Below, in pieces: positions 1 through 64,000 of a DNA stretch of 64,000 nt (positions are counted from its first letter, which is position 1; every line of letters starts with the position of its first letter). The position numbers were made by a program, and so were the translations under genes. The notes under the pieces were generated by a model. That model ran no database searches and was not told the DNA's origin. It worked only from the letters and a program-made list of their open reading frames with translations. This stretch comes from a virus. The DNA lies in the IMG/VR virus record IMGVR_UViG_3300045988_177552, positions 98,231 through 162,230 of that record; one strand, 5' to 3'.

Positions 1-722
1 CTCAAAAGTTAAGTTTTCGTTTGCCTCAGGTTTCTCTCCCTTGGTCTTTTGATTATCAATTAAGACATATGAGACGCCATTTTTACATGACTATTCTCTT
101 CGAATCTCATACTGCCTTAATAACTAAGCTGTATCAAAGTCACTGATAATCCACCCCAATACTCAGAGATCAGAATTATACAGATTCATCTCTCCTTTCT
201 CAGTTCATTAAGGATCCTTAATTACTGTGTTTGGTAATAAGCTGACAGGACATTCTTCATATCCTCGCTACATTCCGGTTGATAAGTCTTCTTCAGACCT
301 ATCGTTTCTTTTTCTTTTATTTGTTAATATCGGTATCACTCTTAAACAGAGCTCCTCCGATGTGTCCTCTTTAACCTTTACGCTTAGGGCCTATTCATTA
401 ATCAGAGGCTTAACAACACCTCTTCGTCCTTTATTTCAAGTAGATTAACTATTCTGGCTATTTTTATATCGCCCTAACGATACCAAGTTCATTACTCTTG
501 GATTTCCTCATATAAGTCCCCCAGACCACCTTCAGTATTATATGAGTAAGCCTTTCACCACGAAGGCATGAAAAATTAAATGGAATATTCTCCTCTCCAA
601 AAATACTCCATTAGGACAATACCAAGTTTCAGAGATTGAGTCTGAATCTGCTCGTTTCCAAGCTATGCTACATTGCACCAAACTTGATATTATCATCATC
701 TTCTATTACATATATAAGGTTT

Positions 723-1295
723 TCACGTGTTCTTAGGCGGTATAAATTCTAGTCCACCTCTATTAAACTTATCAACCTCATTATTCGGATCTACCTTAGA
801 CTGTAAGATAGAAACCCATTCTTCCATTGGCTTATTTCCTAAGATCAATTCCCTAAGGTCTCTACAAAATCTTCCATGAACTCTATTTATACTCCTCTGA
901 CTGTATTCCCCAAGTCCTTCATGCTTAGCTTCCTCCGTGTTAGATATGTACATTGAGGTAGAGAATGATCCCCCTAGTTCATTATTCCAACAAAATATAG
1001 AGGCCCTACACCAGAAGCAGATTATCCTCTTAGCTTTTACCTTATCAGAATTTGAAGAATACAGGACGTAATGGAAATCATCTAGGATAGGAATAGGGAA
1101 TCCAAAAGAAGTTCCATGTCCAGCAAAGATTATAGTATCTTCTTCCTCAGACATAACTTTCTCCACTTCTTCCTCTATTCCGTCCTTGATTTCTCCGGAT
1201 TTTATCTCCAGAACCTTAACACCCTTTACTCCTTTCCAGAGTGTTTGAAGAATCTTACAATCAATATCTCCCAAGTTTGAATATATTACCGTCAT
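723..1295 (-). CDS. hypothetical protein
   Basis: 190-aa ORF in minus-strand gene run, overlaps downstream gene by 4 nt; no recognisable motif. Confidence 0.4.
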   Translation of the reverse strand: MTVIYSNLGDIDCKILQTLWKGVKGVKVLEIKSGEIKDGIEEEVEKVMSEEEDTIIFAGHGTSFGFPIPILDDFHYVLYSSNSDKVKAKRIICFWCRASIFCWNNELGGSFSTSMYISNTEEAKHEGLGEYSQRSINRVHGRFCRDLRELILGNKPMEEWVSILQSKVDPNNEVDKFNRGGLEFIPPKNT

Positions 1296-2068
1296 TTTCT
1301 TGAAAAATTATAGCACGTCACACAGGAAGGAATGAAGATATCATACAAGGCTGAGTTAAACTTCTTAAACTTTTCAAAGAAATTCTTATCAGTCATTCCC
1401 ACATTAAATATCCTATAAAGTCCGAAAGGGCATTTATATACGTCACCGTTTTCATTTATCAGGAATGAATATCTCTGATCTTTATGTCTACAGTAACATC
1501 CTAAGGAGGAAAAGAAGGTTGAGTATAAGAATCCTCTTCCAATAGGGACAACGGCTCTTTCTTCCATTTTTCCTGCTTCACCCTGTATGTTATTTTCTTT
1601 CAACCAGGTAACAGCAGACTCTATGTTTTTCCCATTATGCCACCTATCAGCACTAACACAGAAGAAAATCGTCTTTGACTTATCCTGATTAACGAATTCT
1701 TTGATTCCTTCCTTTACATCATCCCTCGTAACCCAATCTCCATTAGTCACTATCCTCATCATCTTGATTTCCTTCAATAGTAGTGACATAATCTCCTTCC
1801 AGTCAGGATTACAAAAGAACTCTCCTCCCATAACATTGGCATAGAGGATATCATACTTATGTAAAAACTCTGCTACCTTCCTTGCTTGTTCCACTGTCAT
1901 CATATCATTCCTGTCAGGGGAGCAAGAGAAACAGCAATGATCACAGGATTGAGTACACTTCGTTGTTATTCTTATCGTTGGTTTTAAGAGTTTCCAAGCT
2001 GTATGTTTCTCGTCACACTCTAATTTTCCTTTACATTTGCCGTCATAGCAGTAATCACATGGAGTCAT
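1292..2068 (-). CDS. radical SAM domain protein with extra Cys clusters
   Basis: CX3CX2C motif (CTQSCDHCC), GGE motif (MGGEFF), N- and C-terminal Cys-rich stretches (SPASM/twitch-like). Confidence 0.55.
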   Translation of the reverse strand: MTPCDYCYDGKCKGKLECDEKHTAWKLLKPTIRITTKCTQSCDHCCFSCSPDRNDMMTVEQARKVAEFLHKYDILYANVMGGEFFCNPDWKEIMSLLLKEIKMMRIVTNGDWVTRDDVKEGIKEFVNQDKSKTIFFCVSADRWHNGKNIESAVTWLKENNIQGEAGKMEERAVVPIGRGFLYSTFFSSLGCYCRHKDQRYSFLINENGDVYKCPFGLYRIFNVGMTDKNFFEKFKKFNSALYDIFIPSCVTCYNFSRK

Positions 2069-2071
2069 TGT

Positions 2072-2410
2072 TTATTTCTTTAAGAAGGTTAGAAGATCAT
2101 TACATTCTTTACTAGGGCCAAATAGCTTTAAGTTTCTTTTTATCAATGGAATAAACTCTTTCGCCTTATGTTTCTTTACTATCCAGAAATTTATGGCGGG
2201 TAAGAATTCTCCAGTCAATAGATGTTCTGGCCTGATCTCACCATGAACCCTTTCAAAACATTCGGTACAAACAAGAGACCTGGTAGAAATTCCCATCATG
2301 GCACAAAATTTCTTCCAAATGGTATTCTTAACCATAAACCAATCTGTCTCTTTCTTCATCATACATCCGCATATTTCACATTTATGCATAATAATAAAAT
2401 TTAAATTCAC
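2072..2410 (-). CDS. zinc-ribbon protein
   Basis: CEICGC...CTEC pairs; called start is GTG, an ATG 7 codons downstream is more likely. Confidence 0.4.
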   Translation of the reverse strand: MNLNFIIMHKCEICGCMMKKETDWFMVKNTIWKKFCAMMGISTRSLVCTECFERVHGEIRPEHLLTGEFLPAINFWIVKKHKAKEFIPLIKRNLKLFGPSKECNDLLTFLKK

Positions 2411-2446
2411 ACTTATAAGGTTTTGAAAAGAAAAAAAGGAGGAGAC

Positions 2447-3508
2447 TTATAAATCTCCGCCCTTAATATATTCAACGATCAACTCAATACAGGCCTCCAC
2501 GTCAGTCCAACGTACAACTTCCACTGGAGTATGCATGGATCTGTTCGGGATACTCAAGAGAAGGGTTTCACAATCAAAGGATCTTTCCTGAATCCTTGAT
2601 GTATTTGTTCCTCCTGCCCTAGAGACGCCAACTTGATACGGAATTTCCTTCTCCTTGGCAACCTTAATGAGTTTCTCTGCTATTCTCCTACTCTTTCCAG
2701 GTCCAAATTCAATAACGACACCTTTCCCAAGCTTGACATCACCATACTTCGCCTTGGATATTCCGAATTCATCCTCAGTCGATGGAGTCACGTCTATGTC
2801 AATTGAAATGTCCGGATTAACTCTTGAAGCGACAACACCAGCACCTCTAAGTCCTGTCTCTTCCTGTGCCATTGCTGCTCCAATCAGATTTATCCCCTTC
2901 AAGTCATTATCCCCTAGCCTGGACATAACCTCCTCAGTGATATAAACTCCAATCTTATCATCGGTAGCCTCCGAAAGGATGAAATCTCCACTAGGTCCCC
3001 AATCAAGGTTCTCTAATCCTTTCTGAAATACGCAGAGACTTCCAATTCCTATCCCCAAGGATTCAACCTCTTCTTTATTTCTGCATCCCAAGTCAAGAAG
3101 AAGATCACTTACCTTTACCACTTTCTCGTATTCATCATCCTCTTGAACATGGATCGGTTTATAAGAGATTGCCCCAAGGTAGGATGTCCCATTTGATGTC
3201 AAGACCTGTAACCTTGAACCCGGCAGGACTCTTCTATCTTCTCCGGACAGGCAGGTAATATTACAAAATCCTCCTTCCGTTATGTTTGTTATCATGAAAC
3301 CAAGCTCATCAATGTGGCCTGATATCATAACCTTCTTTCCTCCCTTGTCTCCTTTTCGGAATACGCAGTTATTGAAGCTATCCTGGAAGAGAAGTTCACT
3401 ATTCCCTTCCATTTGTCTTTTGAATACCTCTACTCCACGTCCCTCGTCTGACGTTGGGGTTGGTGTTAGTAAGAGGTCTAGTAAGAAATTTTTATTATTC
3501 TTTTTCAT
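2447..3508 (-). CDS. M42-family aminopeptidase (FrvX/glutamyl aminopeptidase-like)
   Basis: 353 aa; MISGHIDELGFMI motif and overall layout typical of M42 peptidases. Confidence 0.55.
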   Translation of the reverse strand: MKKNNKNFLLDLLLTPTPTSDEGRGVEVFKRQMEGNSELLFQDSFNNCVFRKGDKGGKKVMISGHIDELGFMITNITEGGFCNITCLSGEDRRVLPGSRLQVLTSNGTSYLGAISYKPIHVQEDDEYEKVVKVSDLLLDLGCRNKEEVESLGIGIGSLCVFQKGLENLDWGPSGDFILSEATDDKIGVYITEEVMSRLGDNDLKGINLIGAAMAQEETGLRGAGVVASRVNPDISIDIDVTPSTEDEFGISKAKYGDVKLGKGVVIEFGPGKSRRIAEKLIKVAKEKEIPYQVGVSRAGGTNTSRIQERSFDCETLLLSIPNRSMHTPVEVVRWTDVEACIELIVEYIKGGDL

Positions 3509-3729
3509 ACTTCTTTAAATTTGTTTTTAAAGTCCTCTCTTTCTCTGACATATATACTTCCGCCTAGTTCAGTATCCTGGTACATTACTGCCTCAAACCA
3601 TCTTCTTGTTGTTGGATCTTTAGCAGTACATAAGCCAAGAACTTTATATTTTCCATCATGACTTAATCCCGTCTTAGGATTAGGTGTTTGATCTCTGAAC
3701 TCCACTATGGTTCCCTTGTCTGTAATCAT
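3505..3729 (-). CDS. hypothetical small protein
   Basis: 74-aa ORF tightly packed between neighbours. Confidence 0.3.
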   Translation of the reverse strand: MITDKGTIVEFRDQTPNPKTGLSHDGKYKVLGLCTAKDPTTRRWFEAVMYQDTELGGSIYVREREDFKNKFKEV

Positions 3730-6470
3730 TGTATAGCCTCCACTTTTGGTTTATCCTCTTCTATTGTAATTACGAACTTTGTTGCATCAGGTGTCCTAAG
3801 CATTTCATCGCTGACTGGTTCTACGACATACTTGATTATGTTCTTCTGTAAGTCTCTAGCACCAAACTTCTTATCAACCTTCCCAATGACAAACTTCCTA
3901 ACATCTGGATTGACTTTAATACCAACCCTCGTCTTGTTCAGGTTTCTTCTCAGCTTATCCAGCTCGATATTGAAGATCTTCTCCAGTTCAGCATCCCCAA
4001 GTGAGTTGAAAATCAGAATCGATGATAACCTACCTAAGAATTCCGGCCTGAAATGCTTCTCGACACTCTTCATTACAATACCACGATCCTTATTTCTCTG
4101 ATCCTCTTCTGATACTGAACCGAAGCCGATATTAAGAGAGGTTCCGAGTTCCTTAGTTCCTATATTACCTGTGAAGATAAGAACGCAATTTGTAAAGTCT
4201 ACCAACATACCATCAGCCATCTTACAGTAGCCTTGATCTGTAATGCTAAGAATAACATCCAGGATTTTTGGATTAAACTTCTCAACCTCATCAAACAAGA
4301 CTACCGACCTCTTATGCTGCCTAACCTTATTGAAAATTGCACTAGAGAAGTCTCCATGACCAACATAGCCAGCTGGAGCACCGATAAGCTTTGACAATGA
4401 ATGCTCCTCTTTGAACTCTCCACCATCAATCTTAATAAGGTCATTTCTACTACCAAAGAAGATATCCGCTACCTCCTCTGATATTAAGGTCTTACCAACT
4501 CCAGAAGGTCCTATAGCCAAAACACTGCATATCGGTTTTCTCTTATCCCTGATTCCTAAGGCGTTTAGTTGAATAGCCCTAGTGAATGTATCGATAGCTT
4601 CCTGTTGACCAATGACTCTCCTTTCCAATTCCTTCTTCATCAAGGCAATTTTCTCGTTGTCCGTCTGATTGATCTTATCTACAGGAATCCTAGACACCTT
4701 ACTTACAGCTGCTGCCACATAGTCTTTTGTCACCTCAGGCCAGTTCTTTCTCTTATCACCAGTTTTCTCATCTTTCTCCAACTGTGCTCTAAGGGCTTCT
4801 TCCTCAGCCTTCAGTTTTTCTCCAAGCTCAAAATCCATATCTTGGGTTACGGCCTGAATTTTCTGTTTCACCAAGTCAGCAATCTTAGCTTTCAGTTCAG
4901 CATTTTCATCCGTCAAGTTGCTGAGGAATGCCAAAGAACCAGCCAAGTCCATGACATCAATCGCTTTGTCAGGGAAGTTCTTATCACTTATATACCTATC
5001 AGACCACTCAACGCAAAGTTCTAGTGCTGCCTTAGTATATCTGACATGGTGATAAGACTCGTAGTGGGACTGAATACCCTTGAGAATCTTGAAAGTCTCT
5101 TGTACGTCGGGCTCTTCAATCTCTATCTGTGTAAACCTCCTATTCAGGGCAGCATCTTTCTCAATATACTTGTGATACTCTTCTACTGTAGTGGCTCCTA
5201 TACACTGAAACTCTCCTCTTGCAAGGTATGGTTTGAGTATATTAGCTAAGTCACCAGAGCCTGAAGATCCTGCATTGACAATATTATGAAGCTCATCAAT
5301 AAAGACGATGATTTCTCCCTTATGCTCAATGACCTCCTTAATGATTTTCTGGATTCTCTCCTCGAATTGACCACGATATTGAGTTCCAGCAATCAGGTCA
5401 TTTATATTAAGAGCACACAGCCTAATTCCCTTCATCCTCTCAGGAACCTCGCCAGCGACAATTCTCTGTGCAAGTCTTTCAACAATAGCACTTTTACCTC
5501 CACCGGCAGGTCCTGTTATTACGACTGAGTTCTTTTTTCTCTTGTTCAGGATTTCAACGATAGAATCTACCACAGAATCACGTCCTATTACAGAATCAAA
5601 CTCCTTTCTCTCAGCTTTCTTTGTATAATCAACTCCGAAACTGTCAAGAATTGGAGTATCACTGTTAGGATCTACCTCTGTTCCACTAAAGGCCTTTGAA
5701 TTTCCGTATTTTTCGAAGTTCTTCTCATCTTCTTCATGAGTATTCTTCTTCTCGTCTATCTCTTTCTTAGCCTCCTTCATAGCTTCTTTGGATATTTCCT
5801 CCAATTTCTTCTTATCCATTCCAGTAATAGATGATAAGAGATCTGTTACTTTAGAAGTTAAGTCATCTGTATAGTCTTCGGCAGCCTGTTTCCTATACTC
5901 GAACATGATTTTCTCAAGTTCCTCCTGAGATATATAGTCCGATAAGAGGTCTGAAAATTTACTATAGCCCTCACTTAAGACACAGAATAGAAAAACATCA
6001 GTATCAATTTCTCCAAGTCTCTCAGGGAATGACTTATTTGTGAACTCCAGAGCTGCTTCAAGTACCTCTGAAAGCTCTTCATCTGTTACGATTCCTCCAC
6101 CAATAGCAAACTCTTCAGGAATATTCTCTAAGTCTTGAAGCTGTGCAGATTGTTCGAGGAAAGTAAGCAAGTTATCCTTCATTTTTTCTGGTACTTTGCT
6201 TAGCAACCTAGTAAGAACAGTCTCCCTATTCTGTCTACATGTGATAAGTGGAAACAGAAGACGACCTACAACATCGACAACAGTTATTACAGGCCTATGA
6301 TTCCTCTCAGCGAATGCATAAGTCTCGGACATTACTGTTTTCAAATCTTTCGATAATCTAAATTCTTTTTTCTTTTTCATATTTAATTTGAATCTTTTGT
6401 TCATTAATAGGGATTTCACGTGTTCACAGTAGCAATTTTTACACCTTTTCCTTCTGTCTTCACCATCCAC
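3726..6470 (-). CDS. Clp/Hsp100 two-domain AAA+ ATPase (ClpA/ClpC-like unfoldase) with about 300-aa novel N-terminal region
   Basis: D1 Walker A GPAGGGKS, Walker B FIDELH; D2 GPSGVGKT, LFDEVEK; NIGFG loop resembling the ClpP-docking IGF loop; start probably at 6380 (MKKKKEF) or 6404 rather than 6470. Confidence 0.8.
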   Translation of the reverse strand: MDGEDRRKRCKNCYCEHVKSLLMNKRFKLNMKKKKEFRLSKDLKTVMSETYAFAERNHRPVITVVDVVGRLLFPLITCRQNRETVLTRLLSKVPEKMKDNLLTFLEQSAQLQDLENIPEEFAIGGGIVTDEELSEVLEAALEFTNKSFPERLGEIDTDVFLFCVLSEGYSKFSDLLSDYISQEELEKIMFEYRKQAAEDYTDDLTSKVTDLLSSITGMDKKKLEEISKEAMKEAKKEIDEKKNTHEEDEKNFEKYGNSKAFSGTEVDPNSDTPILDSFGVDYTKKAERKEFDSVIGRDSVVDSIVEILNKRKKNSVVITGPAGGGKSAIVERLAQRIVAGEVPERMKGIRLCALNINDLIAGTQYRGQFEERIQKIIKEVIEHKGEIIVFIDELHNIVNAGSSGSGDLANILKPYLARGEFQCIGATTVEEYHKYIEKDAALNRRFTQIEIEEPDVQETFKILKGIQSHYESYHHVRYTKAALELCVEWSDRYISDKNFPDKAIDVMDLAGSLAFLSNLTDENAELKAKIADLVKQKIQAVTQDMDFELGEKLKAEEEALRAQLEKDEKTGDKRKNWPEVTKDYVAAAVSKVSRIPVDKINQTDNEKIALMKKELERRVIGQQEAIDTFTRAIQLNALGIRDKRKPICSVLAIGPSGVGKTLISEEVADIFFGSRNDLIKIDGGEFKEEHSLSKLIGAPAGYVGHGDFSSAIFNKVRQHKRSVVLFDEVEKFNPKILDVILSITDQGYCKMADGMLVDFTNCVLIFTGNIGTKELGTSLNIGFGSVSEEDQRNKDRGIVMKSVEKHFRPEFLGRLSSILIFNSLGDAELEKIFNIELDKLRRNLNKTRVGIKVNPDVRKFVIGKVDKKFGARDLQKNIIKYVVEPVSDEMLRTPDATKFVITIEEDKPKVEAIQ
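6401..6427 (-). promoter_or_regulatory. promoter-like motif at the Clp ATPase start
   Basis: cattaatagggatttcacgtgttcac; near-identical core to 48957 and 708..729. Confidence 0.4.
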
Positions 6471-7318
6471 GGCACTAGGATTTGGTATGAGGTCTTAGTT
6501 TCTTTTCCAATTCCCAACAATCCATCCACCAGTCTGGCCTCTAAGAGGGGATGTAGGTGATTTGTTGGGGAAGGATCAATAAACGTCGTCCCACCAAAGA
6601 GAGAACTAAGGAAGTAGGGCAATGTTTCTATCAGGTACTGAGCCCCCGATCCAAGTTCCTCCAAGTCCATCTCTTTGTCCCTTCCTGAAAATAACCTCCA
6701 CTTCTGATCTATCCTGCCTATGGAGAGGTCTGATGTCACTAAGAATCCCTTCATCCATTTCTGTTGTTCTTCCTGTAATGACCATACCTTTTCCCAGACA
6801 CATTGTTTAGGAAGACATAACGAATTCCCTAAGATTTCCTGCATGAACTCTGCCACTGAAGGACATTCTTTCATCAATGGAATCCTGTAAGGTTGTTCAG
6901 GAAGATCCATATTCAGGAGTCCATCTATATTTGACGAAACAGACCAGAATATACTTTTAGGGATAGCCATTCCATTTGTTAATTCTAGGAGGACTTTAAA
7001 TTCTCCTCCACCTTTCTTTCTTAGGAGAAGTCTTTCATTAAATACTTTTCCCTCCTTATCTAAGACAAGGTTATAGCCATAGGTTTTCTTCTCATGTTCC
7101 CAGGTGATCATGAATTTTGTACCCGTCGTTTTCCCTTTTATCCAATCCAAGGAAACGCCTCTTTGTATCCAATCCATGTAATCTCTGAGACGTATAAAAA
7201 ATTCTTCAACATATAATCCGCACAGGTCATCCGTAACACTAATCAGTCCTGTTGGAATATCTTTTAATCTCTTTGTTCCAATAAATGGATCATCAATTAT
7301 TATTATATCTTTAATCAT
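6416..7318 (-). CDS. hypothetical protein with degenerate ABC-ATPase-like C-terminal motifs
   Basis: ELGSGAQ (signature-like) and TFIDPSPTNHLHP (Walker B/H-loop-like) but no canonical P-loop. Confidence 0.35.
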   Translation of the reverse strand: MIKDIIIIDDPFIGTKRLKDIPTGLISVTDDLCGLYVEEFFIRLRDYMDWIQRGVSLDWIKGKTTGTKFMITWEHEKKTYGYNLVLDKEGKVFNERLLLRKKGGGEFKVLLELTNGMAIPKSIFWSVSSNIDGLLNMDLPEQPYRIPLMKECPSVAEFMQEILGNSLCLPKQCVWEKVWSLQEEQQKWMKGFLVTSDLSIGRIDQKWRLFSGRDKEMDLEELGSGAQYLIETLPYFLSSLFGGTTFIDPSPTNHLHPLLEARLVDGLLGIGKETKTSYQILVPWMVKTEGKGVKIATVNT

Positions 7319-7349
7319 ATCATATATAAGGAATTGAAAAGAAAGGGCC

Positions 7350-7631
7350 TCAACACAACCCCTTCTTCTCTGCGAATACCCTAGCTCCTAACCTCTTATA
7401 GAGTTCCCAATTTTCTTCCATGTCATAAACTTTCCTCAGGCCCTCTAACTTATCTATCAAGGGCTGAACATCATCTAAGGAGCTTTCATGGATATCACAG
7501 GTAGGACAGTCATAGGTATAGGATGTAAAACCTGGAATATCCTCTAGGAAACCCCAAATAGGTGGAACCACTTTCTTCTTTATTATGTGTTCCTTCTTAC
7601 AAAATGGACACTTTATTCTTTTCATATTCAC
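7350..7631 (-). CDS. zinc-ribbon protein
   Basis: CPFC...CPTC Cys pairs in 93 aa. Confidence 0.4.
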   Translation of the reverse strand: MNMKRIKCPFCKKEHIIKKKVVPPIWGFLEDIPGFTSYTYDCPTCDIHESSLDDVQPLIDKLEGLRKVYDMEENWELYKRLGARVFAEKKGLC

Positions 7632-7656
7632 TAGTAAGGAAAAGAAAGGGAGGCTC

Positions 7657-7986
7657 CTAGTCCTCCCCCGAAATCAGGTTTCTTAATTCTTTTCCAGTCT
7701 CTTGTCTACCATAATCTTCCCAATGACATGTCCAAGCGGCTCCTGATATTTCAACCACCAAGACTCTTCCGTCCGATCCACCCCTTTGAATGGCCCTTGT
7801 GACAGCGTCTCGGATTGTATCTCTTTTTCTGGCTCCGCATTTTACAATAAAACATGTCTTTGTGAATTGAACAACTCCACCTCCACGACAATCTGCAAAC
7901 TTTTTACAGGCTTCTATAGCATCTTCATATCGCTGTTCCAATCCTTTTCCAGGATCTAGGGCAAATGTCACTAGGTAAGTTTCCAT
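7657..7986 (-). CDS. hypothetical protein
   Basis: 109-aa ORF, no recognisable motif. Confidence 0.35.
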   Translation of the reverse strand: METYLVTFALDPGKGLEQRYEDAIEACKKFADCRGGGVVQFTKTCFIVKCGARKRDTIRDAVTRAIQRGGSDGRVLVVEISGAAWTCHWEDYGRQETGKELRNLISGED

Positions 7987-8510
7987 TATTCTTGGCCTTC
8001 CTCTTTCTTTTCGAGAAGTTCTTTGAGACTGTTCTCAATTCTCTGACTGATGCTCTTGGTGAACTTCTTTGCTCCAGCCATGATATCATTGAGAGAGCTT
8101 TCCATGTTCAATACCTCACGGAGCTCCTTCACGTCTTTGTCATCGATGACCTTTTGAATCTTCTCACCAAGCATCTCCACGAGCTCACTATTCTCCAAGA
8201 ACTCAGATCCTTTATTCTTCAGGGCGTCATATCCCTCCAGGACCTTCTCCTTGAGTTCCTTAAGCAAACGTTCCTCACGCTCCTCATCTGTAAGACTAGC
8301 CTCTCTTACCATTGCGGCAATCTCTTCGTCCGACAGGTCAGGATTATTCTTGATTCTCTCAAAGATCTCCTCGCGTGTAGGTCTCTTATCTTCTTTCAGT
8401 TCTACCACACTGGCCTTAACGCCATTGATAAACTCTTCACTTGCCTCTTTAAAACTAGCTGCTGAGGCCTTAAGACTTTCATTGATCTTCTTCCAATTAA
8501 ATTTGCTCAT
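7986..8510 (-). CDS. acidic coiled-coil protein
   Basis: 174 aa, E/K-rich, predicted coiled coil. Confidence 0.35.
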   Translation of the reverse strand: MSKFNWKKINESLKASAASFKEASEEFINGVKASVVELKEDKRPTREEIFERIKNNPDLSDEEIAAMVREASLTDEEREERLLKELKEKVLEGYDALKNKGSEFLENSELVEMLGEKIQKVIDDKDVKELREVLNMESSLNDIMAGAKKFTKSISQRIENSLKELLEKKEEGQE

Positions 8511-8612
8511 ATTTTTTTTTAAATTAATAGTTTTTTAATCATATATAAGGAAATAAAGGGTGAGTAAGACTATCCATCCCGGACTGTCCTACTCTGTAAC
8601 AAAGTTGCCCAA

Positions 8613-8990
8613 TTAATTGCCTACTTTTATTATTTTAACTAAGGAAGAAAGAGAACTAACCCTTATCCCCAACTCCCTGACAACCTCTTCAACAGTATCA
8701 AACCTCTCCTTGAAGGATTGGTAATATTGTTTGGCGATTGCATATTGGTTTGGGTCTGGATCTGAAAGTTTTCTGTTGACCATCGCTATAAGTTCATCAA
8801 CATTCTCTTTCAACTCATCTTTCCCTAAGTTATATTCCTCTATAATCCTTTTTGCTTTTTCGAAATAGGACCTTATCTCTTCAATAGTGGCTTCCTTATT
8901 ACTAGCCTCTAATTCAAGTTTAGCCCTCTCTAATTCAGCCTCAATCCCAGATATCTTTGATTGAAGTTCATTAAATTTATCTTTCTCCAT
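8613..8990 (-). CDS. hypothetical coiled-coil protein
   Basis: 125-aa ORF. Confidence 0.35.
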   Translation of the reverse strand: MEKDKFNELQSKISGIEAELERAKLELEASNKEATIEEIRSYFEKAKRIIEEYNLGKDELKENVDELIAMVNRKLSDPDPNQYAIAKQYYQSFKERFDTVEEVVRELGIRVSSLSSLVKIIKVGN

Positions 8991-9300
8991 AACTCATGTA
9001 CATTAGTTTAAGCTGACTTGGAGTTAAGGCGAATAATTTTCCTCCTTTCCTATTGAGCTCTCTACAGATATAATCTTTTCTAGAAGCTGCTTTAACTAGG
9101 GAAGACTGTCCAGAGGAATCTAGGAGTTCATATCCTCCATTATTTAGATCCCTACACTCAAGGAAAACTTTATTCGTTGTTCCGTCTATGGCTCCAACCT
9201 TTGCAATATCACTAAGCCACTCAGGTACGTCTTCTCCCCAAGTCCATGTTTCAATTACTCTCGGATACTTTCCATTATATCCACTTTGAATAAATTTCAT
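8977..9300 (-). CDS. hypothetical protein
   Basis: 107-aa ORF overlapping its neighbours by a few nt. Confidence 0.3.
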   Translation of the reverse strand: MKFIQSGYNGKYPRVIETWTWGEDVPEWLSDIAKVGAIDGTTNKVFLECRDLNNGGYELLDSSGQSSLVKAASRKDYICRELNRKGGKLFALTPSQLKLMYMSYGER

Positions 9301-10022
9301 CCCAATTCTATATTTTGAATGTCGGTCTGTGTAGTTTCAATTCCCTTTCTAACAATCAAAGACGACATGAGGTACGAAAAATCATCCTCAATAAAAGTCT
9401 TGATGTAATCCCTGAAATCTTCTTTATCTCTGTCCCCAATCAAGAGTCCTATAGTCGGGGATTTGAAGAATAATATGTTAGTCGGGGAACTGTGTGTACT
9501 CCAATACCTATCTTTTGTTTCCTTAGCTTTTCTTTCCCACCAATTCAAGGTTATATTGTCTGGCATCATATAAATAGATCCCAACTCTTCCTCTTCCAAA
9601 CGACATACCCTCATGATAGGTTTTTGAATTCCCATCAATGCAATTTCCGGAAACCTACTAATCCTTTTAGTGTCATTGAAGTTTCCTAGTTTTTTCGTAT
9701 CCGTAATCAGATAAGTTGGATGTTTCTGGAAGACATCTTTGCAATATGATAGTGCTAAGAATAAGGGCTCTCCAATAATTTTTCCCTCTCCGCATAAGTA
9801 AGCACATGCATTATAGAGATTTGAAAACTTTGGAATATCAACTCCCTTATTTGTCTCCTTGAAATGATCTGAGAATACGAAGAACAAGTCTGACACTTTT
9901 CCTAGGGCATCAATATTCTCATGAACCCTTTTCGTCAGTGGAAGGTCCCTCGTATCTATTACTATAACTGTAACCAATGAATGTTCTGGTTGTCTCAATA
10001 CGTAAACTGAATTTTTGTTCAT
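9297..10022 (-). CDS. hypothetical protein
   Basis: 241-aa ORF preceded by the promoter-like motif. Confidence 0.4.
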   Translation of the reverse strand: MNKNSVYVLRQPEHSLVTVIVIDTRDLPLTKRVHENIDALGKVSDLFFVFSDHFKETNKGVDIPKFSNLYNACAYLCGEGKIIGEPLFLALSYCKDVFQKHPTYLITDTKKLGNFNDTKRISRFPEIALMGIQKPIMRVCRLEEEELGSIYMMPDNITLNWWERKAKETKDRYWSTHSSPTNILFFKSPTIGLLIGDRDKEDFRDYIKTFIEDDFSYLMSSLIVRKGIETTQTDIQNIELG

Positions 10023-10039
10023 ATCTCTTTAATAAGTAT

Positions 10040-10381
10040 TTAAAGGCCCATGGAGCGCAAAAATTCTATTTCACGGGCCTTATAATCTATCCACCATCGT
10101 AAAACTTCGTTCCATAATTCCTCAGCTTTCTTTTTCGTTTCTGCCAAGTAATAGGATGGATTAGGTGTGGTAAGTTCATGTTCCCGGAAAATGAAGTATC
10201 CTGTCTCTGGTTCATACATCTCCCAAAAACCCTCTCCCACACCTTGATAGAATCCAACGATACACTTCCTTGGAGGAATCATAGTCTCAGTTTTCAGTCT
10301 TCCAAACCTTGTAAACTCCAATCTGAAATACCAATAATCTCCGTAGCCTAAGTCTCTTCCTCTCAAGTAGTTTAAATTCAT
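10040..10381 (-). CDS. hypothetical protein
   Basis: 113-aa ORF, W/Y-rich. Confidence 0.35.
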   Translation of the reverse strand: MNLNYLRGRDLGYGDYWYFRLEFTRFGRLKTETMIPPRKCIVGFYQGVGEGFWEMYEPETGYFIFREHELTTPNPSYYLAETKKKAEELWNEVLRWWIDYKAREIEFLRSMGL

Positions 10382-12507
10382 CGTCTAAGGATATTCTGAT
10401 AATATTCTGGTCCTGTTTCCTTTCTTCTCGACTTCATAAACTTCTCGTTAAGCTGATTTCCATGCTCCCTGAGAATCCTGAGGTAAGTTTCAGAAGACAT
10501 TGAACCATATTCTCCCAGGTATAAGGCTAGTTCTTTAATGAGTTTCTCTTCAGTCTCTATTATGGCCTTCGTTTCTCCAATCAAACCACTCCAGTTCTCC
10601 TTAATCTGGAAATCAACCTGAGAGGCTCTAACATCCATACCTCCCGGAATACCAGAAGATGTGTTCTCGGATTCTCTATCTGAATATGAGATAAAGTTGT
10701 AATAACCGAGTCTATAGGCCGCTGTTGAGAAATAGTTCCAGGAATCCTCAATATCACTCCCCGAACCAAGTAAGCACATCTCGTCTTCAAAGAAATGATG
10801 CTCTGCCAAGTAACCTGCCATTCCTACTTTGGTTGATATATCCAAGTCGAGTTTTGAATCAATTTCTCCCTCTTGTTCCTTGTTATAGGTTGAACAGAAT
10901 CCGCCATGATCTGTAGCTACTGAAACGATAGTGTCTGGAATTTGGCCTGTCAGGAAGGAATAGACTACAGCATGTCCAGCCTCATGAACAGAACTAGCAT
11001 ATCTCTTCTTTCTCTTTTCAGGATTTCTAACTCCTCCTAAGTTAAGCCTCTGAGTATATTCACAAGACTTTCCACCATCGAAGGTCAGGAAGATTGTGAT
11101 TTCCTCCATCTTAAATCCCCTAGTCAAGACTTTTTCGACATCCTTAATTCCAATCACGACCTCCTTATCTCTTTCCCCTTTCTCAATTAGAATTTTTGAA
11201 AGATAGGGAGTAAGAATAGTATTGATTGTAGTAAAGACAGGCCTAACTCCTTGTGTTGGAAATACGCCCTCTACATATAAGAGTTGATAGATCTCCTCAC
11301 ATACCTTAATGGTAATGGGGTCAACCTTCTCATTAAACTCCTTGATAATCCTGAGGACTTCATTCTTTATGATTTCCTCAAAGTGCCTCTTCCCTAGGGT
11401 TGGATATTTAATCAAGTTATTCCCTAACCTAGCAACCTGTTCTGGCCTATATCTCTTAAGCATTGCCCTCTTGATATCAGCCACAGTAACCTTAGATGTT
11501 ATATCACAGAAAATGTCAGCGTTCATGTCAGGGTCTAGGTCATCAGATACTCGAAATGCTTCATCCAAGTTTCCTATGACGATAACTAAGGATCCTGAAC
11601 AATCAAGTTTCTTTGTGACAGGCATGAGTTTCTTCTTCTCCTTGATAAACTCTGTAAGCTCCTTCAAAGACCATGTCCTGCCTATAATTTCTTCCACTAC
11701 ATTAACTCCAAGCCCTGATTCAACCTCATTCAGTTTCTTAACCAGGGTCCTCAAGTGTCCAGTTTCTAGCAAGACGAATGGGCCTTTATCTTCTGTGTCT
11801 GTCTCCTCTTCTCCACCTTCTCCAAATTTCCTAAGATTGGAATAGTGAAGAAATCCGAGAGACTTTTTTATAGCTTCCACGTCATCCTTTCCGTGAATAA
11901 CATTATTCTTCACTACAATTCCAGGATGACTATCAGCAAATACGCAAAGATCATCAAAGAAGTTGCAGAATTGGCTAAAATCCCAGGAATAATTCTCGTT
12001 CATGTGAAGAATTCCACTATCCAGAATTGACCAGATAGGACGGAGACTAGGCTTTACACACTCACTTCCCTCCTCATCTATAGTCCTGGCATATTGAAAC
12101 TCGTCAAAAACAAATACAGACCTATCAAGTTTTATTATTCCTCCATCCATCCTAGTAAAGATAGACTCTTCTTTATCCAAGCCGAAGGAATCGCTAATCA
12201 TTCCTGCCAGGTCTTTACTGTCATTTGAACACTCTCCACAATCGAAGGTCATAGAATTTCTTTCCAATCCCAAGAGTTCAAGCAATCTCTTAACAATACT
12301 ACTCTTTCCAGTACCTGTCATTCCCCAAAGACTAACGATGACTGGCCTTGTAATAATCTCAGGCGTTATATACCAACTTGAGATATTTTCACCAAGTTCG
12401 TCAATAATCTTATCCAGGCCAACAAATTCCTGTTTAAGTATTGAAAGAGATTTTTCCAATGTTTTAATTCTTTCCGCTCTTTCTGTCGGTTCAATTACTA
12501 TTTTCAT
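10378..12507 (-). CDS. P-loop ATPase fused to an FtsH-like (M41) zinc metalloprotease domain; no transmembrane segment seen
   Basis: N-terminal GMTGTGKSS Walker A; C-terminal HEAGHAVV HExxH plus downstream D/G pattern like the FtsH protease domain. Confidence 0.6.
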   Translation of the reverse strand: MKIVIEPTERAERIKTLEKSLSILKQEFVGLDKIIDELGENISSWYITPEIITRPVIVSLWGMTGTGKSSIVKRLLELLGLERNSMTFDCGECSNDSKDLAGMISDSFGLDKEESIFTRMDGGIIKLDRSVFVFDEFQYARTIDEEGSECVKPSLRPIWSILDSGILHMNENYSWDFSQFCNFFDDLCVFADSHPGIVVKNNVIHGKDDVEAIKKSLGFLHYSNLRKFGEGGEEETDTEDKGPFVLLETGHLRTLVKKLNEVESGLGVNVVEEIIGRTWSLKELTEFIKEKKKLMPVTKKLDCSGSLVIVIGNLDEAFRVSDDLDPDMNADIFCDITSKVTVADIKRAMLKRYRPEQVARLGNNLIKYPTLGKRHFEEIIKNEVLRIIKEFNEKVDPITIKVCEEIYQLLYVEGVFPTQGVRPVFTTINTILTPYLSKILIEKGERDKEVVIGIKDVEKVLTRGFKMEEITIFLTFDGGKSCEYTQRLNLGGVRNPEKRKKRYASSVHEAGHAVVYSFLTGQIPDTIVSVATDHGGFCSTYNKEQEGEIDSKLDLDISTKVGMAGYLAEHHFFEDEMCLLGSGSDIEDSWNYFSTAAYRLGYYNFISYSDRESENTSSGIPGGMDVRASQVDFQIKENWSGLIGETKAIIETEEKLIKELALYLGEYGSMSSETYLRILREHGNQLNEKFMKSRRKETGPEYYQNILRR

Positions 12508-12521
12508 ATTTTCACTAGTAT

Positions 12522-12992
12522 TTATTCATTAATAGGGTTTTGCTCGGACCAGAGACGCAAAAATCTCTCTAAGTCAGTCATGGAAAAAGACGGAAATTCC
12601 CACTCAAGAGGATCACTTGAATCTAGAGTCACTGTTAAGGTCTTTTCAATAATAGGACCTTCACTAAACTTAACGTCTCCCTCCAAGATACACAACTGAA
12701 CTAGGTCCTTCCTCTCAATCAAACTCATTAACGACTTGAAATTAGTGGGGAATTTTTGCGGAAGACCTGTTTTAAGGAGGCCATAAAATATTGAGAATTC
12801 TACCTCCTCTTGCGGGTCCTCTAATAACTTGCGAAGTACTTCAAACATCACGTATTGACGGAAAGCACGTAGTTTGCTCTTCTTTCCAATCAAGAATACG
12901 GATGGATATGCTTCTCTGTTTACCCTTAAGGAGGGACACCTAATAATAACTCTTCCTTCCCTATACACGGAGACCTTAATTTCCATTCTCAC
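12522..12992 (-). CDS. hypothetical protein
   Basis: 156-aa ORF. Confidence 0.35.
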   Translation of the reverse strand: MRMEIKVSVYREGRVIIRCPSLRVNREAYPSVFLIGKKSKLRAFRQYVMFEVLRKLLEDPQEEVEFSIFYGLLKTGLPQKFPTNFKSLMSLIERKDLVQLCILEGDVKFSEGPIIEKTLTVTLDSSDPLEWEFPSFSMTDLERFLRLWSEQNPINE

Positions 12993-13956
12993 CTGTCAGA
13001 GTTAATCTTCCAATAAATTTTGCAGGCTCTTTCTCATAATAGAATACCATGTCCCTATCATCAGGATCAGGCTCAATTCCATTCAAGATTTCATATACTT
13101 GAGAATAATATTGCCGTTGAATTCCCTTGTATGTCGCTTTTCCATTGGTAAGGTCTGTTTTCTTGTAGACCCTAACAGTATGTCCATTCTGAGTAAGGAA
13201 CTCTATTGATGAAAGTCGGAAATTCTCTACCTTAACATTAATTCCAGTCTCATCGAATACCAAGTCCTCCATTCCTTCCAAGTCAACTTTCCCAGGTACC
13301 TCCAGGGTCATCTCATCATTACCTACTTGGATGATTGTTGAACCGGGTAGGTGACTATGAATCATAAGACCTGCCTGTCTCACTAGGTATTTTTCAACTT
13401 TAATCTGACTCTTAGCATTACAATTCCCTAAGATAACCTGCCTGAGATACTTTGATTCAGATACATACCACCTCAGGAGCTCTTTTCCATCTGGCATATA
13501 GGAAAGAAGCCATCTCTTATAGACATCATTAACCCTCTCCCCCTTCTTAGAGCCAAAGAAATCATCACTTAACCACATTAGGGCTTGAATATTTGCCTTC
13601 CTTAGGTCAATAGAGACATATGATTTTCCAATTCTAGCCTCATTATAGATATTTTCACCTCCCTGGCAGTTAATTTCCTGCGTCTTAGGGATAGGAGGTA
13701 GGTTTTTTAAGAGATCAAATGCAGGTGATCCATGAATACCTTGAATCAGGGACTCACGATAAGCATAAAAATCACTTAAGAAAGCTTCATAAGATCCACC
13801 ATATTCATTTTCAATTCCCTTGAGGAGCTTGGTCCATGATGTTTTTGATCCAAACTCTTTCTCAAACAAGGAAATTTGAAAACTCCAATATGGTTCTTCA
13901 TAAACAGTGACTGGTAATTTAAAATCATCTACAAATCTACTTTTTAATGTATTCAT
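12976..13956 (-). CDS. hypothetical protein
   Basis: 326-aa ORF, motif about 22 nt upstream of the ATG. Confidence 0.4.
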   Translation of the reverse strand: MNTLKSRFVDDFKLPVTVYEEPYWSFQISLFEKEFGSKTSWTKLLKGIENEYGGSYEAFLSDFYAYRESLIQGIHGSPAFDLLKNLPPIPKTQEINCQGGENIYNEARIGKSYVSIDLRKANIQALMWLSDDFFGSKKGERVNDVYKRWLLSYMPDGKELLRWYVSESKYLRQVILGNCNAKSQIKVEKYLVRQAGLMIHSHLPGSTIIQVGNDEMTLEVPGKVDLEGMEDLVFDETGINVKVENFRLSSIEFLTQNGHTVRVYKKTDLTNGKATYKGIQRQYYSQVYEILNGIEPDPDDRDMVFYYEKEPAKFIGRLTLTGENGN

Positions 13957-14034
13957 CTTATTTAAATTTTATAGTACATATATAAGGAAAAGGGAATTCC
14001 TTATAAGTGTAATGATAAAACAAAAATAAATTAT

Positions 14035-14406
14035 ATGTTTAATAGTAGAAAATTAGAAGTATTTGTATTACATCCTACGACAGGACATAAATCATATGAT
14101 GTCTATAGGGTAAAATATCAAAATCAAATACGAGATTACCTAGAAAAGAACAATTGTAGGAACCTGGTTAAGATTACACAGGCTGAACATGATGGTCGTA
14201 GAATTGATGTGCACCAGGAATCTACTGTACGGTGGAGACCTGGAGATATCTTAATCAAAGTTCCTGAAGGTGTAGACATATATTGGGGACTTAGGGACTT
14301 CTTGAATGACCTCAGTGAAGAAAGGGTAGCCAGAAATGAGCCCAGAGGTTTTAGGTGGTGTAGTCCTATTGAAGTTAGTACTGAAGAAGAGGCAGAAATC
14401 TTATGA
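14035..14406 (+). CDS. hypothetical protein
   Basis: first gene of a plus-strand operon 14035-17690. Confidence 0.4.
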   Translation: MFNSRKLEVFVLHPTTGHKSYDVYRVKYQNQIRDYLEKNNCRNLVKITQAEHDGRRIDVHQESTVRWRPGDILIKVPEGVDIYWGLRDFLNDLSEERVARNEPRGFRWCSPIEVSTEEEAEIL

Positions 14407-15452
14407 AAGGAAATTTCGGAATTAGGATTAGACGTGATAAGGAGAGAAACTATTATTCAGTCTGGCATAATTTAAAGACAACCAGGTTAGATGTAGGTGA
14501 ATCTAAGGACCTGAAGCCAGAAAGAAAAGAGTTTTATGATGTCGGCCTAGGGACAAAGTGTAATGCTATGTGTCCTTGGTGCTACGTATCTGCTAAGGGG
14601 GATGGTGAATTTTGGGAAAATCCATCGGAGATTTGGAAAAGGTGGATAGAAACATTCCCGTCCGATATCACCCTCACAGAAGATATGATGAGGGAGGATC
14701 CAGTATTTGAGGAACTATTCTACCCCGATAAAGGACAAGAATGGGATTCCTTGGATGCTGTGAAGTTATCAATGTTCTTAGTCTCTTCCAGATTAAGGCA
14801 TGATCCGATAACCCTTACCGAGAAGCCTTATCAAGTTGCAATCGGTAGTACAATGGAACCGACGATACATCCAGATTTCATAAAGTTCTTGGAAACGGTT
14901 CATTCTACTGGTGTTGTTCCAAACTATACAACGAACGGAATAACACTAGGGGGATCCAATAATCAAGAACTCCTAGAAGCAACTAGGGAATTTTGTGGTG
15001 GAGTAGCCGTATCTTTTGGTAATACCTTGATTAGGGATCAGGCGAGGAAAGCTATTAAGAACTTACTCAAGTACGATGAATATAAAGTCATGATTCACCA
15101 CTTGATTTCAGATAGGGAGAGTGTTGATGAAGTAGTCGACATTAGCAAAGAGTATAAGGGCCATATTCACTATCACGTCCTTCTCCCACTCATGAAACAT
15201 GGAAGATCGGAGAAAGGAATGGAAGATGACGGAACTTATCAATACCTAGCGGAGAAACTCGATAAGGAAGGAATAAAAAATGTCGCTTTTGGTGCTAATT
15301 TTCTCCCTTATATGGAAAAGTATCCAGGTCTCATTAAAGTCTATGAATACCCAAGTGAGATGTATAGTAATAATATTCTCTTGAAGGATGGGAAAGTAAT
15401 AATAACACCATCCTCATATAATCTGAACCCTATAATGGAAATTCAGGTATGA
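14403..15452 (+). CDS. radical SAM domain protein
   Basis: CX3CX2C (CNAMCPWC); overlaps upstream and downstream genes by 4 nt. Confidence 0.55.
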   Translation: MKGNFGIRIRRDKERNYYSVWHNLKTTRLDVGESKDLKPERKEFYDVGLGTKCNAMCPWCYVSAKGDGEFWENPSEIWKRWIETFPSDITLTEDMMREDPVFEELFYPDKGQEWDSLDAVKLSMFLVSSRLRHDPITLTEKPYQVAIGSTMEPTIHPDFIKFLETVHSTGVVPNYTTNGITLGGSNNQELLEATREFCGGVAVSFGNTLIRDQARKAIKNLLKYDEYKVMIHHLISDRESVDEVVDISKEYKGHIHYHVLLPLMKHGRSEKGMEDDGTYQYLAEKLDKEGIKNVAFGANFLPYMEKYPGLIKVYEYPSEMYSNNILLKDGKVIITPSSYNLNPIMEIQV

Positions 15453-15634
15453 TGACTATGGAACAGGTTATAATATTCTACAGTACATGTCAAGCTCCTA
15501 CCGAACGTGATCTCCTACGTGAAAGACTGGGAATGGAAGAGGAAGAGTTTGTTATGTATGAAGAATTTAAAGAAGGAAAGAACAGTAATTGGCTAATGAT
15601 AAATGAGTATTGTAGGCGTCCTTCAAAAGTATAG
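15449..15634 (+). CDS. small ORF (61 aa) translationally coupled to the radical SAM gene
   Basis: ATGA overlap with the rSAM stop; 2 Cys; acidic. Confidence 0.25.
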   Translation: MMTMEQVIIFYSTCQAPTERDLLRERLGMEEEEFVMYEEFKEGKNSNWLMINEYCRRPSKV

Positions 15635-16316
15635 TGAGATAACATTAGGGGAAGAATTACGTGGGCCATTACTAGGAACACTCTACAAAGAAGCAGAGCG
15701 GTACATTAGGCATATATATCTTGACAGGTTACACAGGACTTTCTTGTTTGACTTATTTCCAAGGAGAGGCTTAATAATTCCTTTGGAGATATTTTCAAGG
15801 TGGTTAGAACGCTTTGATGTCTCCAGAGTTGAAATCATATCTTCAGGAAGTTTCTTGTCCAGAATTCTCAAAGGTCCTGGATATGAGTCATTCAGTGGTT
15901 TGTTTCATGAGATAAACAGAACATGCTATTATCAAGGGGATCACTTCATTCTTGGGTTAATTCAATCTTTCAAGGATTCAACCCTTAATATGCAAGTGTT
16001 TCCTAATAACGAGGGATATATATTGCCTTATGATAGGTATTCCAGGAACTTTGGAAGAGATTGCCCATTATGGAACCTACTACCTGACGAAATTAGGTAC
16101 GGTGGGGCTAGTAGTATTAATGTTAAGTACCTGGATAGACGAGATGACCTATGTGTTTATGTAGGAAATTATGCTGTTATCTTCAAATTCAAGGATGACA
16201 TAGTTTTAATTTATGGAATCCTCGATCTCACTACAAGTAAATGGGTTTTCAATGAGAAATATGAACAAGTAAAAACATTATATAAGTATGAAAATAAAGA
16301 GAATAACTATTTTTGA
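15603..16316 (+). CDS. hypothetical protein
   Basis: 237-aa ORF in operon. Confidence 0.4.
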   Translation: MSIVGVLQKYSEITLGEELRGPLLGTLYKEAERYIRHIYLDRLHRTFLFDLFPRRGLIIPLEIFSRWLERFDVSRVEIISSGSFLSRILKGPGYESFSGLFHEINRTCYYQGDHFILGLIQSFKDSTLNMQVFPNNEGYILPYDRYSRNFGRDCPLWNLLPDEIRYGGASSINVKYLDRRDDLCVYVGNYAVIFKFKDDIVLIYGILDLTTSKWVFNEKYEQVKTLYKYENKENNYF

Positions 16317-17142
16317 ATGGTTCGGATCAAGGGATAACTTCTACTTAGAGTTGGATCCTGATGTTACGATCTTGAAAGGGAAAAATCAAACAGGGAAGAC
16401 GCTTTTCCTTCGCGATATTGAGTCCCTAGTGCAATGTGTCAGGAAGAATAAGACAACAGGAAGGGCTGAATGGAGTGGAGATACTACAGACGTCTTTGCT
16501 AGGGTAGAATTTGATGCTCCCAATACGACTGCAATGTGGGTTTCAAGAGAACTAACTGAAGCTAAAAGTCATGATGTCTACAGTGCTAAGAACTATAATC
16601 ACAATACACAGGACCTCATCAGTATTTGGGACCCTGAAACTGTCTTAGATATACAGACCCTTAACGACTTGACTGTAGAGAGTATTGATCTGATCTACTC
16701 TAAGATGAAAGATGAAGATCAGGATAAGGTCTTAAAAGCAATGAACTACGTGATGGGAGGAGACGAGACAATAGTAACTATCTATGAGATGGTAGCTTAC
16801 AATTCCTCTGCATTCAAAGTTAGATTCGCTGGCAAGAAGACTATGGATATTAGCCAACTTTCTTTCGGAGTAAAGATGTTATTCAATATCCTGATCAATA
16901 CTCCGGTGGGCGAAGGAAAGATCTACTTTATTGATAGTCCGGAACTTGGCATTAGTGATGACTGGAGTTCTAGGGTAATAACTGGAGTGAAAATGATTAA
17001 TCCGGATTGTCAAGTCTTAGTAACAACGAATCAGATCATGGTTGGAGATGAATGGCCTAAGAAGATGAAATCTATAAGTTCTTGTCTCCGTAAGGTTATT
17101 CCGACGTCTCCCACTAAGAAAGAAGAAGGAGGTGAAGCATGA
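16288..17142 (+). CDS. ABC/AAA_21-like ATPase
   Basis: Walker A GKNQTGKT, Walker B-like IYFIDSPELG. Confidence 0.5.
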   Translation: MKIKRITIFEWFGSRDNFYLELDPDVTILKGKNQTGKTLFLRDIESLVQCVRKNKTTGRAEWSGDTTDVFARVEFDAPNTTAMWVSRELTEAKSHDVYSAKNYNHNTQDLISIWDPETVLDIQTLNDLTVESIDLIYSKMKDEDQDKVLKAMNYVMGGDETIVTIYEMVAYNSSAFKVRFAGKKTMDISQLSFGVKMLFNILINTPVGEGKIYFIDSPELGISDDWSSRVITGVKMINPDCQVLVTTNQIMVGDEWPKKMKSISSCLRKVIPTSPTKKEEGGEA

Positions 17143-17690
17143 AGAAGCTAATTTCACGTTTCATCTTAGGAATCCTTGGTTGGAAGCTGGAAGGAGAATG
17201 GCCTAAGGATGTGAGGAAAAGTATAATTTGCTTTGCTCCCCATACCTCATATTCAGATGGATTTATAGGGAAACTCTTCTTCTGGCAACTTGGAGTAAAA
17301 CATAAATGCATGATGACCAAGAAATATTTCAATTGGATAACATCACCATTCCTGAGACTCTTCGGTTTCATTCCGGTAGGTGGTGTTAAAGGTCATAATG
17401 CAGTCTTAGATGCCGTTGGATATCTTAAGGAATCGGATGAGTTGAATATCCTGATCTGTCCAGAGGCTCACTTAAGAAAAATAGAGTCATGGAACTTAGG
17501 ATTCATCAGGATAGCAGAGAAAGCGAAGGTTCCTATCGTCTTTGGATATCTGAATTATAAAGATAAGAAGGGAGGAATCTTGGGATATACGGAATCTTCA
17601 GAATGGGTTAATGTAAAATCTGAGATCTACACAACCTATGAGAAAGAGTGGGCTAAGTATCCAGAGAAGTTTTCATTCCCCATGAACTAA
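17139..17690 (+). CDS. PlsC-like lysophospholipid acyltransferase
   Basis: HX4D (APHTSYSDG) and PEG-like block (ICPEAHLRK). Confidence 0.5.
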   Translation: MKKLISRFILGILGWKLEGEWPKDVRKSIICFAPHTSYSDGFIGKLFFWQLGVKHKCMMTKKYFNWITSPFLRLFGFIPVGGVKGHNAVLDAVGYLKESDELNILICPEAHLRKIESWNLGFIRIAEKAKVPIVFGYLNYKDKKGGILGYTESSEWVNVKSEIYTTYEKEWAKYPEKFSFPMN

Positions 17691-17699
17691 AAAAAAATA

Positions 17700-17736
17700 A
17701 AGGATAAGGTTTCTTAGTATTCCTTATCTTTTTTCT
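17700..17736 (+). terminator. intrinsic terminator hairpin plus T-tract after the plus-strand operon
   Basis: gataagg / ccttatc stem with 12-nt loop followed by TTTTTT. Confidence 0.45.
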
Positions 17737-17814
17737 TCCCTGGAGTAAAAAAAAGGAAAGGCCTATCTTCACAGACGAGCCAATCCAAAGCAAAACTTAT
17801 CATCGAATTTTTTT

Positions 17815-18009
17815 TTATGAAATAATAGTACTAGCAATACCTTTGACAGTTTCTAGTTCTTTTCTCAAGCTTTTGTTCTCTTTCCTCAGAGTAACCGTCT
17901 CTTCAGTTAGCCTTCGGATTTTACTTTCAAGCCTTTCGATCTTCTCTACTAAGCCTTTAATACTCTTTTCATTTCCGAGTACTTTCTTTTGCATAGTATC
18001 TTCTGTCAT
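17815..18009 (-). CDS. small coiled-coil protein
   Basis: 64 aa heptad-like K/E/L repeats. Confidence 0.25.
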   Translation of the reverse strand: MTEDTMQKKVLGNEKSIKGLVEKIERLESKIRRLTEETVTLRKENKSLRKELETVKGIASTIIS

Positions 18010-18030
18010 TGGTTTTCGGAATTAGTTATA

Positions 18031-18774
18031 TTACTCTTTCCTTCCTACGCTATATATCTCATTTATTCCAAGACATCTATATCCAGTTTCTCCATAGTGA
18101 CCCGTCAGAGATTGATGATGGTGTCCATAAAACCACTGAGAACACCTTACTTCATACAAAACATGATCGAGATATCTCCTGGTATTCAAGACCTTTTCCC
18201 ATGTCTCATAAGCAACATCATCTCCTCTCATTGGAATAGGTAGGAAACTCATTGGGGCTTCATGTGAGACAACTATATCTACACGTGTAGGTAATCCCCT
18301 CTCTTTAACAATGGGACTTTCATTTTCCCACCAGACTCTTCTCCTTGAACCAAACCTGATTAATCTATCATTCTCCTGTCTCCTACTTCTGAGTCTTCCA
18401 TAACATCCGGGCTTATCTATATCTACTGACACAGCTCCGCCAACAGGATATATTAAGAATCCACATAGGGTCACAGGAATATGATCAGGCAGGAAATGAA
18501 GCCTGGAGTAATCATGTTCTCCATCAAACCAAGAAGGATCATCATGGTTTCCTCTGATTGTATAGAGAGTCAAGTTATTTTTCTCTAACTTATCCTTTAC
18601 TTTATCATAGAGGACATCCATTGACTTAGGACCACCAAACCCAACTCCGAAGTCTCCAACTATCAAGATATCAGAGTCCCTAACCTTTTTCTGAATCACT
18701 AAGGTATGCACTAAGAGTTTTAATTCTCCGTGTATATCTCCACAAATATATAAACATTTCTTTTCCATATTCAT
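18031..18774 (-). CDS. calcineurin-like metallophosphoesterase (Ser/Thr phosphatase-like)
   Basis: GDIHG, GDFGVGFG, GNHD motifs. Confidence 0.6.
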   Translation of the reverse strand: MNMEKKCLYICGDIHGELKLLVHTLVIQKKVRDSDILIVGDFGVGFGGPKSMDVLYDKVKDKLEKNNLTLYTIRGNHDDPSWFDGEHDYSRLHFLPDHIPVTLCGFLIYPVGGAVSVDIDKPGCYGRLRSRRQENDRLIRFGSRRRVWWENESPIVKERGLPTRVDIVVSHEAPMSFLPIPMRGDDVAYETWEKVLNTRRYLDHVLYEVRCSQWFYGHHHQSLTGHYGETGYRCLGINEIYSVGRKE

Positions 18775-18816
18775 CAGTAAGGTTTTAGGTTCTTCAAGGG
18801 CGCGTTTTCCTTAATT

Positions 18817-19536
18817 ATGAATATGATTATAAACATTAATAATATGAAACGAGACTTTAGAAAATTTTTTAAGTCAAGACATCCATTTGAGATGACAGTA
18901 CTTGACGATTATGAGAAGAAGACTAAGACAGGTCTGATCACTCCCTACGTTACTAGGGAAAGCCAAGAAAGAATGGTTCAGGTCGATGTATTCTCGGAGT
19001 TAATGAGCAATAGGATCCTCTTCTTTGGGGATGAGGTTAATTCAGATACCTCCAATATCGCTCTTTCCCAGCTTCTGTACCTTCATGCAAATTCTCACGA
19101 ACCCATCACAGTTTACATCTCATCACCTGGAGGAGCTGTATATAATGGATTGGCACTCTACGATACGATGCAGCTTGTGGGGAAAGATTGCATAGTAAGG
19201 ACTGTCTGCTTGGGATTAGCAGCTTCAATGGGTAGTATTCTCATGGTCGGTGGAACAAGGGGTCATAGATCTGCGCTTGAACATAGCCGTATCATGATTC
19301 ACTCTGTATCAACTGGTTCAGATAGAGTTACGTATCCTGACTTGAAGATCTTAAGCGAAGAAACAGGAAAACTGAACGATGAACTGATGACAATCCTTTC
19401 AGAGAAGACAGGAAAACCGATCGAAGAAGTTATAAAAGATGCTGGAAGAGATTGCTGGCTTAAGGCGAGTGAATGTTTGCCTGGAGTTTATGGAAAGTTT
19501 GGACTTATTGATAGTATAGTTACTACTTTGCAGTAA
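18817..19536 (+). CDS. clpP: ATP-dependent Clp protease proteolytic subunit
   Basis: ClpP family hallmarks: ILFFGDEV, SSPGG, GLAASMGS (active Ser), His/Asp region. Confidence 0.85.
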   Translation: MNMIININNMKRDFRKFFKSRHPFEMTVLDDYEKKTKTGLITPYVTRESQERMVQVDVFSELMSNRILFFGDEVNSDTSNIALSQLLYLHANSHEPITVYISSPGGAVYNGLALYDTMQLVGKDCIVRTVCLGLAASMGSILMVGGTRGHRSALEHSRIMIHSVSTGSDRVTYPDLKILSEETGKLNDELMTILSEKTGKPIEEVIKDAGRDCWLKASECLPGVYGKFGLIDSIVTTLQ

Positions 19537-19650
19537 TTTTAGAGAAGGACTGGCTTGTGATAAGTCGGTCTTCTTTTTTTTTTCTTCACCCAGGACAAAA
19601 AAAAAGAAAAGGCAGGCTCATTGTCCATACCTTTTCAGTTCAGTCTTAGG

Positions 19651-20451
19651 CTATCCTATAGAAGTCTCAATCTTAGCTCCAAAGCTCTCAACAAGTTCAC
19701 CCCAAAGTCTCTCGGTTGCTTCACACTTTGTATTGATAGCAGCCATACAGTCATCCAGGATTATTAATTTTCCCTGGAACCTAGAGTCATTCATGAGGTC
19801 AATCAGAGTATACCTTACACAATAATCCTTTGCAAATCCAGCCACAAAGATATTATCGTACTCTGCCATGTCATCGAGAGCCTCTGTAACCCAGGAAGGA
19901 GAAGTTCCGTCAGCATAGGAGAAAGCTGAATACATCTCAGCTCCATCATACTCTCCCTTGTCGATAATCTTATAATGCCGATTCATATCCCTTGTCCAGA
20001 GATTAAGAGAGAACATTAGGTTATCGGGGAATTGCTGTCCTGTTGATCCATGAAGACAATGTTCAGGCCAGATATGATGCATCTCTCCCTTAGCCTCTAT
20101 AGCATTTAAGTACTTGAGTGCCTCCTCCTTGGTTATATAGGCTGGCTCATAGACTCCTGCTTCAACCTGCTTAGCAGAGATTGTTATAGGATAATTGTCT
20201 ATAATATGCCTTGGATTTCCCTCTAACCAAGCAAAGGGAGTTCCAATGTGAGTTATGAAGTGATTATCCCTTGTCAGAGTTATATCGCTGATAACCCCAA
20301 CGTTTCTATAAATGTCAATGAATGAACAAAGTCTCTTCATTGCATCTACTGCTCCCATTACGTACAATTTTCCTGAGATGTCGACAAAATCAATCTGTGC
20401 ATCAATGACCAGGAGCAGATTTTTCTTTCCTTTCAAGTCGCTAAATTTCAT
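19651..20451 (-). CDS. pncA: nicotinamidase / isochorismatase-family hydrolase
   Basis: LLVIDAQIDF N-terminal Asp motif, conserved Lys and Cys (DYCVRYT) spacing typical of PncA. Confidence 0.55.
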   Translation of the reverse strand: MKFSDLKGKKNLLLVIDAQIDFVDISGKLYVMGAVDAMKRLCSFIDIYRNVGVISDITLTRDNHFITHIGTPFAWLEGNPRHIIDNYPITISAKQVEAGVYEPAYITKEEALKYLNAIEAKGEMHHIWPEHCLHGSTGQQFPDNLMFSLNLWTRDMNRHYKIIDKGEYDGAEMYSAFSYADGTSPSWVTEALDDMAEYDNIFVAGFAKDYCVRYTLIDLMNDSRFQGKLIILDDCMAAINTKCEATERLWGELVESFGAKIETSIG

Positions 20452-21655
20452 ATTTTTCAGATATTTTAATGTTATTCTCTAAGATTCCCGATACCTCTAA
20501 GAACTTGTCAAGCGTTAGATCACAGTAATCATCGACCCAATCAGCAATATAATAGAGGCACCTACTGTCGGCCATAATTCCGAAAAGGATAGGGTCAGCC
20601 TTCTTTCTTCTTTCCTCCTCCTTCTCGTCCTTCGTTGCCTTATAGACTTTTCCATCCGGGTCATAGTGAAGAACGACATAGTTATCAAAGACATGGAGAC
20701 TATCTGCTTCAAGCTTCTTTTCCCTAACTTCCTTGGGAATTGGTCTTGAGAAGTTCTTGATATAACATAAAGATATTCCCTTCTCTGACAGCTTAATGAA
20801 ACTGACCATCTGAGCTTCTGTGATTCTTTTCTCAAATCCCTTTGACCTGAGGATGGATTCATACTTGACTGTAAACAACCTAGCCAACCATTTATCAACT
20901 AAGGCTGTCTGTCCCATCTCCTTAGCATCTTTCAGGGCTGCCAGGTAAGATCCAATACGTCCATAATAGTCATCAACTTCTTTCTGAGTCGTAAGTTTAA
21001 CCAAGTCAAAGAATTTAATGACATCCAACTTATAGACCTTTGGCTTTTCTTCCTTAGGATCTTTATCAGGCATCTCTTCCTCCTTTTTCTTTTCAGATTC
21101 AGAAGATTTCTTGAATACCTTCCCTAGGAGGCCTTTCATCCAACCTTTCTTTTCCTCTTTCTTATTGGATTGATAAAGATTCTCTAGGGCTTTCGCTGTA
21201 CTCCCCATGGTATTCCTGAAATTATCAATAGTATCAGTGTCTACTTCCTCCTCTATCCAGATCTGATCAGGTGTTACCAGTTTATATTGAGAGGCCATGT
21301 TCTTCGCTTTCTTCTCATCTACGAGGAAATTCAACTCATCAATAGACATAGCATCGAAGGCTTCTTGAGTAATAGTCTGTTGGGTTCTCATCCTTGCTAA
21401 GGCCTTTCTCTTTTCATAGGAATTGAATACTGAAACTTCCCTATCTTTAACAGCCCTATCTGAAGAGGAATAATCTTCTGTGACAGTTACGACACCATTC
21501 TTTCCTTCCTCAACTTTTTTCAAGATCGCATTATATTTCGGAAGGGTATAGTCAATCTCTACAGTTTCAGTAAAGATTCTGAGATATGACTGTGATCTAT
21601 CTAAGATTTCTGTTGCCATAGGCCTAAGCGACATCTTCGTCCAAGTGAAGCTCAT
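20441..21655 (-). CDS. hypothetical protein embedded in the NAD salvage operon
   Basis: 404 aa with K/E-rich linker; overlaps pncB and pncA ends (operon). Confidence 0.4.
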   Translation of the reverse strand: MSFTWTKMSLRPMATEILDRSQSYLRIFTETVEIDYTLPKYNAILKKVEEGKNGVVTVTEDYSSSDRAVKDREVSVFNSYEKRKALARMRTQQTITQEAFDAMSIDELNFLVDEKKAKNMASQYKLVTPDQIWIEEEVDTDTIDNFRNTMGSTAKALENLYQSNKKEEKKGWMKGLLGKVFKKSSESEKKKEEEMPDKDPKEEKPKVYKLDVIKFFDLVKLTTQKEVDDYYGRIGSYLAALKDAKEMGQTALVDKWLARLFTVKYESILRSKGFEKRITEAQMVSFIKLSEKGISLCYIKNFSRPIPKEVREKKLEADSLHVFDNYVVLHYDPDGKVYKATKDEKEEERRKKADPILFGIMADSRCLYYIADWVDDYCDLTLDKFLEVSGILENNIKISEKYEI

Positions 21656-22811
21656 ACTTAGCTATCTCAATCTCCTTAGGATCACCGATATGCTTTCCTT
21701 CATCATCGCTAATTTTGATAGTTTTCTCCCAAGGATCTTTAGCGCTCATCCTGACACGGCTAAGTTTCATCACGATATTGGCAGGCTTATAACCCTCAAT
21801 ATCAGGATCACAAGTAAGGTTAGTTCCTATACCAGCGGATACCTGAATTCTATTTCCAAAGTAGTCTCTAATAGTCTTATACTTCGGAAAATCAAGAGCA
21901 TTGGAGAATACCAAGAGCTTTGTCTTTGGATCTATTCCGAACTCCTCCAATCTCTCGATAATCATATTACCAATCTTGAAATTATCACCAGAATCAATCC
22001 TATAGCCCTGGAGAAGAAGTGCTTGTTGTCTTGTGAGGGTCCTAAGGAAAGACTTTGTTCCAAACAAGTCTGTCAAGGCTGTTCCCAAGTCTCCCTTATA
22101 GACATCAATCCAGGCTTCCAACATGAGATAGTTCGCCCTCTTATTGCCAAACATACCAGCATGGGCCTGAATCCACTCATGAGGGAATGTGCCAATAGGA
22201 GTCATGTCATACTTCATTGCATAGTACATATTAGACGTACCAGTGCAATAGATCGGACATCTCTCTTTGAGTCTTCTCACAACCTCATCCTGTACTAATG
22301 AGCTGAAACGCCTCCTTGTTCCAAACTCACTAAACTTAAGCTGGTACTCATTAGCGAAGTCAATCTTCTTGTCCAGCTTCCTTATAATATCTTGGATGTT
22401 AGCTTTCACACCAAGTCTAGCATTTCTCAACTCACTGACCGTATAGAGAACAAGGATCTCATACCAAGTCACCTTATAGAGACGGTCTGTAACTTCAATC
22501 TTCAATTCACCCGTCTCAGTCAAAGAAACTTGTATCCTCTTCGGCTCAAATCTGAATGTCTTAAGCCACTCCCAATACGGAAGGTCAATATACTTAATTC
22601 TCTTACTAACAAACTCAAATTCTTTGTCAGTCAATTTCAACATACCAGCCTTAGCGAATTCCAAGTTGAGAGCTTCTACAAATTTTTCATCGTAAGTCTC
22701 ATGGTTACGATCGTAGAATGTAAATGTTCCTTCTGCTAATGGATATAATTTCCAATAAGCAAATGATGTACTCGCTTTGTACAAATCAGTGTCTAAAATA
22801 CTTTGTATCAT
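21624..22811 (-). CDS. pncB: nicotinate phosphoribosyltransferase
   Basis: LDTDLYK, FGTRRRFS, GTSN, HEW, LVFSNALD, GIGTNLTCD blocks align with E. coli PncB. Confidence 0.8.
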   Translation of the reverse strand: MIQSILDTDLYKASTSFAYWKLYPLAEGTFTFYDRNHETYDEKFVEALNLEFAKAGMLKLTDKEFEFVSKRIKYIDLPYWEWLKTFRFEPKRIQVSLTETGELKIEVTDRLYKVTWYEILVLYTVSELRNARLGVKANIQDIIRKLDKKIDFANEYQLKFSEFGTRRRFSSLVQDEVVRRLKERCPIYCTGTSNMYYAMKYDMTPIGTFPHEWIQAHAGMFGNKRANYLMLEAWIDVYKGDLGTALTDLFGTKSFLRTLTRQQALLLQGYRIDSGDNFKIGNMIIERLEEFGIDPKTKLLVFSNALDFPKYKTIRDYFGNRIQVSAGIGTNLTCDPDIEGYKPANIVMKLSRVRMSAKDPWEKTIKISDDEGKHIGDPKEIEIAKYELHLDEDVA

Positions 22812-22910
22812 AATATACCTTTTTAATAAGTTTGATTAATACTCACTGATAAGGTTTTGAAGGATAAAAGAAAAGAGGGACTTACATTTTCCCTCCTCCC
22901 TTTATCATCA

Positions 22911-23504
22911 TCAAGAGAATTCGACTGATGTACTAAACCGAAGACCGTCTGAATAGAAATCATAGTATCCAGTGGGTTGATATCCTAAGGACCTCCAGAA
23001 GTTATCCCTCTCGTGATCATAATAATATCCATACTCCCTAGGATATTTCTTGTAATACATTTCCCCGTCAAGCATAGGTTCAGTTCCTTGCCATAATAGG
23101 GAGTCTCTTTCTACAGTCTCCTTAAACCAAGCCTCTTTGTCTAGATACTCTTCCTCGTATTCATCATAGAGTCTTACGTCAGGTCTCATAAGGAACCCTA
23201 AGATGCCCTCCTTGGTAAGATCATAATACTGTTTAATCCCCCAAGAACTGACATACCTCTTAGTTTCCGAATCATAGGATCCATTATTTACTTTCCAGAC
23301 ATTTGGGTTCCAGAGAAATTTCCATCCCCCAGATCTCTTTCCAAGATGAATAATGCCGCCTCTCCATTCATACTGCCCTGGTTCAGAATAAGTTAAAGAG
23401 ACTTCATCAACAATCTCCTTAAACTTATCCTCATCAATCAGTCGTTTTAGCTCCTCTTTCCTTTCTTTTGTTGGAATAATCCTTGCATAAAAATTAGTTC
23501 CCAT
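22911..23504 (-). CDS. hypothetical protein
   Basis: 197 aa, Y/W/E-rich. Confidence 0.4.
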   Translation of the reverse strand: MGTNFYARIIPTKERKEELKRLIDEDKFKEIVDEVSLTYSEPGQYEWRGGIIHLGKRSGGWKFLWNPNVWKVNNGSYDSETKRYVSSWGIKQYYDLTKEGILGFLMRPDVRLYDEYEEEYLDKEAWFKETVERDSLLWQGTEPMLDGEMYYKKYPREYGYYYDHERDNFWRSLGYQPTGYYDFYSDGLRFSTSVEFS

Positions 23505-23632
23505 AAGTCATAATGTTTTATTTGATTCACTAATAAGAGTTATGCGGTTTCTGGAGAGCAAAAAAATAGGAGGATACACATTCATCACGAACTTCTCCTC
23601 CCCAGAAAACACTTTAGTATGAACAAACGTTA

Positions 23633-24463
23633 CTAATTGCTAGTCGCCCACTCCTTGACTTCTTTGAGATATCCTGGAGTGAGTTCGATTATGTTAACGT
23701 GTTCCATATCACTTAACCTGTTGATTAAGATAGGGTTATGAATTACGGCAATTATCTGAGTATCTGGTCTATTCGTCTTAAGCACCCCTAGGAGGTCCTT
23801 TGAATATTTTATACTAAGATTTCTATCAGGTTCATCAAGAAGTATTGTTACTCTATTCTCTGTTTTCTCTGACCCTGGTAGATCATGTTTCTCGTAATAC
23901 TCTACAAGACTCTGGAACCTCTTACTCCAAACATCATTGCTTTCCTTTATGGCCTTCTTTATTCTCTCCAGAGGAAATTCTTTGGGAGCCTCTTTTCCGA
24001 ACATGAATTTGAAGAGAACACTAATAGAGTTTATCGTGGATTCTCCCGTTGAACCATTCATTCCGTTCATCTTAAGTTGAAAATTATGTATACTGTCAGC
24101 GAATTCGTAGTCGTTTATATCTGCCGACATCCTTAAGTTGAACGTTGGAAGTAAATAATCAGAGAATACATCAACTCCATCATTAAACCTGTCATCCTCT
24201 CCTCCCAATACATAGTCATCCCAGAATAGTCTTTTCAAGTGAAGTGTATCATTTCCTCCAGTCTTAAACTCTGAGCATAGATTCTTATCACACAACGTAT
24301 AAGAAGCTAGTAATTTCATTAGAGTTGATTTTCCAGAACCATTTTCTCCAATCACAATATTAACATGTGGCGTAAAATTAAACTCTTCACCACCTTTAAA
24401 TACTTTGTTACACCATGATATCGGCGTACTCTCAATATCTTTAATAATTACTTTTGTTATCAT
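23633..24463 (-). CDS. ABC/AAA_21-like ATPase
   Basis: Walker A GENGSGKST, Walker B ILLDEPD, H-loop IHNP. Confidence 0.5.
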   Translation of the reverse strand: MITKVIIKDIESTPISWCNKVFKGGEEFNFTPHVNIVIGENGSGKSTLMKLLASYTLCDKNLCSEFKTGGNDTLHLKRLFWDDYVLGGEDDRFNDGVDVFSDYLLPTFNLRMSADINDYEFADSIHNFQLKMNGMNGSTGESTINSISVLFKFMFGKEAPKEFPLERIKKAIKESNDVWSKRFQSLVEYYEKHDLPGSEKTENRVTILLDEPDRNLSIKYSKDLLGVLKTNRPDTQIIAVIHNPILINRLSDMEHVNIIELTPGYLKEVKEWATSN

Positions 24464-24673
24464 ACATTAATAAGAGTTTCCTGGGGACGAAAAAAAAAAA
24501 TCGGAGGAATGATCAAGGCTAAATTCACCTACCTTAATCACCCTCCTTTAATAATGCCTCTGTCATGGGATTATCGACATCAGCGCTCCAACCTGAGTTT
24601 ACCCGGGATGGGAACTCAAATTAATTCCTCATCAATAAGGACTTGAAGCCTTCCGGAGCGCGTTTTCTCCACA

Positions 24674-25069
24674 TTACAAGACAGAGACCATCCTCTCGAA
24701 CATCTTGTCAAATCCAGCTTGACATAATAGGAGTGAATAATTCCTAAATACAGCAGACCTAATCTTATATTGAACAAGTGGCAAGGATTCTCCAATATTC
24801 CAAATATCTAGCCTCCTCTGATCAGGGATGTAAGTGACAAACCCTATTGGAGCCTTCTTATAGTCTGGGGTGCAAATTGTATATCTATAAACCTTCTGTC
24901 CCTCAGCTACTTGAAGTTTAAGGCTAGTTGTCACATTGAAAACAGATTGAATAGCTCCAAACATTGCTTTCAACTTAAGGGACTCATTCTTATCGCTGAT
25001 ATCTTTGAAAAATACCATTGGATCACCTATATCCAGGTAATTGAGCCCCATATATCCGATTCCTAACAT
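24674..25069 (-). CDS. hypothetical protein
   Basis: 131-aa ORF. Confidence 0.35.
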   Translation of the reverse strand: MLGIGYMGLNYLDIGDPMVFFKDISDKNESLKLKAMFGAIQSVFNVTTSLKLQVAEGQKVYRYTICTPDYKKAPIGFVTYIPDQRRLDIWNIGESLPLVQYKIRSAVFRNYSLLLCQAGFDKMFERMVSVL

Positions 25070-25072
25070 AGC

Positions 25073-27835
25073 TTATTTCATTTTAATTCCAGTTATTCCA
25101 CCTTCGTTCAATTCCAACTTTAACGATTTATTGTTGAAAGCTGGGATAGAATCCATATGGCTGCTAAGGAGAGTTAAGCCGATATTCATTTGTCCTATCA
25201 TATCAAGGACTATATCATGATTTGAAGAATCTAGGTGTTTTAAGAATTCATCCATAATCAAGAGACCCATCCTAGTAACAACTTTGCTTAGGAAATCTAC
25301 ATCAAGTAACGTTCTCTGACCATCTGAACAATTAACATATCTCACATTATTTCCATTGAGATTATATGAAGATTCCAAGTTGAGATGATCTTTTCCTCTA
25401 AACGTTGTCTGTGTAACCTCATACTTTATCCTATTATCACTAAACTGATCTGCCAACCTTGTCATAATCTCTTTATAGATAATTCCTGTCGGTCCTGTCA
25501 GTTTAATGTAGGCTTGGTATGCTTCTACGGCCTTTGACATCTCTTGTAGGTGAGATTCGCAAGCCTGAATTTCCTCTAAGGCAGCTGTCCTATCTCTTAT
25601 TAAGGATTCATATTGGTCCCATGTCACCAAGTCCTTCTCTAGCTTCCCCATTGTCTCCATAAAATCCAAAGGCAACTCTACTTTCTCAGGTTGTGGCCCT
25701 ATACTTTCAATAGACTTCTCAACCTCCCCTAGTTTTGTCTCCTCAGAATTTTTCTCCCAGAGCAACCTATTATACTCATTGGTTTCAGAAATTCTCTTAG
25801 CTATCTCTGTTGACATCTGAGATATAAACCCTTTACAGCCAGAATCAATTTCCTGTTTATCCTGAATTCCGAAGTCCCAAAATTCCTGATAGAGTGAATT
25901 CTGCTTTCCAACCAAATCCTGAATCTGAGCATCAAGTTCAGCCTTATGTTGCTCTAAGTGTTCTCCTGGTTTGATAGGTTGACCACAGGAAGGACAGACT
26001 TTCTTTTTCTCCAAGTCCTGTCTCTCATAGTAAGCCTTCTTTCCAAGTTGTTTGATTTCATTCAACCTGGTCACAGCATTAGTCACCCAATCGAGCTTCT
26101 TATGATACTCATCTGTTTCTTTATTGATGACATCCAGGGGCCTAACGTTGGAGAGACTAGGGAGAATAATTTCAGTCAACCTCTTCCCTATCGATTCCTT
26201 CTGAGCTTGAAGATTTGCAGTCGTAGTCATGTACCTATTATAGGCCATCCACTTCTCTTGCATACTCTTCCCATATGCCTTCTTGGATTGGAGATCTTCT
26301 TTTGTAAGTTCGGGCAAGACTAGGGAATCCAACTTTCCATTTAAGTAAGTCAACAATTCTCCTGCCTTATCCTGTCTCTCCTTCCAACCACTACCTTGTC
26401 TTAGGTATTGCTCCAAAAGAATCCTCGCCTGATCATTATAAGCATCAATCCTATCCATCTTATAGAACCTACTTATGATCTCACTCTTCCTCTCTGGTGT
26501 TATGTCACCAATGAGCTTAGGATGATCTGAGTCAAAGAAGTAGACGTCCATGTAATCAATGAATGGGAACCTTACGTGCATATCTTTCTCAAAGTCTTTC
26601 TTGCAATTATACTTTTGAGGCTCTCCATTTATCCAGAAGCCATACCTCTTGGAACCTCTCTGAATTTTATACTGAGATCCTTGATATAAGAATTCTACCT
26701 CTGTCCAACACTCTTTAGTTCCAAATTGAATAAGATCCTTAGGGTGCGGATTCTCTAGGAAAGCATATTTCAAAGCACTAAGAAGAGAACTTTTACCTGA
26801 TCCATTCTCTCCTGTAACCAGTACCTTGTCCATATCCTCGAAAAAGAGCTCAACCTCATCTATACTTCTCCAATTCTTACAATAGAATCTTGTAATAACG
26901 AAATTGAAATCAACCTCTTTCGAATCAATGTCCTGAATATTCTGAATTACCTCACTATGAACTCCCTGAAGTGAGTTGGAAATGATTATATTATCCGTCA
27001 AGTGTTCAATCTCCTCCCAAGCTGGAATTTCAATATCCCTAACACCACCGGAAATAGATTGATTTGAAGGTTTATAAACACTCCAAACACCTGTCGAAGC
27101 ATTCCATCCTTCCTCATCCCGCTTATCTGTATATTGGAATTTCATCAAGTTATCATGAGGGTTCAGGTTTACCCATTTCCATGACTTCTTTTCCGGTTCC
27201 AAAATAATGCCAGTTGAATATTCACAGTCCGACATCTTACACCTCTGAGGAATTCCTATACTGACAAACTTTCCATTTTGTGCTGGTTTATGAATATCTC
27301 CACAAATAGCCAGGTCAAACTTAGTCTCATCTAAGATTTGTGAGTGGTAATTATCATCAGGGGAATAGGAAATAGTAGCATGAGTAAATAAGACATCAAG
27401 CTTTCCATTAATCCAGGATAAGTTAAATTCCGGTCTCCAGTTATAGAAGCCAATCCTACAACCGTCCACATTAATCTCCTTCATATCAGAGTAATAGAGA
27501 TTATGGGGCAACATAACACCGAGACAAGAATCCGAAAGTTCTGAATCTACTCCTTTATTATCCTGATCATGATTTCCTAAGATGAAATACCCAACCCTGA
27601 AATGCTCCATCAAGGTATCCAGGAACATCTTAACTTCGTTCTGGATATAAGGGCGGATAAGGAATTTCTCGATAATATCACCAGCCAAGACAATAATATC
27701 ACAACCTTCCTGTTCTCCAACCTCAATTATATTTTGACATACAGTTCTTGTTTGATAGAGTCTATACTTTTCCGACGGATTTCTCTGCGGATAGTCATAG
27801 ATATGTATGTCTGATATTGCAAGAATCCTACTCAT
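25073..27835 (-). CDS. fused Mre11/SbcD nuclease and Rad50/SbcC ATPase
   Basis: N-terminal phosphoesterase motifs (SDIHI, AGDI, GNHD); Walker A GENGSGKSS; long coiled coils with CPSCGQP zinc hook; C-terminal LLIMDEF Walker B. Confidence 0.65.
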   Translation of the reverse strand: MSRILAISDIHIYDYPQRNPSEKYRLYQTRTVCQNIIEVGEQEGCDIIVLAGDIIEKFLIRPYIQNEVKMFLDTLMEHFRVGYFILGNHDQDNKGVDSELSDSCLGVMLPHNLYYSDMKEINVDGCRIGFYNWRPEFNLSWINGKLDVLFTHATISYSPDDNYHSQILDETKFDLAICGDIHKPAQNGKFVSIGIPQRCKMSDCEYSTGIILEPEKKSWKWVNLNPHDNLMKFQYTDKRDEEGWNASTGVWSVYKPSNQSISGGVRDIEIPAWEEIEHLTDNIIISNSLQGVHSEVIQNIQDIDSKEVDFNFVITRFYCKNWRSIDEVELFFEDMDKVLVTGENGSGKSSLLSALKYAFLENPHPKDLIQFGTKECWTEVEFLYQGSQYKIQRGSKRYGFWINGEPQKYNCKKDFEKDMHVRFPFIDYMDVYFFDSDHPKLIGDITPERKSEIISRFYKMDRIDAYNDQARILLEQYLRQGSGWKERQDKAGELLTYLNGKLDSLVLPELTKEDLQSKKAYGKSMQEKWMAYNRYMTTTANLQAQKESIGKRLTEIILPSLSNVRPLDVINKETDEYHKKLDWVTNAVTRLNEIKQLGKKAYYERQDLEKKKVCPSCGQPIKPGEHLEQHKAELDAQIQDLVGKQNSLYQEFWDFGIQDKQEIDSGCKGFISQMSTEIAKRISETNEYNRLLWEKNSEETKLGEVEKSIESIGPQPEKVELPLDFMETMGKLEKDLVTWDQYESLIRDRTAALEEIQACESHLQEMSKAVEAYQAYIKLTGPTGIIYKEIMTRLADQFSDNRIKYEVTQTTFRGKDHLNLESSYNLNGNNVRYVNCSDGQRTLLDVDFLSKVVTRMGLLIMDEFLKHLDSSNHDIVLDMIGQMNIGLTLLSSHMDSIPAFNNKSLKLELNEGGITGIKMK

Positions 27836-28350
27836 AGCGTCAACATTATATTCCTATAATTATTCTGAACCCACAATAAAGCCGCATATACATGTTTACA
27901 GAGAAGCGTCGTTCCTCTCTTTCCGGTAGGGGCATCATTCAAGGCTGCTCCAAGGCTTAGCTTAGTCCAGTCATTTGCAAATAATGAATCCCTTTTATTC
28001 AAGAGATAGGCGGAACGATACTTGAAATCATTACAATCACAATATACCCTAATCTGATTTCCCATCCAATTACTATTTGTAAAGTCTGGTTCAAGTTGGA
28101 TAAGGACATAATGTGTGTTTCCTGTATCACTACTAACTTTCAATTTCAGAGTAAGATAACAAACTTTAACCGAGTTTCCCGTGAAGAGGCTTATAAACTT
28201 TGATGCTATAGATTCCTCTTTAATGGTGAAAAATGTATTAACCAAGGAGACAGAGCAAGATGATGCCCTACCCTGTCTTCCCTGATCTATATTCATTAAC
28301 TCGCCAATTGTGTATCTTCGTCCAAATATGCTACCTAATACACTAGCCAT
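27832..28350 (-). CDS. SWIM zinc-finger protein
   Basis: CDCNDF...CKHVYAALLW CxC..CxH pattern. Confidence 0.45.
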   Translation of the reverse strand: MASVLGSIFGRRYTIGELMNIDQGRQGRASSCSVSLVNTFFTIKEESIASKFISLFTGNSVKVCYLTLKLKVSSDTGNTHYVLIQLEPDFTNSNWMGNQIRVYCDCNDFKYRSAYLLNKRDSLFANDWTKLSLGAALNDAPTGKRGTTLLCKHVYAALLWVQNNYRNIMLTL

Positions 28351-28353
28351 AAT

Positions 28354-28584
28354 TTATTTTATTGAATTTATATCTACAACTGGTTTTATATGTCCGGCAG
28401 GAGTTAGAATTGAGTTAATATTCTTAAGCATTAAGCCTGAAAATATCGGCTCAGAATCTTTTCCATTGCCACAATATACTGGTTCTACCTGTGATTTCGG
28501 GACAAACATACCATTCTTAAAGGTTCTCTCTGTCTCTCTATCAAAAGAATAGGCATCACCATTTGAAGTTACAATCTCAATCAT
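28354..28584 (-). CDS. small hypothetical protein
   Basis: 76 aa. Confidence 0.25.
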   Translation of the reverse strand: MIEIVTSNGDAYSFDRETERTFKNGMFVPKSQVEPVYCGNGKDSEPIFSGLMLKNINSILTPAGHIKPVVDINSIK

Positions 28585-29633
28585 CTCTCACAGTATAATG
28601 AAGGGTTAAACCTACTGATGAATGTTGTAAAGAATCCATCACTAAGGCCTATCATCTTAAACCTATCACAGAACTCATGCCATTCCTGCAATGAACCGAG
28701 ACGTCCACAGGTAGGAAGGAGGTCTGTAATATTCCTCTTCGCCTCTTCTAATCTAGGATAATTTCCCAGGTTAAACGTTGAGAGCTGAAGATTAAACAGA
28801 TCAACATCATCAACATTGGTATAATCGCCTTCCAAGATCTGTTCGATTGTCTTTACAGGATCTGCATACTCCTTCTTGGTTCTCCTCATTTGATTATGTC
28901 CCATTCCCAAGGAGTCCATATAAGACTTGTAATTATAGAGGCTTAACTTACTCCTCAAGGTCTCAGGAATCTTATCATACATCTCCTCATACGTTATTGT
29001 GATAGGTTGTTGTCCTGACTTTGGAATCTTGAAAAACTCCATAGTAGGACTCAAGGCATAAGTAAGATCAGAATCCTGAGTGATAATGACGCTATGTTTC
29101 CTGTTTTCCTGATACAACATCATACTGGCCAGGTAAGCTAGGTTATCAAACTCCCAACCAGGAACTCCAAGCGATGGAAATCCAAAGTTCTTGAGCTCTT
29201 TAACCATACCCCACTTAGCATCAAACCTTACCTCATTCTTGTAAAGTTTTTCATAAGCCTCTTTCAGGTCCTCTTGAGAAACATCAGGATCTGCTTTCAT
29301 CTCCTCAAACTTCTCCTTGGTCATATAGGTATCCAGGGGGTTTGCTTTTCCTTTGTTGGAATCTATATCACCTCTAGAGTCTTTGTATGCACCTCCAAGA
29401 ATTTGAGTCGTGACATAACCCTTATCACCATCCCACCTGTCTAAGAGGAGGATATGTTTCTCAGCCGTAATACCAAAATCTCGTTGGACCTTGTTGAATG
29501 TGTATATACAGCTCTTTATCAGGTCTCCAGCCGTATACTCTCCCGCTTTCTTGTCCTTTGATACGCCATACATGTTCCTCTGCATTATATAGGAGAGGTC
29601 CCAGAATGCGTATTCATATTTACAATTGTTCAT
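28581..29633 (-). CDS. FEN / 5'-3' exonuclease-like (PIN-fold) nuclease
   Basis: acidic blocks LLLDRWDGD and IITQDSDLTYAL resemble T4 RNase H / T5 D15 active-site motifs. Confidence 0.45.
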   Translation of the reverse strand: MNNCKYEYAFWDLSYIMQRNMYGVSKDKKAGEYTAGDLIKSCIYTFNKVQRDFGITAEKHILLLDRWDGDKGYVTTQILGGAYKDSRGDIDSNKGKANPLDTYMTKEKFEEMKADPDVSQEDLKEAYEKLYKNEVRFDAKWGMVKELKNFGFPSLGVPGWEFDNLAYLASMMLYQENRKHSVIITQDSDLTYALSPTMEFFKIPKSGQQPITITYEEMYDKIPETLRSKLSLYNYKSYMDSLGMGHNQMRRTKKEYADPVKTIEQILEGDYTNVDDVDLFNLQLSTFNLGNYPRLEEAKRNITDLLPTCGRLGSLQEWHEFCDRFKMIGLSDGFFTTFISRFNPSLYCER

Positions 29634-29719
29634 CTTTATTATTATTTTTATAGTAAATAAAATGGTGGGAGGGTTCCATCCTATTAAGATTTCGCCTATC
29701 CCACCTTAATCAATTTCTA

Positions 29720-31024
29720 TTAGAAAGGCAGACCATTACTACCTGCTCCGAAATTGCTACCTGCAAACTGAGGTCTCTCGAAAGGAGCTGCTTGACCAGG
29801 ATTTGCAGAACCAGGAACTATTGGAGCTCCTGTAATTGCATCCAAGTGTGCAGCAGGTGCCTGACGGAAAGGATCATTATTCTTTGATGTAATATCCTGA
29901 CCATTACCACCTACAAAATTACTGTTTCCATAACCTCCTACTGGCTGAGCTGCCTGTTGTGCGGCTTGCTGTGCCATCTGAGCAAGAACGGGATCATTTG
30001 TAGCCTGGCCCCTAGTATCTGTAGGAGTCTGATTTGCCAAGAGCGTCTTATTAGTTGCTTCAATGGCCTCCTCAATACTAGTACCGTTAGCCTTTGCCAT
30101 TCTAGTTTTTGCGAGAATATCAGTCATAAACTCAATCGTCTCTGTGATGAGTGCCTTATTGAAAAGTCTACGCTGATCTGCAGGAACGGAATCATCTTCA
30201 CGACCTGCCTGCCAACCCAAGAACATTTGCACTGGATTCTGCATTAACTCAAGATCCTCCTCAGGAATTGTTACTCCATTGAGGTAATTCTCCGCATTGA
30301 GAGAATGACTAACCGAAATATTGAAACCCGGTGAATCAGATTTTGAGATATTGAACATTAAGAAGCCCTTACGACCGCTTGCATCACGGTTATAGACATT
30401 CTTAACCCAATCATCATCTCCAGCTGTGATACTTGTGTCAGAGATGCTTTCTCCAACAGTATCCATGAAACCCTTCGATGTTACTACCATGAGGGCACTA
30501 AAGTTCTGGCGGGCTACTTCACGTGTGTTTCCAACTGACCAATAGTTCATAACACGTGCCATAAACAGTGAATAGGTCTTACGACGAATAAGTCCACCAA
30601 TAGCAGGATTCATGACGTTATTCTTTGCGTCAAGTTCCTTATAAAGCTCCTCCCAGACTGCATAAGCCTGATCCAAGAGTGCCTCATCTGCTGCTGTCAA
30701 AGAGCTTACCTCACGACCCGTTGAAGGATCCTTGATTGTATAAGCATCTTTCGGCAGAAGCTTAATCCATGCTGAATACTCCTGAGGTGTACCATCTGAC
30801 ATCACATTCTTCCTAGGCATCTTGATCTCCCTCGTATTTTTCAACGATACATAAGGGAAGTCATTGATTACGCTAGTCAGAGGAAGCAATTGATACTTAC
30901 CAAAGTTAGCCTTAGCATTGGTGTACACTGTCTCAATAGCACGACGCTTTACGAATGAGGTCGGCTTTTTCTTAGGCGACATTGACTGAAGTCTCTCCAA
31001 GAATGTTTCTACTGAATTACTCAT
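29720..31024 (-). CDS. abundant hypothetical protein with Gly/Gln/Ala-rich disordered tail ending LPF (possible SSB-like)
   Basis: 434 aa, elevated GC and codon bias; 115-nt leader with strong promoter motif; tail resembles SSB linker and tip. Confidence 0.4.
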   Translation of the reverse strand: MSNSVETFLERLQSMSPKKKPTSFVKRRAIETVYTNAKANFGKYQLLPLTSVINDFPYVSLKNTREIKMPRKNVMSDGTPQEYSAWIKLLPKDAYTIKDPSTGREVSSLTAADEALLDQAYAVWEELYKELDAKNNVMNPAIGGLIRRKTYSLFMARVMNYWSVGNTREVARQNFSALMVVTSKGFMDTVGESISDTSITAGDDDWVKNVYNRDASGRKGFLMFNISKSDSPGFNISVSHSLNAENYLNGVTIPEEDLELMQNPVQMFLGWQAGREDDSVPADQRRLFNKALITETIEFMTDILAKTRMAKANGTSIEEAIEATNKTLLANQTPTDTRGQATNDPVLAQMAQQAAQQAAQPVGGYGNSNFVGGNGQDITSKNNDPFRQAPAAHLDAITGAPIVPGSANPGQAAPFERPQFAGSNFGAGSNGLPF

Positions 31025-31127
31025 AAATTAATAAATAATTGTTTGTTGTTAAACATAAATTTTTGTTAAATTCTCATTGAGGGCTACATATCATTAACAC
31101 AAAAATCAGATCATGCCCTCTTCTCTA

Positions 31128-31172
31128 CATTATTAAGATTTTGCCGGCTTCTGGAGTGCGTTTTCTCCATGG
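31128..31172 (-). promoter_or_regulatory. two-part promoter-like motif (full form) about 115 nt upstream of abundant gene 29720..31024
   Basis: cattattaagattttgccggcttctggagtgcgttttctcc; same composite at 48957..48997. Confidence 0.45.
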
Positions 31173-31238
31173 ACCCTTTAAAATCTTATATATGTGAAAT
31201 GAAAAACTTTATTATTAACTTTTTAAAATTAAATTATT

Positions 31239-32771
31239 ATGATTACTTACATTATTTGTGGTGTAGTAGCAGTGCTATTAGTAGTGTTAATCTCAAGTAG
31301 TTATGTCAAAGCTCCTCCCTCATTTGCCTTTGTAATCTCTGGTCTCAATAAAGAGCCTAGGGTACTCATTGGCAAGGGCGGATTCCGAGTTCCTGGATTG
31401 GAGCGCCTGGACAAAGTGTATCTTGGCCAAATCACAGTTGACGTTGATACCGAAGGAAGTGTTCCTACAAACGATTTCCTCGATGTCATTGTATCATCTG
31501 TCGCTAAGATACGTGTAGTCCAGACTCCGGAAGGTATTAGGTTGGCTGCTAAGAACTTCCTCAACATGACATCTGAAAAGATCTCTGAGCAAGTTAGAGC
31601 AACTCTCCAAGGTAACCTCCGTGAAATCATTGGAACTATGGACCTCAAATCTCTTAACATCAACAGAGAGGGATTCAGTCAGGCAGTTACGAAGAGTGCA
31701 ACACCAGACATGGACAAACTTGGTATTGAGATTCTTAGCTTCAATATCCAGAACATCAGTGATAAGGACGGCTTGATTCGTGATCTCGGTGCTGACAATA
31801 CTGCTAGCATCAGGAAGGCAGCCGCTATCAATAAGGCTAATGCTACACGTGATATCAAGATTCAAGAGGCAATCGCTGAACGTGAAGCAAACGAGGCCCG
31901 TGTTGAAGCTGATACTGCCATCGCTGAGAAGAATAATGAGCTTGAGCTGAAAAAAGCGGCCTTGAAGAAACAGTCTGATGCAGCAAAGGCAGAGGCTGAT
32001 GCAGCTTATGAGATTCAGAAGCAGATCCAGCAGAAGACTATCAACATCTCAAAATCAGAAGCTGAGATTGAATTGAAGAAGCAGCAACAGATCATCTCTA
32101 ATGAATCAATCAAGATTAAGGAGAATGAACTTACTGCAACAGTCAACAAACAGGCTGAAGCAGACAAGTACAAGACTCAGGTTAATGCAGAGGCTGAGCT
32201 GGAACAAAGAAAGAGAAAGGCTGAAGCTGAGCGTTATGAAAAGGAACAACAGGCTGCTGCTAGGAATGCAGAGGCTGACGCTATAAGGTACGCTCAGGAA
32301 CAGAAAGCTCTTGGTATTAAGGCAGAAGGTGAAGCTGAAGCCGCTGCCATAGAAGCTAAGGGTAAGGCAGAAGCAGCAGCAATTGAAGCTAAGGCAAAAG
32401 CTGAGGCCGCTGGTATGAAAGAAAAAGCAGAAGCATTCAAGCAGTACAATGATGCTGCTGTAACTCAAATGCTTATCGATAAACTTCCTGAGGTTGCCAA
32501 TTCTGTCTCAAGTGCTATCGCTGGCATCAAGGGTATCAATATCTACAGTGCCGGAGGTGGCGATGGCGAAGGAGCTATCGGTTCAGTATCAGGCAATGTT
32601 CCTGTAGTGATCAAGCAGGTTTTTGACACTATGGAGAGCGTTACTGGAGTTCCTATGGCTGAACTCGTCAAGGCTCATACAATCGAGGCTAAGACAACCA
32701 GGAAGATTCAGGTTGATGATGCCCTGGCTGAAGTAGCTGATGAAATACTTGAAAGCGCTAAGAAAAAGTAG
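31239..32771 (+). CDS. SPFH/band-7 flotillin-like protein
   Basis: N-terminal TM helix, SPFH core, long EA-rich coiled coil (AEAAAIEAKGKAEAAA repeats); elevated GC. Confidence 0.7.
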   Translation: MITYIICGVVAVLLVVLISSSYVKAPPSFAFVISGLNKEPRVLIGKGGFRVPGLERLDKVYLGQITVDVDTEGSVPTNDFLDVIVSSVAKIRVVQTPEGIRLAAKNFLNMTSEKISEQVRATLQGNLREIIGTMDLKSLNINREGFSQAVTKSATPDMDKLGIEILSFNIQNISDKDGLIRDLGADNTASIRKAAAINKANATRDIKIQEAIAEREANEARVEADTAIAEKNNELELKKAALKKQSDAAKAEADAAYEIQKQIQQKTINISKSEAEIELKKQQQIISNESIKIKENELTATVNKQAEADKYKTQVNAEAELEQRKRKAEAERYEKEQQAAARNAEADAIRYAQEQKALGIKAEGEAEAAAIEAKGKAEAAAIEAKAKAEAAGMKEKAEAFKQYNDAAVTQMLIDKLPEVANSVSSAIAGIKGINIYSAGGGDGEGAIGSVSGNVPVVIKQVFDTMESVTGVPMAELVKAHTIEAKTTRKIQVDDALAEVADEILESAKKK

Positions 32772-32889
32772 CACTATTTAACAAAGAAGGGGACCTAAGA
32801 TTCGGGTTCCTTTCTTTTTTTTTATTTTTGCGCTTAGGAAGGTCTCATTGCTTTATTATTGGAAAGTAAAACATATAAATTTTTAAACT

Positions 32890-34764
32890 ATGAATGGAAG
32901 GTACGAAGACATTAATCAAATTGATTTGGTATTAAGTATGTTTAATCAATACCTATTCCAGGATTGTAAGAATAATATTGATGACTTGATATATTCTTAT
33001 CAGACTAATATGGCAACAAACGGCAATAGACTGGTAGAGTTACTCTTGGATTCAATAAAAAATTACACCCTGGATAATATTGGTTTACCATTATTTCAAA
33101 GCATCCTGGGGAGGTGTGGAAAAACTGGGCCTGAGAGTCAACAGATCATCAATAAGATCATAGAGTATAAGATGTACACTAAGGATCAGATTGAACCAAT
33201 GAAGAAATACGTTAAGGATATGATTGCTAAGACGTATATTCTCAGAGCTAATGATCGCTATAGTGATTCCCCTAGTGATTTCATAAACTACCTTAAGGGT
33301 GTAAACTTTAAATCTTCGGCTGTTGATTACTTGACATCTACGAAATTTGGAGATATAGATGTAAATTCAATCAAGGCGGAAGAACAAAACCAAGGAATTC
33401 CATCTTCTTTTGAGTGGATTAATCAAACTTTCCGCCCTGAATGTATGTATCCAAGGATGGGATTGTTCTGTGTTTCAATGCCTCCTGGTTGTATGGCAGG
33501 AGATACTGAGGTCTTTCTTGCAGATGGGACAGTAAAAACTCTGGAGGATCTCTATAAAAGCAAAAAGACAAATATTACGATCTATGCATGTGATGGAAAT
33601 GATCCAAAGGTTTCAGTAGCAGAGAATTGTCAGATCTCTAAGTACGTGAATTCCTGGTATGTAGTTGAGATTGATGGAAAGAAGGAATATAGGGTTACTG
33701 AAAACCACCCATTCCTAATGATAAACGGAGAATGGAAGAGGGCAGATAAGCTTGTTGAAGGTGATATTCTAATGACATTTAACTATAAGTCAGTAAATGA
33801 AAAAGTGATTCACACAATCACTAAGGTATATGTTGAGACCTTAAAGGAACCACAGCCAGTATATGACTTAGTAAATGTCGATCTCTATCATAATTATGCA
33901 GTAAAGTTCGACGAAACATCTGGATTCTTTAGCCACAACACTGGTAAGACCCTTTTCTGTATGCAAGAGTGTCTTTATATGTGCTTGAAAGGAAAGAAAT
34001 GTCATTATCTCTGTATGGGTGATATGACAGAATCCGACTTTATCATTCGTATGGCAGCTCAATATTTTGGAATCCCATTCTATGAGGCTAAAAGAAACTT
34101 CGATATCGTCTATGAAGAACTAAAGAAAGTCATAGGGGACAGACTTGAGATTACTTGTATTCCTGCCAGTGTTATTACAGTGGATGAATATATTGAATTT
34201 GTTAAGAGTAAGGACTATGATGTCTGTTTCTGTGATTATGATAGTCAGTTTAAATCTAATGTCTATACAGAATCAATGTACCTAACTTACGGTGATATCT
34301 ATGCTAAATTGAGTGAGCTTACGATACAGTATAAAAAACTAGTATTCATCTTAGCTCAGCCTATGAAAGCGTCTTGGTCTCTCCCTGTTATTGAAATTGA
34401 TCAGGTAGGTGAGAGTGCTAGGAAGATTCATGCCGTAGACTGGTGTTTGACAAGGGGACGTGAGCCTGGAAACTTGAATGGCTTGGGAATTTCTAAGATA
34501 GTTAAATCTAGACGTGGAGAGGAACAAGTTATAGATTACAATATTAGGCTGAACAACGGTAGATTTAAAAGTCTTCCTAGGGCAGTCTATGAGGATATCA
34601 AGCAGATTCCAGAAAAGAAAGACTATACAGAAGCTGAGATTGACAATATGATAAATAATTACCTTCAAGCTAGAGGACAGGTTCAGCAATCTATCAATAA
34701 TAAAATGGGAAATTCAGGAATAAACAATTCAGGACCTAATAGGAGAGGCGCGGCACCATTTTAA
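32890..34764 (+). CDS. RecA-fold replicative helicase (DnaB-like), intein-containing
   Basis: Extein junction restores PPG|TGKT Walker A; downstream VCFCDYDSQ resembles DnaB Walker B/DYLQ block. Confidence 0.55.
   Translation: MNGRYEDINQIDLVLSMFNQYLFQDCKNNIDDLIYSYQTNMATNGNRLVELLLDSIKNYTLDNIGLPLFQSILGRCGKTGPESQQIINKIIEYKMYTKDQIEPMKKYVKDMIAKTYILRANDRYSDSPSDFINYLKGVNFKSSAVDYLTSTKFGDIDVNSIKAEEQNQGIPSSFEWINQTFRPECMYPRMGLFCVSMPPGCMAGDTEVFLADGTVKTLEDLYKSKKTNITIYACDGNDPKVSVAENCQISKYVNSWYVVEIDGKKEYRVTENHPFLMINGEWKRADKLVEGDILMTFNYKSVNEKVIHTITKVYVETLKEPQPVYDLVNVDLYHNYAVKFDETSGFFSHNTGKTLFCMQECLYMCLKGKKCHYLCMGDMTESDFIIRMAAQYFGIPFYEAKRNFDIVYEELKKVIGDRLEITCIPASVITVDEYIEFVKSKDYDVCFCDYDSQFKSNVYTESMYLTYGDIYAKLSELTIQYKKLVFILAQPMKASWSLPVIEIDQVGESARKIHAVDWCLTRGREPGNLNGLGISKIVKSRRGEEQVIDYNIRLNNGRFKSLPRAVYEDIKQIPEKKDYTEAEIDNMINNYLQARGQVQQSINNKMGNSGINNSGPNRRGAAPF
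33490..33939 (+). other. mini-intein (150 aa, no endonuclease domain) inserted in helicase P-loop
   Basis: Block A CMAGDTEV, block B TENHPF, blocks F/G VYDLVNVDLYHNYAV...SGFFSHN followed by extein T. Confidence 0.7.
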
Positions 34765-34767
34765 ATT

Positions 34768-36153
34768 ATGGAAGAATTAATAAACAGCCCAGAGATGATG
34801 CTTAGACTAGATCTTGAAAAAGAAACCTACTCTAAGTATTATCACGACTTGGTAGACTACTGTAAAAACAAGTACCCAGGAAGAGATAAGTCTATTTATG
34901 TAGACTATCTTGAAGAGCATCATATTCTACCTCGGTGTATGGGAGGAAAGGATGAAGATAGCAACTTAGTACTAATGAACTATAGATGCCACGTCTTAGC
35001 CCATTGTTTACTATTTTTAATGGATCAAGACAGTAGAAGCTTGGCGAAAGCTGCTTGGTACATGTTATATACAGCAAATAACAATAGGGGAGGAAAGGAT
35101 ATAAATAGTTTAATATTAAGTTTCGAAAAATTTAAGGAAGAGTTATTTAATACGCTAAAGAAACCAATCGTATGTCTATCTTTAGATCTTAAGGTTGTAA
35201 AAATATACAAAGGAGTTCTAGAAATAAAAGTAGATGGTTTTTCTCCAAAACTTATGAGTCGAGTCCTAAAGAATAGGGAAATGCACAAAGGGTATCTGTG
35301 GGAAAGATTAGAAGATGTTGAAGATAAATATCCAGAAGAGATAAAAGAGTACTACAGAGACTTGGAAAATGGGAATGTTCGAACCATAAATAAAGATAAA
35401 ACTTGGATAAAAGAACAGACTACGCTGTACAGATCTCGATATAGACGAGGAAATAAGGGAAAAACCGTGGTTGGGTATGATGACGAAGTGTATTGTGTAT
35501 TTAATAATATATCCGTTGCCAAGAGACTAGGATTTTCTGCTTCAATTATAAGTTTAAACATAAACAATAAAGCTACAGTCAATAATGGGGGATACTCTTG
35601 GAAACTTATTAAATCAGATGACGACTTAAAAGATATCTCAAGTAGTAGAAAGAGAGTAGAAGAAATTCACCCTAAATCAAAAAGAGTTATCTGTTTTGAT
35701 AAAGAGAATAATAGAATTATTAAAATTTACAAAACACAAAAGGATACCGCAGCGGACGGTTTTGTTTATACTACTGTTTGTTCAGCTTTGGCAAGTGATT
35801 CTAGAAAATATTGTGGATATTATTGGTATCTAGAGTACGAATGGAAGGATAAAGATCTTCTAGAGGATTATAATAGAAGAGATGTTTTACCCGAAGTTAT
35901 TGTAAATAGGCCAAACGATCCCATAAAATTAGTTCAATTAAGTGAAAACCATAAGATTGTAAATGTATTTAGTAATCTACATGATGCTAAACCATTTGAC
36001 TATCGAGCATTAAGCAAGGTCCTAAAAAAGGAAGATAGGTTCTATAAAGGATTCTTTTGGTTTACAATGGATGAACTGAAAGTTAAATTTCCAAACATTA
36101 TAAAAGAATATGAAGAAAGAATTAAGTATAGTAATAACACTAGAAAAAATTAA
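34768..36153 (+). CDS. HNH homing endonuclease with repeated putative DNA-binding modules
   Basis: HHILPRCMGG...N...HVLAH HNH core; three repeats with G[YF]xW + acidic KYPEEIKEY-like blocks. Confidence 0.65.
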   Translation: MEELINSPEMMLRLDLEKETYSKYYHDLVDYCKNKYPGRDKSIYVDYLEEHHILPRCMGGKDEDSNLVLMNYRCHVLAHCLLFLMDQDSRSLAKAAWYMLYTANNNRGGKDINSLILSFEKFKEELFNTLKKPIVCLSLDLKVVKIYKGVLEIKVDGFSPKLMSRVLKNREMHKGYLWERLEDVEDKYPEEIKEYYRDLENGNVRTINKDKTWIKEQTTLYRSRYRRGNKGKTVVGYDDEVYCVFNNISVAKRLGFSASIISLNINNKATVNNGGYSWKLIKSDDDLKDISSSRKRVEEIHPKSKRVICFDKENNRIIKIYKTQKDTAADGFVYTTVCSALASDSRKYCGYYWYLEYEWKDKDLLEDYNRRDVLPEVIVNRPNDPIKLVQLSENHKIVNVFSNLHDAKPFDYRALSKVLKKEDRFYKGFFWFTMDELKVKFPNIIKEYEERIKYSNNTRKN

Positions 36154-36940
36154 GCTAATTTCAGTCAATGCACTATATAATGCAGGACTGATGTATAGGG
36201 GTGGGAGACCGGTACCTTATATATACAAATCTCCAGATGCTAAGAAGTTTGAGGCTATAATGGATGAACAACTTCGAGCATTAAACTGGGATGATCACAT
36301 TGAATGGCTAACTAATACTAAGCAATTCACTGTAACTCAGCAGTATATATTTAAGAGCGGTATTAAGAGCAGGGACGTCTCGAATGTTGAAAAACTATGT
36401 AGTGACGGATTTGTGCGCTTCGTTCGCTCTGAATTGGGTATAACTACCTTTGATGACTCATTATTTAGTGATGTCCATCTATATAAATCTATTATACCTG
36501 GCTCAACTAGGGAATATCTTTGTTTCAAAATATCCCCTTCTGACTTCAATATGCGATTTGATCAGATGGACAAGCCTGAACAGATCCTCTTTCACTTTGA
36601 GGGGGATTCGGATTGGGAAACGAAGGAATTCAAGAAAGGACTTAAAGATCTTGGTCTGAAATATCAATTATGTAATACCGACAAGAAGATAAAAGATCAT
36701 AATACCGATGTTTATTTCTTAGATTACCGAGATGAAAACTTTACGGAGAAGCTAATAGATCTCATGGATGTCTTATATTCAAAAAAGGACTCCGGTTTCT
36801 GCTATGTCGGAATCTTGGGGGAACCGAAAGAGAGCATCATAAAGAAAATTAATGACCTTGGTGGTAGTAATATTAAGGCCATTGGGATAGAAGAGCATAA
36901 AGATATTATAAGATTGTTCAAAGATGAAGATACACGTTAA
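36110..36940 (+). CDS. hypothetical protein
   Basis: 276-aa ORF. Confidence 0.4.
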   Translation: MKKELSIVITLEKIKLISVNALYNAGLMYRGGRPVPYIYKSPDAKKFEAIMDEQLRALNWDDHIEWLTNTKQFTVTQQYIFKSGIKSRDVSNVEKLCSDGFVRFVRSELGITTFDDSLFSDVHLYKSIIPGSTREYLCFKISPSDFNMRFDQMDKPEQILFHFEGDSDWETKEFKKGLKDLGLKYQLCNTDKKIKDHNTDVYFLDYRDENFTEKLIDLMDVLYSKKDSGFCYVGILGEPKESIIKKINDLGGSNIKAIGIEEHKDIIRLFKDEDTR

Positions 36941-37319
36941 TGAATTTAGGGTTATCATAGCAGGATCTAGGGAATTTAGTGATTATGAACTCCTCAAGAA
37001 GACCTGTGATTATTACCTATCCAATAAATTCAAAGATCCAAGTTGTAAGGTAATTGTTGTTTCCGGTCATGCCTCTGGAGCTGATACCTTAGGAGAGATA
37101 TATGCCAAGGAAAGAGGCCTGGATTGTGAAATTTATCCCGCTGATTGGAATAAGTACGGCAAGAAAGCTGGATACCTAAGGAATATGTCAATGGCTGAGG
37201 TTGGAAATTCCGCTATTATCTTCTTAAGTGCTTACGGTGAAAACAAAGGAAGCAGGATGATGGAGAGAATAGCTAGAGAAAAACATCTCTTAGTTAGAGT
37301 AGTGGAGGAAGAGGCATGA
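36924..37319 (+). CDS. SLOG-superfamily (DUF2493-like) protein
   Basis: IAGSREFSDYELLKK..., SGHASGADTLG, PADWNKYGKKAGYLRN match the DUF2493/SLOG pattern. Confidence 0.55.
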   Translation: MKIHVNEFRVIIAGSREFSDYELLKKTCDYYLSNKFKDPSCKVIVVSGHASGADTLGEIYAKERGLDCEIYPADWNKYGKKAGYLRNMSMAEVGNSAIIFLSAYGENKGSRMMERIAREKHLLVRVVEEEA

Positions 37320-37540
37320 TTAGGGTAGGCTTAGGAGATAATGATAATGAACTTGAACCTCACGGAACATTAAAGAGTTTCCTAGATGGGGTTGTGAAAG
37401 AACAAGAAGATCCTGAAGCGGAGAAGCATATAAAACTAGCTGAGAGAGTTCAGAGCCTCTATGGTGGAGACTTGAATTATTGGCTTAGATTATACGATCA
37501 AGAGTTATACGATAAAATTAGAATGTATGAAAGTAAATGA
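37316..37540 (+). CDS. hypothetical small protein
   Basis: 74 aa, overlapping neighbours by 4 and 14 nt. Confidence 0.3.
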   Translation: MIRVGLGDNDNELEPHGTLKSFLDGVVKEQEDPEAEKHIKLAERVQSLYGGDLNYWLRLYDQELYDKIRMYESK

Positions 37541-37811
37541 TTTTAGGAACAGAGTAAATCAATATGTCTCTAGAGATTCTCAGCCAGGGAATCTTTGTAA
37601 GGCATATGTCCAAAACTTAGTAAGTGAATTTGGACGACTTACCCTTCCTACAGGTCCTTTCAAGTTCTCTCTTTACAATGATGAGGATGGAGAATTGGTC
37701 TGTGAGAGAGGAGGCAAGAAAGACATTGTGGATGAGGTAAATGCCAAAGCCACACTAGAAATGGTTGGAACATTTAGAGATGACTTAACAATTGGAGGAG
37801 AGGATGATTAA
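37527..37811 (+). CDS. hypothetical small protein
   Basis: 94 aa. Confidence 0.3.
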   Translation: MKVNDFRNRVNQYVSRDSQPGNLCKAYVQNLVSEFGRLTLPTGPFKFSLYNDEDGELVCERGGKKDIVDEVNAKATLEMVGTFRDDLTIGGEDD

Positions 37812-38514
37812 GGTTTGTGCACTTAGTGACCTACATGGACACATTGATGAAGTCAGGATAGAAGAGTCTGACTACCTATTGATTGGAGGAGACATAATGC
37901 CTTTGGGTATTCAGAGCACATATGTAGCTTCTATTGACTGGCTTGAGAATAAATTCGTCCCCTGGGTGAGAAAACAGCCGGTACTCAAGAAAACTATTGT
38001 CGTCGCTGGTAATCATGACTTTGTTTTTGAGAGACATGATGAAAAAGCGAGGAATGTCTTGGAGATGGCTGGTATTGCTTACTTGAACCTGGAGACATGG
38101 GAAAATAATGAAGTTAAAATCCTAGGAGTCCCCTGGTGTAAACAATATGGATCCTGGGCATTTATGAAACCCGATAGCATCTTGAAGGAACTATATTCAG
38201 ATAGAATTAAGGATGATATATTTAAGGATACAGGAAAAATAACAATTCTCTTGAGCCATGATGCACCGTATGGAACTTCTGATATCATAACTCAGGATGT
38301 ATCATGGAATACTGGAGATCACATAGGAAGTGTAGCTATGAAAGACTTGGTGGAGAGGATTCAGCCTGATTATAACTTACACGGACACCTACATACAACG
38401 AATCACGACCAGGAAGTACTGGGGAAGACGAAGGTATATTGTGTAAGTATTCTCGACGAAAGTTATGAAGTAGCATATAAACCGTTATATCTTACAATCG
38501 GGAGTGAGGAATAA
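37792..38514 (+). CDS. metallophosphoesterase
   Basis: LSDLHGH, GGDI, AGNHD motifs. Confidence 0.55.
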   Translation: MEERMIKVCALSDLHGHIDEVRIEESDYLLIGGDIMPLGIQSTYVASIDWLENKFVPWVRKQPVLKKTIVVAGNHDFVFERHDEKARNVLEMAGIAYLNLETWENNEVKILGVPWCKQYGSWAFMKPDSILKELYSDRIKDDIFKDTGKITILLSHDAPYGTSDIITQDVSWNTGDHIGSVAMKDLVERIQPDYNLHGHLHTTNHDQEVLGKTKVYCVSILDESYEVAYKPLYLTIGSEE

Positions 38515-38533
38515 AAAAAATATAGAGAGGGAC

Positions 38534-38944
38534 TTATAATCCTTCTCTATTAATTTTACTCAAATCGATAACTAGTGGTTCTCCTGTTATGGCGTAAACT
38601 AAGAGCTGAAGTTGATGAAGATATTCAAAATCTCCAGACCCTATAGTACAATGATCCTCACTATCGAAGTGAACCGACCATGAACGCCCAACAGAATTAC
38701 TCCATTCATCAGTTAATTCGAGGTAATACTTTCCACCTAAGCAAGCCTCATGACGTTTAATCCCAAGAATCTTGTCATGTACTTCCTTAAACCCGATGGA
38801 CCTTAAGACCTCCTTCGTTACAGGAATAGGCTTAAGATTCTCCACCTTAATCGTCTCTTCATTCACAGTTCTGGTTTTGGGGTCATAGTCTCTTATAACT
38901 ATTCCTCCTTGCCAGACTGATCCTATAAAATAATCCTGTTCCAT
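38534..38944 (-). CDS. hypothetical protein
   Basis: 136 aa. Confidence 0.35.
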   Translation of the reverse strand: MEQDYFIGSVWQGGIVIRDYDPKTRTVNEETIKVENLKPIPVTKEVLRSIGFKEVHDKILGIKRHEACLGGKYYLELTDEWSNSVGRSWSVHFDSEDHCTIGSGDFEYLHQLQLLVYAITGEPLVIDLSKINREGL

Positions 38945-39561
38945 TATTTCTCAAACTTAATCACCTCATTAACCTTTTCGCCAACAGTATCTTTATTGAT
39001 TCCTGGCATCCTAACTAGTTCTTCAAAACATGAGCATTCCAAGACGGTCTTCTTAAAATCCGTATCACCATCCTTACAAGCTTCGTAGAGTTCATCCCAG
39101 ACTGGATTAGTTTCCCAGTCATTAGTCCAAATCTCAATCTTAATTCTCTCACTGACAGGCTCCAAGTATCCTTTCATAAGATCCATGACTTGATACTCAG
39201 GGAGGCCTCCATTATTACATCCCAACAGAGGGAAAGCAACTTCCTTGAGACCTTGTGCCTTGTATTGAGAACAGAACTTATTAAGGCCAGATTCGATATC
39301 CCTAATATCTGACTTACTTCTCCAGTCTCTTTTAGTAGGGAAATTCAGTACGTCCCATCGATTGGTATTCTGATATAACCAGAGAGTTCCAATCCGCAAT
39401 GCTCCAGTACTACAATACTCTTTATACTGCTGGAACATCTTGGGGAACATCATTTTATGTACTAATGCTAATCCTGCTCCCATAACGCCAACAGTATTAA
39501 CGGTGTTTACAATTGTCTTACACCTAGTGTTAAAAATACTTCCAGTTTTGTACTCGATCAT
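38944..39561 (-). CDS. macro-domain (ADP-ribose binding/processing) protein
   Basis: GSIFNTRCKTIVNTVNTVGVMGAGLAL resembles macro-domain N-terminal and Gly-rich blocks. Confidence 0.5.
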   Translation of the reverse strand: MIEYKTGSIFNTRCKTIVNTVNTVGVMGAGLALVHKMMFPKMFQQYKEYCSTGALRIGTLWLYQNTNRWDVLNFPTKRDWRSKSDIRDIESGLNKFCSQYKAQGLKEVAFPLLGCNNGGLPEYQVMDLMKGYLEPVSERIKIEIWTNDWETNPVWDELYEACKDGDTDFKKTVLECSCFEELVRMPGINKDTVGEKVNEVIKFEK

Positions 39562-39694
39562 AATATTTTATTTTTACTTTTTTATACACACTAATAAGGA
39601 TTTAGACGGGGAATAAAAAAAAGAAGTGCGACAGTCTCATTCGTACATATCACACTCCTCCAAACATTTTATTTGAGAACTGTTTGTATGATTC

Positions 39695-39895
39695 CTACTT
39701 AGTTCCCTCCTGTGTTGCCTCCGGATTTTCCGGTTCCGGCGTTGGTTCAGCTGTTGCTTCGTCGCTCTTCTTGTTCTTGTTCAAGAAAGGTACACGCTTG
39801 GTGACCTTTGAAGCGATTCCAAACTTGTTCTCCAGGAAAACTCCCAGACCGAACGCTGCTACTCCCACGAGTGAAGGTATAATTGTCTTTTTCAT
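39695..39895 (-). CDS. small membrane protein
   Basis: 66 aa with one hydrophobic helix; elevated GC. Confidence 0.3.
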   Translation of the reverse strand: MKKTIIPSLVGVAAFGLGVFLENKFGIASKVTKRVPFLNKNKKSDEATAEPTPEPENPEATQEGTK

Positions 39896-39913
39896 AATTC
39901 AATCCTCCGATAA

Positions 39914-40267
39914 TTAATGTTTGTAACTATTGTTGTTAAACTCGCGACGCTGATCACGACGATCTTCACGACGCTCAAAGTTGTTGCGCTGTGCAGGCTG
40001 TTGTTCACGCTGAGGCTGCTGATAAATGCAACCAGTCATCTCCTGCGGCTGTTCGCGCACTACTGTTGTTGTATCACTCTTGGTAAAGAGTCCCTTGACC
40101 CAATTACCGCATGACTTAGTCCCACTTACGACTTTGTCGCGGGAACCCCACTTGTTTGTTGCCAGTACATAAGTTCCACCGGCTACTACTGCTCCGAATC
40201 CTATCCATTTAAGGACGGTCTTCACTTTACTACCCTTCTTAGGGGCTTCGTTATTGTTATTGTTCAT
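39914..40267 (-). CDS. small membrane protein, Q/R/E-rich tail
   Basis: 117 aa, one TM helix, elevated GC, promoter motif upstream. Confidence 0.35.
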   Translation of the reverse strand: MNNNNNEAPKKGSKVKTVLKWIGFGAVVAGGTYVLATNKWGSRDKVVSGTKSCGNWVKGLFTKSDTTTVVREQPQEMTGCIYQQPQREQQPAQRNNFERREDRRDQRREFNNNSYKH

Positions 40268-40339
40268 ACCAATAAAATGTTTTAAAAAAGTTTATAATTT
40301 TGTTTATTATTTTCTCATATATAAGGTTTTCACGCCTTC

Positions 40340-40789
40340 CTAGACGGTCGTTTTTCTTTTCCGAATTTTCTTCAATTCTTGGGCCTTTTTCTCGCATTTT
40401 CTGATCTCTAACGACAATAAAGCCACCTCTCTATCCTTTTCTGGCAAGATTTCTATACATCCTCGATCATTGATAAACTTTAAGTCATCAATAGTATACT
40501 CCGGAGTCCTATACATAAATCTCATTTCAGGATTCATAGAGGGATGAACGAAGCTGAACCTAACCGTCTGCATCTCCTTATCAACTTCAGTCCATATATC
40601 CAACTTGTTCTCCAGGATTGATAGGGTTGATAAGGTCTTCTTTTTCTTAGAAGAATCTTTTATTCCAGATACAACGAACTCTTTCCAAAATTCATGGCTC
40701 CTTAACCATCTAAAAATTGCCATGTTGTTCTTTGTCTTCTCTTCTTCGAATAATTTCTTCAAGACTACGTATTCTTTCCGTCTTTTCAT
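40340..40789 (-). CDS. hypothetical protein
   Basis: 149 aa. Confidence 0.35.
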   Translation of the reverse strand: MKRRKEYVVLKKLFEEEKTKNNMAIFRWLRSHEFWKEFVVSGIKDSSKKKKTLSTLSILENKLDIWTEVDKEMQTVRFSFVHPSMNPEMRFMYRTPEYTIDDLKFINDRGCIEILPEKDREVALLSLEIRKCEKKAQELKKIRKRKTTV

Positions 40790-40847
40790 ATCACATATAA
40801 GGAAAAGAAGTGGCCCCAGGATTTTACTCCCGGGACTCTAATACCTA

Positions 40848-41345
40848 TCATTGTAAGTGAAAGAGGAGGTTCGTTACATCCCCTAGGTCACTGTTTATGA
40901 TAGTCTTCTTTTCAACTTTCTTAATGGCACCTGTTCCTGGCTCTATATATTCAGAACCAGCCAAGAGATACTCCTTAGGTTGAATAGTGCATGTCTCCTG
41001 TGCTCTGTCGGTTACCTCCTTAAGCTTTGTCAACCAATACTTCGACCACTCCGACCTACCCTCTGAAGGATTATATGGAGGATTGAAAATACCATCCTTA
41101 GGCCTAGGACACTCTACCCTAACCGTAATATCTTCATCATCAATGGAAGTAACAGTGACCTCCCAATAGATATAGTTCTTATCTCTCTTACATGTACTAG
41201 TGGGACTTAGTAATTCATCCCAAATATTTTCAATAAGTGCGACCGTATTACTGCTTGTCACACCACCAGGACCTACCAGTGTCTGATCCTGTAACAAAGA
41301 ATCGCCTGAAATCCAAGCCTGTCCTTTTATAATCTTCGTATTCAT
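40848..41345 (-). CDS. hypothetical protein
   Basis: 165 aa. Confidence 0.35.
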   Translation of the reverse strand: MNTKIIKGQAWISGDSLLQDQTLVGPGGVTSSNTVALIENIWDELLSPTSTCKRDKNYIYWEVTVTSIDDEDITVRVECPRPKDGIFNPPYNPSEGRSEWSKYWLTKLKEVTDRAQETCTIQPKEYLLAGSEYIEPGTGAIKKVEKKTIINSDLGDVTNLLFHLQ

Positions 41346-41406
41346 ATCAATATTAATAAAAAGACATGCTCAGAATGAACATGCCCTTTAAAGTTAGTTT
41401 TAATTC

Positions 41407-42459
41407 TTAATTCGTCTCCGCTGATCCTGAAGCCTTCATAATAAGATCCTCAGTAATCAACAGGTAGGAGATACTATTATAATATTCACTACTATCGTTC
41501 GGAGTTATAATAAAGCTGAGAGGGAAATGTTTCTCAATCTCCTTGCAGAATGTCTCGTCCCCTAGGAGTTTCTTGAAAAGATATGCTCCACCTCCAAGCA
41601 TGACAAGATTATTGGCAGCATCAAGGAACTCTCCATATCTCTCTTCAATTAAGTTCAAGACATTAACGAAATATCTCTTAGTAAACTGATTAACTACCTC
41701 TGAGAGATTAACTTCACGTCCCCTACGCCTGAGAATTCCAGTATCTACAACGGTCTGAGCTTCCTTAATTGAAATTCTATACTCGAAATTCTTGTAGATA
41801 TAATCTGACATATCTCTAGCGATTACGATAATTCCTGTGTCGGGAAGTCCTATCGTAGCACCAACAGAAGACTTCCTATTAATCACAGAACAAAGATCAA
41901 CGGTGAGATAACCAATGTCTGCGATTACATAGGAGTCGAAATCATTAACCTTCGTTGCATTAGCTGCATTTTCCCTAATATTTGCTCCAAACTTCTGAAG
42001 TGTATACCTACTTGACATAGCCTGAGGAAGACATACGAAGAACTGAGAATCTGGAGAAATCATCAAGGCGTCGTATAAGGTCTGAAGGAGTAGATCTGCT
42101 TTCTTAACAAATGCAAAACTAAGTCCAATAGCTACCTTATCAAACTTTATATGTTCCAACTTCTTCAACATATAACTAACCCAAGCAGGATAAACAGCCA
42201 ACATATCCTCGAATGTCTCTAGGGGAAGGAGATAACTACGGGCCGTCCTAAGAGCAGAAGGACCGAGGAGGAACCAGTCTGCACCAAGTCTGAAAGTCTC
42301 ATCATTATCTGCTGTTGTTGGAGGTTCTGGAAGTTTGGCAGCAGCTGAAATAATCTTATCGCTAACCATCTTTCCATTCTCATCAATGTAAGTATACTTT
42401 AGTGCTGAATAACCAAGATCCAGCGCTAGAATTTTAGCTCTTTTTTCCATAACGTTCAA
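41407..42459 (-). CDS. actin-like ATPase (ParM/Alp family)
   Basis: phosphate-1 ILALDLGYSALK, phosphate-2 IADIGYLTVDL, adenosine LMLGGGAYLF. Confidence 0.6.
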   Translation of the reverse strand: MNVMEKRAKILALDLGYSALKYTYIDENGKMVSDKIISAAAKLPEPPTTADNDETFRLGADWFLLGPSALRTARSYLLPLETFEDMLAVYPAWVSYMLKKLEHIKFDKVAIGLSFAFVKKADLLLQTLYDALMISPDSQFFVCLPQAMSSRYTLQKFGANIRENAANATKVNDFDSYVIADIGYLTVDLCSVINRKSSVGATIGLPDTGIIVIARDMSDYIYKNFEYRISIKEAQTVVDTGILRRRGREVNLSEVVNQFTKRYFVNVLNLIEERYGEFLDAANNLVMLGGGAYLFKKLLGDETFCKEIEKHFPLSFIITPNDSSEYYNSISYLLITEDLIMKASGSAETN

Positions 42460-42778
42460 TAATTTCTTTATAAGTCTCTATAATTTTCTTTTCCACTTTC
42501 CACGCAATAAAGTCTCCAATCAAGCTTTCCAGGTAAGAATAGCCAACATGAGGATAAAGCATAGTATAGCCTGATGTAATTATTCCAACACCATAATCGT
42601 CCTCACTTCCCAGGTTCTTTACCACTACAGCTTGGAGTAGACCTGACTTTGCTGTTCCTAACTCTTTGTATAAGAATAACGGAAAACCACTTAAGAGAGA
42701 ACTATGAAGGCTACAATAAATCTCCTCCGCAGCTCTATCTACGCTCGGCCATCCATAACAATAACTATCTGATTGCAT
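42434..42778 (-). CDS. hypothetical protein
   Basis: 114 aa. Confidence 0.3.
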   Translation of the reverse strand: MQSDSYCYGWPSVDRAAEEIYCSLHSSLLSGFPLFLYKELGTAKSGLLQAVVVKNLGSEDDYGVGIITSGYTMLYPHVGYSYLESLIGDFIAWKVEKKIIETYKEIIERYGKKS

Positions 42779-43145
42779 AAAATAGGATATAATAATAATC
42801 GTCTAATGAACATTCTACTTCCTGAATTCCGAATCCCTTCAAACCATGACCACTAAGATCATCGCATAGAAATTCATAGAGCTGAAACATAACAAAGGAT
42901 AAGTACCTAGGGCACTCTTCAATTTTCTTGATGCCGATAAGGATATCATACTCGGTCCAATGATCCAAGTCTCCCTTAACATCTCTACTCTGAAGAAATA
43001 CCAAGTCTCCAGTTCCTCTTAAGCCCTTGTTATAATCATACTCCAAGAGAAATTCAGTGAAGTCATCTTTTACCTGTAGTCTTTTCCTGCCCTTCATAGA
43101 TAAGAGCCTGGATATATTATGACTACTTATTCCCTGTGTGTCCAT
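42765..43145 (-). CDS. hypothetical protein (start trimmed to internal Met to avoid a 200-nt overlap with dut)
   Basis: ORF track 42765..43319; Met at 43145 gives a 23-nt overlap instead. Confidence 0.3.
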   Translation of the reverse strand: MDTQGISSHNISRLLSMKGRKRLQVKDDFTEFLLEYDYNKGLRGTGDLVFLQSRDVKGDLDHWTEYDILIGIKKIEECPRYLSFVMFQLYEFLCDDLSGHGLKGFGIQEVECSLDDYYYILFYAIR

Positions 43146-43581
43146 AGCCGCCTTCTCCTCTATCGGTATTCGTGTCAATCGTCTCTTTCGGTTCCCACAC
43201 AATCTTAGGAACCTTCTGAAGTACAAACTGTGCAATCCTCTCTCCAGGTTCGATAACTTGACTCTCCTTACCCGTATTGAAGATAATGACACCGATCTCA
43301 TTTCTATATCCGGAATCAATTGTCCCCGGAGTATTAAGTACAGTAAGGCCTTTCTTCAGAGCATTTCCACTCCTTGGCCTAACCTGAATTTCATACCCCA
43401 TCGGAAGCTCTACATAAAGTCCAGTCGGTATCAAGACCCTTTCGAAAGGACCCACTACAACAGGACTTCCCAAGCTAGCCCTAACATCCATTCCTGAATC
43501 TCCCTCTTTAGCATAAACGGGGAGGTCGTTGGATGACTTATTAAGGACACCTACTTTTACAATCTCTTCTTGAATTTCCAT
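43123..43581 (-). CDS. dut: dUTP diphosphatase
   Basis: all dUTPase motifs incl. AKEGDSGMD, RSG, GTIDSGYRNEI, C-terminal GGYGHTG. Confidence 0.85.
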   Translation of the reverse strand: MEIQEEIVKVGVLNKSSNDLPVYAKEGDSGMDVRASLGSPVVVGPFERVLIPTGLYVELPMGYEIQVRPRSGNALKKGLTVLNTPGTIDSGYRNEIGVIIFNTGKESQVIEPGERIAQFVLQKVPKIVWEPKETIDTNTDRGEGGYGHTGNK

Positions 43582-44024
43582 TTTGTTATTAATTTAAACC
43601 ACCATGAATTACTAGAAACAAATCTCACTCGTCCCACTAGAGATAGGCCCTTCTGAAACTCCTTCAGGTCAATAGCATATAAGTCAAAGCCATAATTCTC
43701 AGGACTTACGATAAAACCTCTATCTTCCAAGACCCTAGAATCATATATAGACTCACTTAAGGTTGTCATGAGATATTTATAATCTTCAGCCAGGAGATAT
43801 GAACAATTCTCCTTTCCTGCTAAGTCTTCCAGGCCAAGGCTATAGTAGATAGGGAGTCTAAGCCTAACCATAGTACCTTTATGTTCGAATACTAAGGGAG
43901 ACTCAATTCCATCCCTATCAAACCATACCCTAATAGGCGCTGGATTCTCTGCTTGTGCTACTGCCTTACTAAACTCCGTTAGGTTATTATAAATCTCTAG
44001 GAGGTCAGTCTGCAGAACATTCAT
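43557..44024 (-). CDS. hypothetical protein
   Basis: 155 aa. Confidence 0.35.
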   Translation of the reverse strand: MNVLQTDLLEIYNNLTEFSKAVAQAENPAPIRVWFDRDGIESPLVFEHKGTMVRLRLPIYYSLGLEDLAGKENCSYLLAEDYKYLMTTLSESIYDSRVLEDRGFIVSPENYGFDLYAIDLKEFQKGLSLVGRVRFVSSNSWWFKLITKWKFKKRL

Positions 44025-44677
44025 TATTCACCAAGAGCTAAGAATACCTTTACACCAACCTGCTCCAGGATCTCATAAATCTTAGACGCTGCACCAGGTT
44101 CAATCTTACCCAACAGTTCCTTAGCCTTCTCAAGCTGCTCAACATAGTCCTTCAGCGGGTTCTTAGTATTACCAAACTTTGTGGTATCAAACAGACCACT
44201 TTGCTCAATTGCTTGCTTGAGAACGGTAATTACATCAGCACCTTCACCAGGAACAATCTTGATAGCTGTAGGATAGTCATTCTGAACGAAATTAGTGTCA
44301 ATGATATTCCACTCAGCTACCTCTGCAGGAACACCAGTAGGATTCTCTTCATCATCAGTCACATTCTGGATCTTCACAATGTAACCACTCTTTGCCAACC
44401 AATAATTCAGACTTGCAAAATCCTTAGTTGTCATTGCAGTATCACCATTGATGAAACTAATGATGTCAGGGTTCTTTACAGCCAATTCCAGGGTAGGAAC
44501 ATTAGTACGAAGAAAACCCTTTACAAACTCCATTACTCCAACCCCCAAGGTCTCTTTGTCAAAACGGGTACGATCAACACACTTACCCATTGATACATTC
44601 ACATCACCACCGGCAATTGAATACAAACTTACTTCAATCATTTCTGTTATTAAATTTATTGTTATTACTCGGGTCAT
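44024..44677 (-). CDS. hypothetical protein
   Basis: 217 aa. Confidence 0.35.
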   Translation of the reverse strand: MTRVITINLITEMIEVSLYSIAGGDVNVSMGKCVDRTRFDKETLGVGVMEFVKGFLRTNVPTLELAVKNPDIISFINGDTAMTTKDFASLNYWLAKSGYIVKIQNVTDDEENPTGVPAEVAEWNIIDTNFVQNDYPTAIKIVPGEGADVITVLKQAIEQSGLFDTTKFGNTKNPLKDYVEQLEKAKELLGKIEPGAASKIYEILEQVGVKVFLALGE

Positions 44678-45041
44678 CTATTACTAGGAATATGGCCCAT
44701 AATCTTTCTTCAATGTCTCCTAGTTCAAACATTCTCTGCTCAGAACTAACGAAATCTCCAACCTGAAGGATAGACTCGTAGATATCTGTAAAATCAACTG
44801 GCTTACCTTCCTTGAACTGAATCATTTGATCAATAAGGTAAGAAGTAAATCCAGCACCCCCAAGGTCTCTCTGTTGATCTGAACTCCATTCGGTTACACC
44901 AAAAGAGTATTTCAACATTTCTATAAGGGATGTTATTCTAGCAGAATATTGAAACTTCTCTCTGACATGATCGTACACCAGTTTCATAGTTGGGGTATAC
45001 GTCATGTCATCCTTCGTCCTAATATAATGTTCTTTTTTCAC
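44634..45041 (-). CDS. hypothetical protein
   Basis: 135 aa. Confidence 0.35.
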   Translation of the reverse strand: MKKEHYIRTKDDMTYTPTMKLVYDHVREKFQYSARITSLIEMLKYSFGVTEWSSDQQRDLGGAGFTSYLIDQMIQFKEGKPVDFTDIYESILQVGDFVSSEQRMFELGDIEERLWAIFLVIDDPSNNNKFNNRND

Positions 45042-46536
45042 TTAACGCTATATAAGATGCTTCCCACACAAGTTCTAAGTTCTTTTTCTGAAGGTCTGTA
45101 CTTAAGAATGACTTCAGGTAATCATGATATTCTGCCTTCTTATCATCCTTGACAAGACCAAGGAGGACACTGAGATCTACTCCAGTATTCTCCCACCTAA
45201 ACCTATCAATGACAAGGAAGTTATTAAGATTGAGCTCCTTGGGAATATCGTTAATAGAGTCCAAGTAAGCCCTCATTCTTCCAAGTCTCTTAGTACATAA
45301 GGGATTTCCACACTTCAGGAGGGATGAGTAGATATCAGCCACTCCTAACTTATAACCACACTCACACGTAGGCCACCTGAAATCCCCATTACCTGGACTA
45401 AACACTGATCCAACCATGGGGATAGTACTATTAGCCAGGATAATACCAACTTCAGCACCGGGAGATATATTACTCTTAACAAGTTTTGCAACACTTCCAG
45501 CACTAGGTTTCTTTACAGTACAGCCCTTGATATCGACCGGTTCAATAACGACATTTGCAGACCAAGAATCTTTTCCCTTATCTGTCTGGTCATTCCATTG
45601 GATATCTAGGACTTTCGTTTTAATTGCCTCAGTTCCAGAACCAGCTCCAGCAAACTTCAAAGCTCTCTGACACACTCCAGCCTTATTATAACAAACCCAG
45701 CCATCAGCCAAGAATGTTCCCGTGAGTGTCTTTACGTGGTCGGTCTCTGTAATCTCTTCCGTCAGGCTTCCTAATGTCCAAACCTGTCCTGGAGCAAATG
45801 TTATATGACCATCTGCAGGACTAGTCTTAATCTGAAGTGCCCTGATCAATTCATCATAGGGTTTCTGCATGAGAAGTTTTCCAAAGTAATTATCTTCATC
45901 GATAAAATACCTGAAAACCCGGAGAGTCAAGAGATCCAAGACTTCATTATCCATGTTCTTAGAGTTCACGAGACCGTTTGCCTTCTGCCTTGCTTTCTCT
46001 GGGTTAATATCATTTAATCTATTAATATCCACCAAGGCCTCACACTGAAGAGCCTTTATACCAAGAGGAAAACTGGCAGGAAGAAGCTTGTGTATTTTCC
46101 AAGTCTGGTCAACACCCATAGAGCCGATATTAGTATTCCCCACCGTAACAGCATTAAGAAGTCGACCTGTGGATGGATTGATGTAGAGGGCTATAGAGCT
46201 GCCATCATACTTAGGCATCCAGAATAAGTCCTCAGGTGCAACTCCTAATTCCTTAGCAGTTTGTCCCATGGCCTGAAGCATAGTAGAATCAGGACTAACT
46301 TTGAACTTGGTAATCTTTTCAATGTAAGGAGCATTCTGTCTCTTCTTTCCTTTAGTCCACGTCCTCATAACGTAGTCCCTAACGAAGAAACCATCCTCCT
46401 TGGCGGCTTGAATTTCATACTTATCGAAAACTTCATCTGTCATGCCTGTTGGAATATTATCTATCCAATAGGCCTTTCCCGCATTAATCAGGAATTCCCA
46501 TTTCTTGAGAACATTATCATTCATATTTCTTATCAA
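45019..46536 (-). CDS. NAD-dependent DNA ligase-like protein
   Basis: Ia-domain-like AYWIDNIPTGMTDEVFDKY, KxDG adenylation motif (MPKYDGSS), C-terminal Cys4 zinc finger. Confidence 0.5.
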   Translation of the reverse strand: MIRNMNDNVLKKWEFLINAGKAYWIDNIPTGMTDEVFDKYEIQAAKEDGFFVRDYVMRTWTKGKKRQNAPYIEKITKFKVSPDSTMLQAMGQTAKELGVAPEDLFWMPKYDGSSIALYINPSTGRLLNAVTVGNTNIGSMGVDQTWKIHKLLPASFPLGIKALQCEALVDINRLNDINPEKARQKANGLVNSKNMDNEVLDLLTLRVFRYFIDEDNYFGKLLMQKPYDELIRALQIKTSPADGHITFAPGQVWTLGSLTEEITETDHVKTLTGTFLADGWVCYNKAGVCQRALKFAGAGSGTEAIKTKVLDIQWNDQTDKGKDSWSANVVIEPVDIKGCTVKKPSAGSVAKLVKSNISPGAEVGIILANSTIPMVGSVFSPGNGDFRWPTCECGYKLGVADIYSSLLKCGNPLCTKRLGRMRAYLDSINDIPKELNLNNFLVIDRFRWENTGVDLSVLLGLVKDDKKAEYHDYLKSFLSTDLQKKNLELVWEASYIALSEKRTLY

Positions 46537-46909
46537 GTTTAAGTAAGAGTTTCAAGATAATTCTCTGAACTTCATCAGTAAAGACCTCAATTATATTATC
46601 ATACTCGGGGATAGTCTCTGTTTCCGGTTTTACAGCAACAGTATAATCCTCGTCAGTATCTTCATCTGTTCTATTCATAATAACATAACCTAAAGCCTTA
46701 AGAAATCCTGTCATAGAATCTAAGGTCCATGGCATTCCGAACGGTTTAGGAACAAAGATGAGTTTTGATATCATATCTGCATATTCACACCCTAAGTCAT
46801 CCCCTTCATCTTCCCAATCAGAATCATCGTCAGGGGAAGGCCAAGAGGGAAGACCGCTAATGAGGTTATTAAGGTCACCATCATTATTTCCAAAATTTTT
46901 CTTCTTCAT
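46517..46909 (-). CDS. acidic hypothetical protein
   Basis: 130 aa, D/E-rich. Confidence 0.35.
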   Translation of the reverse strand: MKKKNFGNNDGDLNNLISGLPSWPSPDDDSDWEDEGDDLGCEYADMISKLIFVPKPFGMPWTLDSMTGFLKALGYVIMNRTDEDTDEDYTVAVKPETETIPEYDNIIEVFTDEVQRIILKLLLKLDKKYE

Positions 46910-47016
46910 ATAAATAAATTTTATGTGTTATTATACATTGATAAGGATTATAGTTCCTCTGAAGCGCAAAAAAGAGAATTCCTCCCCGATATTATTCAGG
47001 AAGGAAAACTCAAATG

Positions 47017-48642
47017 TTATTCCTCTTTAGTAGCAACCTTTGGCTCACAGGTAATCGTACAGTCAATAAGCAAGATCATTGAGGCTGCACTGATACTATT
47101 CTCCAAGCTTACACGAAGGGCCTTTGATGAATCCAAGACACCTGACTCAATAAGATCCTCGAACTTCTTTGTCTTAGCATTGAATCCATAACCAGGCCTA
47201 TTCTCCTTGGATGCTATATCAAGTACAACATCCCCTGAGACTCCAGAATTCTCAGCAATAGTCTTCATGATGATGGGGAGTGATTTCTGAACAATCTTTA
47301 TACCCTCTTTCTCATCCTCCGTACAACCTTCCCAAAGCGTCTTATCAAGATCCATAGACTTTGAAGCTTGGTAGAAGATATAACCACCACCAGGAGCACA
47401 TCCCTCTTCAATAGCGGCCCTAGCAGCAAGGATAGCATCTTCAATCGTAGCTTTCCTATTCGCTGTCTCTGCCTCTGATGCACCACCAGCCTTAATTACA
47501 GCTATACCACCAGTCAAGTTGGCAACTCTCTTCTCAAACTTCGTCTTATCATAATCTGAAGTCTGAGGGTCAACAAGTCGCTTCTTGAGAATTTCAGCCC
47601 TCTCATTGATTTCGCTCGGATTTCCTGCACCCTCATAGATGATACAAGAATCCCTTCCAACAACGACCTTCCTAGCCTGACCAAGATCTGACAGGGAAGC
47701 TTGGATAACTGAAACTCCATTTTCCTGACAAATATGAGTACCCCCAACTACAATAGAAATATCCTCCATTGTATTCTTCCTGTTGTCTCCATAATCGATA
47801 CCCTTCACTACACAGCACCGAATAGCACCACGTAGGGTATTGAAAACGAACATCGCATTGACAGTCTCATCCATGTCATCACAGATAATAAGGAGAGGAC
47901 GACCTTGTGAATTTCCCTGATAATCCTCCAAGAGATTCATAAGTTGAGCAACAGATGAAATTCTCTCTGAGGCAACCAGGATATAAGGATTCTCAAGAAC
48001 ACACTTTCCTTCCTCCGGTGATGTGACATATTGAGGACTAGCCCATCCACGATCCAGTTTCATACCGGTCGTGATGTCAATGGTTGTATCAAGTCCTGCA
48101 CTTCCTTCAGCGGTGACAAGAGAATTAATGCCTACCTCCTTGAAAGCCTGCATAACCAAGTTTCCAACCTCAGGATCATTGTTCGCTGAAATAGTAGCAA
48201 CCTTCCTGATTTTCTCAAGATCAGAACCAACCTCGATACTGTTAGCCTTGATATACTCGGTCATCCACTTTCCAGCTTTCAACATACCTGACTTGAGTTC
48301 ATTGACATTAGCTCCAACACTGACCGCCTTCTGTCCTTTCTTACAGAACTCCCTGATTAAGAGAGATGTAGAGGAAGTTGCATCACCAGCCTTATCCTCA
48401 GTCATTGATGCTGCCTTCTTAACAAGCTCTGCACCAATATTTTCCTCTGGATCACTGAATTTGACGGACTTTGCAATAGTGGCTCCATCTCTTGTAATCT
48501 GGACACCAAAACCATCATCCTCAATGGCAATACCCCTACCTGCAGGACCCATAGAAAGCTTAATCGCATCTACAATTTTGTCTACACCAGCAATAACCTT
48601 AGCCTGTGTAGAATCACCAAGCTTAATTACCTTGTTTTCCAT
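47017..48642 (-). CDS. groL: chaperonin GroEL (Cpn60)
   Basis: 541 aa; GPAGRG-type N-terminal block, ATP-binding segments, typical length; directly downstream of groES. Confidence 0.85.
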   Translation of the reverse strand: MENKVIKLGDSTQAKVIAGVDKIVDAIKLSMGPAGRGIAIEDDGFGVQITRDGATIAKSVKFSDPEENIGAELVKKAASMTEDKAGDATSSTSLLIREFCKKGQKAVSVGANVNELKSGMLKAGKWMTEYIKANSIEVGSDLEKIRKVATISANNDPEVGNLVMQAFKEVGINSLVTAEGSAGLDTTIDITTGMKLDRGWASPQYVTSPEEGKCVLENPYILVASERISSVAQLMNLLEDYQGNSQGRPLLIICDDMDETVNAMFVFNTLRGAIRCCVVKGIDYGDNRKNTMEDISIVVGGTHICQENGVSVIQASLSDLGQARKVVVGRDSCIIYEGAGNPSEINERAEILKKRLVDPQTSDYDKTKFEKRVANLTGGIAVIKAGGASEAETANRKATIEDAILAARAAIEEGCAPGGGYIFYQASKSMDLDKTLWEGCTEDEKEGIKIVQKSLPIIMKTIAENSGVSGDVVLDIASKENRPGYGFNAKTKKFEDLIESGVLDSSKALRVSLENSISAASMILLIDCTITCEPKVATKEE

Positions 48643-48656
48643 TTTCTTTTCTTAAA

Positions 48657-48917
48657 TTAAAGTACTACTAAGATATCAGATACTGAGATAACACGGAAAG
48701 AATCTCCTTCGAATGTAAACTGATGACCTGGATTGACATAAGTAGCCAAGAGATCTCCCTCTACTACCCCCTCAACCTTCGGACCTACAGAAATAACCCT
48801 ATAAGTCTCATACTCACCAGCACCAGCAGGAACTTCAAATCCGCCTAACCTCTCAGTAAGTTTTGAATCTTTTTGATCTTCTTTCTTTACCAAGATCTTT
48901 GAATCAATTGCTTTCAT
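48657..48917 (-). CDS. groS: co-chaperonin GroES (Cpn10)
   Basis: MKAIDSKILVKK...GEYETYRVISVGPKVEG; ORF-track start 48974 over-extends into the promoter motif. Confidence 0.75.
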   Translation of the reverse strand: MKAIDSKILVKKEDQKDSKLTERLGGFEVPAGAGEYETYRVISVGPKVEGVVEGDLLATYVNPGHQFTFEGDSFRVISVSDILVVL

Positions 48918-48956
48918 AATTTCTTTTTTATCAAAAATTAATAATTGAGTTAATAT

Positions 48957-48997
48957 CATTAATAGGGATTTCACGGCTTCTGGAGTGCGTTTTTGTC
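48957..48997 (-). promoter_or_regulatory. two-part promoter-like motif upstream of groES-groEL
   Basis: cattaatagggatttcacggcttctggagtgcgtttttgtc. Confidence 0.45.
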
Positions 48998-49053
48998 ATC
49001 AAACCCTCATATATGATGATAAAATTAATCATAACAGGTAAAAAGTAATAAGT

Positions 49054-51153
49054 ATGAATAAAACAGTGATTAATGTCCCTAGTGAAATAAAGTATATTGG
49101 GGACTGGGAAGAGTTTAATAACATCTTTCCCATGCATCCACACATCATGAATAAATCAGTGACTGGCTGTGGATTTACAGAGTGGTGTCTGAGAAATGAC
49201 ATGAACGTGATCTTATGCTCCCCTAGAAATGTTCTCCTTGATAATAAAGCGAGACAACATGAAGGGGAAGTATATAGGTTTCGTAGTCAATATTTCGATA
49301 AAGATCTCGATGTTGACAGAAATCTTTTAGACACCAGAGAGGTAAAACTTACCAATCCTAAGCAAGAGAACACATCTAGTGGAAAAATTAATGACGAGAA
49401 ACTAGAAATAACGAAACAGGAAACTTTAAGTGCCTATCAGAAGCTGAAAGTAGATCTTACGACATACTTTAGTGTAAGGCAGAATAAAGCTAAGAAAATT
49501 CTTGTCACTTATGATTCATTCCACTTGGTAAGAGACGTTCTTGAGAAGTGGGGACTGATAAGAGACTATTACATCATAGTAGATGAATTCACTTCAATTT
49601 TTACAGATTCACGTTTCAAAGCAACAGTAGAGATAAGTTTTGTTGGACAATTGAGAGGCTTAGATAAAATCTGTTACCTTTCAGCAACTCCTATGATGGA
49701 AGCTTATCTCAAAGAAATTGATGAGTTTAAAGATCTCCCTTACTACAAATTAGACTGGACAGCACTAAATCCATCAAGGATTGTAAAACCCGATCTAACA
49801 GTTAGGGTCGTTAGTAGTATATTTAAGCCAGCTAAAAGAATCATTGACGAATACAAGAAAGGAAAATTCAAAAAATGCTTTATAAAAGACGAAAAAACTG
49901 GAGAAATCATAACGGTAGAATCTAAAGAGGTTGTCTTCTTCGTTAATTCTGTATATAATATACAGAATATAATCAGGAAATGTGATCTCAAGCCGGAAGA
50001 AGTTAATATTATATGTGCGGATACAGATAAGAATAAAAAACTGTTGGCTGATAAACTGGGCAAGAAGTTTACCATAGGGCAAATTCCGATAAAAGGAGAG
50101 CCTAATAAAATGTTTACTTTCTGTACAAGAACCGCGTATATTGGCGCTGACTTCTATTCAGATAATGCTAGGACTATTGTTCTAAGCGACGCAAACATCG
50201 ACTGTCTCGCAGTTGATATTTCTCTAGACCTTCCTCAAATTATTGGAAGACAGAGACTCGAAGAGAATCCTTGGAGAAATAGTGCTGAATTCTATTATAA
50301 ACCTCTAACGAAAAATAAAGGAATAGACGAAAAAGATTTCAAGGAATACATCGATAGGAAGATAGCAAGGACGAAATCCTTGATCAGTTCTTGGAAAAGA
50401 GTCGAAAATGATCCTAAAGATCGAGATGCACTAACAGAGGTTTATGAAGACTGGATTAAGATGAATAACTACTCAAGAGACTATTTAGCAATCAGTAAAC
50501 GAGTTAAATCGTATCCAGTACCGGTTTTGAATAGTCTGGTTATGATAGCAGAAAAACGAGCATATGATATTCAAGCAAAAGACTATAAAGATAGGATAAC
50601 TGTTCTAAACCTTGCATTCAAAGAGCTAAGAGATGAGGATGGTAATAGTCTATCTGATTCTAAAAAAGCTATGTTGATATTTGACCACTTTGATTTATTA
50701 GAAACACCTAGAGATAAATTAAAGTTTATCTGTAGTGTTCTGGAAGATTCTGAAATTCCGGAAAAAACTAAAGAAATCGTAGATAACAACTTAGGAGTTA
50801 TCTTCAAAAATTATTTGTCATTAGGTATCGATAGACTGAGAGCTTTAAACTATGATACCTCGCTCATTGACAAAGATCTTGGGGTAAAAACATTTAATAA
50901 ATCAATATTAACTGAAGCTATTTTTCAGAATTTCCAAATAGGAGATAGATACAGTAATCCAGAATTGAAAAAGAAATTAGGTGAAATTTATGAAAAAATT
51001 GGATATCATGAAGCACCTAAAGCCACAGATATAAAGAACTGGTTTAAAACAAAACGGGGATCAGAATTAAGAAATGGATTTAAACAGGATGTAGTAGTTC
51101 TAAGTGATGTTATTGATGGAATACGGGCAGCTGAGTTAGGCGCTGCCCGGTAG
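49054..51153 (+). CDS. SF2 helicase-like protein (degenerate Walker A)
   Basis: motif II IIVDEF, motif III LSATP, motif VI QIIGRQR. Confidence 0.4.
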   Translation: MNKTVINVPSEIKYIGDWEEFNNIFPMHPHIMNKSVTGCGFTEWCLRNDMNVILCSPRNVLLDNKARQHEGEVYRFRSQYFDKDLDVDRNLLDTREVKLTNPKQENTSSGKINDEKLEITKQETLSAYQKLKVDLTTYFSVRQNKAKKILVTYDSFHLVRDVLEKWGLIRDYYIIVDEFTSIFTDSRFKATVEISFVGQLRGLDKICYLSATPMMEAYLKEIDEFKDLPYYKLDWTALNPSRIVKPDLTVRVVSSIFKPAKRIIDEYKKGKFKKCFIKDEKTGEIITVESKEVVFFVNSVYNIQNIIRKCDLKPEEVNIICADTDKNKKLLADKLGKKFTIGQIPIKGEPNKMFTFCTRTAYIGADFYSDNARTIVLSDANIDCLAVDISLDLPQIIGRQRLEENPWRNSAEFYYKPLTKNKGIDEKDFKEYIDRKIARTKSLISSWKRVENDPKDRDALTEVYEDWIKMNNYSRDYLAISKRVKSYPVPVLNSLVMIAEKRAYDIQAKDYKDRITVLNLAFKELRDEDGNSLSDSKKAMLIFDHFDLLETPRDKLKFICSVLEDSEIPEKTKEIVDNNLGVIFKNYLSLGIDRLRALNYDTSLIDKDLGVKTFNKSILTEAIFQNFQIGDRYSNPELKKKLGEIYEKIGYHEAPKATDIKNWFKTKRGSELRNGFKQDVVVLSDVIDGIRAAELGAAR

Positions 51154-51384
51154 AGAATAAACTCTATTAATAGCTTAATTGGTGTAATTTTTATAGTTAA
51201 ACTTTAATCAATATATAGGTATTGAACAAAATGTTTTATGAAAATTGCACTTTTAATTTTAAACTTCCGGGATTTTTATAGTTAAATTTTATCATTTTAC
51301 TAATAGTATGGTATAAATAGAAAAAATCCCGGAAACTACTAATCCAATTAATCTAATAAATCTCCTATCTTAACCAAGCGAAGC

Positions 51385-51520
51385 CGGGACCCACCCGGCA
51401 GTGAGGACCTATGTTCCGAACAGGGTGGGAGGCAAAGCGATAGAGGTCTTGGGTTCAGATAGGTTCTCTGTAGCGTAGCGGAGGAGGTTCTAGCTGTGGC
51501 CCGGGAAGGCAAGACCTCTT
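51385..51520. ncRNA. GC-rich structured intergenic region (candidate small RNA)
   Basis: nested inverted repeats: ccggg/cccgg, cccaccc/gggtggg, gaggtcttg/caagacctc, in a 500-nt ORF-free gap between convergent genes. Confidence 0.25.
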
Positions 51521-51681
51521 CTATTCAATCACCATGAGAATAATAGAAACTCTTGCCTAATATCCCACAGAGTTTTCTACCTGGACCCTCCTAACTCCCC
51601 TTAAAATTAAAAAATCACTGAAGCAAAAAAAAAGAAAGGTGAAATTCGTTATGAAATCCACCTCTCTTTTTCTTTTTATCC

Positions 51682-52488
51682 TTATAATTCTTCTAGTTGG
51701 ATAAGTACTCTGTTCGCCTCGTGACTATCTCCCAGGGTCTTACTCCCCAAGAGTTCAGCCTCAATGATCTTTTCCAGGTAGACCACCTCATTATCTAATC
51801 TCCTAGCCAAGTCAGCGCCACCTATGAAAAAGTCGCAACCCCTCATTTGTCTCTTAAACCCAGCCAGTTTTATGAAGTCCTTTATAGACTTTGACATGAC
51901 GATATTGATAATCTTACTTGGCATTTCAATATCCGGTCTTTCCTGTGTAGAACCATTAAACCAAGCTCTAACATCATCCAGCGTTAAGCCAGAATTTATC
52001 ACACAAGGCACAACTAACTTCTGATTTCTCGGGTTATACTTTTGTACTTCCTTCCAGACATCATCACCATTTTTCAAGGAATATGTATTGTTATTTCCCT
52101 TTGTTAAGATCCCAGGAAATGATCTAACAATACTATCCAATTCCATGTTTGATGTAACTATCTTTCTCCATCTATTCTCCCTCAAGTATTTTCCAACTAA
52201 GGCAAAGTCGATGGGACCTCTTATTCTACGTCCAAGAGCAGCCATGACGAATAGGATATAATCCACGTCTTCAACTGTCTTCTTTCTTGCCTTTGATTCA
52301 ATAATGGCCTCCTTAACCTCCGTATCCCCTTTGTCCTCATTATTCATTGGGGAAACCTCAGCAAATTGAATTCCATAAGTTTTCTTTGCATAGGACGTTA
52401 CTTTCCTAAGGTATACTGGAACTGTACTCTCACTGAAGTTCAATTTCCAGCTTCTACCTTCTTTGACGATCGTATAGACAAGGACCAT
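51682..52488 (-). CDS. hypothetical protein
   Basis: 268 aa. Confidence 0.4.
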   Translation of the reverse strand: MVLVYTIVKEGRSWKLNFSESTVPVYLRKVTSYAKKTYGIQFAEVSPMNNEDKGDTEVKEAIIESKARKKTVEDVDYILFVMAALGRRIRGPIDFALVGKYLRENRWRKIVTSNMELDSIVRSFPGILTKGNNNTYSLKNGDDVWKEVQKYNPRNQKLVVPCVINSGLTLDDVRAWFNGSTQERPDIEMPSKIINIVMSKSIKDFIKLAGFKRQMRGCDFFIGGADLARRLDNEVVYLEKIIEAELLGSKTLGDSHEANRVLIQLEEL

Positions 52489-53035
52489 CCCTATGTCTTT
52501 GAATCGTCTGAGCCATTTTTTCTATCCAAGCCTGAGATAGAGACTTTTTCTTCATGAGTTTCCTTAGGTCCTCAGGTTCTAGGTCTCTTTCTGTCTCAGC
52601 TTTCTTTAGGAGCAGGTATAAGGAGATAACATCCTCCTTCTTTACTGCCCGATGTCTTGTTTTCTTCACTACTACTTCGGCGGCAACAGGTTTTTGTTTC
52701 CTAGCCTTATCGAAGTACTCTGTGGCTATATTCTCGATAATCTCGTTCTCAGGGCTATTGACATAAGAAATCAGTCTGTGATTCTTATTCTTGCCAACAC
52801 CTCTTTCCTCTTTGCTTCTTTCAACCATAGCCACCTCAACGATGTCATGATAGATATCGAGAAATTTATCCTCAATATTCTTCACTACCTTAGGTTTTCC
52901 ATAACCCAGTTCCAGAGAAACCGTGTCAATCAGGTCTCTCATTTTGTCTTGGGTTACAATACCACCAAGGTTTTTAATTTCAGTTGCCAACATCTTATAG
53001 AATTCGCAACCTCTCAATTTTTCACTTGTCTTCAT
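52454..53035 (-). CDS. hypothetical protein
   Basis: 193 aa, basic. Confidence 0.35.
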   Translation of the reverse strand: MKTSEKLRGCEFYKMLATEIKNLGGIVTQDKMRDLIDTVSLELGYGKPKVVKNIEDKFLDIYHDIVEVAMVERSKEERGVGKNKNHRLISYVNSPENEIIENIATEYFDKARKQKPVAAEVVVKKTRHRAVKKEDVISLYLLLKKAETERDLEPEDLRKLMKKKSLSQAWIEKMAQTIQRHRDGPCLYDRQRR

Positions 53036-53056
53036 TTGTTTTTCTTTTTTATTTAT

Positions 53057-53437
53057 TTATTTATTCCATAATGCCTCTTCGATCTTTTTCAGTTTCTCGT
53101 TGTCATCCAAGTCCATTACATAATAGACATCAAGGTGAAACTCATCTGATAGGATCTCTGAGATATTTTTCTTATCTCTCAGTATTTTGTCTGGTCTCAC
53201 TAAGATTAAGTAATCACCAGGCAAAAGGAAAACACTATCAATGAAGTATTTTTCCAAGTTCATTCCAAGCTTTTCACTGAGGGTATATTCTATGCTATCG
53301 TTCCTGATGCATGTCCGATATCCCTCCTTAAGCTCTTTCAATTTCTCTATTTCGTAGCTTCCGATCCGTACAGGCCCGCTTAGGGGAGTTAATTGACGGA
53401 GCATGGAAGGCGCGAAAAGGTTTGTTATATATTTCAT
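53057..53437 (-). CDS. hypothetical protein
   Basis: 126 aa. Confidence 0.35.
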   Translation of the reverse strand: MKYITNLFAPSMLRQLTPLSGPVRIGSYEIEKLKELKEGYRTCIRNDSIEYTLSEKLGMNLEKYFIDSVFLLPGDYLILVRPDKILRDKKNISEILSDEFHLDVYYVMDLDDNEKLKKIEEALWNK

Positions 53438-53667
53438 TTCTTTGTTAATTTTCCGTTTATGAAACTTGTTCTCTCTATATCTCTCTTAAGGCCAGCGATC
53501 AAGAGATTCTGATTATCAATCTGGCCCTGCAGGTTATTTACCCTACCTCGCAGCTTCATGTTATTTTTCGCTAAGCCGTAAATCACTGCTATACCGGCTA
53601 GACCACTGAACACAGCTATCACCGTCTTCCATGGGATTGTTTTCTTTTCTTCTTCTTTTGTTTTCAT
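53434..53667 (-). CDS. small membrane protein
   Basis: 77 aa, one TM helix then coiled coil. Confidence 0.3.
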   Translation of the reverse strand: MKTKEEEKKTIPWKTVIAVFSGLAGIAVIYGLAKNNMKLRGRVNNLQGQIDNQNLLIAGLKRDIERTSFINGKLTKK

Positions 53668-53762
53668 ATTTTACGTTTTTATTATTATTGTTCATTTACA
53701 TATATAAGGCTTTGAAAGGCAGGTGAATCTCTTATATATGGACTAATAAAATTTAAACTATT

Positions 53763-54794
53763 ATGATTGAAAAAGAAACAAAGTATTCGTATCGTGACTT
53801 ATTCATTAAACCGAGAACCACTTCGTATATTCGTCATCGGTCAGAGTGCATTCTCCCCGATACCCTTCCCTTGATTACTGCCCCTATGGATAGTATTGTA
53901 GGGAAAGAAAATTTCGAAGAGTGGAAGAAGAACGGTATTACTCCTATTCTTCCTAGGACATTCAGCTTAGAGGAGAGACTTGAGTTTGGATCTCATAATT
54001 GGATCGCCCTGGGGTTGGATGAATTCGAGGGAGCAACTTTACCGAAAGGCCAGCATGTCTTGATTGATATAGCCAATGGACATATGGAGGACTTATACGA
54101 CGCCGTCAGGAAAGCAAAGTATGAGGATCCTTCCCTTGTTGTAATGGTTGGAAACATAGCTAACCCTGAAACCCTCATTGTAGCGGAAGAGGCTGGAGTT
54201 GATTATATTAGGGTTGGTATAGGAGCAGGACAGGGTTGTATAACTGCCTCTAACGTCTCTGTATCTTATCCAATGGCCTCCTTAGTGAATGACTGCTATG
54301 AGGTAAAAGTGAGGCACGGACTTAGGGTTGGAATTGTAGCAGATGGTGGTGTCAGGAATTATTCAGATGCTATAAAAGCCCTTGCCCTTGGAGCAGATTA
54401 TGTCATGATTGGTTCAGTATTCGCCAAGATGTTAGAGTCTTCGGGTGAGATTCTTAGTTTCCCTGAACTCCCTAGGTTCATTAGGGAAGAAGATATGGAG
54501 ACTTACGGAATTGAGCCGGATTTTACTAAGAATGGAATTGGTCTAAAGAAGATATTCTATGGTATGGCTTCAAGACAAGGACAGATTGCTATGCATGGAC
54601 AAAAGACTAGAACATCTGAGGGTATAATGAAGTTCTTGCCTGTAGAATATACAATGAGGACTTGGGTCGAGAATTTCAGAGATTACCTGAGATCCGCCAT
54701 GTCTTATACTGGTCATAAGAGGCTTTCAGATTTCATTGGCAGTCCTACATTGATCGTTGCTTCTCCACTAACGGTTGAAGGAATAAATAAGTAG
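53763..54794 (+). CDS. GMP reductase / IMP dehydrogenase-family enzyme
   Basis: 343 aa TIM-barrel; ANGHMED, GIGAGQGCITAS (catalytic Cys loop), IVADGG blocks. Confidence 0.7.
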   Translation: MIEKETKYSYRDLFIKPRTTSYIRHRSECILPDTLPLITAPMDSIVGKENFEEWKKNGITPILPRTFSLEERLEFGSHNWIALGLDEFEGATLPKGQHVLIDIANGHMEDLYDAVRKAKYEDPSLVVMVGNIANPETLIVAEEAGVDYIRVGIGAGQGCITASNVSVSYPMASLVNDCYEVKVRHGLRVGIVADGGVRNYSDAIKALALGADYVMIGSVFAKMLESSGEILSFPELPRFIREEDMETYGIEPDFTKNGIGLKKIFYGMASRQGQIAMHGQKTRTSEGIMKFLPVEYTMRTWVENFRDYLRSAMSYTGHKRLSDFIGSPTLIVASPLTVEGINK

Positions 54795-54828
54795 GGAGAA
54801 AAGAAAAAGTTAGGGATTGATTATTTCC

Positions 54829-55371
54829 CTAACCTTCTTTTTTAGTCTCCTTATCGAGTAATCTTAAGAGTTCTGGGAGTCTATACTGTCCCTTCATTCT
54901 TTTAACCAATCGTAAGGCCTCCTCATTACTCAAGCCACCTCCACCTTGTATCCATAGTGGCGTACTTCCTTTTGGTCCCCTGGTATAACCTAAGGCCTCT
55001 CCATAGATAAGGCCTGTTCCACCAAAGTCCTTCTTAGCCACTCCGATAAGACAAGGATTCCACGGCTTGATACGCCTTAAGAGCATATCACCGAGACCCT
55101 CCCTAAGCTCTCCAGTTTCCTTATCGTGAATCCTTAAGAACCCGTCTAAGATTATGTATGTTATCCTCTCTTCCTTCCCCTGAATTTTCTCAAGGAGGTC
55201 AAGAATAGGAGGAAGTTCTCTAAGGTAAAACTTTCCTGGAATATAAGGACCGAATTGATCAGTCCAAGAGGTTATAATTTCCTCAGGCACCAAGTCAATC
55301 CAGTCCTTAAACAATATCCCTACCGTCTTAGCTTTATCGCTCAGGTAGTAAGTGTCGATAGCGAGAATCAC
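54829..55371 (-). CDS. nfi: endonuclease V (deoxyinosine 3' endonuclease)
   Basis: collinear with E. coli Nfi: YIPGKFYLRELPPILDLL, ILDGFLRIH, LIGVAKK, MKGQYRLPELLRLLD. Confidence 0.7.
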   Translation of the reverse strand: MILAIDTYYLSDKAKTVGILFKDWIDLVPEEIITSWTDQFGPYIPGKFYLRELPPILDLLEKIQGKEERITYIILDGFLRIHDKETGELREGLGDMLLRRIKPWNPCLIGVAKKDFGGTGLIYGEALGYTRGPKGSTPLWIQGGGGLSNEEALRLVKRMKGQYRLPELLRLLDKETKKEG

Positions 55372-55721
55372 CAGTCGTCCTCAGTATCATACGACTTCTT
55401 GAATTCATCCAGGTCAATGGCATCCTTTAAGATAGGATCATCATCACTAACCTCTTTGATTTCATTGATGTCGAGATAACAGCACTCTTCATCCACGTCG
55501 TCCCAGTCTTCATCTTCCTCATCGTCATCATCGAAGTACCTGCCAGAGTCGAAAGAAGGCTCATCATAATCGTAGTCCTCCTCTCCATCTCCATAATAGT
55601 ACTCTTCTGGAATTTCCTCTCTTACGTAGTCTTCCACGTCTTCTTCAGTAATTTTCTGACTTGACTTAAACACGAACTTTTTGCCTACATGAACGGCACT
55701 TTCACATAATGCTACAAACAT
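55368..55721 (-). CDS. highly acidic small protein
   Basis: 117 aa, D/E/Y-rich. Confidence 0.3.
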   Translation of the reverse strand: MFVALCESAVHVGKKFVFKSSQKITEEDVEDYVREEIPEEYYYGDGEEDYDYDEPSFDSGRYFDDDDEEDEDWDDVDEECCYLDINEIKEVSDDDPILKDAIDLDEFKKSYDTEDDW

Positions 55722-55744
55722 AATTCTTAATTTTTATTTATTGT

Positions 55745-56326
55745 TTAGTATTTCCAGATCTTATGCAACCTACAGCCAAGGAGATTTCCCAAGACTTCAG
55801 CTATCCAGATTAATTCAACTTCACCATTGCCGGTCATACTCATAAAATAGAATGAATCTGCTATGCTATGTGTAAATCCAGCCATGATGAAGAGTGGAAT
55901 GCCTAAGAGTATTGGTAAGACCCTCTTGGATTCTCTATAGTGTTCAACAGCTGTAGTCATGATTATACCACATCCTATTGCTAAGAGAAAACAGTCGATT
56001 ATCCCATGCTGTATTCTTCCTTCTGTTATAGTCCTGGCTCCTTCCACTACTTCTGGCATGGCAATTATACACACTAGGAATGAGATCAGTGTTCCCAAGA
56101 TATTACCTCCCAGGATTATACCGAGTCTCTTCCAGGATTCCAATGACTTATGATCAAAGAATCCCGCTGTTCCTGTATATAGCCCTAATCCATAGTAGCA
56201 AACACTAATCAGGCCAAAGGAGAATAATACGGCTCCTATGATACCTCCGACTTTAATGTTTACTATGCAGCCTAAGGAAATGAATATTCCAGCTCCAATC
56301 GATTCCCTTAAAGTCTTACTTATCAT
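55745..56326 (-). CDS. integral membrane protein (possible small-molecule transporter)
   Basis: 193 aa, 5-6 hydrophobic helices. Confidence 0.4.
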   Translation of the reverse strand: MISKTLRESIGAGIFISLGCIVNIKVGGIIGAVLFSFGLISVCYYGLGLYTGTAGFFDHKSLESWKRLGIILGGNILGTLISFLVCIIAMPEVVEGARTITEGRIQHGIIDCFLLAIGCGIIMTTAVEHYRESKRVLPILLGIPLFIMAGFTHSIADSFYFMSMTGNGEVELIWIAEVLGNLLGCRLHKIWKY

Positions 56327-57080
56327 CTAAGAGGTCGATTATTTTAAGATCTCCAATAACTTCCTGTCCCTGGGTAAACTCATAAAAATCAGTCTCCCCT
56401 TCGTCTATTAGGAAGTTATATGTCTTTCCAGTCTCATCCGTCAAGAAAATTCTCCATGATTCTTTGTAGGAGTGTTTCAATTTCAGTCCACAGAGCCTAA
56501 ACACCAGGACTTCATCTTCCCAATCCTTGACATCTTCCTCATCAGTATCTTTCAGAGGTCGAATCGCTACAACAATATTCTTTGCATACTTCAAGGTCTT
56601 TACAAGGTCCTTATTATCATTCAATGCTTTCAAGGCACCGAAAGGTAGGGTTCCTCGTTTATCCCAGAGCTTCAATACCCTGTCATAGTAGATTCCCTCC
56701 TCCAAAAGTCTGTTGTGGAGTGAGAATGTCGTAAACCTATTCATTGTATTCTGAATTCCTTGTCCCATGACATCGAAACTGAAACCTTCCGGAATGATTC
56801 TTTCGATTCGGATTTTTTCGCCATCTTCACCTTGTCTGTCAGGAAGCTTATACTCTACTTGGTATGTCATAGTAACGGGATCATAGTCTGACATCTTTGT
56901 AATGATAGCCTTCTCAACTGTTGTATCCCACTTACCATCGGACGGGTCTCTCCTATAATCAATATAAACGAGCTCAGCCCCGACATACTTCAAGAGTTCA
57001 CCACCTTCCAGAACCCACTTAACGTCTCCGGTGTTAAATCCATAACGTTCTTTAAATTCCTGAAACTTAGTTTTACTCAT
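56316..57080 (-). CDS. hypothetical protein
   Basis: 254 aa. Confidence 0.35.
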   Translation of the reverse strand: MSKTKFQEFKERYGFNTGDVKWVLEGGELLKYVGAELVYIDYRRDPSDGKWDTTVEKAIITKMSDYDPVTMTYQVEYKLPDRQGEDGEKIRIERIIPEGFSFDVMGQGIQNTMNRFTTFSLHNRLLEEGIYYDRVLKLWDKRGTLPFGALKALNDNKDLVKTLKYAKNIVVAIRPLKDTDEEDVKDWEDEVLVFRLCGLKLKHSYKESWRIFLTDETGKTYNFLIDEGETDFYEFTQGQEVIGDLKIIDLLDDK

Positions 57081-57133
57081 CGTTTTGTTTGTTTATTTTT
57101 ATTGTTATACATATATCAGGAGTTGAGGCCTTC

Positions 57134-57514
57134 CTAAGCGCAAATTATTCCTTTTGCTACTAGGATTTTCTCAACCTCTTCCCAATTAATGAAAGGTCTA
57201 GGAGATAAGGCAGGGTCTTGTGTTAAGGGAGCCCCTAGTGCAGTATCATCTATATAAAGATTCGCAAATACTTTAGGGCTTTTTGTCCATCTAGTCTGTG
57301 ATCTATTGAAATTAACCCCATACAGAGGAATTTCATGATCCTTAAACCACTTAACGGCCTCTTTCTCTGTTTCATCACTTCTCATTGTATGAAGGATTAG
57401 TTTATGTCCCTCATCAACAAGTTTCTTCAAGACGGGAACAGCTCCTATGTCCTTCCCTACTTTTGGATAATCATGCGTTACACATGTTCCATCAAAATCA
57501 ATTGCTATAAACAT
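57134..57514 (-). CDS. HAD-superfamily phosphatase
   Basis: IDFDGT motif I, small 126-aa HAD core. Confidence 0.5.
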   Translation of the reverse strand: MFIAIDFDGTCVTHDYPKVGKDIGAVPVLKKLVDEGHKLILHTMRSDETEKEAVKWFKDHEIPLYGVNFNRSQTRWTKSPKVFANLYIDDTALGAPLTQDPALSPRPFINWEEVEKILVAKGIICA

Positions 57515-57557
57515 AATAAAATAGTTTTTAATACAGAGTCCACTTCATTGTTGACTC

Positions 57558-57615
57558 CTACATACATAAGGAAATAAGGGCGGGAAATTCAGAAGCCGGC
57601 AAAATCTTAATAATG
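57558..57615. promoter_or_regulatory. divergent promoter region: minus-type motif for 57134..57514 and plus-oriented motif for the leader/57838 gene
   Basis: catacataaggaaataaggg (minus gene) adjacent to ttcagaagccggcaaaatcttaataatg (plus orientation). Confidence 0.4.
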
Positions 57616-57716
57616 TAAGATGAATGTATTTAAAAAAGTATTATTAATGATGAAAAAGAGCGTTGATGTATTGAAAATTAATATGTCAAATGAGCGTTCA
57701 TCAGAGAGATACTACG

Positions 57717-57772
57717 ATCTATGTGGTGAGGAATTTGCTGGCTCACTTTGGGGTTCGAATCCCCGACATAGA
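57717..57772 (+). ncRNA. tRNA-like element lacking anticodon arm
   Basis: 7-bp acceptor stem TCTATGT/ACATAGA, D-arm-like TGAG..CTCA with GG loop, canonical T-arm TGGGG-TTCGAAT-CCCCG, discriminator G; no CCA. Confidence 0.3.
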
Positions 57773-57837
57773 GCTATTGCCTTAGAATCCACAGTCAACT
57801 CTAAGGTGATGTTTCAACTTAAAACTAGTTTTAAAAT

Positions 57838-58896
57838 ATGAACAAGATCGTAGTTTACACATCAAATCTTGATGTAAATCCCAAAAACATGGGAGACGTC
57901 ATCGAGTTCGCAAAAAGAACACCGAAGTTCTACATTGCGTCTGTAGGGGCTAGTGAAACACTTGCCAATGTGAAACCAGGAGACCAGATTATTACTAAGA
58001 AGGGCAATTCCCTCTATGTAATTCGTGCGTTCGACAAAGACCTGGAGAATCTCTCTGACGAAGACCGTAACTATCTCGCCGAAATCAAGGGTGCGTACGG
58101 TGCTCGTAATATGAATATCACCAGTGTAGGTCAGATTATCAAGTTTGAGACCTGGTGCAAATCAGCAAAACCATTCATCAATTTAAAATCAGAAACAAAA
58201 ATGAAGAATTCAATCAGTGGCCTCAGTGCCCGTCTTAAGGAGCTCTATACTCCTACTGAAGCAAAGGATGTACGTGTAACCGCTCAGGGTGACATCTGTG
58301 TAGAAACAAAGAACGGCTTCGTAGCTATCGACGCCAATGGTAAGCTCAACTCATACGTAGAGGAGCTCACTGTGAAGCTGCCTTGCTACATCATGTCAAA
58401 GCCCGCTAATGCTCTCCAGCCTGGTGATATTCTCGCCCTGGATAAGAGCTACGCAAAGGTTACTGAAGTGAAGGGTGACAAGATCTCTGCTATCGGCTAT
58501 ACCGGTGCAGTCAAGACCATCCGCACTATCAACGACGTCCTGTTCAACCAGACCATGGTACGCGTTGTCGTATCTCTCGCTGGCAATCTCGGCGGTGGTG
58601 CACTCAACCCTCTTATGTTGATGCTCCTCAGCGACGACGAAGAGAAGTCTAGCAAGAAGGACCTCCTGCCTCTGCTCATGATGAGCCAGAACGGTGGTGC
58701 ACTTCAGGCTAATCCCCTGATGATGCTCGCCCTCACAAAGGACGGTGAAGGATCTTCTATGAAGGACCTCCTGATGCTCAGCGCTATGTCTAGTAATGGC
58801 ATGAACCTTTTTGCTGGTCTCGGTGCTCAGCCTGCCGCTCCTGCAACTAACGCAACTGGTGCAGCACAGGCAGCTGATCCTAAGGCCGCTGAATAA
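57838..58896 (+). CDS. abundant hypothetical protein with C-terminal Met/Leu-rich triple repeat
   Basis: 352 aa, high GC and codon bias; repeats NPLMLMLLSDDEEKSSKKDLL / LMMSQ.. / LMMLALTKDGEGSSMKDLL; long 5' leader. Confidence 0.45.
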   Translation: MNKIVVYTSNLDVNPKNMGDVIEFAKRTPKFYIASVGASETLANVKPGDQIITKKGNSLYVIRAFDKDLENLSDEDRNYLAEIKGAYGARNMNITSVGQIIKFETWCKSAKPFINLKSETKMKNSISGLSARLKELYTPTEAKDVRVTAQGDICVETKNGFVAIDANGKLNSYVEELTVKLPCYIMSKPANALQPGDILALDKSYAKVTEVKGDKISAIGYTGAVKTIRTINDVLFNQTMVRVVVSLAGNLGGGALNPLMLMLLSDDEEKSSKKDLLPLLMMSQNGGALQANPLMMLALTKDGEGSSMKDLLMLSAMSSNGMNLFAGLGAQPAAPATNATGAAQAADPKAAE

Positions 58897-58967
58897 ATAA
58901 TAAATGGAGCTACTTTACTGTGGGAGTAGTTCCATTCTTTTTGTTAATATCAAACTTTTTAGCATAG

Positions 58968-59795
58968 ATGGAAAATTTTTCATGTGGGATATTAAGTTTA
59001 TGCACAATGTATAAATGTGATTTTGATGGACATTCCATTGATCACTTTTCAGATTGTGAGTCAGCCGCTTGTTTTGGCGGTTATACTGGGCTTCTCAGGA
59101 AAGAAAAATACAGGCCACAGGAGAAACTTGATGTAACTCTGGATATCAAAATAAGAACGTTCGATCACTTCCTTGAGGATCATAAGGGAAAGAATAACTT
59201 TTGCCTCTTAGGGAAGAAAGATATTGAGGAGCATTTCGCTTATCTCAGTGAAACCTATTGTATCGATTGTTCTGTTCAGGTTTTCGGAGACGATTGGAAG
59301 GAGCTCGAAGATGATAAGTTGCCTGAGGAGAATTATTACCTCAAGCTTCATCTCAACGCTACTCCAGGACAGCAGGTATTTGCCCTGACTTGGTGTAGAC
59401 ATCTTTACGAGTTTCCGTTCAATATGTTCCTCCTTGATGCACTTCGTCTTAAGAAGGAGTTTGGGGAATTCAGGAACGAACACCTAGCCAATATCATCCA
59501 AGTAGTCGGATCTTCTTTTGCTAAGGTCTCATACTATAGAGGTGATCAGTGTCTGTGTGAGCCTCAGAAAGAGTTGATAACAGAGGATAGACTCTGTAAA
59601 CACTTGACTTCTCACAAGACGATAACAAGTGCTTGGAATTCACTGTCGGAAGAAAAGCGACAGGCAATTAAGCCGCTCCTTTCTAATGAGGATACTTTGA
59701 AGAAGTCAACCTACTGGCTCGATCCTCAGACTTTTGACGAGAGGAAGAATATCTATCTCCAGAACTATATGTCAATTTATAATTTTATAGGATGA
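58968..59795 (+). CDS. hypothetical protein, paralog A1 of duplicated module
   Basis: 275 aa; paralogous to 60375..61169 (LTWCRHLYEFPFNMFLLDALRLKKEF vs LTWIRYIYEYPYNLILMDSRRLKKG). Confidence 0.4.
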   Translation: MENFSCGILSLCTMYKCDFDGHSIDHFSDCESAACFGGYTGLLRKEKYRPQEKLDVTLDIKIRTFDHFLEDHKGKNNFCLLGKKDIEEHFAYLSETYCIDCSVQVFGDDWKELEDDKLPEENYYLKLHLNATPGQQVFALTWCRHLYEFPFNMFLLDALRLKKEFGEFRNEHLANIIQVVGSSFAKVSYYRGDQCLCEPQKELITEDRLCKHLTSHKTITSAWNSLSEEKRQAIKPLLSNEDTLKKSTYWLDPQTFDERKNIYLQNYMSIYNFIG

Positions 59796-60430
59796 AAGAA
59801 AAAGCGATAAAAGTTTATGTAGTGGGTCCGTCTACAGGTTATTCTGGATTTATTGAGAATAAGGTACTTGTAGATAAGATGGAGGAGGCTCAAGTTGTAT
59901 TGTTTACTGGCGGAGAAGATATCAATCCCCGTCTCTATAACAAGGCTCCACATCACTCAGTCTATTATACGGACCGTCGTGATAAGATGGAAGTAGCTGC
60001 CTTTGAGAAAATAAGGCCGGGACAGATTGCCGTAGGTATATGTAGGGGCGCTCAATTATTCTGTGCTTTGTATGGTGGTATCTTAGTTCAGGACTGTGAC
60101 CGTCATTGGGGTCATGGCAAGCATACAATTACGAATGGAACTCAGGAATTTACTGTTACCTCCATTCACCACCAGATGCAATACCCTTATGACCTGCCTA
60201 ATGAGGATTATGAGGTCTTATTCTGGTCAGAGGGGAGAAGCTCCTACTATGAAGGCGATGGTGTTGACCCAAAGAAGATAAAGGAATTCGGAGAGCCTGA
60301 GGTTACTGTTTTCCATCGTGAAGGTATGCCGTTGTGTTTCGGAATTCAAGGACACCCCGAGATGATGGATAGAAATGATCCGTTCGTTAAGTGGGTTAAT
60401 GAGAAAATCCATGAATACGTTGAAGGATGA
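59792..60430 (+). CDS. class-I glutamine amidotransferase-like / C26 gamma-glutamyl hydrolase-like protein (copy 1)
   Basis: nucleophile elbow GICRGAQLF, IQGHPE His-Glu motif. Confidence 0.6.
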   Translation: MKEKAIKVYVVGPSTGYSGFIENKVLVDKMEEAQVVLFTGGEDINPRLYNKAPHHSVYYTDRRDKMEVAAFEKIRPGQIAVGICRGAQLFCALYGGILVQDCDRHWGHGKHTITNGTQEFTVTSIHHQMQYPYDLPNEDYEVLFWSEGRSSYYEGDGVDPKKIKEFGEPEVTVFHREGMPLCFGIQGHPEMMDRNDPFVKWVNEKIHEYVEG

Positions 60431-61169
60431 AATTACTGGGAGAACCTCTTATTATACCTGTTATAGGAACGGTAACGATAAGATTAAGAGGGGACAAGGA
60501 TGTTTCAGCTCTATCTTCTATAAGGGCAAATTAGATGATATCTCTAGTAGGACGTATCATGTCTATGCCTTTATCGGATTTGGTTGTACAGTAAGTAATA
60601 ACTGTTTCATGACCAAAGAGGAAGTGGAGGAACACCTGGGATACCTCAATGATATTGTTCCCCTAGAGCGTTATTCAGTTAAAGAGACAAAGTTTCCTTA
60701 TCCTGGTACAAAAGGAATTCCAGCTTTTGATATATCCATAAAGCTTAAGAATCAGAGGAGAATAAAACATAAGTATGCCTTGACTTGGATAAGGTATATC
60801 TATGAATATCCTTACAATCTTATTCTCATGGATTCAAGGAGGCTGAAAAAGGGATTGCTTCAGGATGAAACGATGATTAATCTCTTTACTCTCGTTGTTA
60901 GATGTTTTAAGTGTAGTAAATATATGTATGGCGCAGGTCATGCAATGCCATTACCGGCTTCATCTGGTTTCATTTCAGATGTAGATGTTATCAAGAAATT
61001 GGATGGCACACTGAAACTTAATTCAATCTTCCCAACGACTTCAGTGAAGGTACCAACATTGCCGGGAGGCTCAGAAACCAAGTTCTTAGAATATTGGGCG
61101 GCAAATGAGTACTTTGATCAGAGAGCCAAGATTTATATGGAAGCATATAAAAAACTAAAAGGACAATGA
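60375..61169 (+). CDS. hypothetical protein, paralog A2
   Basis: 264 aa, paralog of 58968..59795. Confidence 0.4.
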   Translation: MIRSLSGLMRKSMNTLKDEITGRTSYYTCYRNGNDKIKRGQGCFSSIFYKGKLDDISSRTYHVYAFIGFGCTVSNNCFMTKEEVEEHLGYLNDIVPLERYSVKETKFPYPGTKGIPAFDISIKLKNQRRIKHKYALTWIRYIYEYPYNLILMDSRRLKKGLLQDETMINLFTLVVRCFKCSKYMYGAGHAMPLPASSGFISDVDVIKKLDGTLKLNSIFPTTSVKVPTLPGGSETKFLEYWAANEYFDQRAKIYMEAYKKLKGQ

Positions 61170-61792
61170 AAAATTTAAAAGTTTACGTAGTGGGTGGATC
61201 ACTTAGGTATTCCTCGTTTATCAAGGAATGTGAAGTGGTTGATGACATAAAATCCGCCCAGGTAGTGATATTTACAGGAGGTGAAGATGTTTCGCCTTCA
61301 ATGTATGGTTGTAGGAAACATAAGAAAACATCTTGCAACTTAGAACGTGATAAGAAAGAGGAGAAGATCTTTAAGAGCATTCGTCAGGATCAGTTGGTGA
61401 TTGGCGTATGTAGGGGATCTCAGCTCCTGTGTGTGTTAAATGGTGGAATCCTCGTGCAAGACGTGCCAGGTCATGCAACAGGAAGAACGCACGAGATAAC
61501 AAATGGTGAGATGGCATATCAGATTACGTCCACACATCACCAAATGCAGTATCCGTATGTATTGAATGAGAAAGAGTATTCTGTTCTCTACTGGTCATCC
61601 CTCAATGCTGGAAATTACGAGGGAGATAAGGTAGACGGAAATATCATAATGGAAAAGGGAGAGCCAGAGATTGTGCTTTATAAGAAAAAAGGAAAGCCTA
61701 CCTGTCTGGCTATTCAAGGGCATCCCGAAATGATGGTTGATGCCCCGGTTGTTGATATGTTAAATAAATTAATTGAAGAATATGTACATTGA
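61166..61792 (+). CDS. class-I glutamine amidotransferase-like / C26 protein (copy 2)
   Basis: GVCRGSQLL, IQGHPEMM; paralog of 59792..60430. Confidence 0.6.
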   Translation: MKNLKVYVVGGSLRYSSFIKECEVVDDIKSAQVVIFTGGEDVSPSMYGCRKHKKTSCNLERDKKEEKIFKSIRQDQLVIGVCRGSQLLCVLNGGILVQDVPGHATGRTHEITNGEMAYQITSTHHQMQYPYVLNEKEYSVLYWSSLNAGNYEGDKVDGNIIMEKGEPEIVLYKKKGKPTCLAIQGHPEMMVDAPVVDMLNKLIEEYVH

Positions 61793-62132
61793 AGATTTTA
61801 CAGTAGGTTCAGATCCCGAGTTGTTCATTATTAACGAGAAGACGGGAAAAGTAGTATCATCAATAGGTCTTATCCCTGGAGTAAAGGGAGAACCATGGGT
61901 TGGTAGTGATATGCCAAGTGGTTTCGGACTGGAGACTGACAATATCTTGGCGGAGTTCAACATTCCACCAGTGACTGATTGCGAGAATTTCGTGAATAAT
62001 ATCCAGTATATGAAGGATTATATCACGAAGTTTGTGAAGAGCCAAAATCCTGATCTGGGTATCAGGTGTATAGCATCTCAGATGGTTGATGCAAGCCAAT
62101 TACAAAGTGAAGAAGCACAGTTATTCGGTTAA
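61773..62132 (+). CDS. carboxylate-amine ligase (GCS2/amidoligase-like) N-terminal segment, putative exon 1
   Basis: FTVGSDPELFIIN resembles the GCS2 N-terminal hxhGxExEh motif; ORF stops exactly at start of structured insert. Confidence 0.45.
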   Translation: MKNMYIEDFTVGSDPELFIINEKTGKVVSSIGLIPGVKGEPWVGSDMPSGFGLETDNILAEFNIPPVTDCENFVNNIQYMKDYITKFVKSQNPDLGIRCIASQMVDASQLQSEEAQLFG

Positions 62133-62664
62133 AAAAAATAGCCGCCTACTAGGATTAATAGTAGGAAAATCGGACAAAAACGGTGAATAAATACCAAGAG
62201 TATATTGTTTAAATACCGTGATAACTCTGAGGATTGCGAAAGGCTTCAGAGTATTGTAGAGCGTAGGAAGTGAATAAATATAATCTTCCCAAGAGTGCCC
62301 GACATGAAAATGAAAATGTACGCCGAACTATAGCGAGAATTGGTGTAGCTATAGAAGTCTAGATAAAAAGCTAGGCGATAACATAATTGTGTGATCCTGA
62401 CTTCAACGCATACACACTTTCTGAGAACCCTAAACCAGAGGGAACAGCAACAAATCTGAGAAGTGCGGGTCGGTGGAAAGGCCCGAGAGCATAGTAATAT
62501 GTTCTTGAGAATAGATCAAAAACGGTAAACGAGTAAAATATAATGTCTTGGATACCGTGCTAATTATAAATTTAAAATGTTTATAACAGTGTAACGCATA
62601 GAGATTGAACCTGAGAAATCAGAATAAAATATCTCCACGAGTGATCTACCCCATGAGTTAATTG
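62130..62664 (+). other. candidate self-splicing (group I-like) intron, ORF-less
   Basis: 535-nt ORF-free insert starting with TAA; perfect hairpins cctacta/tagtagg, ctatagc/gctatag, ctctgagg/cttcagag; repeats ataccgtg, aaaacggt; R-like TTCAGAG element; joining 62129|62665 is in frame. Confidence 0.3.
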
Positions 62665-63123
62665 TGGGTGAAAATATATGCTGAACTTACGGAAAATATT
62701 TGGAACCGTAAGAACTGTGGGATAAAAAGCCTGCAGGTTAACAAATTGTTTCATATACATCTTGGATATCCGCATAACAATCAGGACGCATCCGTTGAAC
62801 TGGTAAAATACTTGGACTGCTATCTTGGAGTTCCTTCTATTGTTGAGGATCCTGATACAAAGCGTCGTTCCCTCTATGGAAAGGCTGGTGCATTCAGACT
62901 TCAAGATTGGGGAGTTGAGTATAGGTCCCTCTCATCTTATATGATGAGGAATGAGGAGTCCTTGAGGAAAGTTTGGAAGGGAGTACGACGTGCTATCCAT
63001 GCTTTCAATGAGGGATATGATCGTCCCGCTGAGAGTGATGTAGTAACGTGCATTAACAAGAGCAACGTCAACCTTGCAAAAGAACTCATCAAGGAGTATA
63101 ATCTTGAGTTTGATATTCACTAA
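62662..63123 (+). CDS. carboxylate-amine ligase C-terminal segment, putative exon 2
   Basis: no in-frame ATG near start (TTG called); FHIHLGYP resembles the GCS2 H-x-H-x-G catalytic motif. Confidence 0.4.
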   Translation: MWVKIYAELTENIWNRKNCGIKSLQVNKLFHIHLGYPHNNQDASVELVKYLDCYLGVPSIVEDPDTKRRSLYGKAGAFRLQDWGVEYRSLSSYMMRNEESLRKVWKGVRRAIHAFNEGYDRPAESDVVTCINKSNVNLAKELIKEYNLEFDIH

Positions 63124-63135
63124 CGGTTTAAGCTT

Positions 63136-64000
63136 ATGTGTGGAATCGCAGGTATATTGAATTTAAAGCCGAAGAAATTAGATTACGCAACCTTCACTTC
63201 AATGGGAATCTTGAATGATGAACGTGGTGGAGACGCTTGTGGTATCTTCATTGACGGCGACGTAGACTATGGAACCGCCGTGGATGATCGGCATTTCAGA
63301 GATTATTTCACAAAGAGTACTGTCCTGAAAGAGGCCAGGGATAAGAAAGTTAATATCGCCCTAGTTCATTGCAGGAAAGCCTCTGTTGGTGGTGTAGCTC
63401 CAGAGAAGGCTCAGCCAGTTGTTCTAAAAGACTCTAAGGGTAATGTGAGGTTCGTTATGATTCATAATGGAACTGTTCACAACTACGAGGCCTTAGCGAA
63501 GAAGTATATTCCTGATGTTAAAATCGAGGGTCTTACTGATTCACAGGTCTTGGCTAGGATATTCTATTACAAGGGATATGAGTGTCTTAGTGAGTATAAT
63601 GGTGGAGCAGCTTTCGTAACTGTAGATTATAGACAGCCCACTCCATTGGTATTGATGTGGAGAGGAGCTTCTAAGAAGACTGATGTTTCGAAAGAGGTTA
63701 CTGAAGAAAGGCCGTTGTGGTTTGTTTATAATAAAAAGAAGGCAGAGCTCGTATTCTGCTCTATTCCAGAAATCCTAGAAGCTTGTCGGCCTGATGAAAC
63801 ACTCTATAGGCCAGTTGAAAATAAGCTGGTTACATTCAGGTGGGATGACGAGAAGCCAGGAGAAGCTGAAGTTTATGTTCATGCTTCCTATTCTCGTGAT
63901 AAGTGTACCCAGACTAAGGAGTATACAGGAACGACTACCTATTATGGAGGTGGTTATTCTGGTTCCTACAACTGGGGAAGGTCTAGTGGTGTATCTTCTG
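63136..64000 (+). CDS. class-II (Ntn-type) glutamine amidotransferase, partial at window end
   Basis: N-terminal MCGIAG nucleophile Cys2; frame open to end of window. Confidence 0.6.
   Translation, partial: MCGIAGILNLKPKKLDYATFTSMGILNDERGGDACGIFIDGDVDYGTAVDDRHFRDYFTKSTVLKEARDKKVNIALVHCRKASVGGVAPEKAQPVVLKDSKGNVRFVMIHNGTVHNYEALAKKYIPDVKIEGLTDSQVLARIFYYKGYECLSEYNGGAAFVTVDYRQPTPLVLMWRGASKKTDVSKEVTEERPLWFVYNKKKAELVFCSIPEILEACRPDETLYRPVENKLVTFRWDDEKPGEAEVYVHASYSRDKCTQTKEYTGTTTYYGGGYSGSYNWGRSSGVSS

What the first reader, a model, noticed from the sequence alone, without database searches (positions are those of the whole stretch)
58968..64000. Candidate phage peptide or metabolite amidation system: duplicated [unknown + class-I GATase] modules, split amidoligase, Ntn-type GATase
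Six consecutive plus-strand genes: two tandem paralogous pairs of a 265-275-aa unknown protein and a 210-aa class-I amidotransferase/C26-like hydrolase (GICRGAQLF/GVCRGSQLL, IQGHPE), then a GCS2/carboxylate-amine-ligase-like gene (FTVGSDPELFIIN, FHIHLGYP), then a class-II Ntn amidotransferase starting MCGIAG. Amidoligase plus GAT-II plus gamma-glutamyl-hydrolase-like combinations have been predicted from comparative genomics to build or trim amino-acid or peptide conjugates; I recall that proposal only from memory and did not check it. The partner proteins and the tandem duplication are not something I can assign to a known family. Just upstream sits a highly expressed protein (57838..58896) with a triple Met/Leu-rich C-terminal repeat that could be a substrate.
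Basis: partly seen in the sequence, partly recalled or inferred. Interest (0 to 1): 0.85.

Follow-up and report, generated by a model that had tools for sequence, protein, structure and literature searches.

The report
Intron-split phage amidoligase gene cassette
A large phage carries a widespread but still uncharacterised operon of amide-bond-forming and glutamine-using enzymes, here with a doubled pair of a new unknown protein plus a glutamine hydrolase, and with its ligase gene cut into three pieces by two group-I-type introns. What the operon modifies is still unknown.

Summary
Window 58968-64000 encodes, on the + strand and with overlapping start/stop codons: unknown protein xA, C26/class-I GATase, unknown protein xB, a second C26, a phiEco32-type COOH-NH2 ligase, and an Ntn (class-II) GATase cut off by the window end. 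A close relative shows an Amidoligase_2 gene follows.

The "split amidoligase" is one gene interrupted by two ORF-less introns (62130-62389 and 62471-62748). They have group-I hallmarks: U before the 5' splice site, terminal G, and a covarying P3-P9 core with a P7 pseudoknot. A relative lacks intron 1 exactly, and other phages carry a LAGLIDADG endonuclease version at the intron 2 site.

The cassette order [ATP-grasp or a 352-aa protein]-x-C26-ligase-GAT-II-Amidoligase_2 is conserved in 80+ viral loci. It is the phiEco32/LUZ24-type module, predicted in 2009 to modify the cell wall or make peptides, and I found no experimental test of it.

What is new:
- Family x has no Pfam, PHROG or PDB relative and a confident but unmatched fold.
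- x always sits next to C26, is translationally coupled to it, and is fused to it once.
- The duplication is old.

The chemistry (ATP-dependent amide ligation plus glutamine or gamma-glutamyl hydrolysis) is inferred. The substrate is unknown.

The parts
57838..58896 (+). U: a 352-aa conserved protein of unknown function with Met/Leu-rich C-terminal repeats. Related copies often end in an acidic tail. It sits at the cassette position where other phages have an ATP-grasp gene. Whether it belongs to the system is uncertain.
   Evidence: No Pfam, PHROG, NCBIfam or PDB hit. More than 300 homologues at 52-89% identity, many on contigs of about 165-180 kb. It directly precedes x in 16 of 83 loci and in L084 and L086. 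Repeats are shown.
58903..58936 (+). Terminator-like hairpin (14-bp stem plus T-run) between U and the cassette.
   Evidence: This is a pattern match only.
58968..59795 (+). xA: a 275-aa member of the new family x, the divergent copy.
   Evidence: 27% identical to xB. Included in alignments A3-A5. No Pfam or PHROG hit. Its stop codon overlaps the C26a start codon (ATGA).
59792..60430 (+). C26a: a 212-aa class-I GATase / Peptidase_C26 with Cys84, His188 and Glu190.
   Evidence: Pfam C26 6.3e-14 and GATase 3.6e-5. phrog_7218 1.4e-27. Triad motifs GICRG and GHPE.
60411..61169 (+). xB: a 252-aa member of family x, the canonical copy. An earlier ATG at 60375 is possible.
   Evidence: Homologues P0001 and P0002 are 252 and 251 aa. 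AF2 model pLDDT 91.6. Invariant residues C31, R128 and E132.
61166..61792 (+). C26b: a 208-aa class-I GATase / Peptidase_C26 with Cys82, His186 and Glu188.
   Evidence: Pfam C26 3.5e-15. phrog_7218 5e-32. 49% identical to C26a.
61782..62129 (+). COOH-NH2 ligase exon 1 (residues 1-116, ending ...EEAQLFG).
62130..62389 (+). Intron 1: 260 nt, no ORF, group-I type. It starts with an in-frame TAA.
   Evidence: Exactly absent from relative L002. Preceded by U and ends in G. The 3' two-thirds match non-coding DNA of Staphylococcus and crAss-like phages, and four of those matches end exactly at 62389.
62390..62470 (+). Ligase exon 2 (27 codons, CDPDFNAYTLSENPKPEGTATNLRSAG).
62471..62748 (+). Intron 2: 278 nt, no ORF, group-I type, inserted just before the HxH motif.
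   Evidence: The same site is occupied in L002 and 12 IMG/VR loci. Some copies are 250-280 nt and others are 1.1-1.2 kb with a LAGLIDADG ORF.
62749..63123 (+). Ligase exon 3 (FHIHLGYP... to the stop codon).
   Evidence: Pfam PF14395 7e-11. The spliced protein hits phrog_3815 at 2.9e-65.
63136..64000 (+). GAT-II: class-II (Ntn) glutamine amidotransferase starting MCGIAG. It is cut by the window end.
   Evidence: GATase_6 1.2e-15. The full-length orthologue in L002 is 457 aa and is followed by a 456-aa Amidoligase_2 gene.

Best explanation
This is the version, in a large phage, of the phiEco32/LUZ24-type 'amidoligase' operon. The phage is probably Bacteroidota-infecting, crAss-related or similar, with a genome of about 170 kb.

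Shown:
- A translationally coupled gene string xA-C26a-xB-C26b-ligase-GAT-II. Amidoligase_2 lies just beyond the window in relatives.
- Intact catalytic motifs: a Cys-His-Glu triad in both C26 proteins, an N-terminal Cys in GAT-II, and the HxH motif in the ligase.
- The ligase mRNA must lose two group-I-type introns to encode the 267-aa enzyme.

Inferred mechanism:
- The two glutamine-synthetase/GCS2-fold ligases use ATP to activate carboxylates and form amide bonds on one common, still unknown substrate.
- GAT-II and the C26 proteins either deliver ammonia from glutamine, giving net amidation as in MurT/GatD or AsnB, or hydrolyse gamma-glutamyl amides, giving ligate-then-trim as in PuuA/PuuD or EgtA/EgtC.
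- Protein x is the obligate partner subunit of C26. It would be a specificity, acceptor or scaffold subunit. The two old x-C26 modules would then give two specificities.
- The most likely substrate class is a peptide-like envelope precursor or a small amine/amino-acid metabolite made during early or middle infection. That is the 2009 prediction and remains untested.

My confidence in the identity of the cassette and of the introns is about 0.9. My confidence in the chemistry and substrate class is about 0.4.
For: - Domain hits.
- Catalytic motifs and overlapping start/stop codons.
- Colinearity of the spliced ligase with the intronless cr108_1 enzyme (98% coverage, 49.6% identity, no gaps at the junctions).
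- Conserved order [G or U]-x(1-2)-C-L-N-A in IMG/VR loci. Of 83 loci, x is in 62, C in 67, N in 75 and A in 73.
- x is never found without C26 (62 of 62). The x-to-C junction is -4 to +11 nt in 61 of 65 cases.
- One in-frame C26-x fusion (L039).
- The x family has 477 50%-identity clusters with invariant Cys, Arg and Glu.
- Introns: natural intron-less allele; LAGLIDADG versions at the same site; consensus fold; 92.9% of cells paired against 32-45% in slid controls, and 33 of 50 pairs with compensatory change, including the P7 pseudoknot.
- Literature: the module is called a putative peptidoglycan or cell-wall modification module after Iyer 2009 (PMC11945000, PMC11318856).
- The best, weak NCBIfam match for both C26 proteins is a gamma-glutamyl-amide hydrolase.
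Against: - No experiment on any member was found in the literature held here.
- No solved structure shares detectable sequence similarity with the ligase, Amidoligase_2 or x.
- GS/GCS2-type ligases normally take free amines rather than channelled ammonia, so the amidotransferase reading is not the default for this fold.
- The cassette sits in replication or early regions in cr108_1 and in phage tf. That placement fits a nucleic-acid target as well as an envelope target.
- This lineage lacks the ATP-grasp gene found in most other versions, so the pathway is not identical across phages.
- Rfam's group I model does not detect these introns, and self-splicing was not tested.
Confidence: 0.55

Rival explanations
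1. The cassette is a DNA or nucleotide hypermodification pathway. The ligases would attach an amine, amino acid or ammonia to a carboxyl-bearing base, or build a glutamyl-type side chain. The GATases would supply nitrogen or trim it. Protein x would be the nucleic-acid-facing subunit.
For: - The cassette lies between primase and uracil-DNA glycosylase in cr108_1, and just upstream of MazG and primase/helicase in phage tf.
- Amidoligase and amidotransferase genes of unknown role accompany thymidine-hypermodification genes in viral metagenomes (PMC8989533).
- An ATP-dependent amide ligase, CmoY, acts on 5-carboxymethylcytosine in DNA. Some of its homologues carry a GAT-II domain (PMC12783734).
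- Endonuclease V and a GMP-reductase-like gene lie a few kb upstream.
Against: - No dUMP/dCMP hydroxymethylase, 5-hmdU kinase, aGPT-Pplase, CmoA or C5-methyltransferase was found among about 45 window proteins scanned.
- x gives no Pfam hit, including to the aGPT-Pplase families.
- CmoY is AsnB-like (AMP-forming), a different fold from the ligases here.
- To my knowledge, unverified here, no DNA modification is reported for phiEco32 or LUZ24-type phages that carry the module.
Confidence: 0.15
2. The cassette is a protein or peptide-tag modification system, for example glutamylation, amidation or isopeptide tagging of a phage or host protein. The adjacent protein U, or x itself, would be the substrate.
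For: - U is immediately upstream in every U-lineage locus examined. Many copies end in an acidic tail, like the RimK substrate S6.
- Most other versions carry a RimK-like ATP-grasp at the same position.
- The Iyer 2009 abstract, from my memory, proposes peptide-tagging systems built from such ligases.
Against: - U is absent from 67 of 83 cassette loci and never co-occurs with the ATP-grasp, so it cannot be the general substrate.
- A terminator-like hairpin separates U from the cassette.
- Synteny among related 170-kb phages is expected without any functional link.
- x has conserved internal Cys, Arg and Glu and a globular fold, which suits an enzyme or subunit better than a tag.
Confidence: 0.15
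3. The ligase gene is a decaying, truly split or disrupted gene, and the cassette is non-functional in this phage.
For: - Intron 1 begins with an in-frame stop codon.
- No Rfam intron hit.
Against: - All three exons are intact, in frame and 92% identical in protein to the relative L002.
- The insertions have conserved, covarying RNA structure.
- One insertion is exactly absent in a relative.
- The insertions sit at conserved catalytic motifs, as homing introns do.
Confidence: 0.03

Closest known systems
phiEco32/LUZ24-type phage amidoligase module: COOH-NH2 ligase type 2 (PF14395), Amidoligase_2, GAT-II, ATP-grasp, with or without GGCT. It was predicted by Iyer et al. [quoted passage not shown]
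   Same: It has the same ligase family (phrog_3815, 2.9e-65), the same GAT-II and Amidoligase_2 partners, and the same L-N-A core order. 317 phage records carry the ligase.
   Different: This lineage has no ATP-grasp or GGCT within 10 kb. Instead it has x-C26 pairs, here doubled, and U at the ATP-grasp position. tf_17 and tf_18 of phage tf occupy the x position but are not detectably homologous; they share only an N-terminal 'CF' motif. The ligase gene carries two introns.
MurT/GatD and AsnB/LtsA-type peptidoglycan amidation
   Same: An ATP-dependent ligase is paired with a class-I or class-II glutamine amidotransferase, and together they turn a peptide carboxylate into an amide (PMC3267633, listed).
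   Different: MurT has the Mur-ligase fold and AsnB is a PP-loop enzyme. The ligases here have the GS/GCS2 fold. No homology beyond the GATase domains has been shown.
Gamma-glutamyl ligate-and-trim pathways: PuuA/PuuD, EgtA/EgtC, BtrJ/BtrG, and Cj1417 gamma-glutamyl-CDP-amidate hydrolase
   Same: A GS/GCS2-type or ATP-grasp ligase works with a C26, GAT-II or GGCT enzyme that removes glutamate. The best NCBIfam hit for both C26 proteins is the Cj1417 family.
   Different: The hit is far below the curated cut-off (27 bits against 250). The pathway logic comes from my own knowledge and was not tested here.
Phage group I introns, with or without a LAGLIDADG homing endonuclease (T4 td-like IA2 architecture with P7.1/P7.2)
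   Same: U.G at the 5' splice site in P1, a terminal G, a P3-P8/P7 pseudoknot, P4-P6, insertion at catalytic-motif codons, and endonuclease-bearing and ORF-less forms at one site.
   Different: Rfam RF00028 does not detect them even at E<=10, although it detects another intron in L041 at 88 bits. The resemblance to td is from memory. Splicing was not tested.

Membership tests
Phage phiEco32-like COOH-NH2 ligase type 2 (PF14395 / phrog_3815) | Profile HMM match above the curated threshold | tested here: met
   Exon 3 alone scores 42.3 bits against a cut-off of 25. The spliced protein hits phrog_3815 at E 2.9e-65 over 258 of 268 positions.
Phage phiEco32-like COOH-NH2 ligase type 2 (PF14395 / phrog_3815) | Full-length colinearity with uninterrupted members | tested here: met
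   tblastn gives one piece at 98% coverage and 49.6% identity to cr108_1. 267 of 317 phage records cover at least 80% of the query. There are no gaps at either splice junction.
Phage phiEco32-like COOH-NH2 ligase type 2 (PF14395 / phrog_3815) | ATP-dependent carboxylate-amine ligase activity | not testable with these tools
   No biochemical data. No related solved structure.
Class-I glutamine amidotransferase / Peptidase C26 | Pfam match above threshold | tested here: met
   C26 scores 52.7 and 56.8 bits against a cut-off of 20.5.
Class-I glutamine amidotransferase / Peptidase C26 | Cys-His-Glu catalytic triad (GxCxG nucleophile elbow and HPE) | tested here: met
   C84/H188/E190 and C82/H186/E188.
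Class-I glutamine amidotransferase / Peptidase C26 | A partner synthase subunit that accepts the ammonia (needed for 'amidotransferase' as opposed to 'hydrolase') | tested here: inconclusive
   x is the obligate, translationally coupled neighbour and is fused to C26 once. It has no recognisable synthase features.
Class-II (Ntn) glutamine amidotransferase | N-terminal catalytic Cys directly after Met, and a GATase_6/7 match | tested here: met
   The protein starts MCGIAG. GATase_6 scores 58.1 bits against a cut-off of 27.
Class-II (Ntn) glutamine amidotransferase | A known acceptor or synthase C-terminal domain (AsnB, GlmS, PurF or GltB type) | tested here: not met
   The C-terminal roughly 230 aa of the full-length orthologue have no Pfam, NCBIfam or PDB match.
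phiEco32/LUZ24-type amidoligase module | Co-occurrence of the COOH-NH2 ligase with GAT-II and Amidoligase_2 | tested here: met
   N is present in 75 and A in 73 of 83 ligase-anchored loci. L002, L084 and L086 show N and A directly downstream.
phiEco32/LUZ24-type amidoligase module | Associated RimK-like ATP-grasp (and GGCT in LUZ24-like phages) | tested here: not met
   No ATP-grasp in the window or in any of the 16 U-type loci within +/-10 kb. 57 other loci have one.
Group I intron | 5' exon ends in U paired with G in P1; intron ends in G | tested here: met
   Junctions are GGT|...TTG| for both introns. P1 pairs are CGGGU/GCCCG in the window, CAGGU/GCCUG in L042, CUGGU/GCCAG in L041 and UGGGU/GCCCA in L069, read from the sequences.
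Group I intron | Conserved core with P3-P8 and P4-P6 domains and a P7 pseudoknot, supported by covariation | tested here: met
   RNAalifold recovers P3, P4, P5, P6, P7.1, P8 and P9.x. With P7 added, 92.9% of cells pair against 32-45% in slid controls, 33 of 50 pairs show compensatory change, and 0 of 500 shuffles reach the observed values. Only 6 sequences were used.
Group I intron | Match to Rfam Intron_gpI (RF00028) | tested here: not met
   No hit at E<=10. The same model finds another intron in L041 at 88 bits but not the ligase intron there.
Group I intron | GTP-dependent self-splicing | not testable with these tools
   Needs in vitro transcription and a splicing assay, or RNA-seq.
Group I intron | Mobility: intron-minus alleles and homing-endonuclease-bearing forms | tested here: met
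   L002 lacks intron 1 exactly and has an extra intron in C26b. LAGLIDADG ORFs of 273-295 aa lie in introns at the intron 2 site.

The most novel reading that the evidence does not exclude
x and C26 form a new kind of two-subunit glutamine-dependent enzyme, whose acceptor subunit x has a fold not seen in solved structures. The whole cassette would install an amide-linked group on phage DNA or on a host envelope or immune-signalling molecule as a counter-defence. The doubled x-C26 modules would give two specificities.
Probability: 0.2. Interest if true: 0.8.

Novelty: new variant of a known kind. Interest (0 to 1): 0.55.

Why it matters
The ligase of this module is present in at least 317 sequenced phages, including therapeutic Pseudomonas, E. 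coli and Klebsiella phages, and in many gut viral contigs. Its function has stayed a computational guess since 2009.

This locus adds three concrete handles:
- A previously unnamed, widespread partner family (x) that is strictly coupled to the C26 hydrolase and has invariant Cys, Arg and Glu residues. It is a clear candidate for pull-down, co-structure and mutagenesis.
- Natural variants (xC, xxC, xCxC, a C26-x fusion, and ATP-grasp versus U at one position) that define which parts are core.
- A family of small group-I-type introns that Rfam's model misses. They repeatedly invade the catalytic-motif codons of three or four cassette genes. This affects gene calling, because the ligase and C26 are annotated as fragments in public contigs, and it affects intron surveys.

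If the product turns out to be an envelope, metabolite or DNA modification, it would be a new phage-host interaction mechanism.

Tried and rejected
1. Rfam scans of 57000-64000 and of 62100-62760 at permissive E-values found no intron family. I therefore relied on comparative evidence.
2. megablast of the region against 50,697 phage records found no close relative. It returned only a 73-nt intron fragment in Staphylococcus phages.
3. The word-indexed homology search for x returned only 2 and then 11 proteins. The exhaustive profile search was needed to see the family.
6. BFVD returned only crAss-like hypothetical proteins. The afdb50 library was unavailable.
7. The x HMM and hhalign against phage tf tf_17 and tf_18 were not significant.
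8. PDB sequence searches for U, x, the ligase and Amidoligase_2 found nothing.
9. A link to NAD synthesis, suggested by NAPRTase elsewhere in the window, was considered and dropped. NadE is a different fold, and most cassette-bearing phages were not seen to carry NAD salvage genes.
10. Literature searches for experimental characterisation found annotation-level mentions only. Iyer et al. 2009 is not held in the library.

Full report
**1. What is in the sequence**

The + strand from 57838 to the window end carries these ORFs:
- a 352-aa ORF, called U here (57838-58896)
- a 275-aa ORF, xA (58968-59795)
- a 212-aa ORF, C26a (59792-60430)
- a 252-264-aa ORF, xB (60411 or 60375 to 61169)
- a 208-aa ORF, C26b (61166-61792)
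- two ORF fragments with ligase motifs (61782-62132 and 62662-63123)
- an ORF starting MCGIAG at 63136 that runs off the window

Pfam supports the enzyme calls:
- Both 210-aa proteins are Peptidase_C26. The GATase class-I model matches the first above its cut-off and the second just below.
- The second ligase fragment is COOH-NH2_lig (PF14395, 'phage phiEco32-like COOH.NH2 ligase type 2').
- The last ORF is GATase_6/7.

PHROGs agrees: phrog_7218 for both C26 proteins and phrog_3815 for the ligase. Both C26 proteins keep the Cys-His-Glu triad, and successive genes overlap by 4-20 nt. C26a and C26b are 49% identical. xA and xB are 27% identical.

**2. The 'split amidoligase' is one gene with two introns**

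Between the two fragments lies a short ORF encoding CDPDFNAY..., which is a conserved ligase motif. Joining 61782-62129, 62390-62470 and 62749-63123 gives an 804-nt CDS. Its 267-aa product aligns in one piece to the uninterrupted ligase of crAss-like phage cr108_1, with 98% coverage, 49.6% identity and no gap at either junction.

Evidence that the two insertions are group-I-type introns:
- *Splice-site rule.* Both insertions (62130-62389, 260 nt; 62471-62748, 278 nt) follow a U and end in G.
- *Natural intron-less allele.* A metagenomic relative, L002 (75-89% nt identity), lacks insertion 1 to the nucleotide but keeps insertion 2. It has a third 260-nt insertion in its C26b gene, right after the GICRG nucleophile codons.
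- *Homing endonuclease forms.* The insertion 2 site, after residue 143 and just before the HxH motif, is occupied in 12 further viral contigs. Some carry 250-280-nt forms and others carry forms of about 1.1-1.2 kb that encode LAGLIDADG endonucleases.
- *P1 covariation.* P1 pairing between the last exon bases and the intron covaries among these alleles: CGGGU/GCCCG, CAGGU/GCCUG, CUGGU/GCCAG and UGGGU/GCCCA. I read these from the sequences printed.
- *Core structure.* RNAalifold on six ORF-less copies recovers P3, P4-P5, P6, P7.1, P8 and a terminal hairpin. When I added the P7 pseudoknot, 92.9% of cells paired against 32-45% in slid controls. 33 of 50 pairs show compensatory changes, and no shuffle out of 500 reached the observed values.
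- *Matches elsewhere.* Parts of both introns match un-annotated DNA in Staphylococcus, crAss-like, Lak, Clostridioides and Streptococcus phages. Four of the matches to intron 1 end exactly at 62389.

Rfam's RF00028 model finds nothing here even at E<=10. It does detect a different intron, in the Amidoligase_2 gene of L041, at 88 bits. So this is a group-I-type sub-family that the curated model misses. The likeness to T4 td (P7.1/P7.2, and ...AACAUAAUG at the 3' end) rests on my memory only.

Numerous introns and inteins have been reported for Zeta crAss-like phages (PMC12386605). I did not establish whether this phage belongs to that clade. Introns in this cassette are therefore a new instance of a known kind, not a new phenomenon.

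**3. The cassette is conserved and already known as a prediction**

A scan of IMG/VR with the ligase alignment returned 80 loci. Iterative HMM searches on their ORFs show a fixed order: [ATP-grasp G or protein U] - x (1-2 copies) - C26 - ligase L - GAT-II N - Amidoligase_2 A.

| Component | Loci with it (of 83) |
|---|---|
| N (GAT-II) | 75 |
| A (Amidoligase_2) | 73 |
| C (C26) | 67 |
| x | 62 |
| G (ATP-grasp) | 57 |
| U | 16 |

- cr108_1 has G-x-x-C-L-N-A between primase and uracil-DNA glycosylase.
- Pseudomonas phage tf has two unknown genes, then L, an unknown gene, A and N, and further downstream G, GGCT, MazG and primase.
- The ligase occurs in 317 phage records.
- Papers on LUZ24-like and other phages call this a putative peptidoglycan or cell-wall modification module, citing Iyer et al. 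2009 (PMC11945000, PMC3890496, PMC11318856).
- I found no experimental characterisation, and no solved structure for L, A or x.

**4. What is new here: family x and its link to C26**

x has no Pfam, PHROG, NCBIfam or PDB sequence match. An exhaustive profile search still finds 477 clusters at 50% identity (253 at E<=1e-10), almost all stand-alone proteins of about 250 aa. Across 124 diverse members, C31, R128 and E132 (xB numbering) are invariant. F32, N63, Y131, P134, R238 and Y242 are nearly so.

The link to C26 rests on three observations:
- x never occurs without C26 in the loci (62 of 62).
- The x-to-C26 junction is -4 to +11 nt in 61 of 65 cases, and is an ATGA overlap in 30 of them.
- One contig (L039) encodes an in-frame C26-x fusion.

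This is the pattern of two subunits of one enzyme. Because class-I GATases normally work with an acceptor subunit, I infer that x plays that role or acts as a specificity or scaffold subunit. This is inference, not demonstration.

**5. The duplication**

xCxC also occurs in L002 and in L086/L087. L008 has CxCxC, and L039 has x, then the C26-x fusion, then C. C26a and C26b are each 55-60% identical to single-copy C26 proteins of other phages but only 49% identical to each other. xB resembles the single x of U-type loci (about 30% identity) more than xA does. The second module is therefore old or horizontally acquired, which suggests two specificities and not redundancy.

**6. The upstream protein U**

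U is strongly conserved, with more than 300 homologues at 52-89% identity, many on contigs of about 165-180 kb. It keeps its Met-rich repeats, and many copies end in an acidic tail. It precedes the cassette in every U-lineage locus examined, at the position that the ATP-grasp holds elsewhere.

It is absent from most cassettes, however, and is followed by a strong terminator-like hairpin. It could be a replication-type protein kept nearby by synteny. The acidic tail is reminiscent of SSB-like proteins. The substrate idea is neither supported nor excluded.

**7. Mechanism and rivals**

- *Shown:* gene content, catalytic motifs, coupling and conservation.
- *Inferred:* two GS/GCS2-fold ligases form amide bonds with ATP. 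GAT-II and C26 either supply glutamine-derived ammonia or hydrolyse gamma-glutamyl amides.
- The weak best NCBIfam match of both C26 proteins to gamma-glutamyl-CDP-amidate hydrolase (27 bits) leans slightly towards the hydrolase reading.
- The substrate is unknown.
- A DNA-hypermodification role is a live rival, given the module's placement next to replication genes and the CmoY precedent. The 64-kb window, however, shows none of the usual handle-installing enzymes.
- Protein tagging is a second rival.
- Pseudogenisation is very unlikely.

**8. Verdict**

This is a real, well-delimited variant of a known but experimentally orphan phage system. The 'split' is explained by introns, the substrate suggestion is unsupported, and the partner family x is the most interesting new element. 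Interest is moderate (0.55). Novelty: a new variant of a known kind.

Noticed in passing
window 2450-3508(-), 3729-6404(-), 10381-12507(-), 18817-19533(+), 47020-48642(-), 48660-48959(-): An unusually full proteostasis set for a phage: M42 glutamyl aminopeptidase, ClpB-like double AAA+, an FtsH-like AAA+/M41 protein, ClpP, GroEL and a GroES-sized ORF.
   Followed up: partly
window 19654-20451(-), 20444-21655(-), 21627-22811(-): NAD salvage genes: an isochorismatase/nicotinamidase-like protein, an unknown 404-aa ORF, and nicotinate phosphoribosyltransferase (NAPRTase 4.7e-42). This may be an NAD+ reconstitution counter-defence.
   Followed up: no
window 53763-54791(+), 54829-55371(-), 55748-56326(-), 57137-57514(-): Just upstream of the cassette lie an IMPDH/GMP-reductase-like enzyme, Endonuclease V (deoxyinosine endonuclease), a formate/nitrite-transporter-family membrane protein and a small ORF with a weak, sub-threshold LNS2/HAD-type match. 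This is an odd purine or deaminated-base theme.
   Followed up: no
window 32890-34761(+) and 34768-36150(+): A 624-aa ORF with an intein splicing domain (residues 208-350), followed by an HNH-endonuclease ORF. This is further evidence that the genome is rich in selfish elements.
   Followed up: no
window 57838-58896(+) and 58903-58936: Protein U has three Met/Leu-rich repeats (NPLMLMLL / DLLPLLMM / NPLMMLAL / DLLMLSAM). It is highly conserved in phage contigs of about 170 kb and matches no known family. It is followed by a 14-bp terminator-like hairpin.
   Followed up: partly
L002 about 2538-2797; L086 11419-12285: Relatives carry an intron of the same family in the second C26 gene, inserted in the Ser codon right after the catalytic GICRG. 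Public gene calls therefore show the gene as two fragments.
   Followed up: yes
L041 14174-14458, 5194-5524 and several tRNA sites: In an IMG/VR relative, the Amidoligase_2 gene holds a canonical Rfam group I intron (88 bits). The same 20-kb stretch encodes a tmRNA and seven tRNAs.
   Followed up: no
L039 7819-9348: A single 502-aa ORF fuses a C26 domain (N-terminal) to an x domain (C-terminal). P0031 (615 aa) matches the x profile in two separate stretches.
   Followed up: partly
window 38947-39561(-), 41410-42450(-), 31239-32768(+), 1295-2068(-), 14403-15449(+): A macro domain protein, a ParM/actin-like protein, a flotillin/SPFH protein, one radical-SAM protein (1295-2068, above threshold) and a second ORF with only a weak, sub-threshold radical-SAM match (14403-15449). 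These are auxiliary genes of unclear role.
   Followed up: no
L083 (Pseudomonas phage tf) 5776-7589: tf_17 and tf_18, the two unknown genes preceding the ligase in phage tf, share with family x only an N-terminal '...CF(G/A)' motif around the invariant Cys. They may be very remote homologues, but the match is not significant.
   Followed up: partly

Follow-up and report, generated by a model that had tools for sequence, protein, structure and literature searches.

Evidence for two small, related group I introns around a micro-exon in a gut-phage amidoligase gene

In Jug (jumbo gut) and crAss-like gut phages, numerous short group I introns break up the genes (PMC12880540, PMC7886860). Jug phages carry 18.5 of these introns per genome on average, each about 206 nt long, and metatranscriptome reads support splicing for 37 of 76 (PMC12880540). 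The stretch of 64,000 nt analysed here (the window) likewise belongs to a gut-metagenome phage with short group I introns, a likeness by traits and not a placement in either clade. The window also has an intein and an HNH gene, as in Jug and crAss-like phages.

In known multi-intron phage genes, small introns of the self-splicing type likewise sit at conserved codons around a short internal exon, with an additional helix, P7.1, after P7 and before the second (3') strand of P3, and an early stop codon in each intron. The present locus differs from them in its host gene, an amidoligase gene within an amidotransferase cluster. This is an auxiliary-metabolism gene instead of the usual DNA-metabolism target, and not a structural gene. 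It also differs in that both introns are ORF-less and paralogous, with splicing predicted by homology.

Intron homing in T-even phages is accompanied by co-conversion of flanking exons. Shared with that process here are the presence or absence of introns at exact sites, introns more conserved than their host gene and short donor exon tracts beside the insert. For a cyanophage psbA intron, Zeng, Bonocora and Shub reportedly described in 2009 a collaborative homing, in which an ORF-less intron is mobilised by a free-standing endonuclease. In contrast, two introns and the intervening exon moved here as one unit. Overall, the case is a clean instance of a well-known phenomenon and leaves the workings of group I introns as known unchanged.

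Exon layout of the amidoligase gene

The amidoligase gene very probably consists of three exons and two small related group I introns, with a micro-exon between the latter (Table 1). The earlier note had proposed a gene split by one group I intron; the group I character of the interrupting RNA stands, the number does not, as there are two introns of 260 and 278 nt. Joining the exons gives a protein of 267 amino acids that aligns gaplessly from end to end with intact homologues of about 263 amino acids (protein search, 3176 matches), covering 98-100% of homologues that all carry PF14395. It scores 51.7 bits against PF14395 (cut-off 25) and is 73% identical to P0002 with 0 gaps. The block encoded by E2 is almost invariant in the protein family, with 13 invariant positions among 12 aligned homologues, and the three exons keep the frame and every residue that is invariant in this 12-sequence alignment. 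Both insertion sites, between G116 and C117 and between G143 and F144, fall at invariant positions of the same alignment.

The start codon at 61782 overlaps the 3' end of the upstream GATase gene. Using tblastn with the joined protein we recovered E2 on the source contig (213 kb), for which the public gene calls hold only a 116-aa fragment, leaving exons 2 and 3 unannotated and about 1 kb uncalled. An exact look-up of the 116-aa exon 1 protein returned the source contig only, and exact look-ups of P0121 and of the 153-aa product of a TTG-start ORF found neither on record. Searching viral contigs with the joined protein yielded only distant relatives (at most 43% identity), all uninterrupted, and the amidoligase profile had no meaningful match among PDB sequences.

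Table 1. Positions in the window of the exons, the predicted introns with their helices and the transferred tract.
Feature	Position	Strand	Remarks
Amidoligase gene	61782..63123	+	PF14395, COOH-NH2 ligase type 2
Exon 1 (E1)	61782..62129	+	116 codons, MYIEDF…AQLFG; aligns with residues 1-116 of intact homologues
Exon 2 (E2)	62390..62470	+	81-nt micro-exon, 27 codons, frame 3, CDPDFNAYTLSENPKPEGTATNLRSAG (CDPDFNAYT…RSAG)
Exon 3 (E3)	62749..63123	+	124 codons and stop codon, FHIHLGY…EFDIH
Intron 1	62130..62389	+	260 nt, ORF-less; in-frame stop TAA 62130..62132 first, terminal G 62389 last
Intron 2	62471..62748	+	278 nt, ORF-less; in-frame stop TAG 62492..62494, terminal G 62748
Transferred tract	62085..62788	+	intron 1, E2 and intron 2 with up to 45 nt of E1 and up to 40 nt of E3
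Intron 1 P1	62126..62144	+	contains 5' splice site; in minimum-free-energy fold
Intron 1 P2 hairpin	62145..62165	+	cctacta-N7-tagtagg; P2 position covaries across family
Intron 1 core	62170..62302	+	alignment column-to-coordinate map; covariation
Intron 1 P3	62170-62176/62296-62302	+	one A×C mismatch
Intron 1 P4	62180-62185/62214-62219	+	
Intron 1 P5	62188-62190/62209-62211	+	
Intron 1 P6	62220-62232/62244-62255	+	includes ctctgagg/cttcagag
Intron 1 P7 5' strand	62259-62265	+	G[A]GCGUA
Intron 1 P7.1	62266-62270/62285-62289	+	single hairpin
Intron 1 3' part	62303..62389	+	P8, J8/7, P7 3' strand, P9, P9.1, tail
Intron 1 P8	62303-62312	+	minimal, (C)AU-GAAA-AU(G); then J8/7
Intron 1 P7 3' strand	62319-62324	+	UACGCC
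Intron 1 P9	62328-62334/62348-62354	+	ctatagc/gctatag
Intron 1 P9.1	62357-62362/62371-62376	+	loop AUAAAAAG; then tail GAUAACAUAAUUG
Intron 2 P1	62466..62485	+	minimum-free-energy fold
Intron 2 helices	62486..62748	+	fold, alignment map, covariation
Intron 2 P2	62486-62493/62498-62505	+	GUAA loop
Intron 2 P3	62512-62518/62642-62648	+	
Intron 2 P4	62522-62527/62553-62558	+	
Intron 2 P5	62530-62532/62548-62550	+	
Intron 2 P6	62559-62570/62579-62590	+	
Intron 2 P7	62594-62600/62677-62682	+	A[C]GCAUA/UAUGCU
Intron 2 P7.1	62601-62605/62631-62635	+	inner hairpin CUGA-GAAA-UCAG
Intron 2 P8	62650-62656/62662-62668	+	contains G62664
Intron 2 P9	62686-62692/62706-62712	+	
Intron 2 P9.1	62715-62721/62730-62736	+	

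Group I signatures, covariation and the Rfam model

We conclude with high confidence that each of the two inserts is a group I intron in its own right; the two are paralogues, have no ORF and belong to the compact type frequent among phages, with an extra P7.1. Intron-less alleles locate both insertion sites to a single base, and the group I U/G rule settles which base it is: each upstream exon has a final U that pairs with a G in P1, and the last base of each intron is a G, with the …AAUUG end seen in 11 of 13 aligned relatives. In the minimum-free-energy fold, P1 of intron 1 is formed by C62126-G62144, G62127-C62143, G62128-C62142, U62129·G62141, U62130-A62140 and A62131-U62139, and P1 of intron 2 by C62466-G62485, G62467-C62484, G62468-C62483, G62469-C62482, U62470·G62481 and C62471-G62480, each with its U·G wobble at the 5' splice site. 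Exon and guide of the intron 2 P1 covary, reading CAGGU and GCCUG in L097, and the empty site 2 of the intron-less allele L001 reads GGA instead of GGT.

Helices P2 to P9.1 and the P3/P7 pseudoknot are backed by covariation among 42 relatives. Pairs were counted on an RNAalifold consensus with P7 assigned by us; slid-partner controls were paired in 32-45% overall. With 13 sequences, 96% of cells were paired (slid partners 32-43%) and 43 of 64 pairs were compensatory; with 42 sequences the counts were 93.8% and 35 of 44. The P7 pseudoknot was 100% paired in the 42 sequences, with three covarying pairs. In P7, a bulged base separates an outer pair from a G-C pair (columns 219/379; G62261-C62323 in intron 1, G62596-C62681 in intron 2) that is invariant in 42/42 sequences and flanked by covarying pairs. 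This G-C pair occupies the position of the guanosine-binding site and would be expected to bind guanosine. The P7.1 hairpin, which follows P7 and precedes the second (3') strand of P3, covaries as well, and the Rfam alignment of homologues shows an insertion there. Extra P7.1/P7.2 or P7.1/P7.1a helices at this place are a trait of the phage-type subgroup IA.

Of the 82 positions with a conservation of 90% or more across the family, each intron keeps 80. Differences among intron 1 variants are confined to loops, and in the L179 variant of intron 2 the entire P6 stem is exchanged with compensatory changes. P8 of intron 1 is the shortest in the family sample (2-3 bp and a GAAA loop); owing to this minimal P8 and the A×C mismatch in P3, the autonomous activity of intron 1 could be weak or protein-dependent.

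Searches with nhmmer identified about 85 related elements, spread over about 60 viral loci. A leave-out profile built without the window sequences found intron 2 at E = 1e-45 and intron 1 at E = 9e-41; neither this profile nor blastn of the introns detected further copies in the window. The Rfam scan put forward in the earlier note gave no match to the window introns: RF00028 (Intron_gpI) recognised neither at gathering thresholds or at E <= 10 on 3 kb, 661 nt or intron 2 alone, and the whole 64 kb at E <= 1 yielded no group I or group II match, so that both introns lie below every reporting threshold. Homologous family members, however, match the model along its entire length (1-253), and their helices P2-P9 coincide with those of the model. 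Two elements in the tape-measure gene of L030, homologues of both window introns, score 66.9 bits (L030:2221-2488) and 41.5 bits (L030:1644-1883) against a gathering score of 50, which one element alone reached among the 14 loci scanned. Since homologues match the model, the leave-out profile finds both introns and intron-less alleles define the sites, we regard the miss as a false negative caused by model sensitivity and not by a missing defining feature. A negative RF00028 scan is no evidence against a group I intron; of the more than 80 compact introns that make up this phage family, most escape the model.

No endonuclease ORF was found inside the introns, whose longest internal ORFs are 30-35 aa, and the adjoining sequence has no homing endonuclease gene either. 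A relative in Staphylococcus phage 6ec has an HNH ORF. We reject a recent tandem duplication of one intron, as the introns share only 57.8% identity and both have nearer relatives among the other family members. ARAGORN detected no tRNA in the spliced L090 context.

Allele states and transfer of the cassette

All four occupancy states occur in independent public assemblies. Neither intron is present in L001 and P0124/129/132/134, with L001 lacking exactly 62130..62389 and 62471..62748; uninterrupted, the two sites read …TTCGGT|TGCGAC… and …GCTGGA|TTTCAT…. Intron 1 alone is found in L175-L178 and in P0123 (18 contigs), intron 2 alone in L097/L170 and L171 at the site occupied in the window, and both in L179-L182 and P0122 (27 contigs). 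Gut samples with this phage or the L179-L182 lineage include those behind ERZ27229646, ERZ27255357 and ERZ11474042. Relatives of the amidoligase gene lie on contigs of 305-373 kb. An exact-pattern scan of viral contigs for the intron 1 lineage returned nothing, and in the phage collection megablast with 59000..64000 as query gave two 73-nt matches only, both inside intron 1, from which we conclude that the phage is absent from INPHARED.

Copies of intron 1 are 98.8% identical in L175-L182 and copies of intron 2 are 100% identical in L180-L182, while E2 is 99-100% identical in L175-L178 and L181. Across these lineages the introns are thus 98.8-100% identical and the flanking exons 84-91%. In a base-by-base three-way comparison, the exon parts of the tract are identical to L181; outside about 62085..62788 the window follows the intron-less lineage L001. 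Segment by segment, the identities to L001 are 98.1, 70, 81.5, 76.2 and 96.2%. The left breakpoint falls between 62084 and 62094 and the right one between 62781 and 62789. This comparison shows a cassette that, judging from its sequence, entered this gut-phage lineage recently and as one block from an L181-like lineage, since its exon parts are identical to L181 despite flanks of 84-91%. As tract donor, neither L097 nor L002 fits; the L181 type does. As both introns lack an endonuclease gene, the block was probably transferred by double-strand-break repair after cleavage by an endonuclease encoded elsewhere, for which the HNH gene at 34768..36153 is one candidate, or by plain recombination during co-infection. 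With the four states, donor and recipient lineages and breakpoints known within about 10 nt, intron spread is documented here in nature with unusual completeness.

Predicted splicing and alternative readings

Judging from homologous group I ribozymes that have been characterised, splicing would begin with one pre-mRNA transcribed from the whole gene, in which each intron would fold to a P1-P9 core. Free guanosine held at the invariant P7 G-C pair would attack the phosphate after the exon-terminal U (U62129, U62470). The terminal G (62389, 62748) would then occupy the guanosine site and the freed upstream exon would attack the 3' splice site, so that E1-E2-E3 would be ligated into a 267-codon frame. 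The in-frame stops (TAA 62130, TAG 62492) would bar ribosomes from the ribozyme cores.

Unlikely, in our estimate, is that the two introns and the micro-exon act as one unit, either by joint mobilisation through an outside endonuclease or by exon-2 skipping. The en-bloc transfer fits the former, in which case an endonuclease encoded elsewhere would cut the empty amidoligase site. In the latter, the 5' splice site of intron 1 would be used together with the 3' site of its downstream paralogue, intron 2, which is compatible with the similar splice-site contexts (CGGU and CGGGU before the cut) and the frame-preserving length of exon 2. The resulting 240-aa protein would be in frame, as exon 2 comprises 27 codons, and would lack the invariant CDPD…RSAG block, which would amount to a splicing-level switch on amidoligase activity. 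Such a switch has been reported for SIOphi and Twort genes.

We consider it improbable that the inserts are dead or splicing-incompetent remnants and the gene a pseudogene in this phage. The short P8 and P3 mismatch of intron 1, the failure of Rfam to recognise either intron and the missing public annotation of exons 2 and 3 could be read this way. Nevertheless, each intron retains 80 of the 82 family-conserved positions, all helices are intact with allele variation confined to loops or compensatory, the three-exon frame is open with all invariant residues in place, and the allele with both introns has been met with in many samples (P0122).

That the inserts are mobile DNA other than introns (MITE- or IS-like), or that separate polypeptides are the natural form of the protein, is very improbable. 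The inserts are indeed short, repeated, hairpin-rich and present in many copies in phage genomes. Their junctions, however, have neither target-site duplications nor terminal inverted repeats, their removal restores the codons exactly, covariation maintains an RNA fold including a pseudoknot on one strand, and homologues match the group I model; exon 2 alone, with 27 aa, cannot be a stand-alone protein.

Group II introns have six domains including domain V, usually a reverse-transcriptase ORF, and at least about 600 nt, and the bypass in T4 gene 60 spans 50 nt. We give hardly any credence here to a group II intron or to translational bypassing across the gaps: the group I features were checked and are present, the inserts (260 and 278 nt, far under group II size) have no ORF, no reverse transcriptase and no match to Rfam group II models, and each gap exceeds the T4 bypass about fivefold in length.

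Refuted by the protein alignments and the alleles is the single intron of 535 nt (62130..62664) of the earlier note, spliced to 62665 to give a 271-aa protein. This join stays in frame and G62664 is preceded by AAUUG, like the true intron ends, but it loses the invariant 27-aa block that frame 3 of 62390..62470 encodes within the supposedly ORF-less insert and gains 28 residues with no homology to P0002 or other homologues. Moreover, L001 is collinear with E1+E2+E3 and not with the proposed join, E2 and E3 form one continuous frame in intron-1-only alleles, and G62664 is a base of helix P8 (3' strand) in intron 2, whose true 3' splice site is found downstream, between G62748 and T62749. Aligned with intact homologues, the join from 62129 to 62665 is misplaced; the idea of junctions at conserved positions holds for the three-exon arrangement.

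Other observations made there agree with our data. The ORF 61773..62132 ends at the TAA directly behind the 5' splice site, with ATG 61782 as the true start. All three hairpins are present, cctacta-N7-tagtagg, ctctgagg-N11-cttcagag at 62225..62251 with one G·U pair, and ctatagc-N13-gctatag at 62328..62354. The inserts fold more stably than shuffled sequences (z = -3.4 and -4.2; 0/200 shuffles as stable), and the internal repeats are genuine, arising because the stretch contains two paralogous elements, with 57.8% identity over the core. ORF 62662..63123 has the TTG start and the FHIHLGY motif as described; its PF14395 match begins only at residue 31 and its first 29 codons are intron sequence. 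Many amidoligase fragments of 146-153 aa in the protein database are artefacts of these introns.

Exon structure of the amidoligase gene

The PF14395 amidoligase gene, which starts at ATG 61782, consists of three exons separated by two introns. The earlier note had placed a single 535-nt stretch without coding between ORF 61773..62132 and ORF 62662..63123, which begins at TTG; both ORFs are present. It named the right class of element, a group I intron, but not the right anatomy, as three-frame translation across the gap revealed a micro-exon (E2, 62390..62470, frame 3) coding for CDPDFNAYTLSENPKPEGTATNLRSAG. Joining 62129 to 62665, as had been suggested, replaces a block conserved in the homologues with 28 unrelated residues. 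In the downstream ORF the Pfam match begins only at residue 31, so its first ~29 codons are in-frame intron sequence. Splicing together 61782..62129 (E1), 62390..62470 and 62749..63120 (E3) gives a protein of 267 aa with 3176 homologues, the best of which are ~263 aa long, carry PF14395 and are 97-100% covered. Its alignment with eleven homologues shows no internal gap and places the junctions G116|C117 and G143|F144 at invariant positions; the homologous protein P0002 aligns gap-free at 73% identity.

The insertion sites are defined by an intron-less allele in the same gene neighbourhood (L001, an ENA contig of 1299 nt), which is collinear with the window and lacks only introns 1 and 2. This comparison leaves a one-base ambiguity at each junction, and at both of them the upstream exon can be taken to end in T and the insert to end in G. 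The stop codon noted right after the 5' splice site is the one that opens intron 1. L001 also has a 1-nt deletion at 441/442 (window 61792), just past the start of the amidoligase gene, which puts its first codons out of frame; with a coverage of only 1.9x, this is as likely to be an assembly error as a real frameshift.

Features of the split gene and of the surrounding window
Feature	Coordinates	Strand	Remarks
Lon-like protease	3726..6470
SbcC-like	25073..27835
SPFH/flotillin	31239..32771
DnaB-like helicase ORF, 624 aa	32890..36153 region	+	intein splicing domain PF14890, residues 208-350, E = 4e-10
HNH homing-endonuclease gene	34768..36153	+	directly 3' of DnaB-like helicase ORF
ParM/actin-like	41407..42459
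GroEL	47017..48642
IMPDH/GMP-reductase-like	53763..54794
Formate/nitrite transporter	55745..56326
Gene cluster	57838..64000 and L169 6332..		split amidoligase among amidotransferases
Peptidase_C26/GATase class I genes, two	59792..60430, 61166..61792
Intron 1	62130..62389	+	260 nt; begins with in-frame stop TAA
Intron 2	62471..62748	+	278 nt; in-frame TAG after seven codons
Class II (Ntn) amidotransferase	63136..		460 aa, after PF14395 amidoligase
457-aa protein			after class II amidotransferase; weak Amidoligase_2 match

Group I features of the two introns

Searches against Rfam yielded no match for the whole window at gathering thresholds, for all 64 kb at E <= 1, or for 3 kb, 661 nt and intron 2 alone at E <= 10. 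The earlier note had proposed Rfam as a check, and neither intron matched; we let other evidence override this outcome. Introns 1 and 2 are paralogues with a common hairpin layout and fold better than shuffled sequences (z = -3.4 and -4.2); the three hairpins originally noticed correspond to P2, P6 and P9 in intron 1. Of 107 viral loci retrieved with a pattern based on P4, ~60 contain, by nhmmer profile, a total of ~85 related elements, often 2-4 per locus and close together in several (L037, L040, L088, L035, L019/L022/L073). Relatives interrupt tape-measure genes, and two of these (L030 2221..2530 and 1644..1925) match the Intron_gpI model RF00028 over its full length with 66.9 and 41.5 bits, respectively (gathering score 50 bits), with P2-P9 in register and an insertion at the assigned P7.1 position. 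A profile built without the window's sequences recovered intron 2 (E = 1e-45) and intron 1 (E = 9e-41) and no other element in the window.

RNAalifold recovered P3, P4, P5, P6, P7.1, P8 and P9.1 from alignments of 13 and 42 members, and P2 and P9 as well from the 13 sequences. After manual addition of the P7 pseudoknot, pair counting gave 96% paired cells for the 13 sequences and 93.8% for the 42, compared with 32-45% in slid-partner controls, and compensatory changes occur in 43/64 and 35/44 pairs. P7 is paired in 42/42 sequences; three of its pairs covary, and a G-C adjoining a bulged base is invariant. P1 of both introns pairs the last base of the upstream exon, a U, with G (U62129·G62141, U62470·G62481), and both 3' ends read …AAUUG. 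Of the 82 positions conserved at 90% or more among the remaining 40 members, each intron retains 80. An oddity of intron 1 is its P8, the shortest in the sample (AU-GAAA-AU, with an optional closing C-G), although P8 helices of 4 bp are frequent in this family. We are highly confident that both inserts are group I introns and are spliced; that they are inactive remnants is improbable.

By established group I ribozyme chemistry, guanosine-initiated two-step transesterification would yield E1-E2-E3. In T4 td, early stop codons exclude ribosomes from the ribozyme core, and by analogy those found here probably do the same. Neither intron contains an endonuclease ORF (the longest internal ORFs are 30-35 aa), so an enzyme encoded elsewhere or general recombination are candidate routes of mobility. 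A tape-measure relative in Staphylococcus phage 6ec (L173 753..1698) carries an HNH endonuclease ORF.

At its gathering score, RF00028 detected one family element across 14 loci; surveys using this model alone will undercount phage group I introns. One further member (L090 5029..5295) nearly matches intron 1 in its P1 (CGGU|UAAUUUAAUAGCCG) and has no reading frame across its junction. Its joined flanks (…ATCGGT|TCGAGTCCGAT…) resemble a tRNA T-arm, and ARAGORN found neither tRNA nor tmRNA in the spliced sequence.

Alleles and transfer of the intron cassette

The 90%-identity cluster of protein P0001 contains three kinds of predicted protein: full-length (P0124, P0129, P0132, P0134); 153 aa, starting at the final intron 1 codon and reading E2 and E3 uninterrupted (P0123 and four others, on 18, 6, 4, 4 and 2 contigs); and 146-152 aa, starting within intron 2 (P0122, present on 27 contigs, and others). 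Of the contigs fetched, L175-L178 have intron 1 only and L179-L182 both introns. A more distant lineage (L097, the L170 contig, and L171; 71% aa identity in the N-terminal part) has intron 2 only, inserted at the same codon; its P1 has changed in a compensatory way (CAGGU in the exon, GCCUG in the guide). Thus all four states (none, intron 1, intron 2, both) are represented among cluster proteins and fetched contigs. Alleles of intron 1 vary in loops L1, L2 and L5. The intron 2 allele at L179 1302..1581 is identical to the window's except for the whole P6 stem-loop, an unrelated, fully complementary stem (CCAGACC…GGUCUGG), which looks like a helix swap and not drift by point mutation. Loop-confined or compensatory variation is the pattern expected under RNA structural selection.

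The window and L180-L182 are ~91% identical in E1 and ~84.5% in E3, compared with 98.8% in intron 1, 95-100% in E2 and 100% in intron 2. A base-by-base three-way comparison revealed a mosaic: outside ~62085..62788 the window tracks L001, and within this interval its exon parts match L181 at every base. The breakpoints lie between 62084 and 62094 and between 62781 and 62789. Compared with L001, identity falls from 98.1% upstream to 70% over the final 40 nt of E1, stands at 81.5% in E2 and 76.2% over the initial 42 nt of E3, and then returns to 96.2%. Given this mosaic and these identities, intron 1, E2 and intron 2 entered an L001-like genome from an L181-like one in a single piece, together with short co-converted flanks. 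Recent duplication of one intron into the other was rejected, as they are only 57.8% identical; closest to intron 1 are tape-measure introns (~69%) and to intron 2 its L097 orthologue (80%).

Known phage introns and genomic setting

Twort orf142 and Bastillevirinae are described as having multiple group I introns per gene, short exons between them and skipping of exons (PMC11878797); the amidoligase gene has the multiple introns and a small internal exon in common with them. Jumbo gut phages and crAss-like phages are reported to contain many short group I introns, with splicing backed by metatranscriptomes (PMC12880540; PMC7886860). The amidoligase introns are of a kind already described in phages, set apart by their host gene (an amidoligase in an amidotransferase cluster that also holds unknown ORFs), the failure of RF00028 and a well-resolved transfer history.

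The window's phage is absent from the INPHARED collection. The window belongs to ENA contig ERZ27229646 k119_201540 (L169; 212,999 nt), which is identical to it over the 5835 nt compared; its public gene calls annotate only the 116-aa E1, leaving E2 and E3 uncalled (62133..63135 = L169 3968..4970). The introns also give rise to many artefactual 'proteins' of 146-153 aa in the protein database, which start in intron 2 or at the final intron 1 codon. Contigs of 305-373 kb carry close relatives of the gene, and the gene content of window 1..57000 is that of a large phage. With an intein domain and an HNH gene, this phage has selfish elements beyond the two introns. The formate/nitrite transporter is an unusual phage gene.
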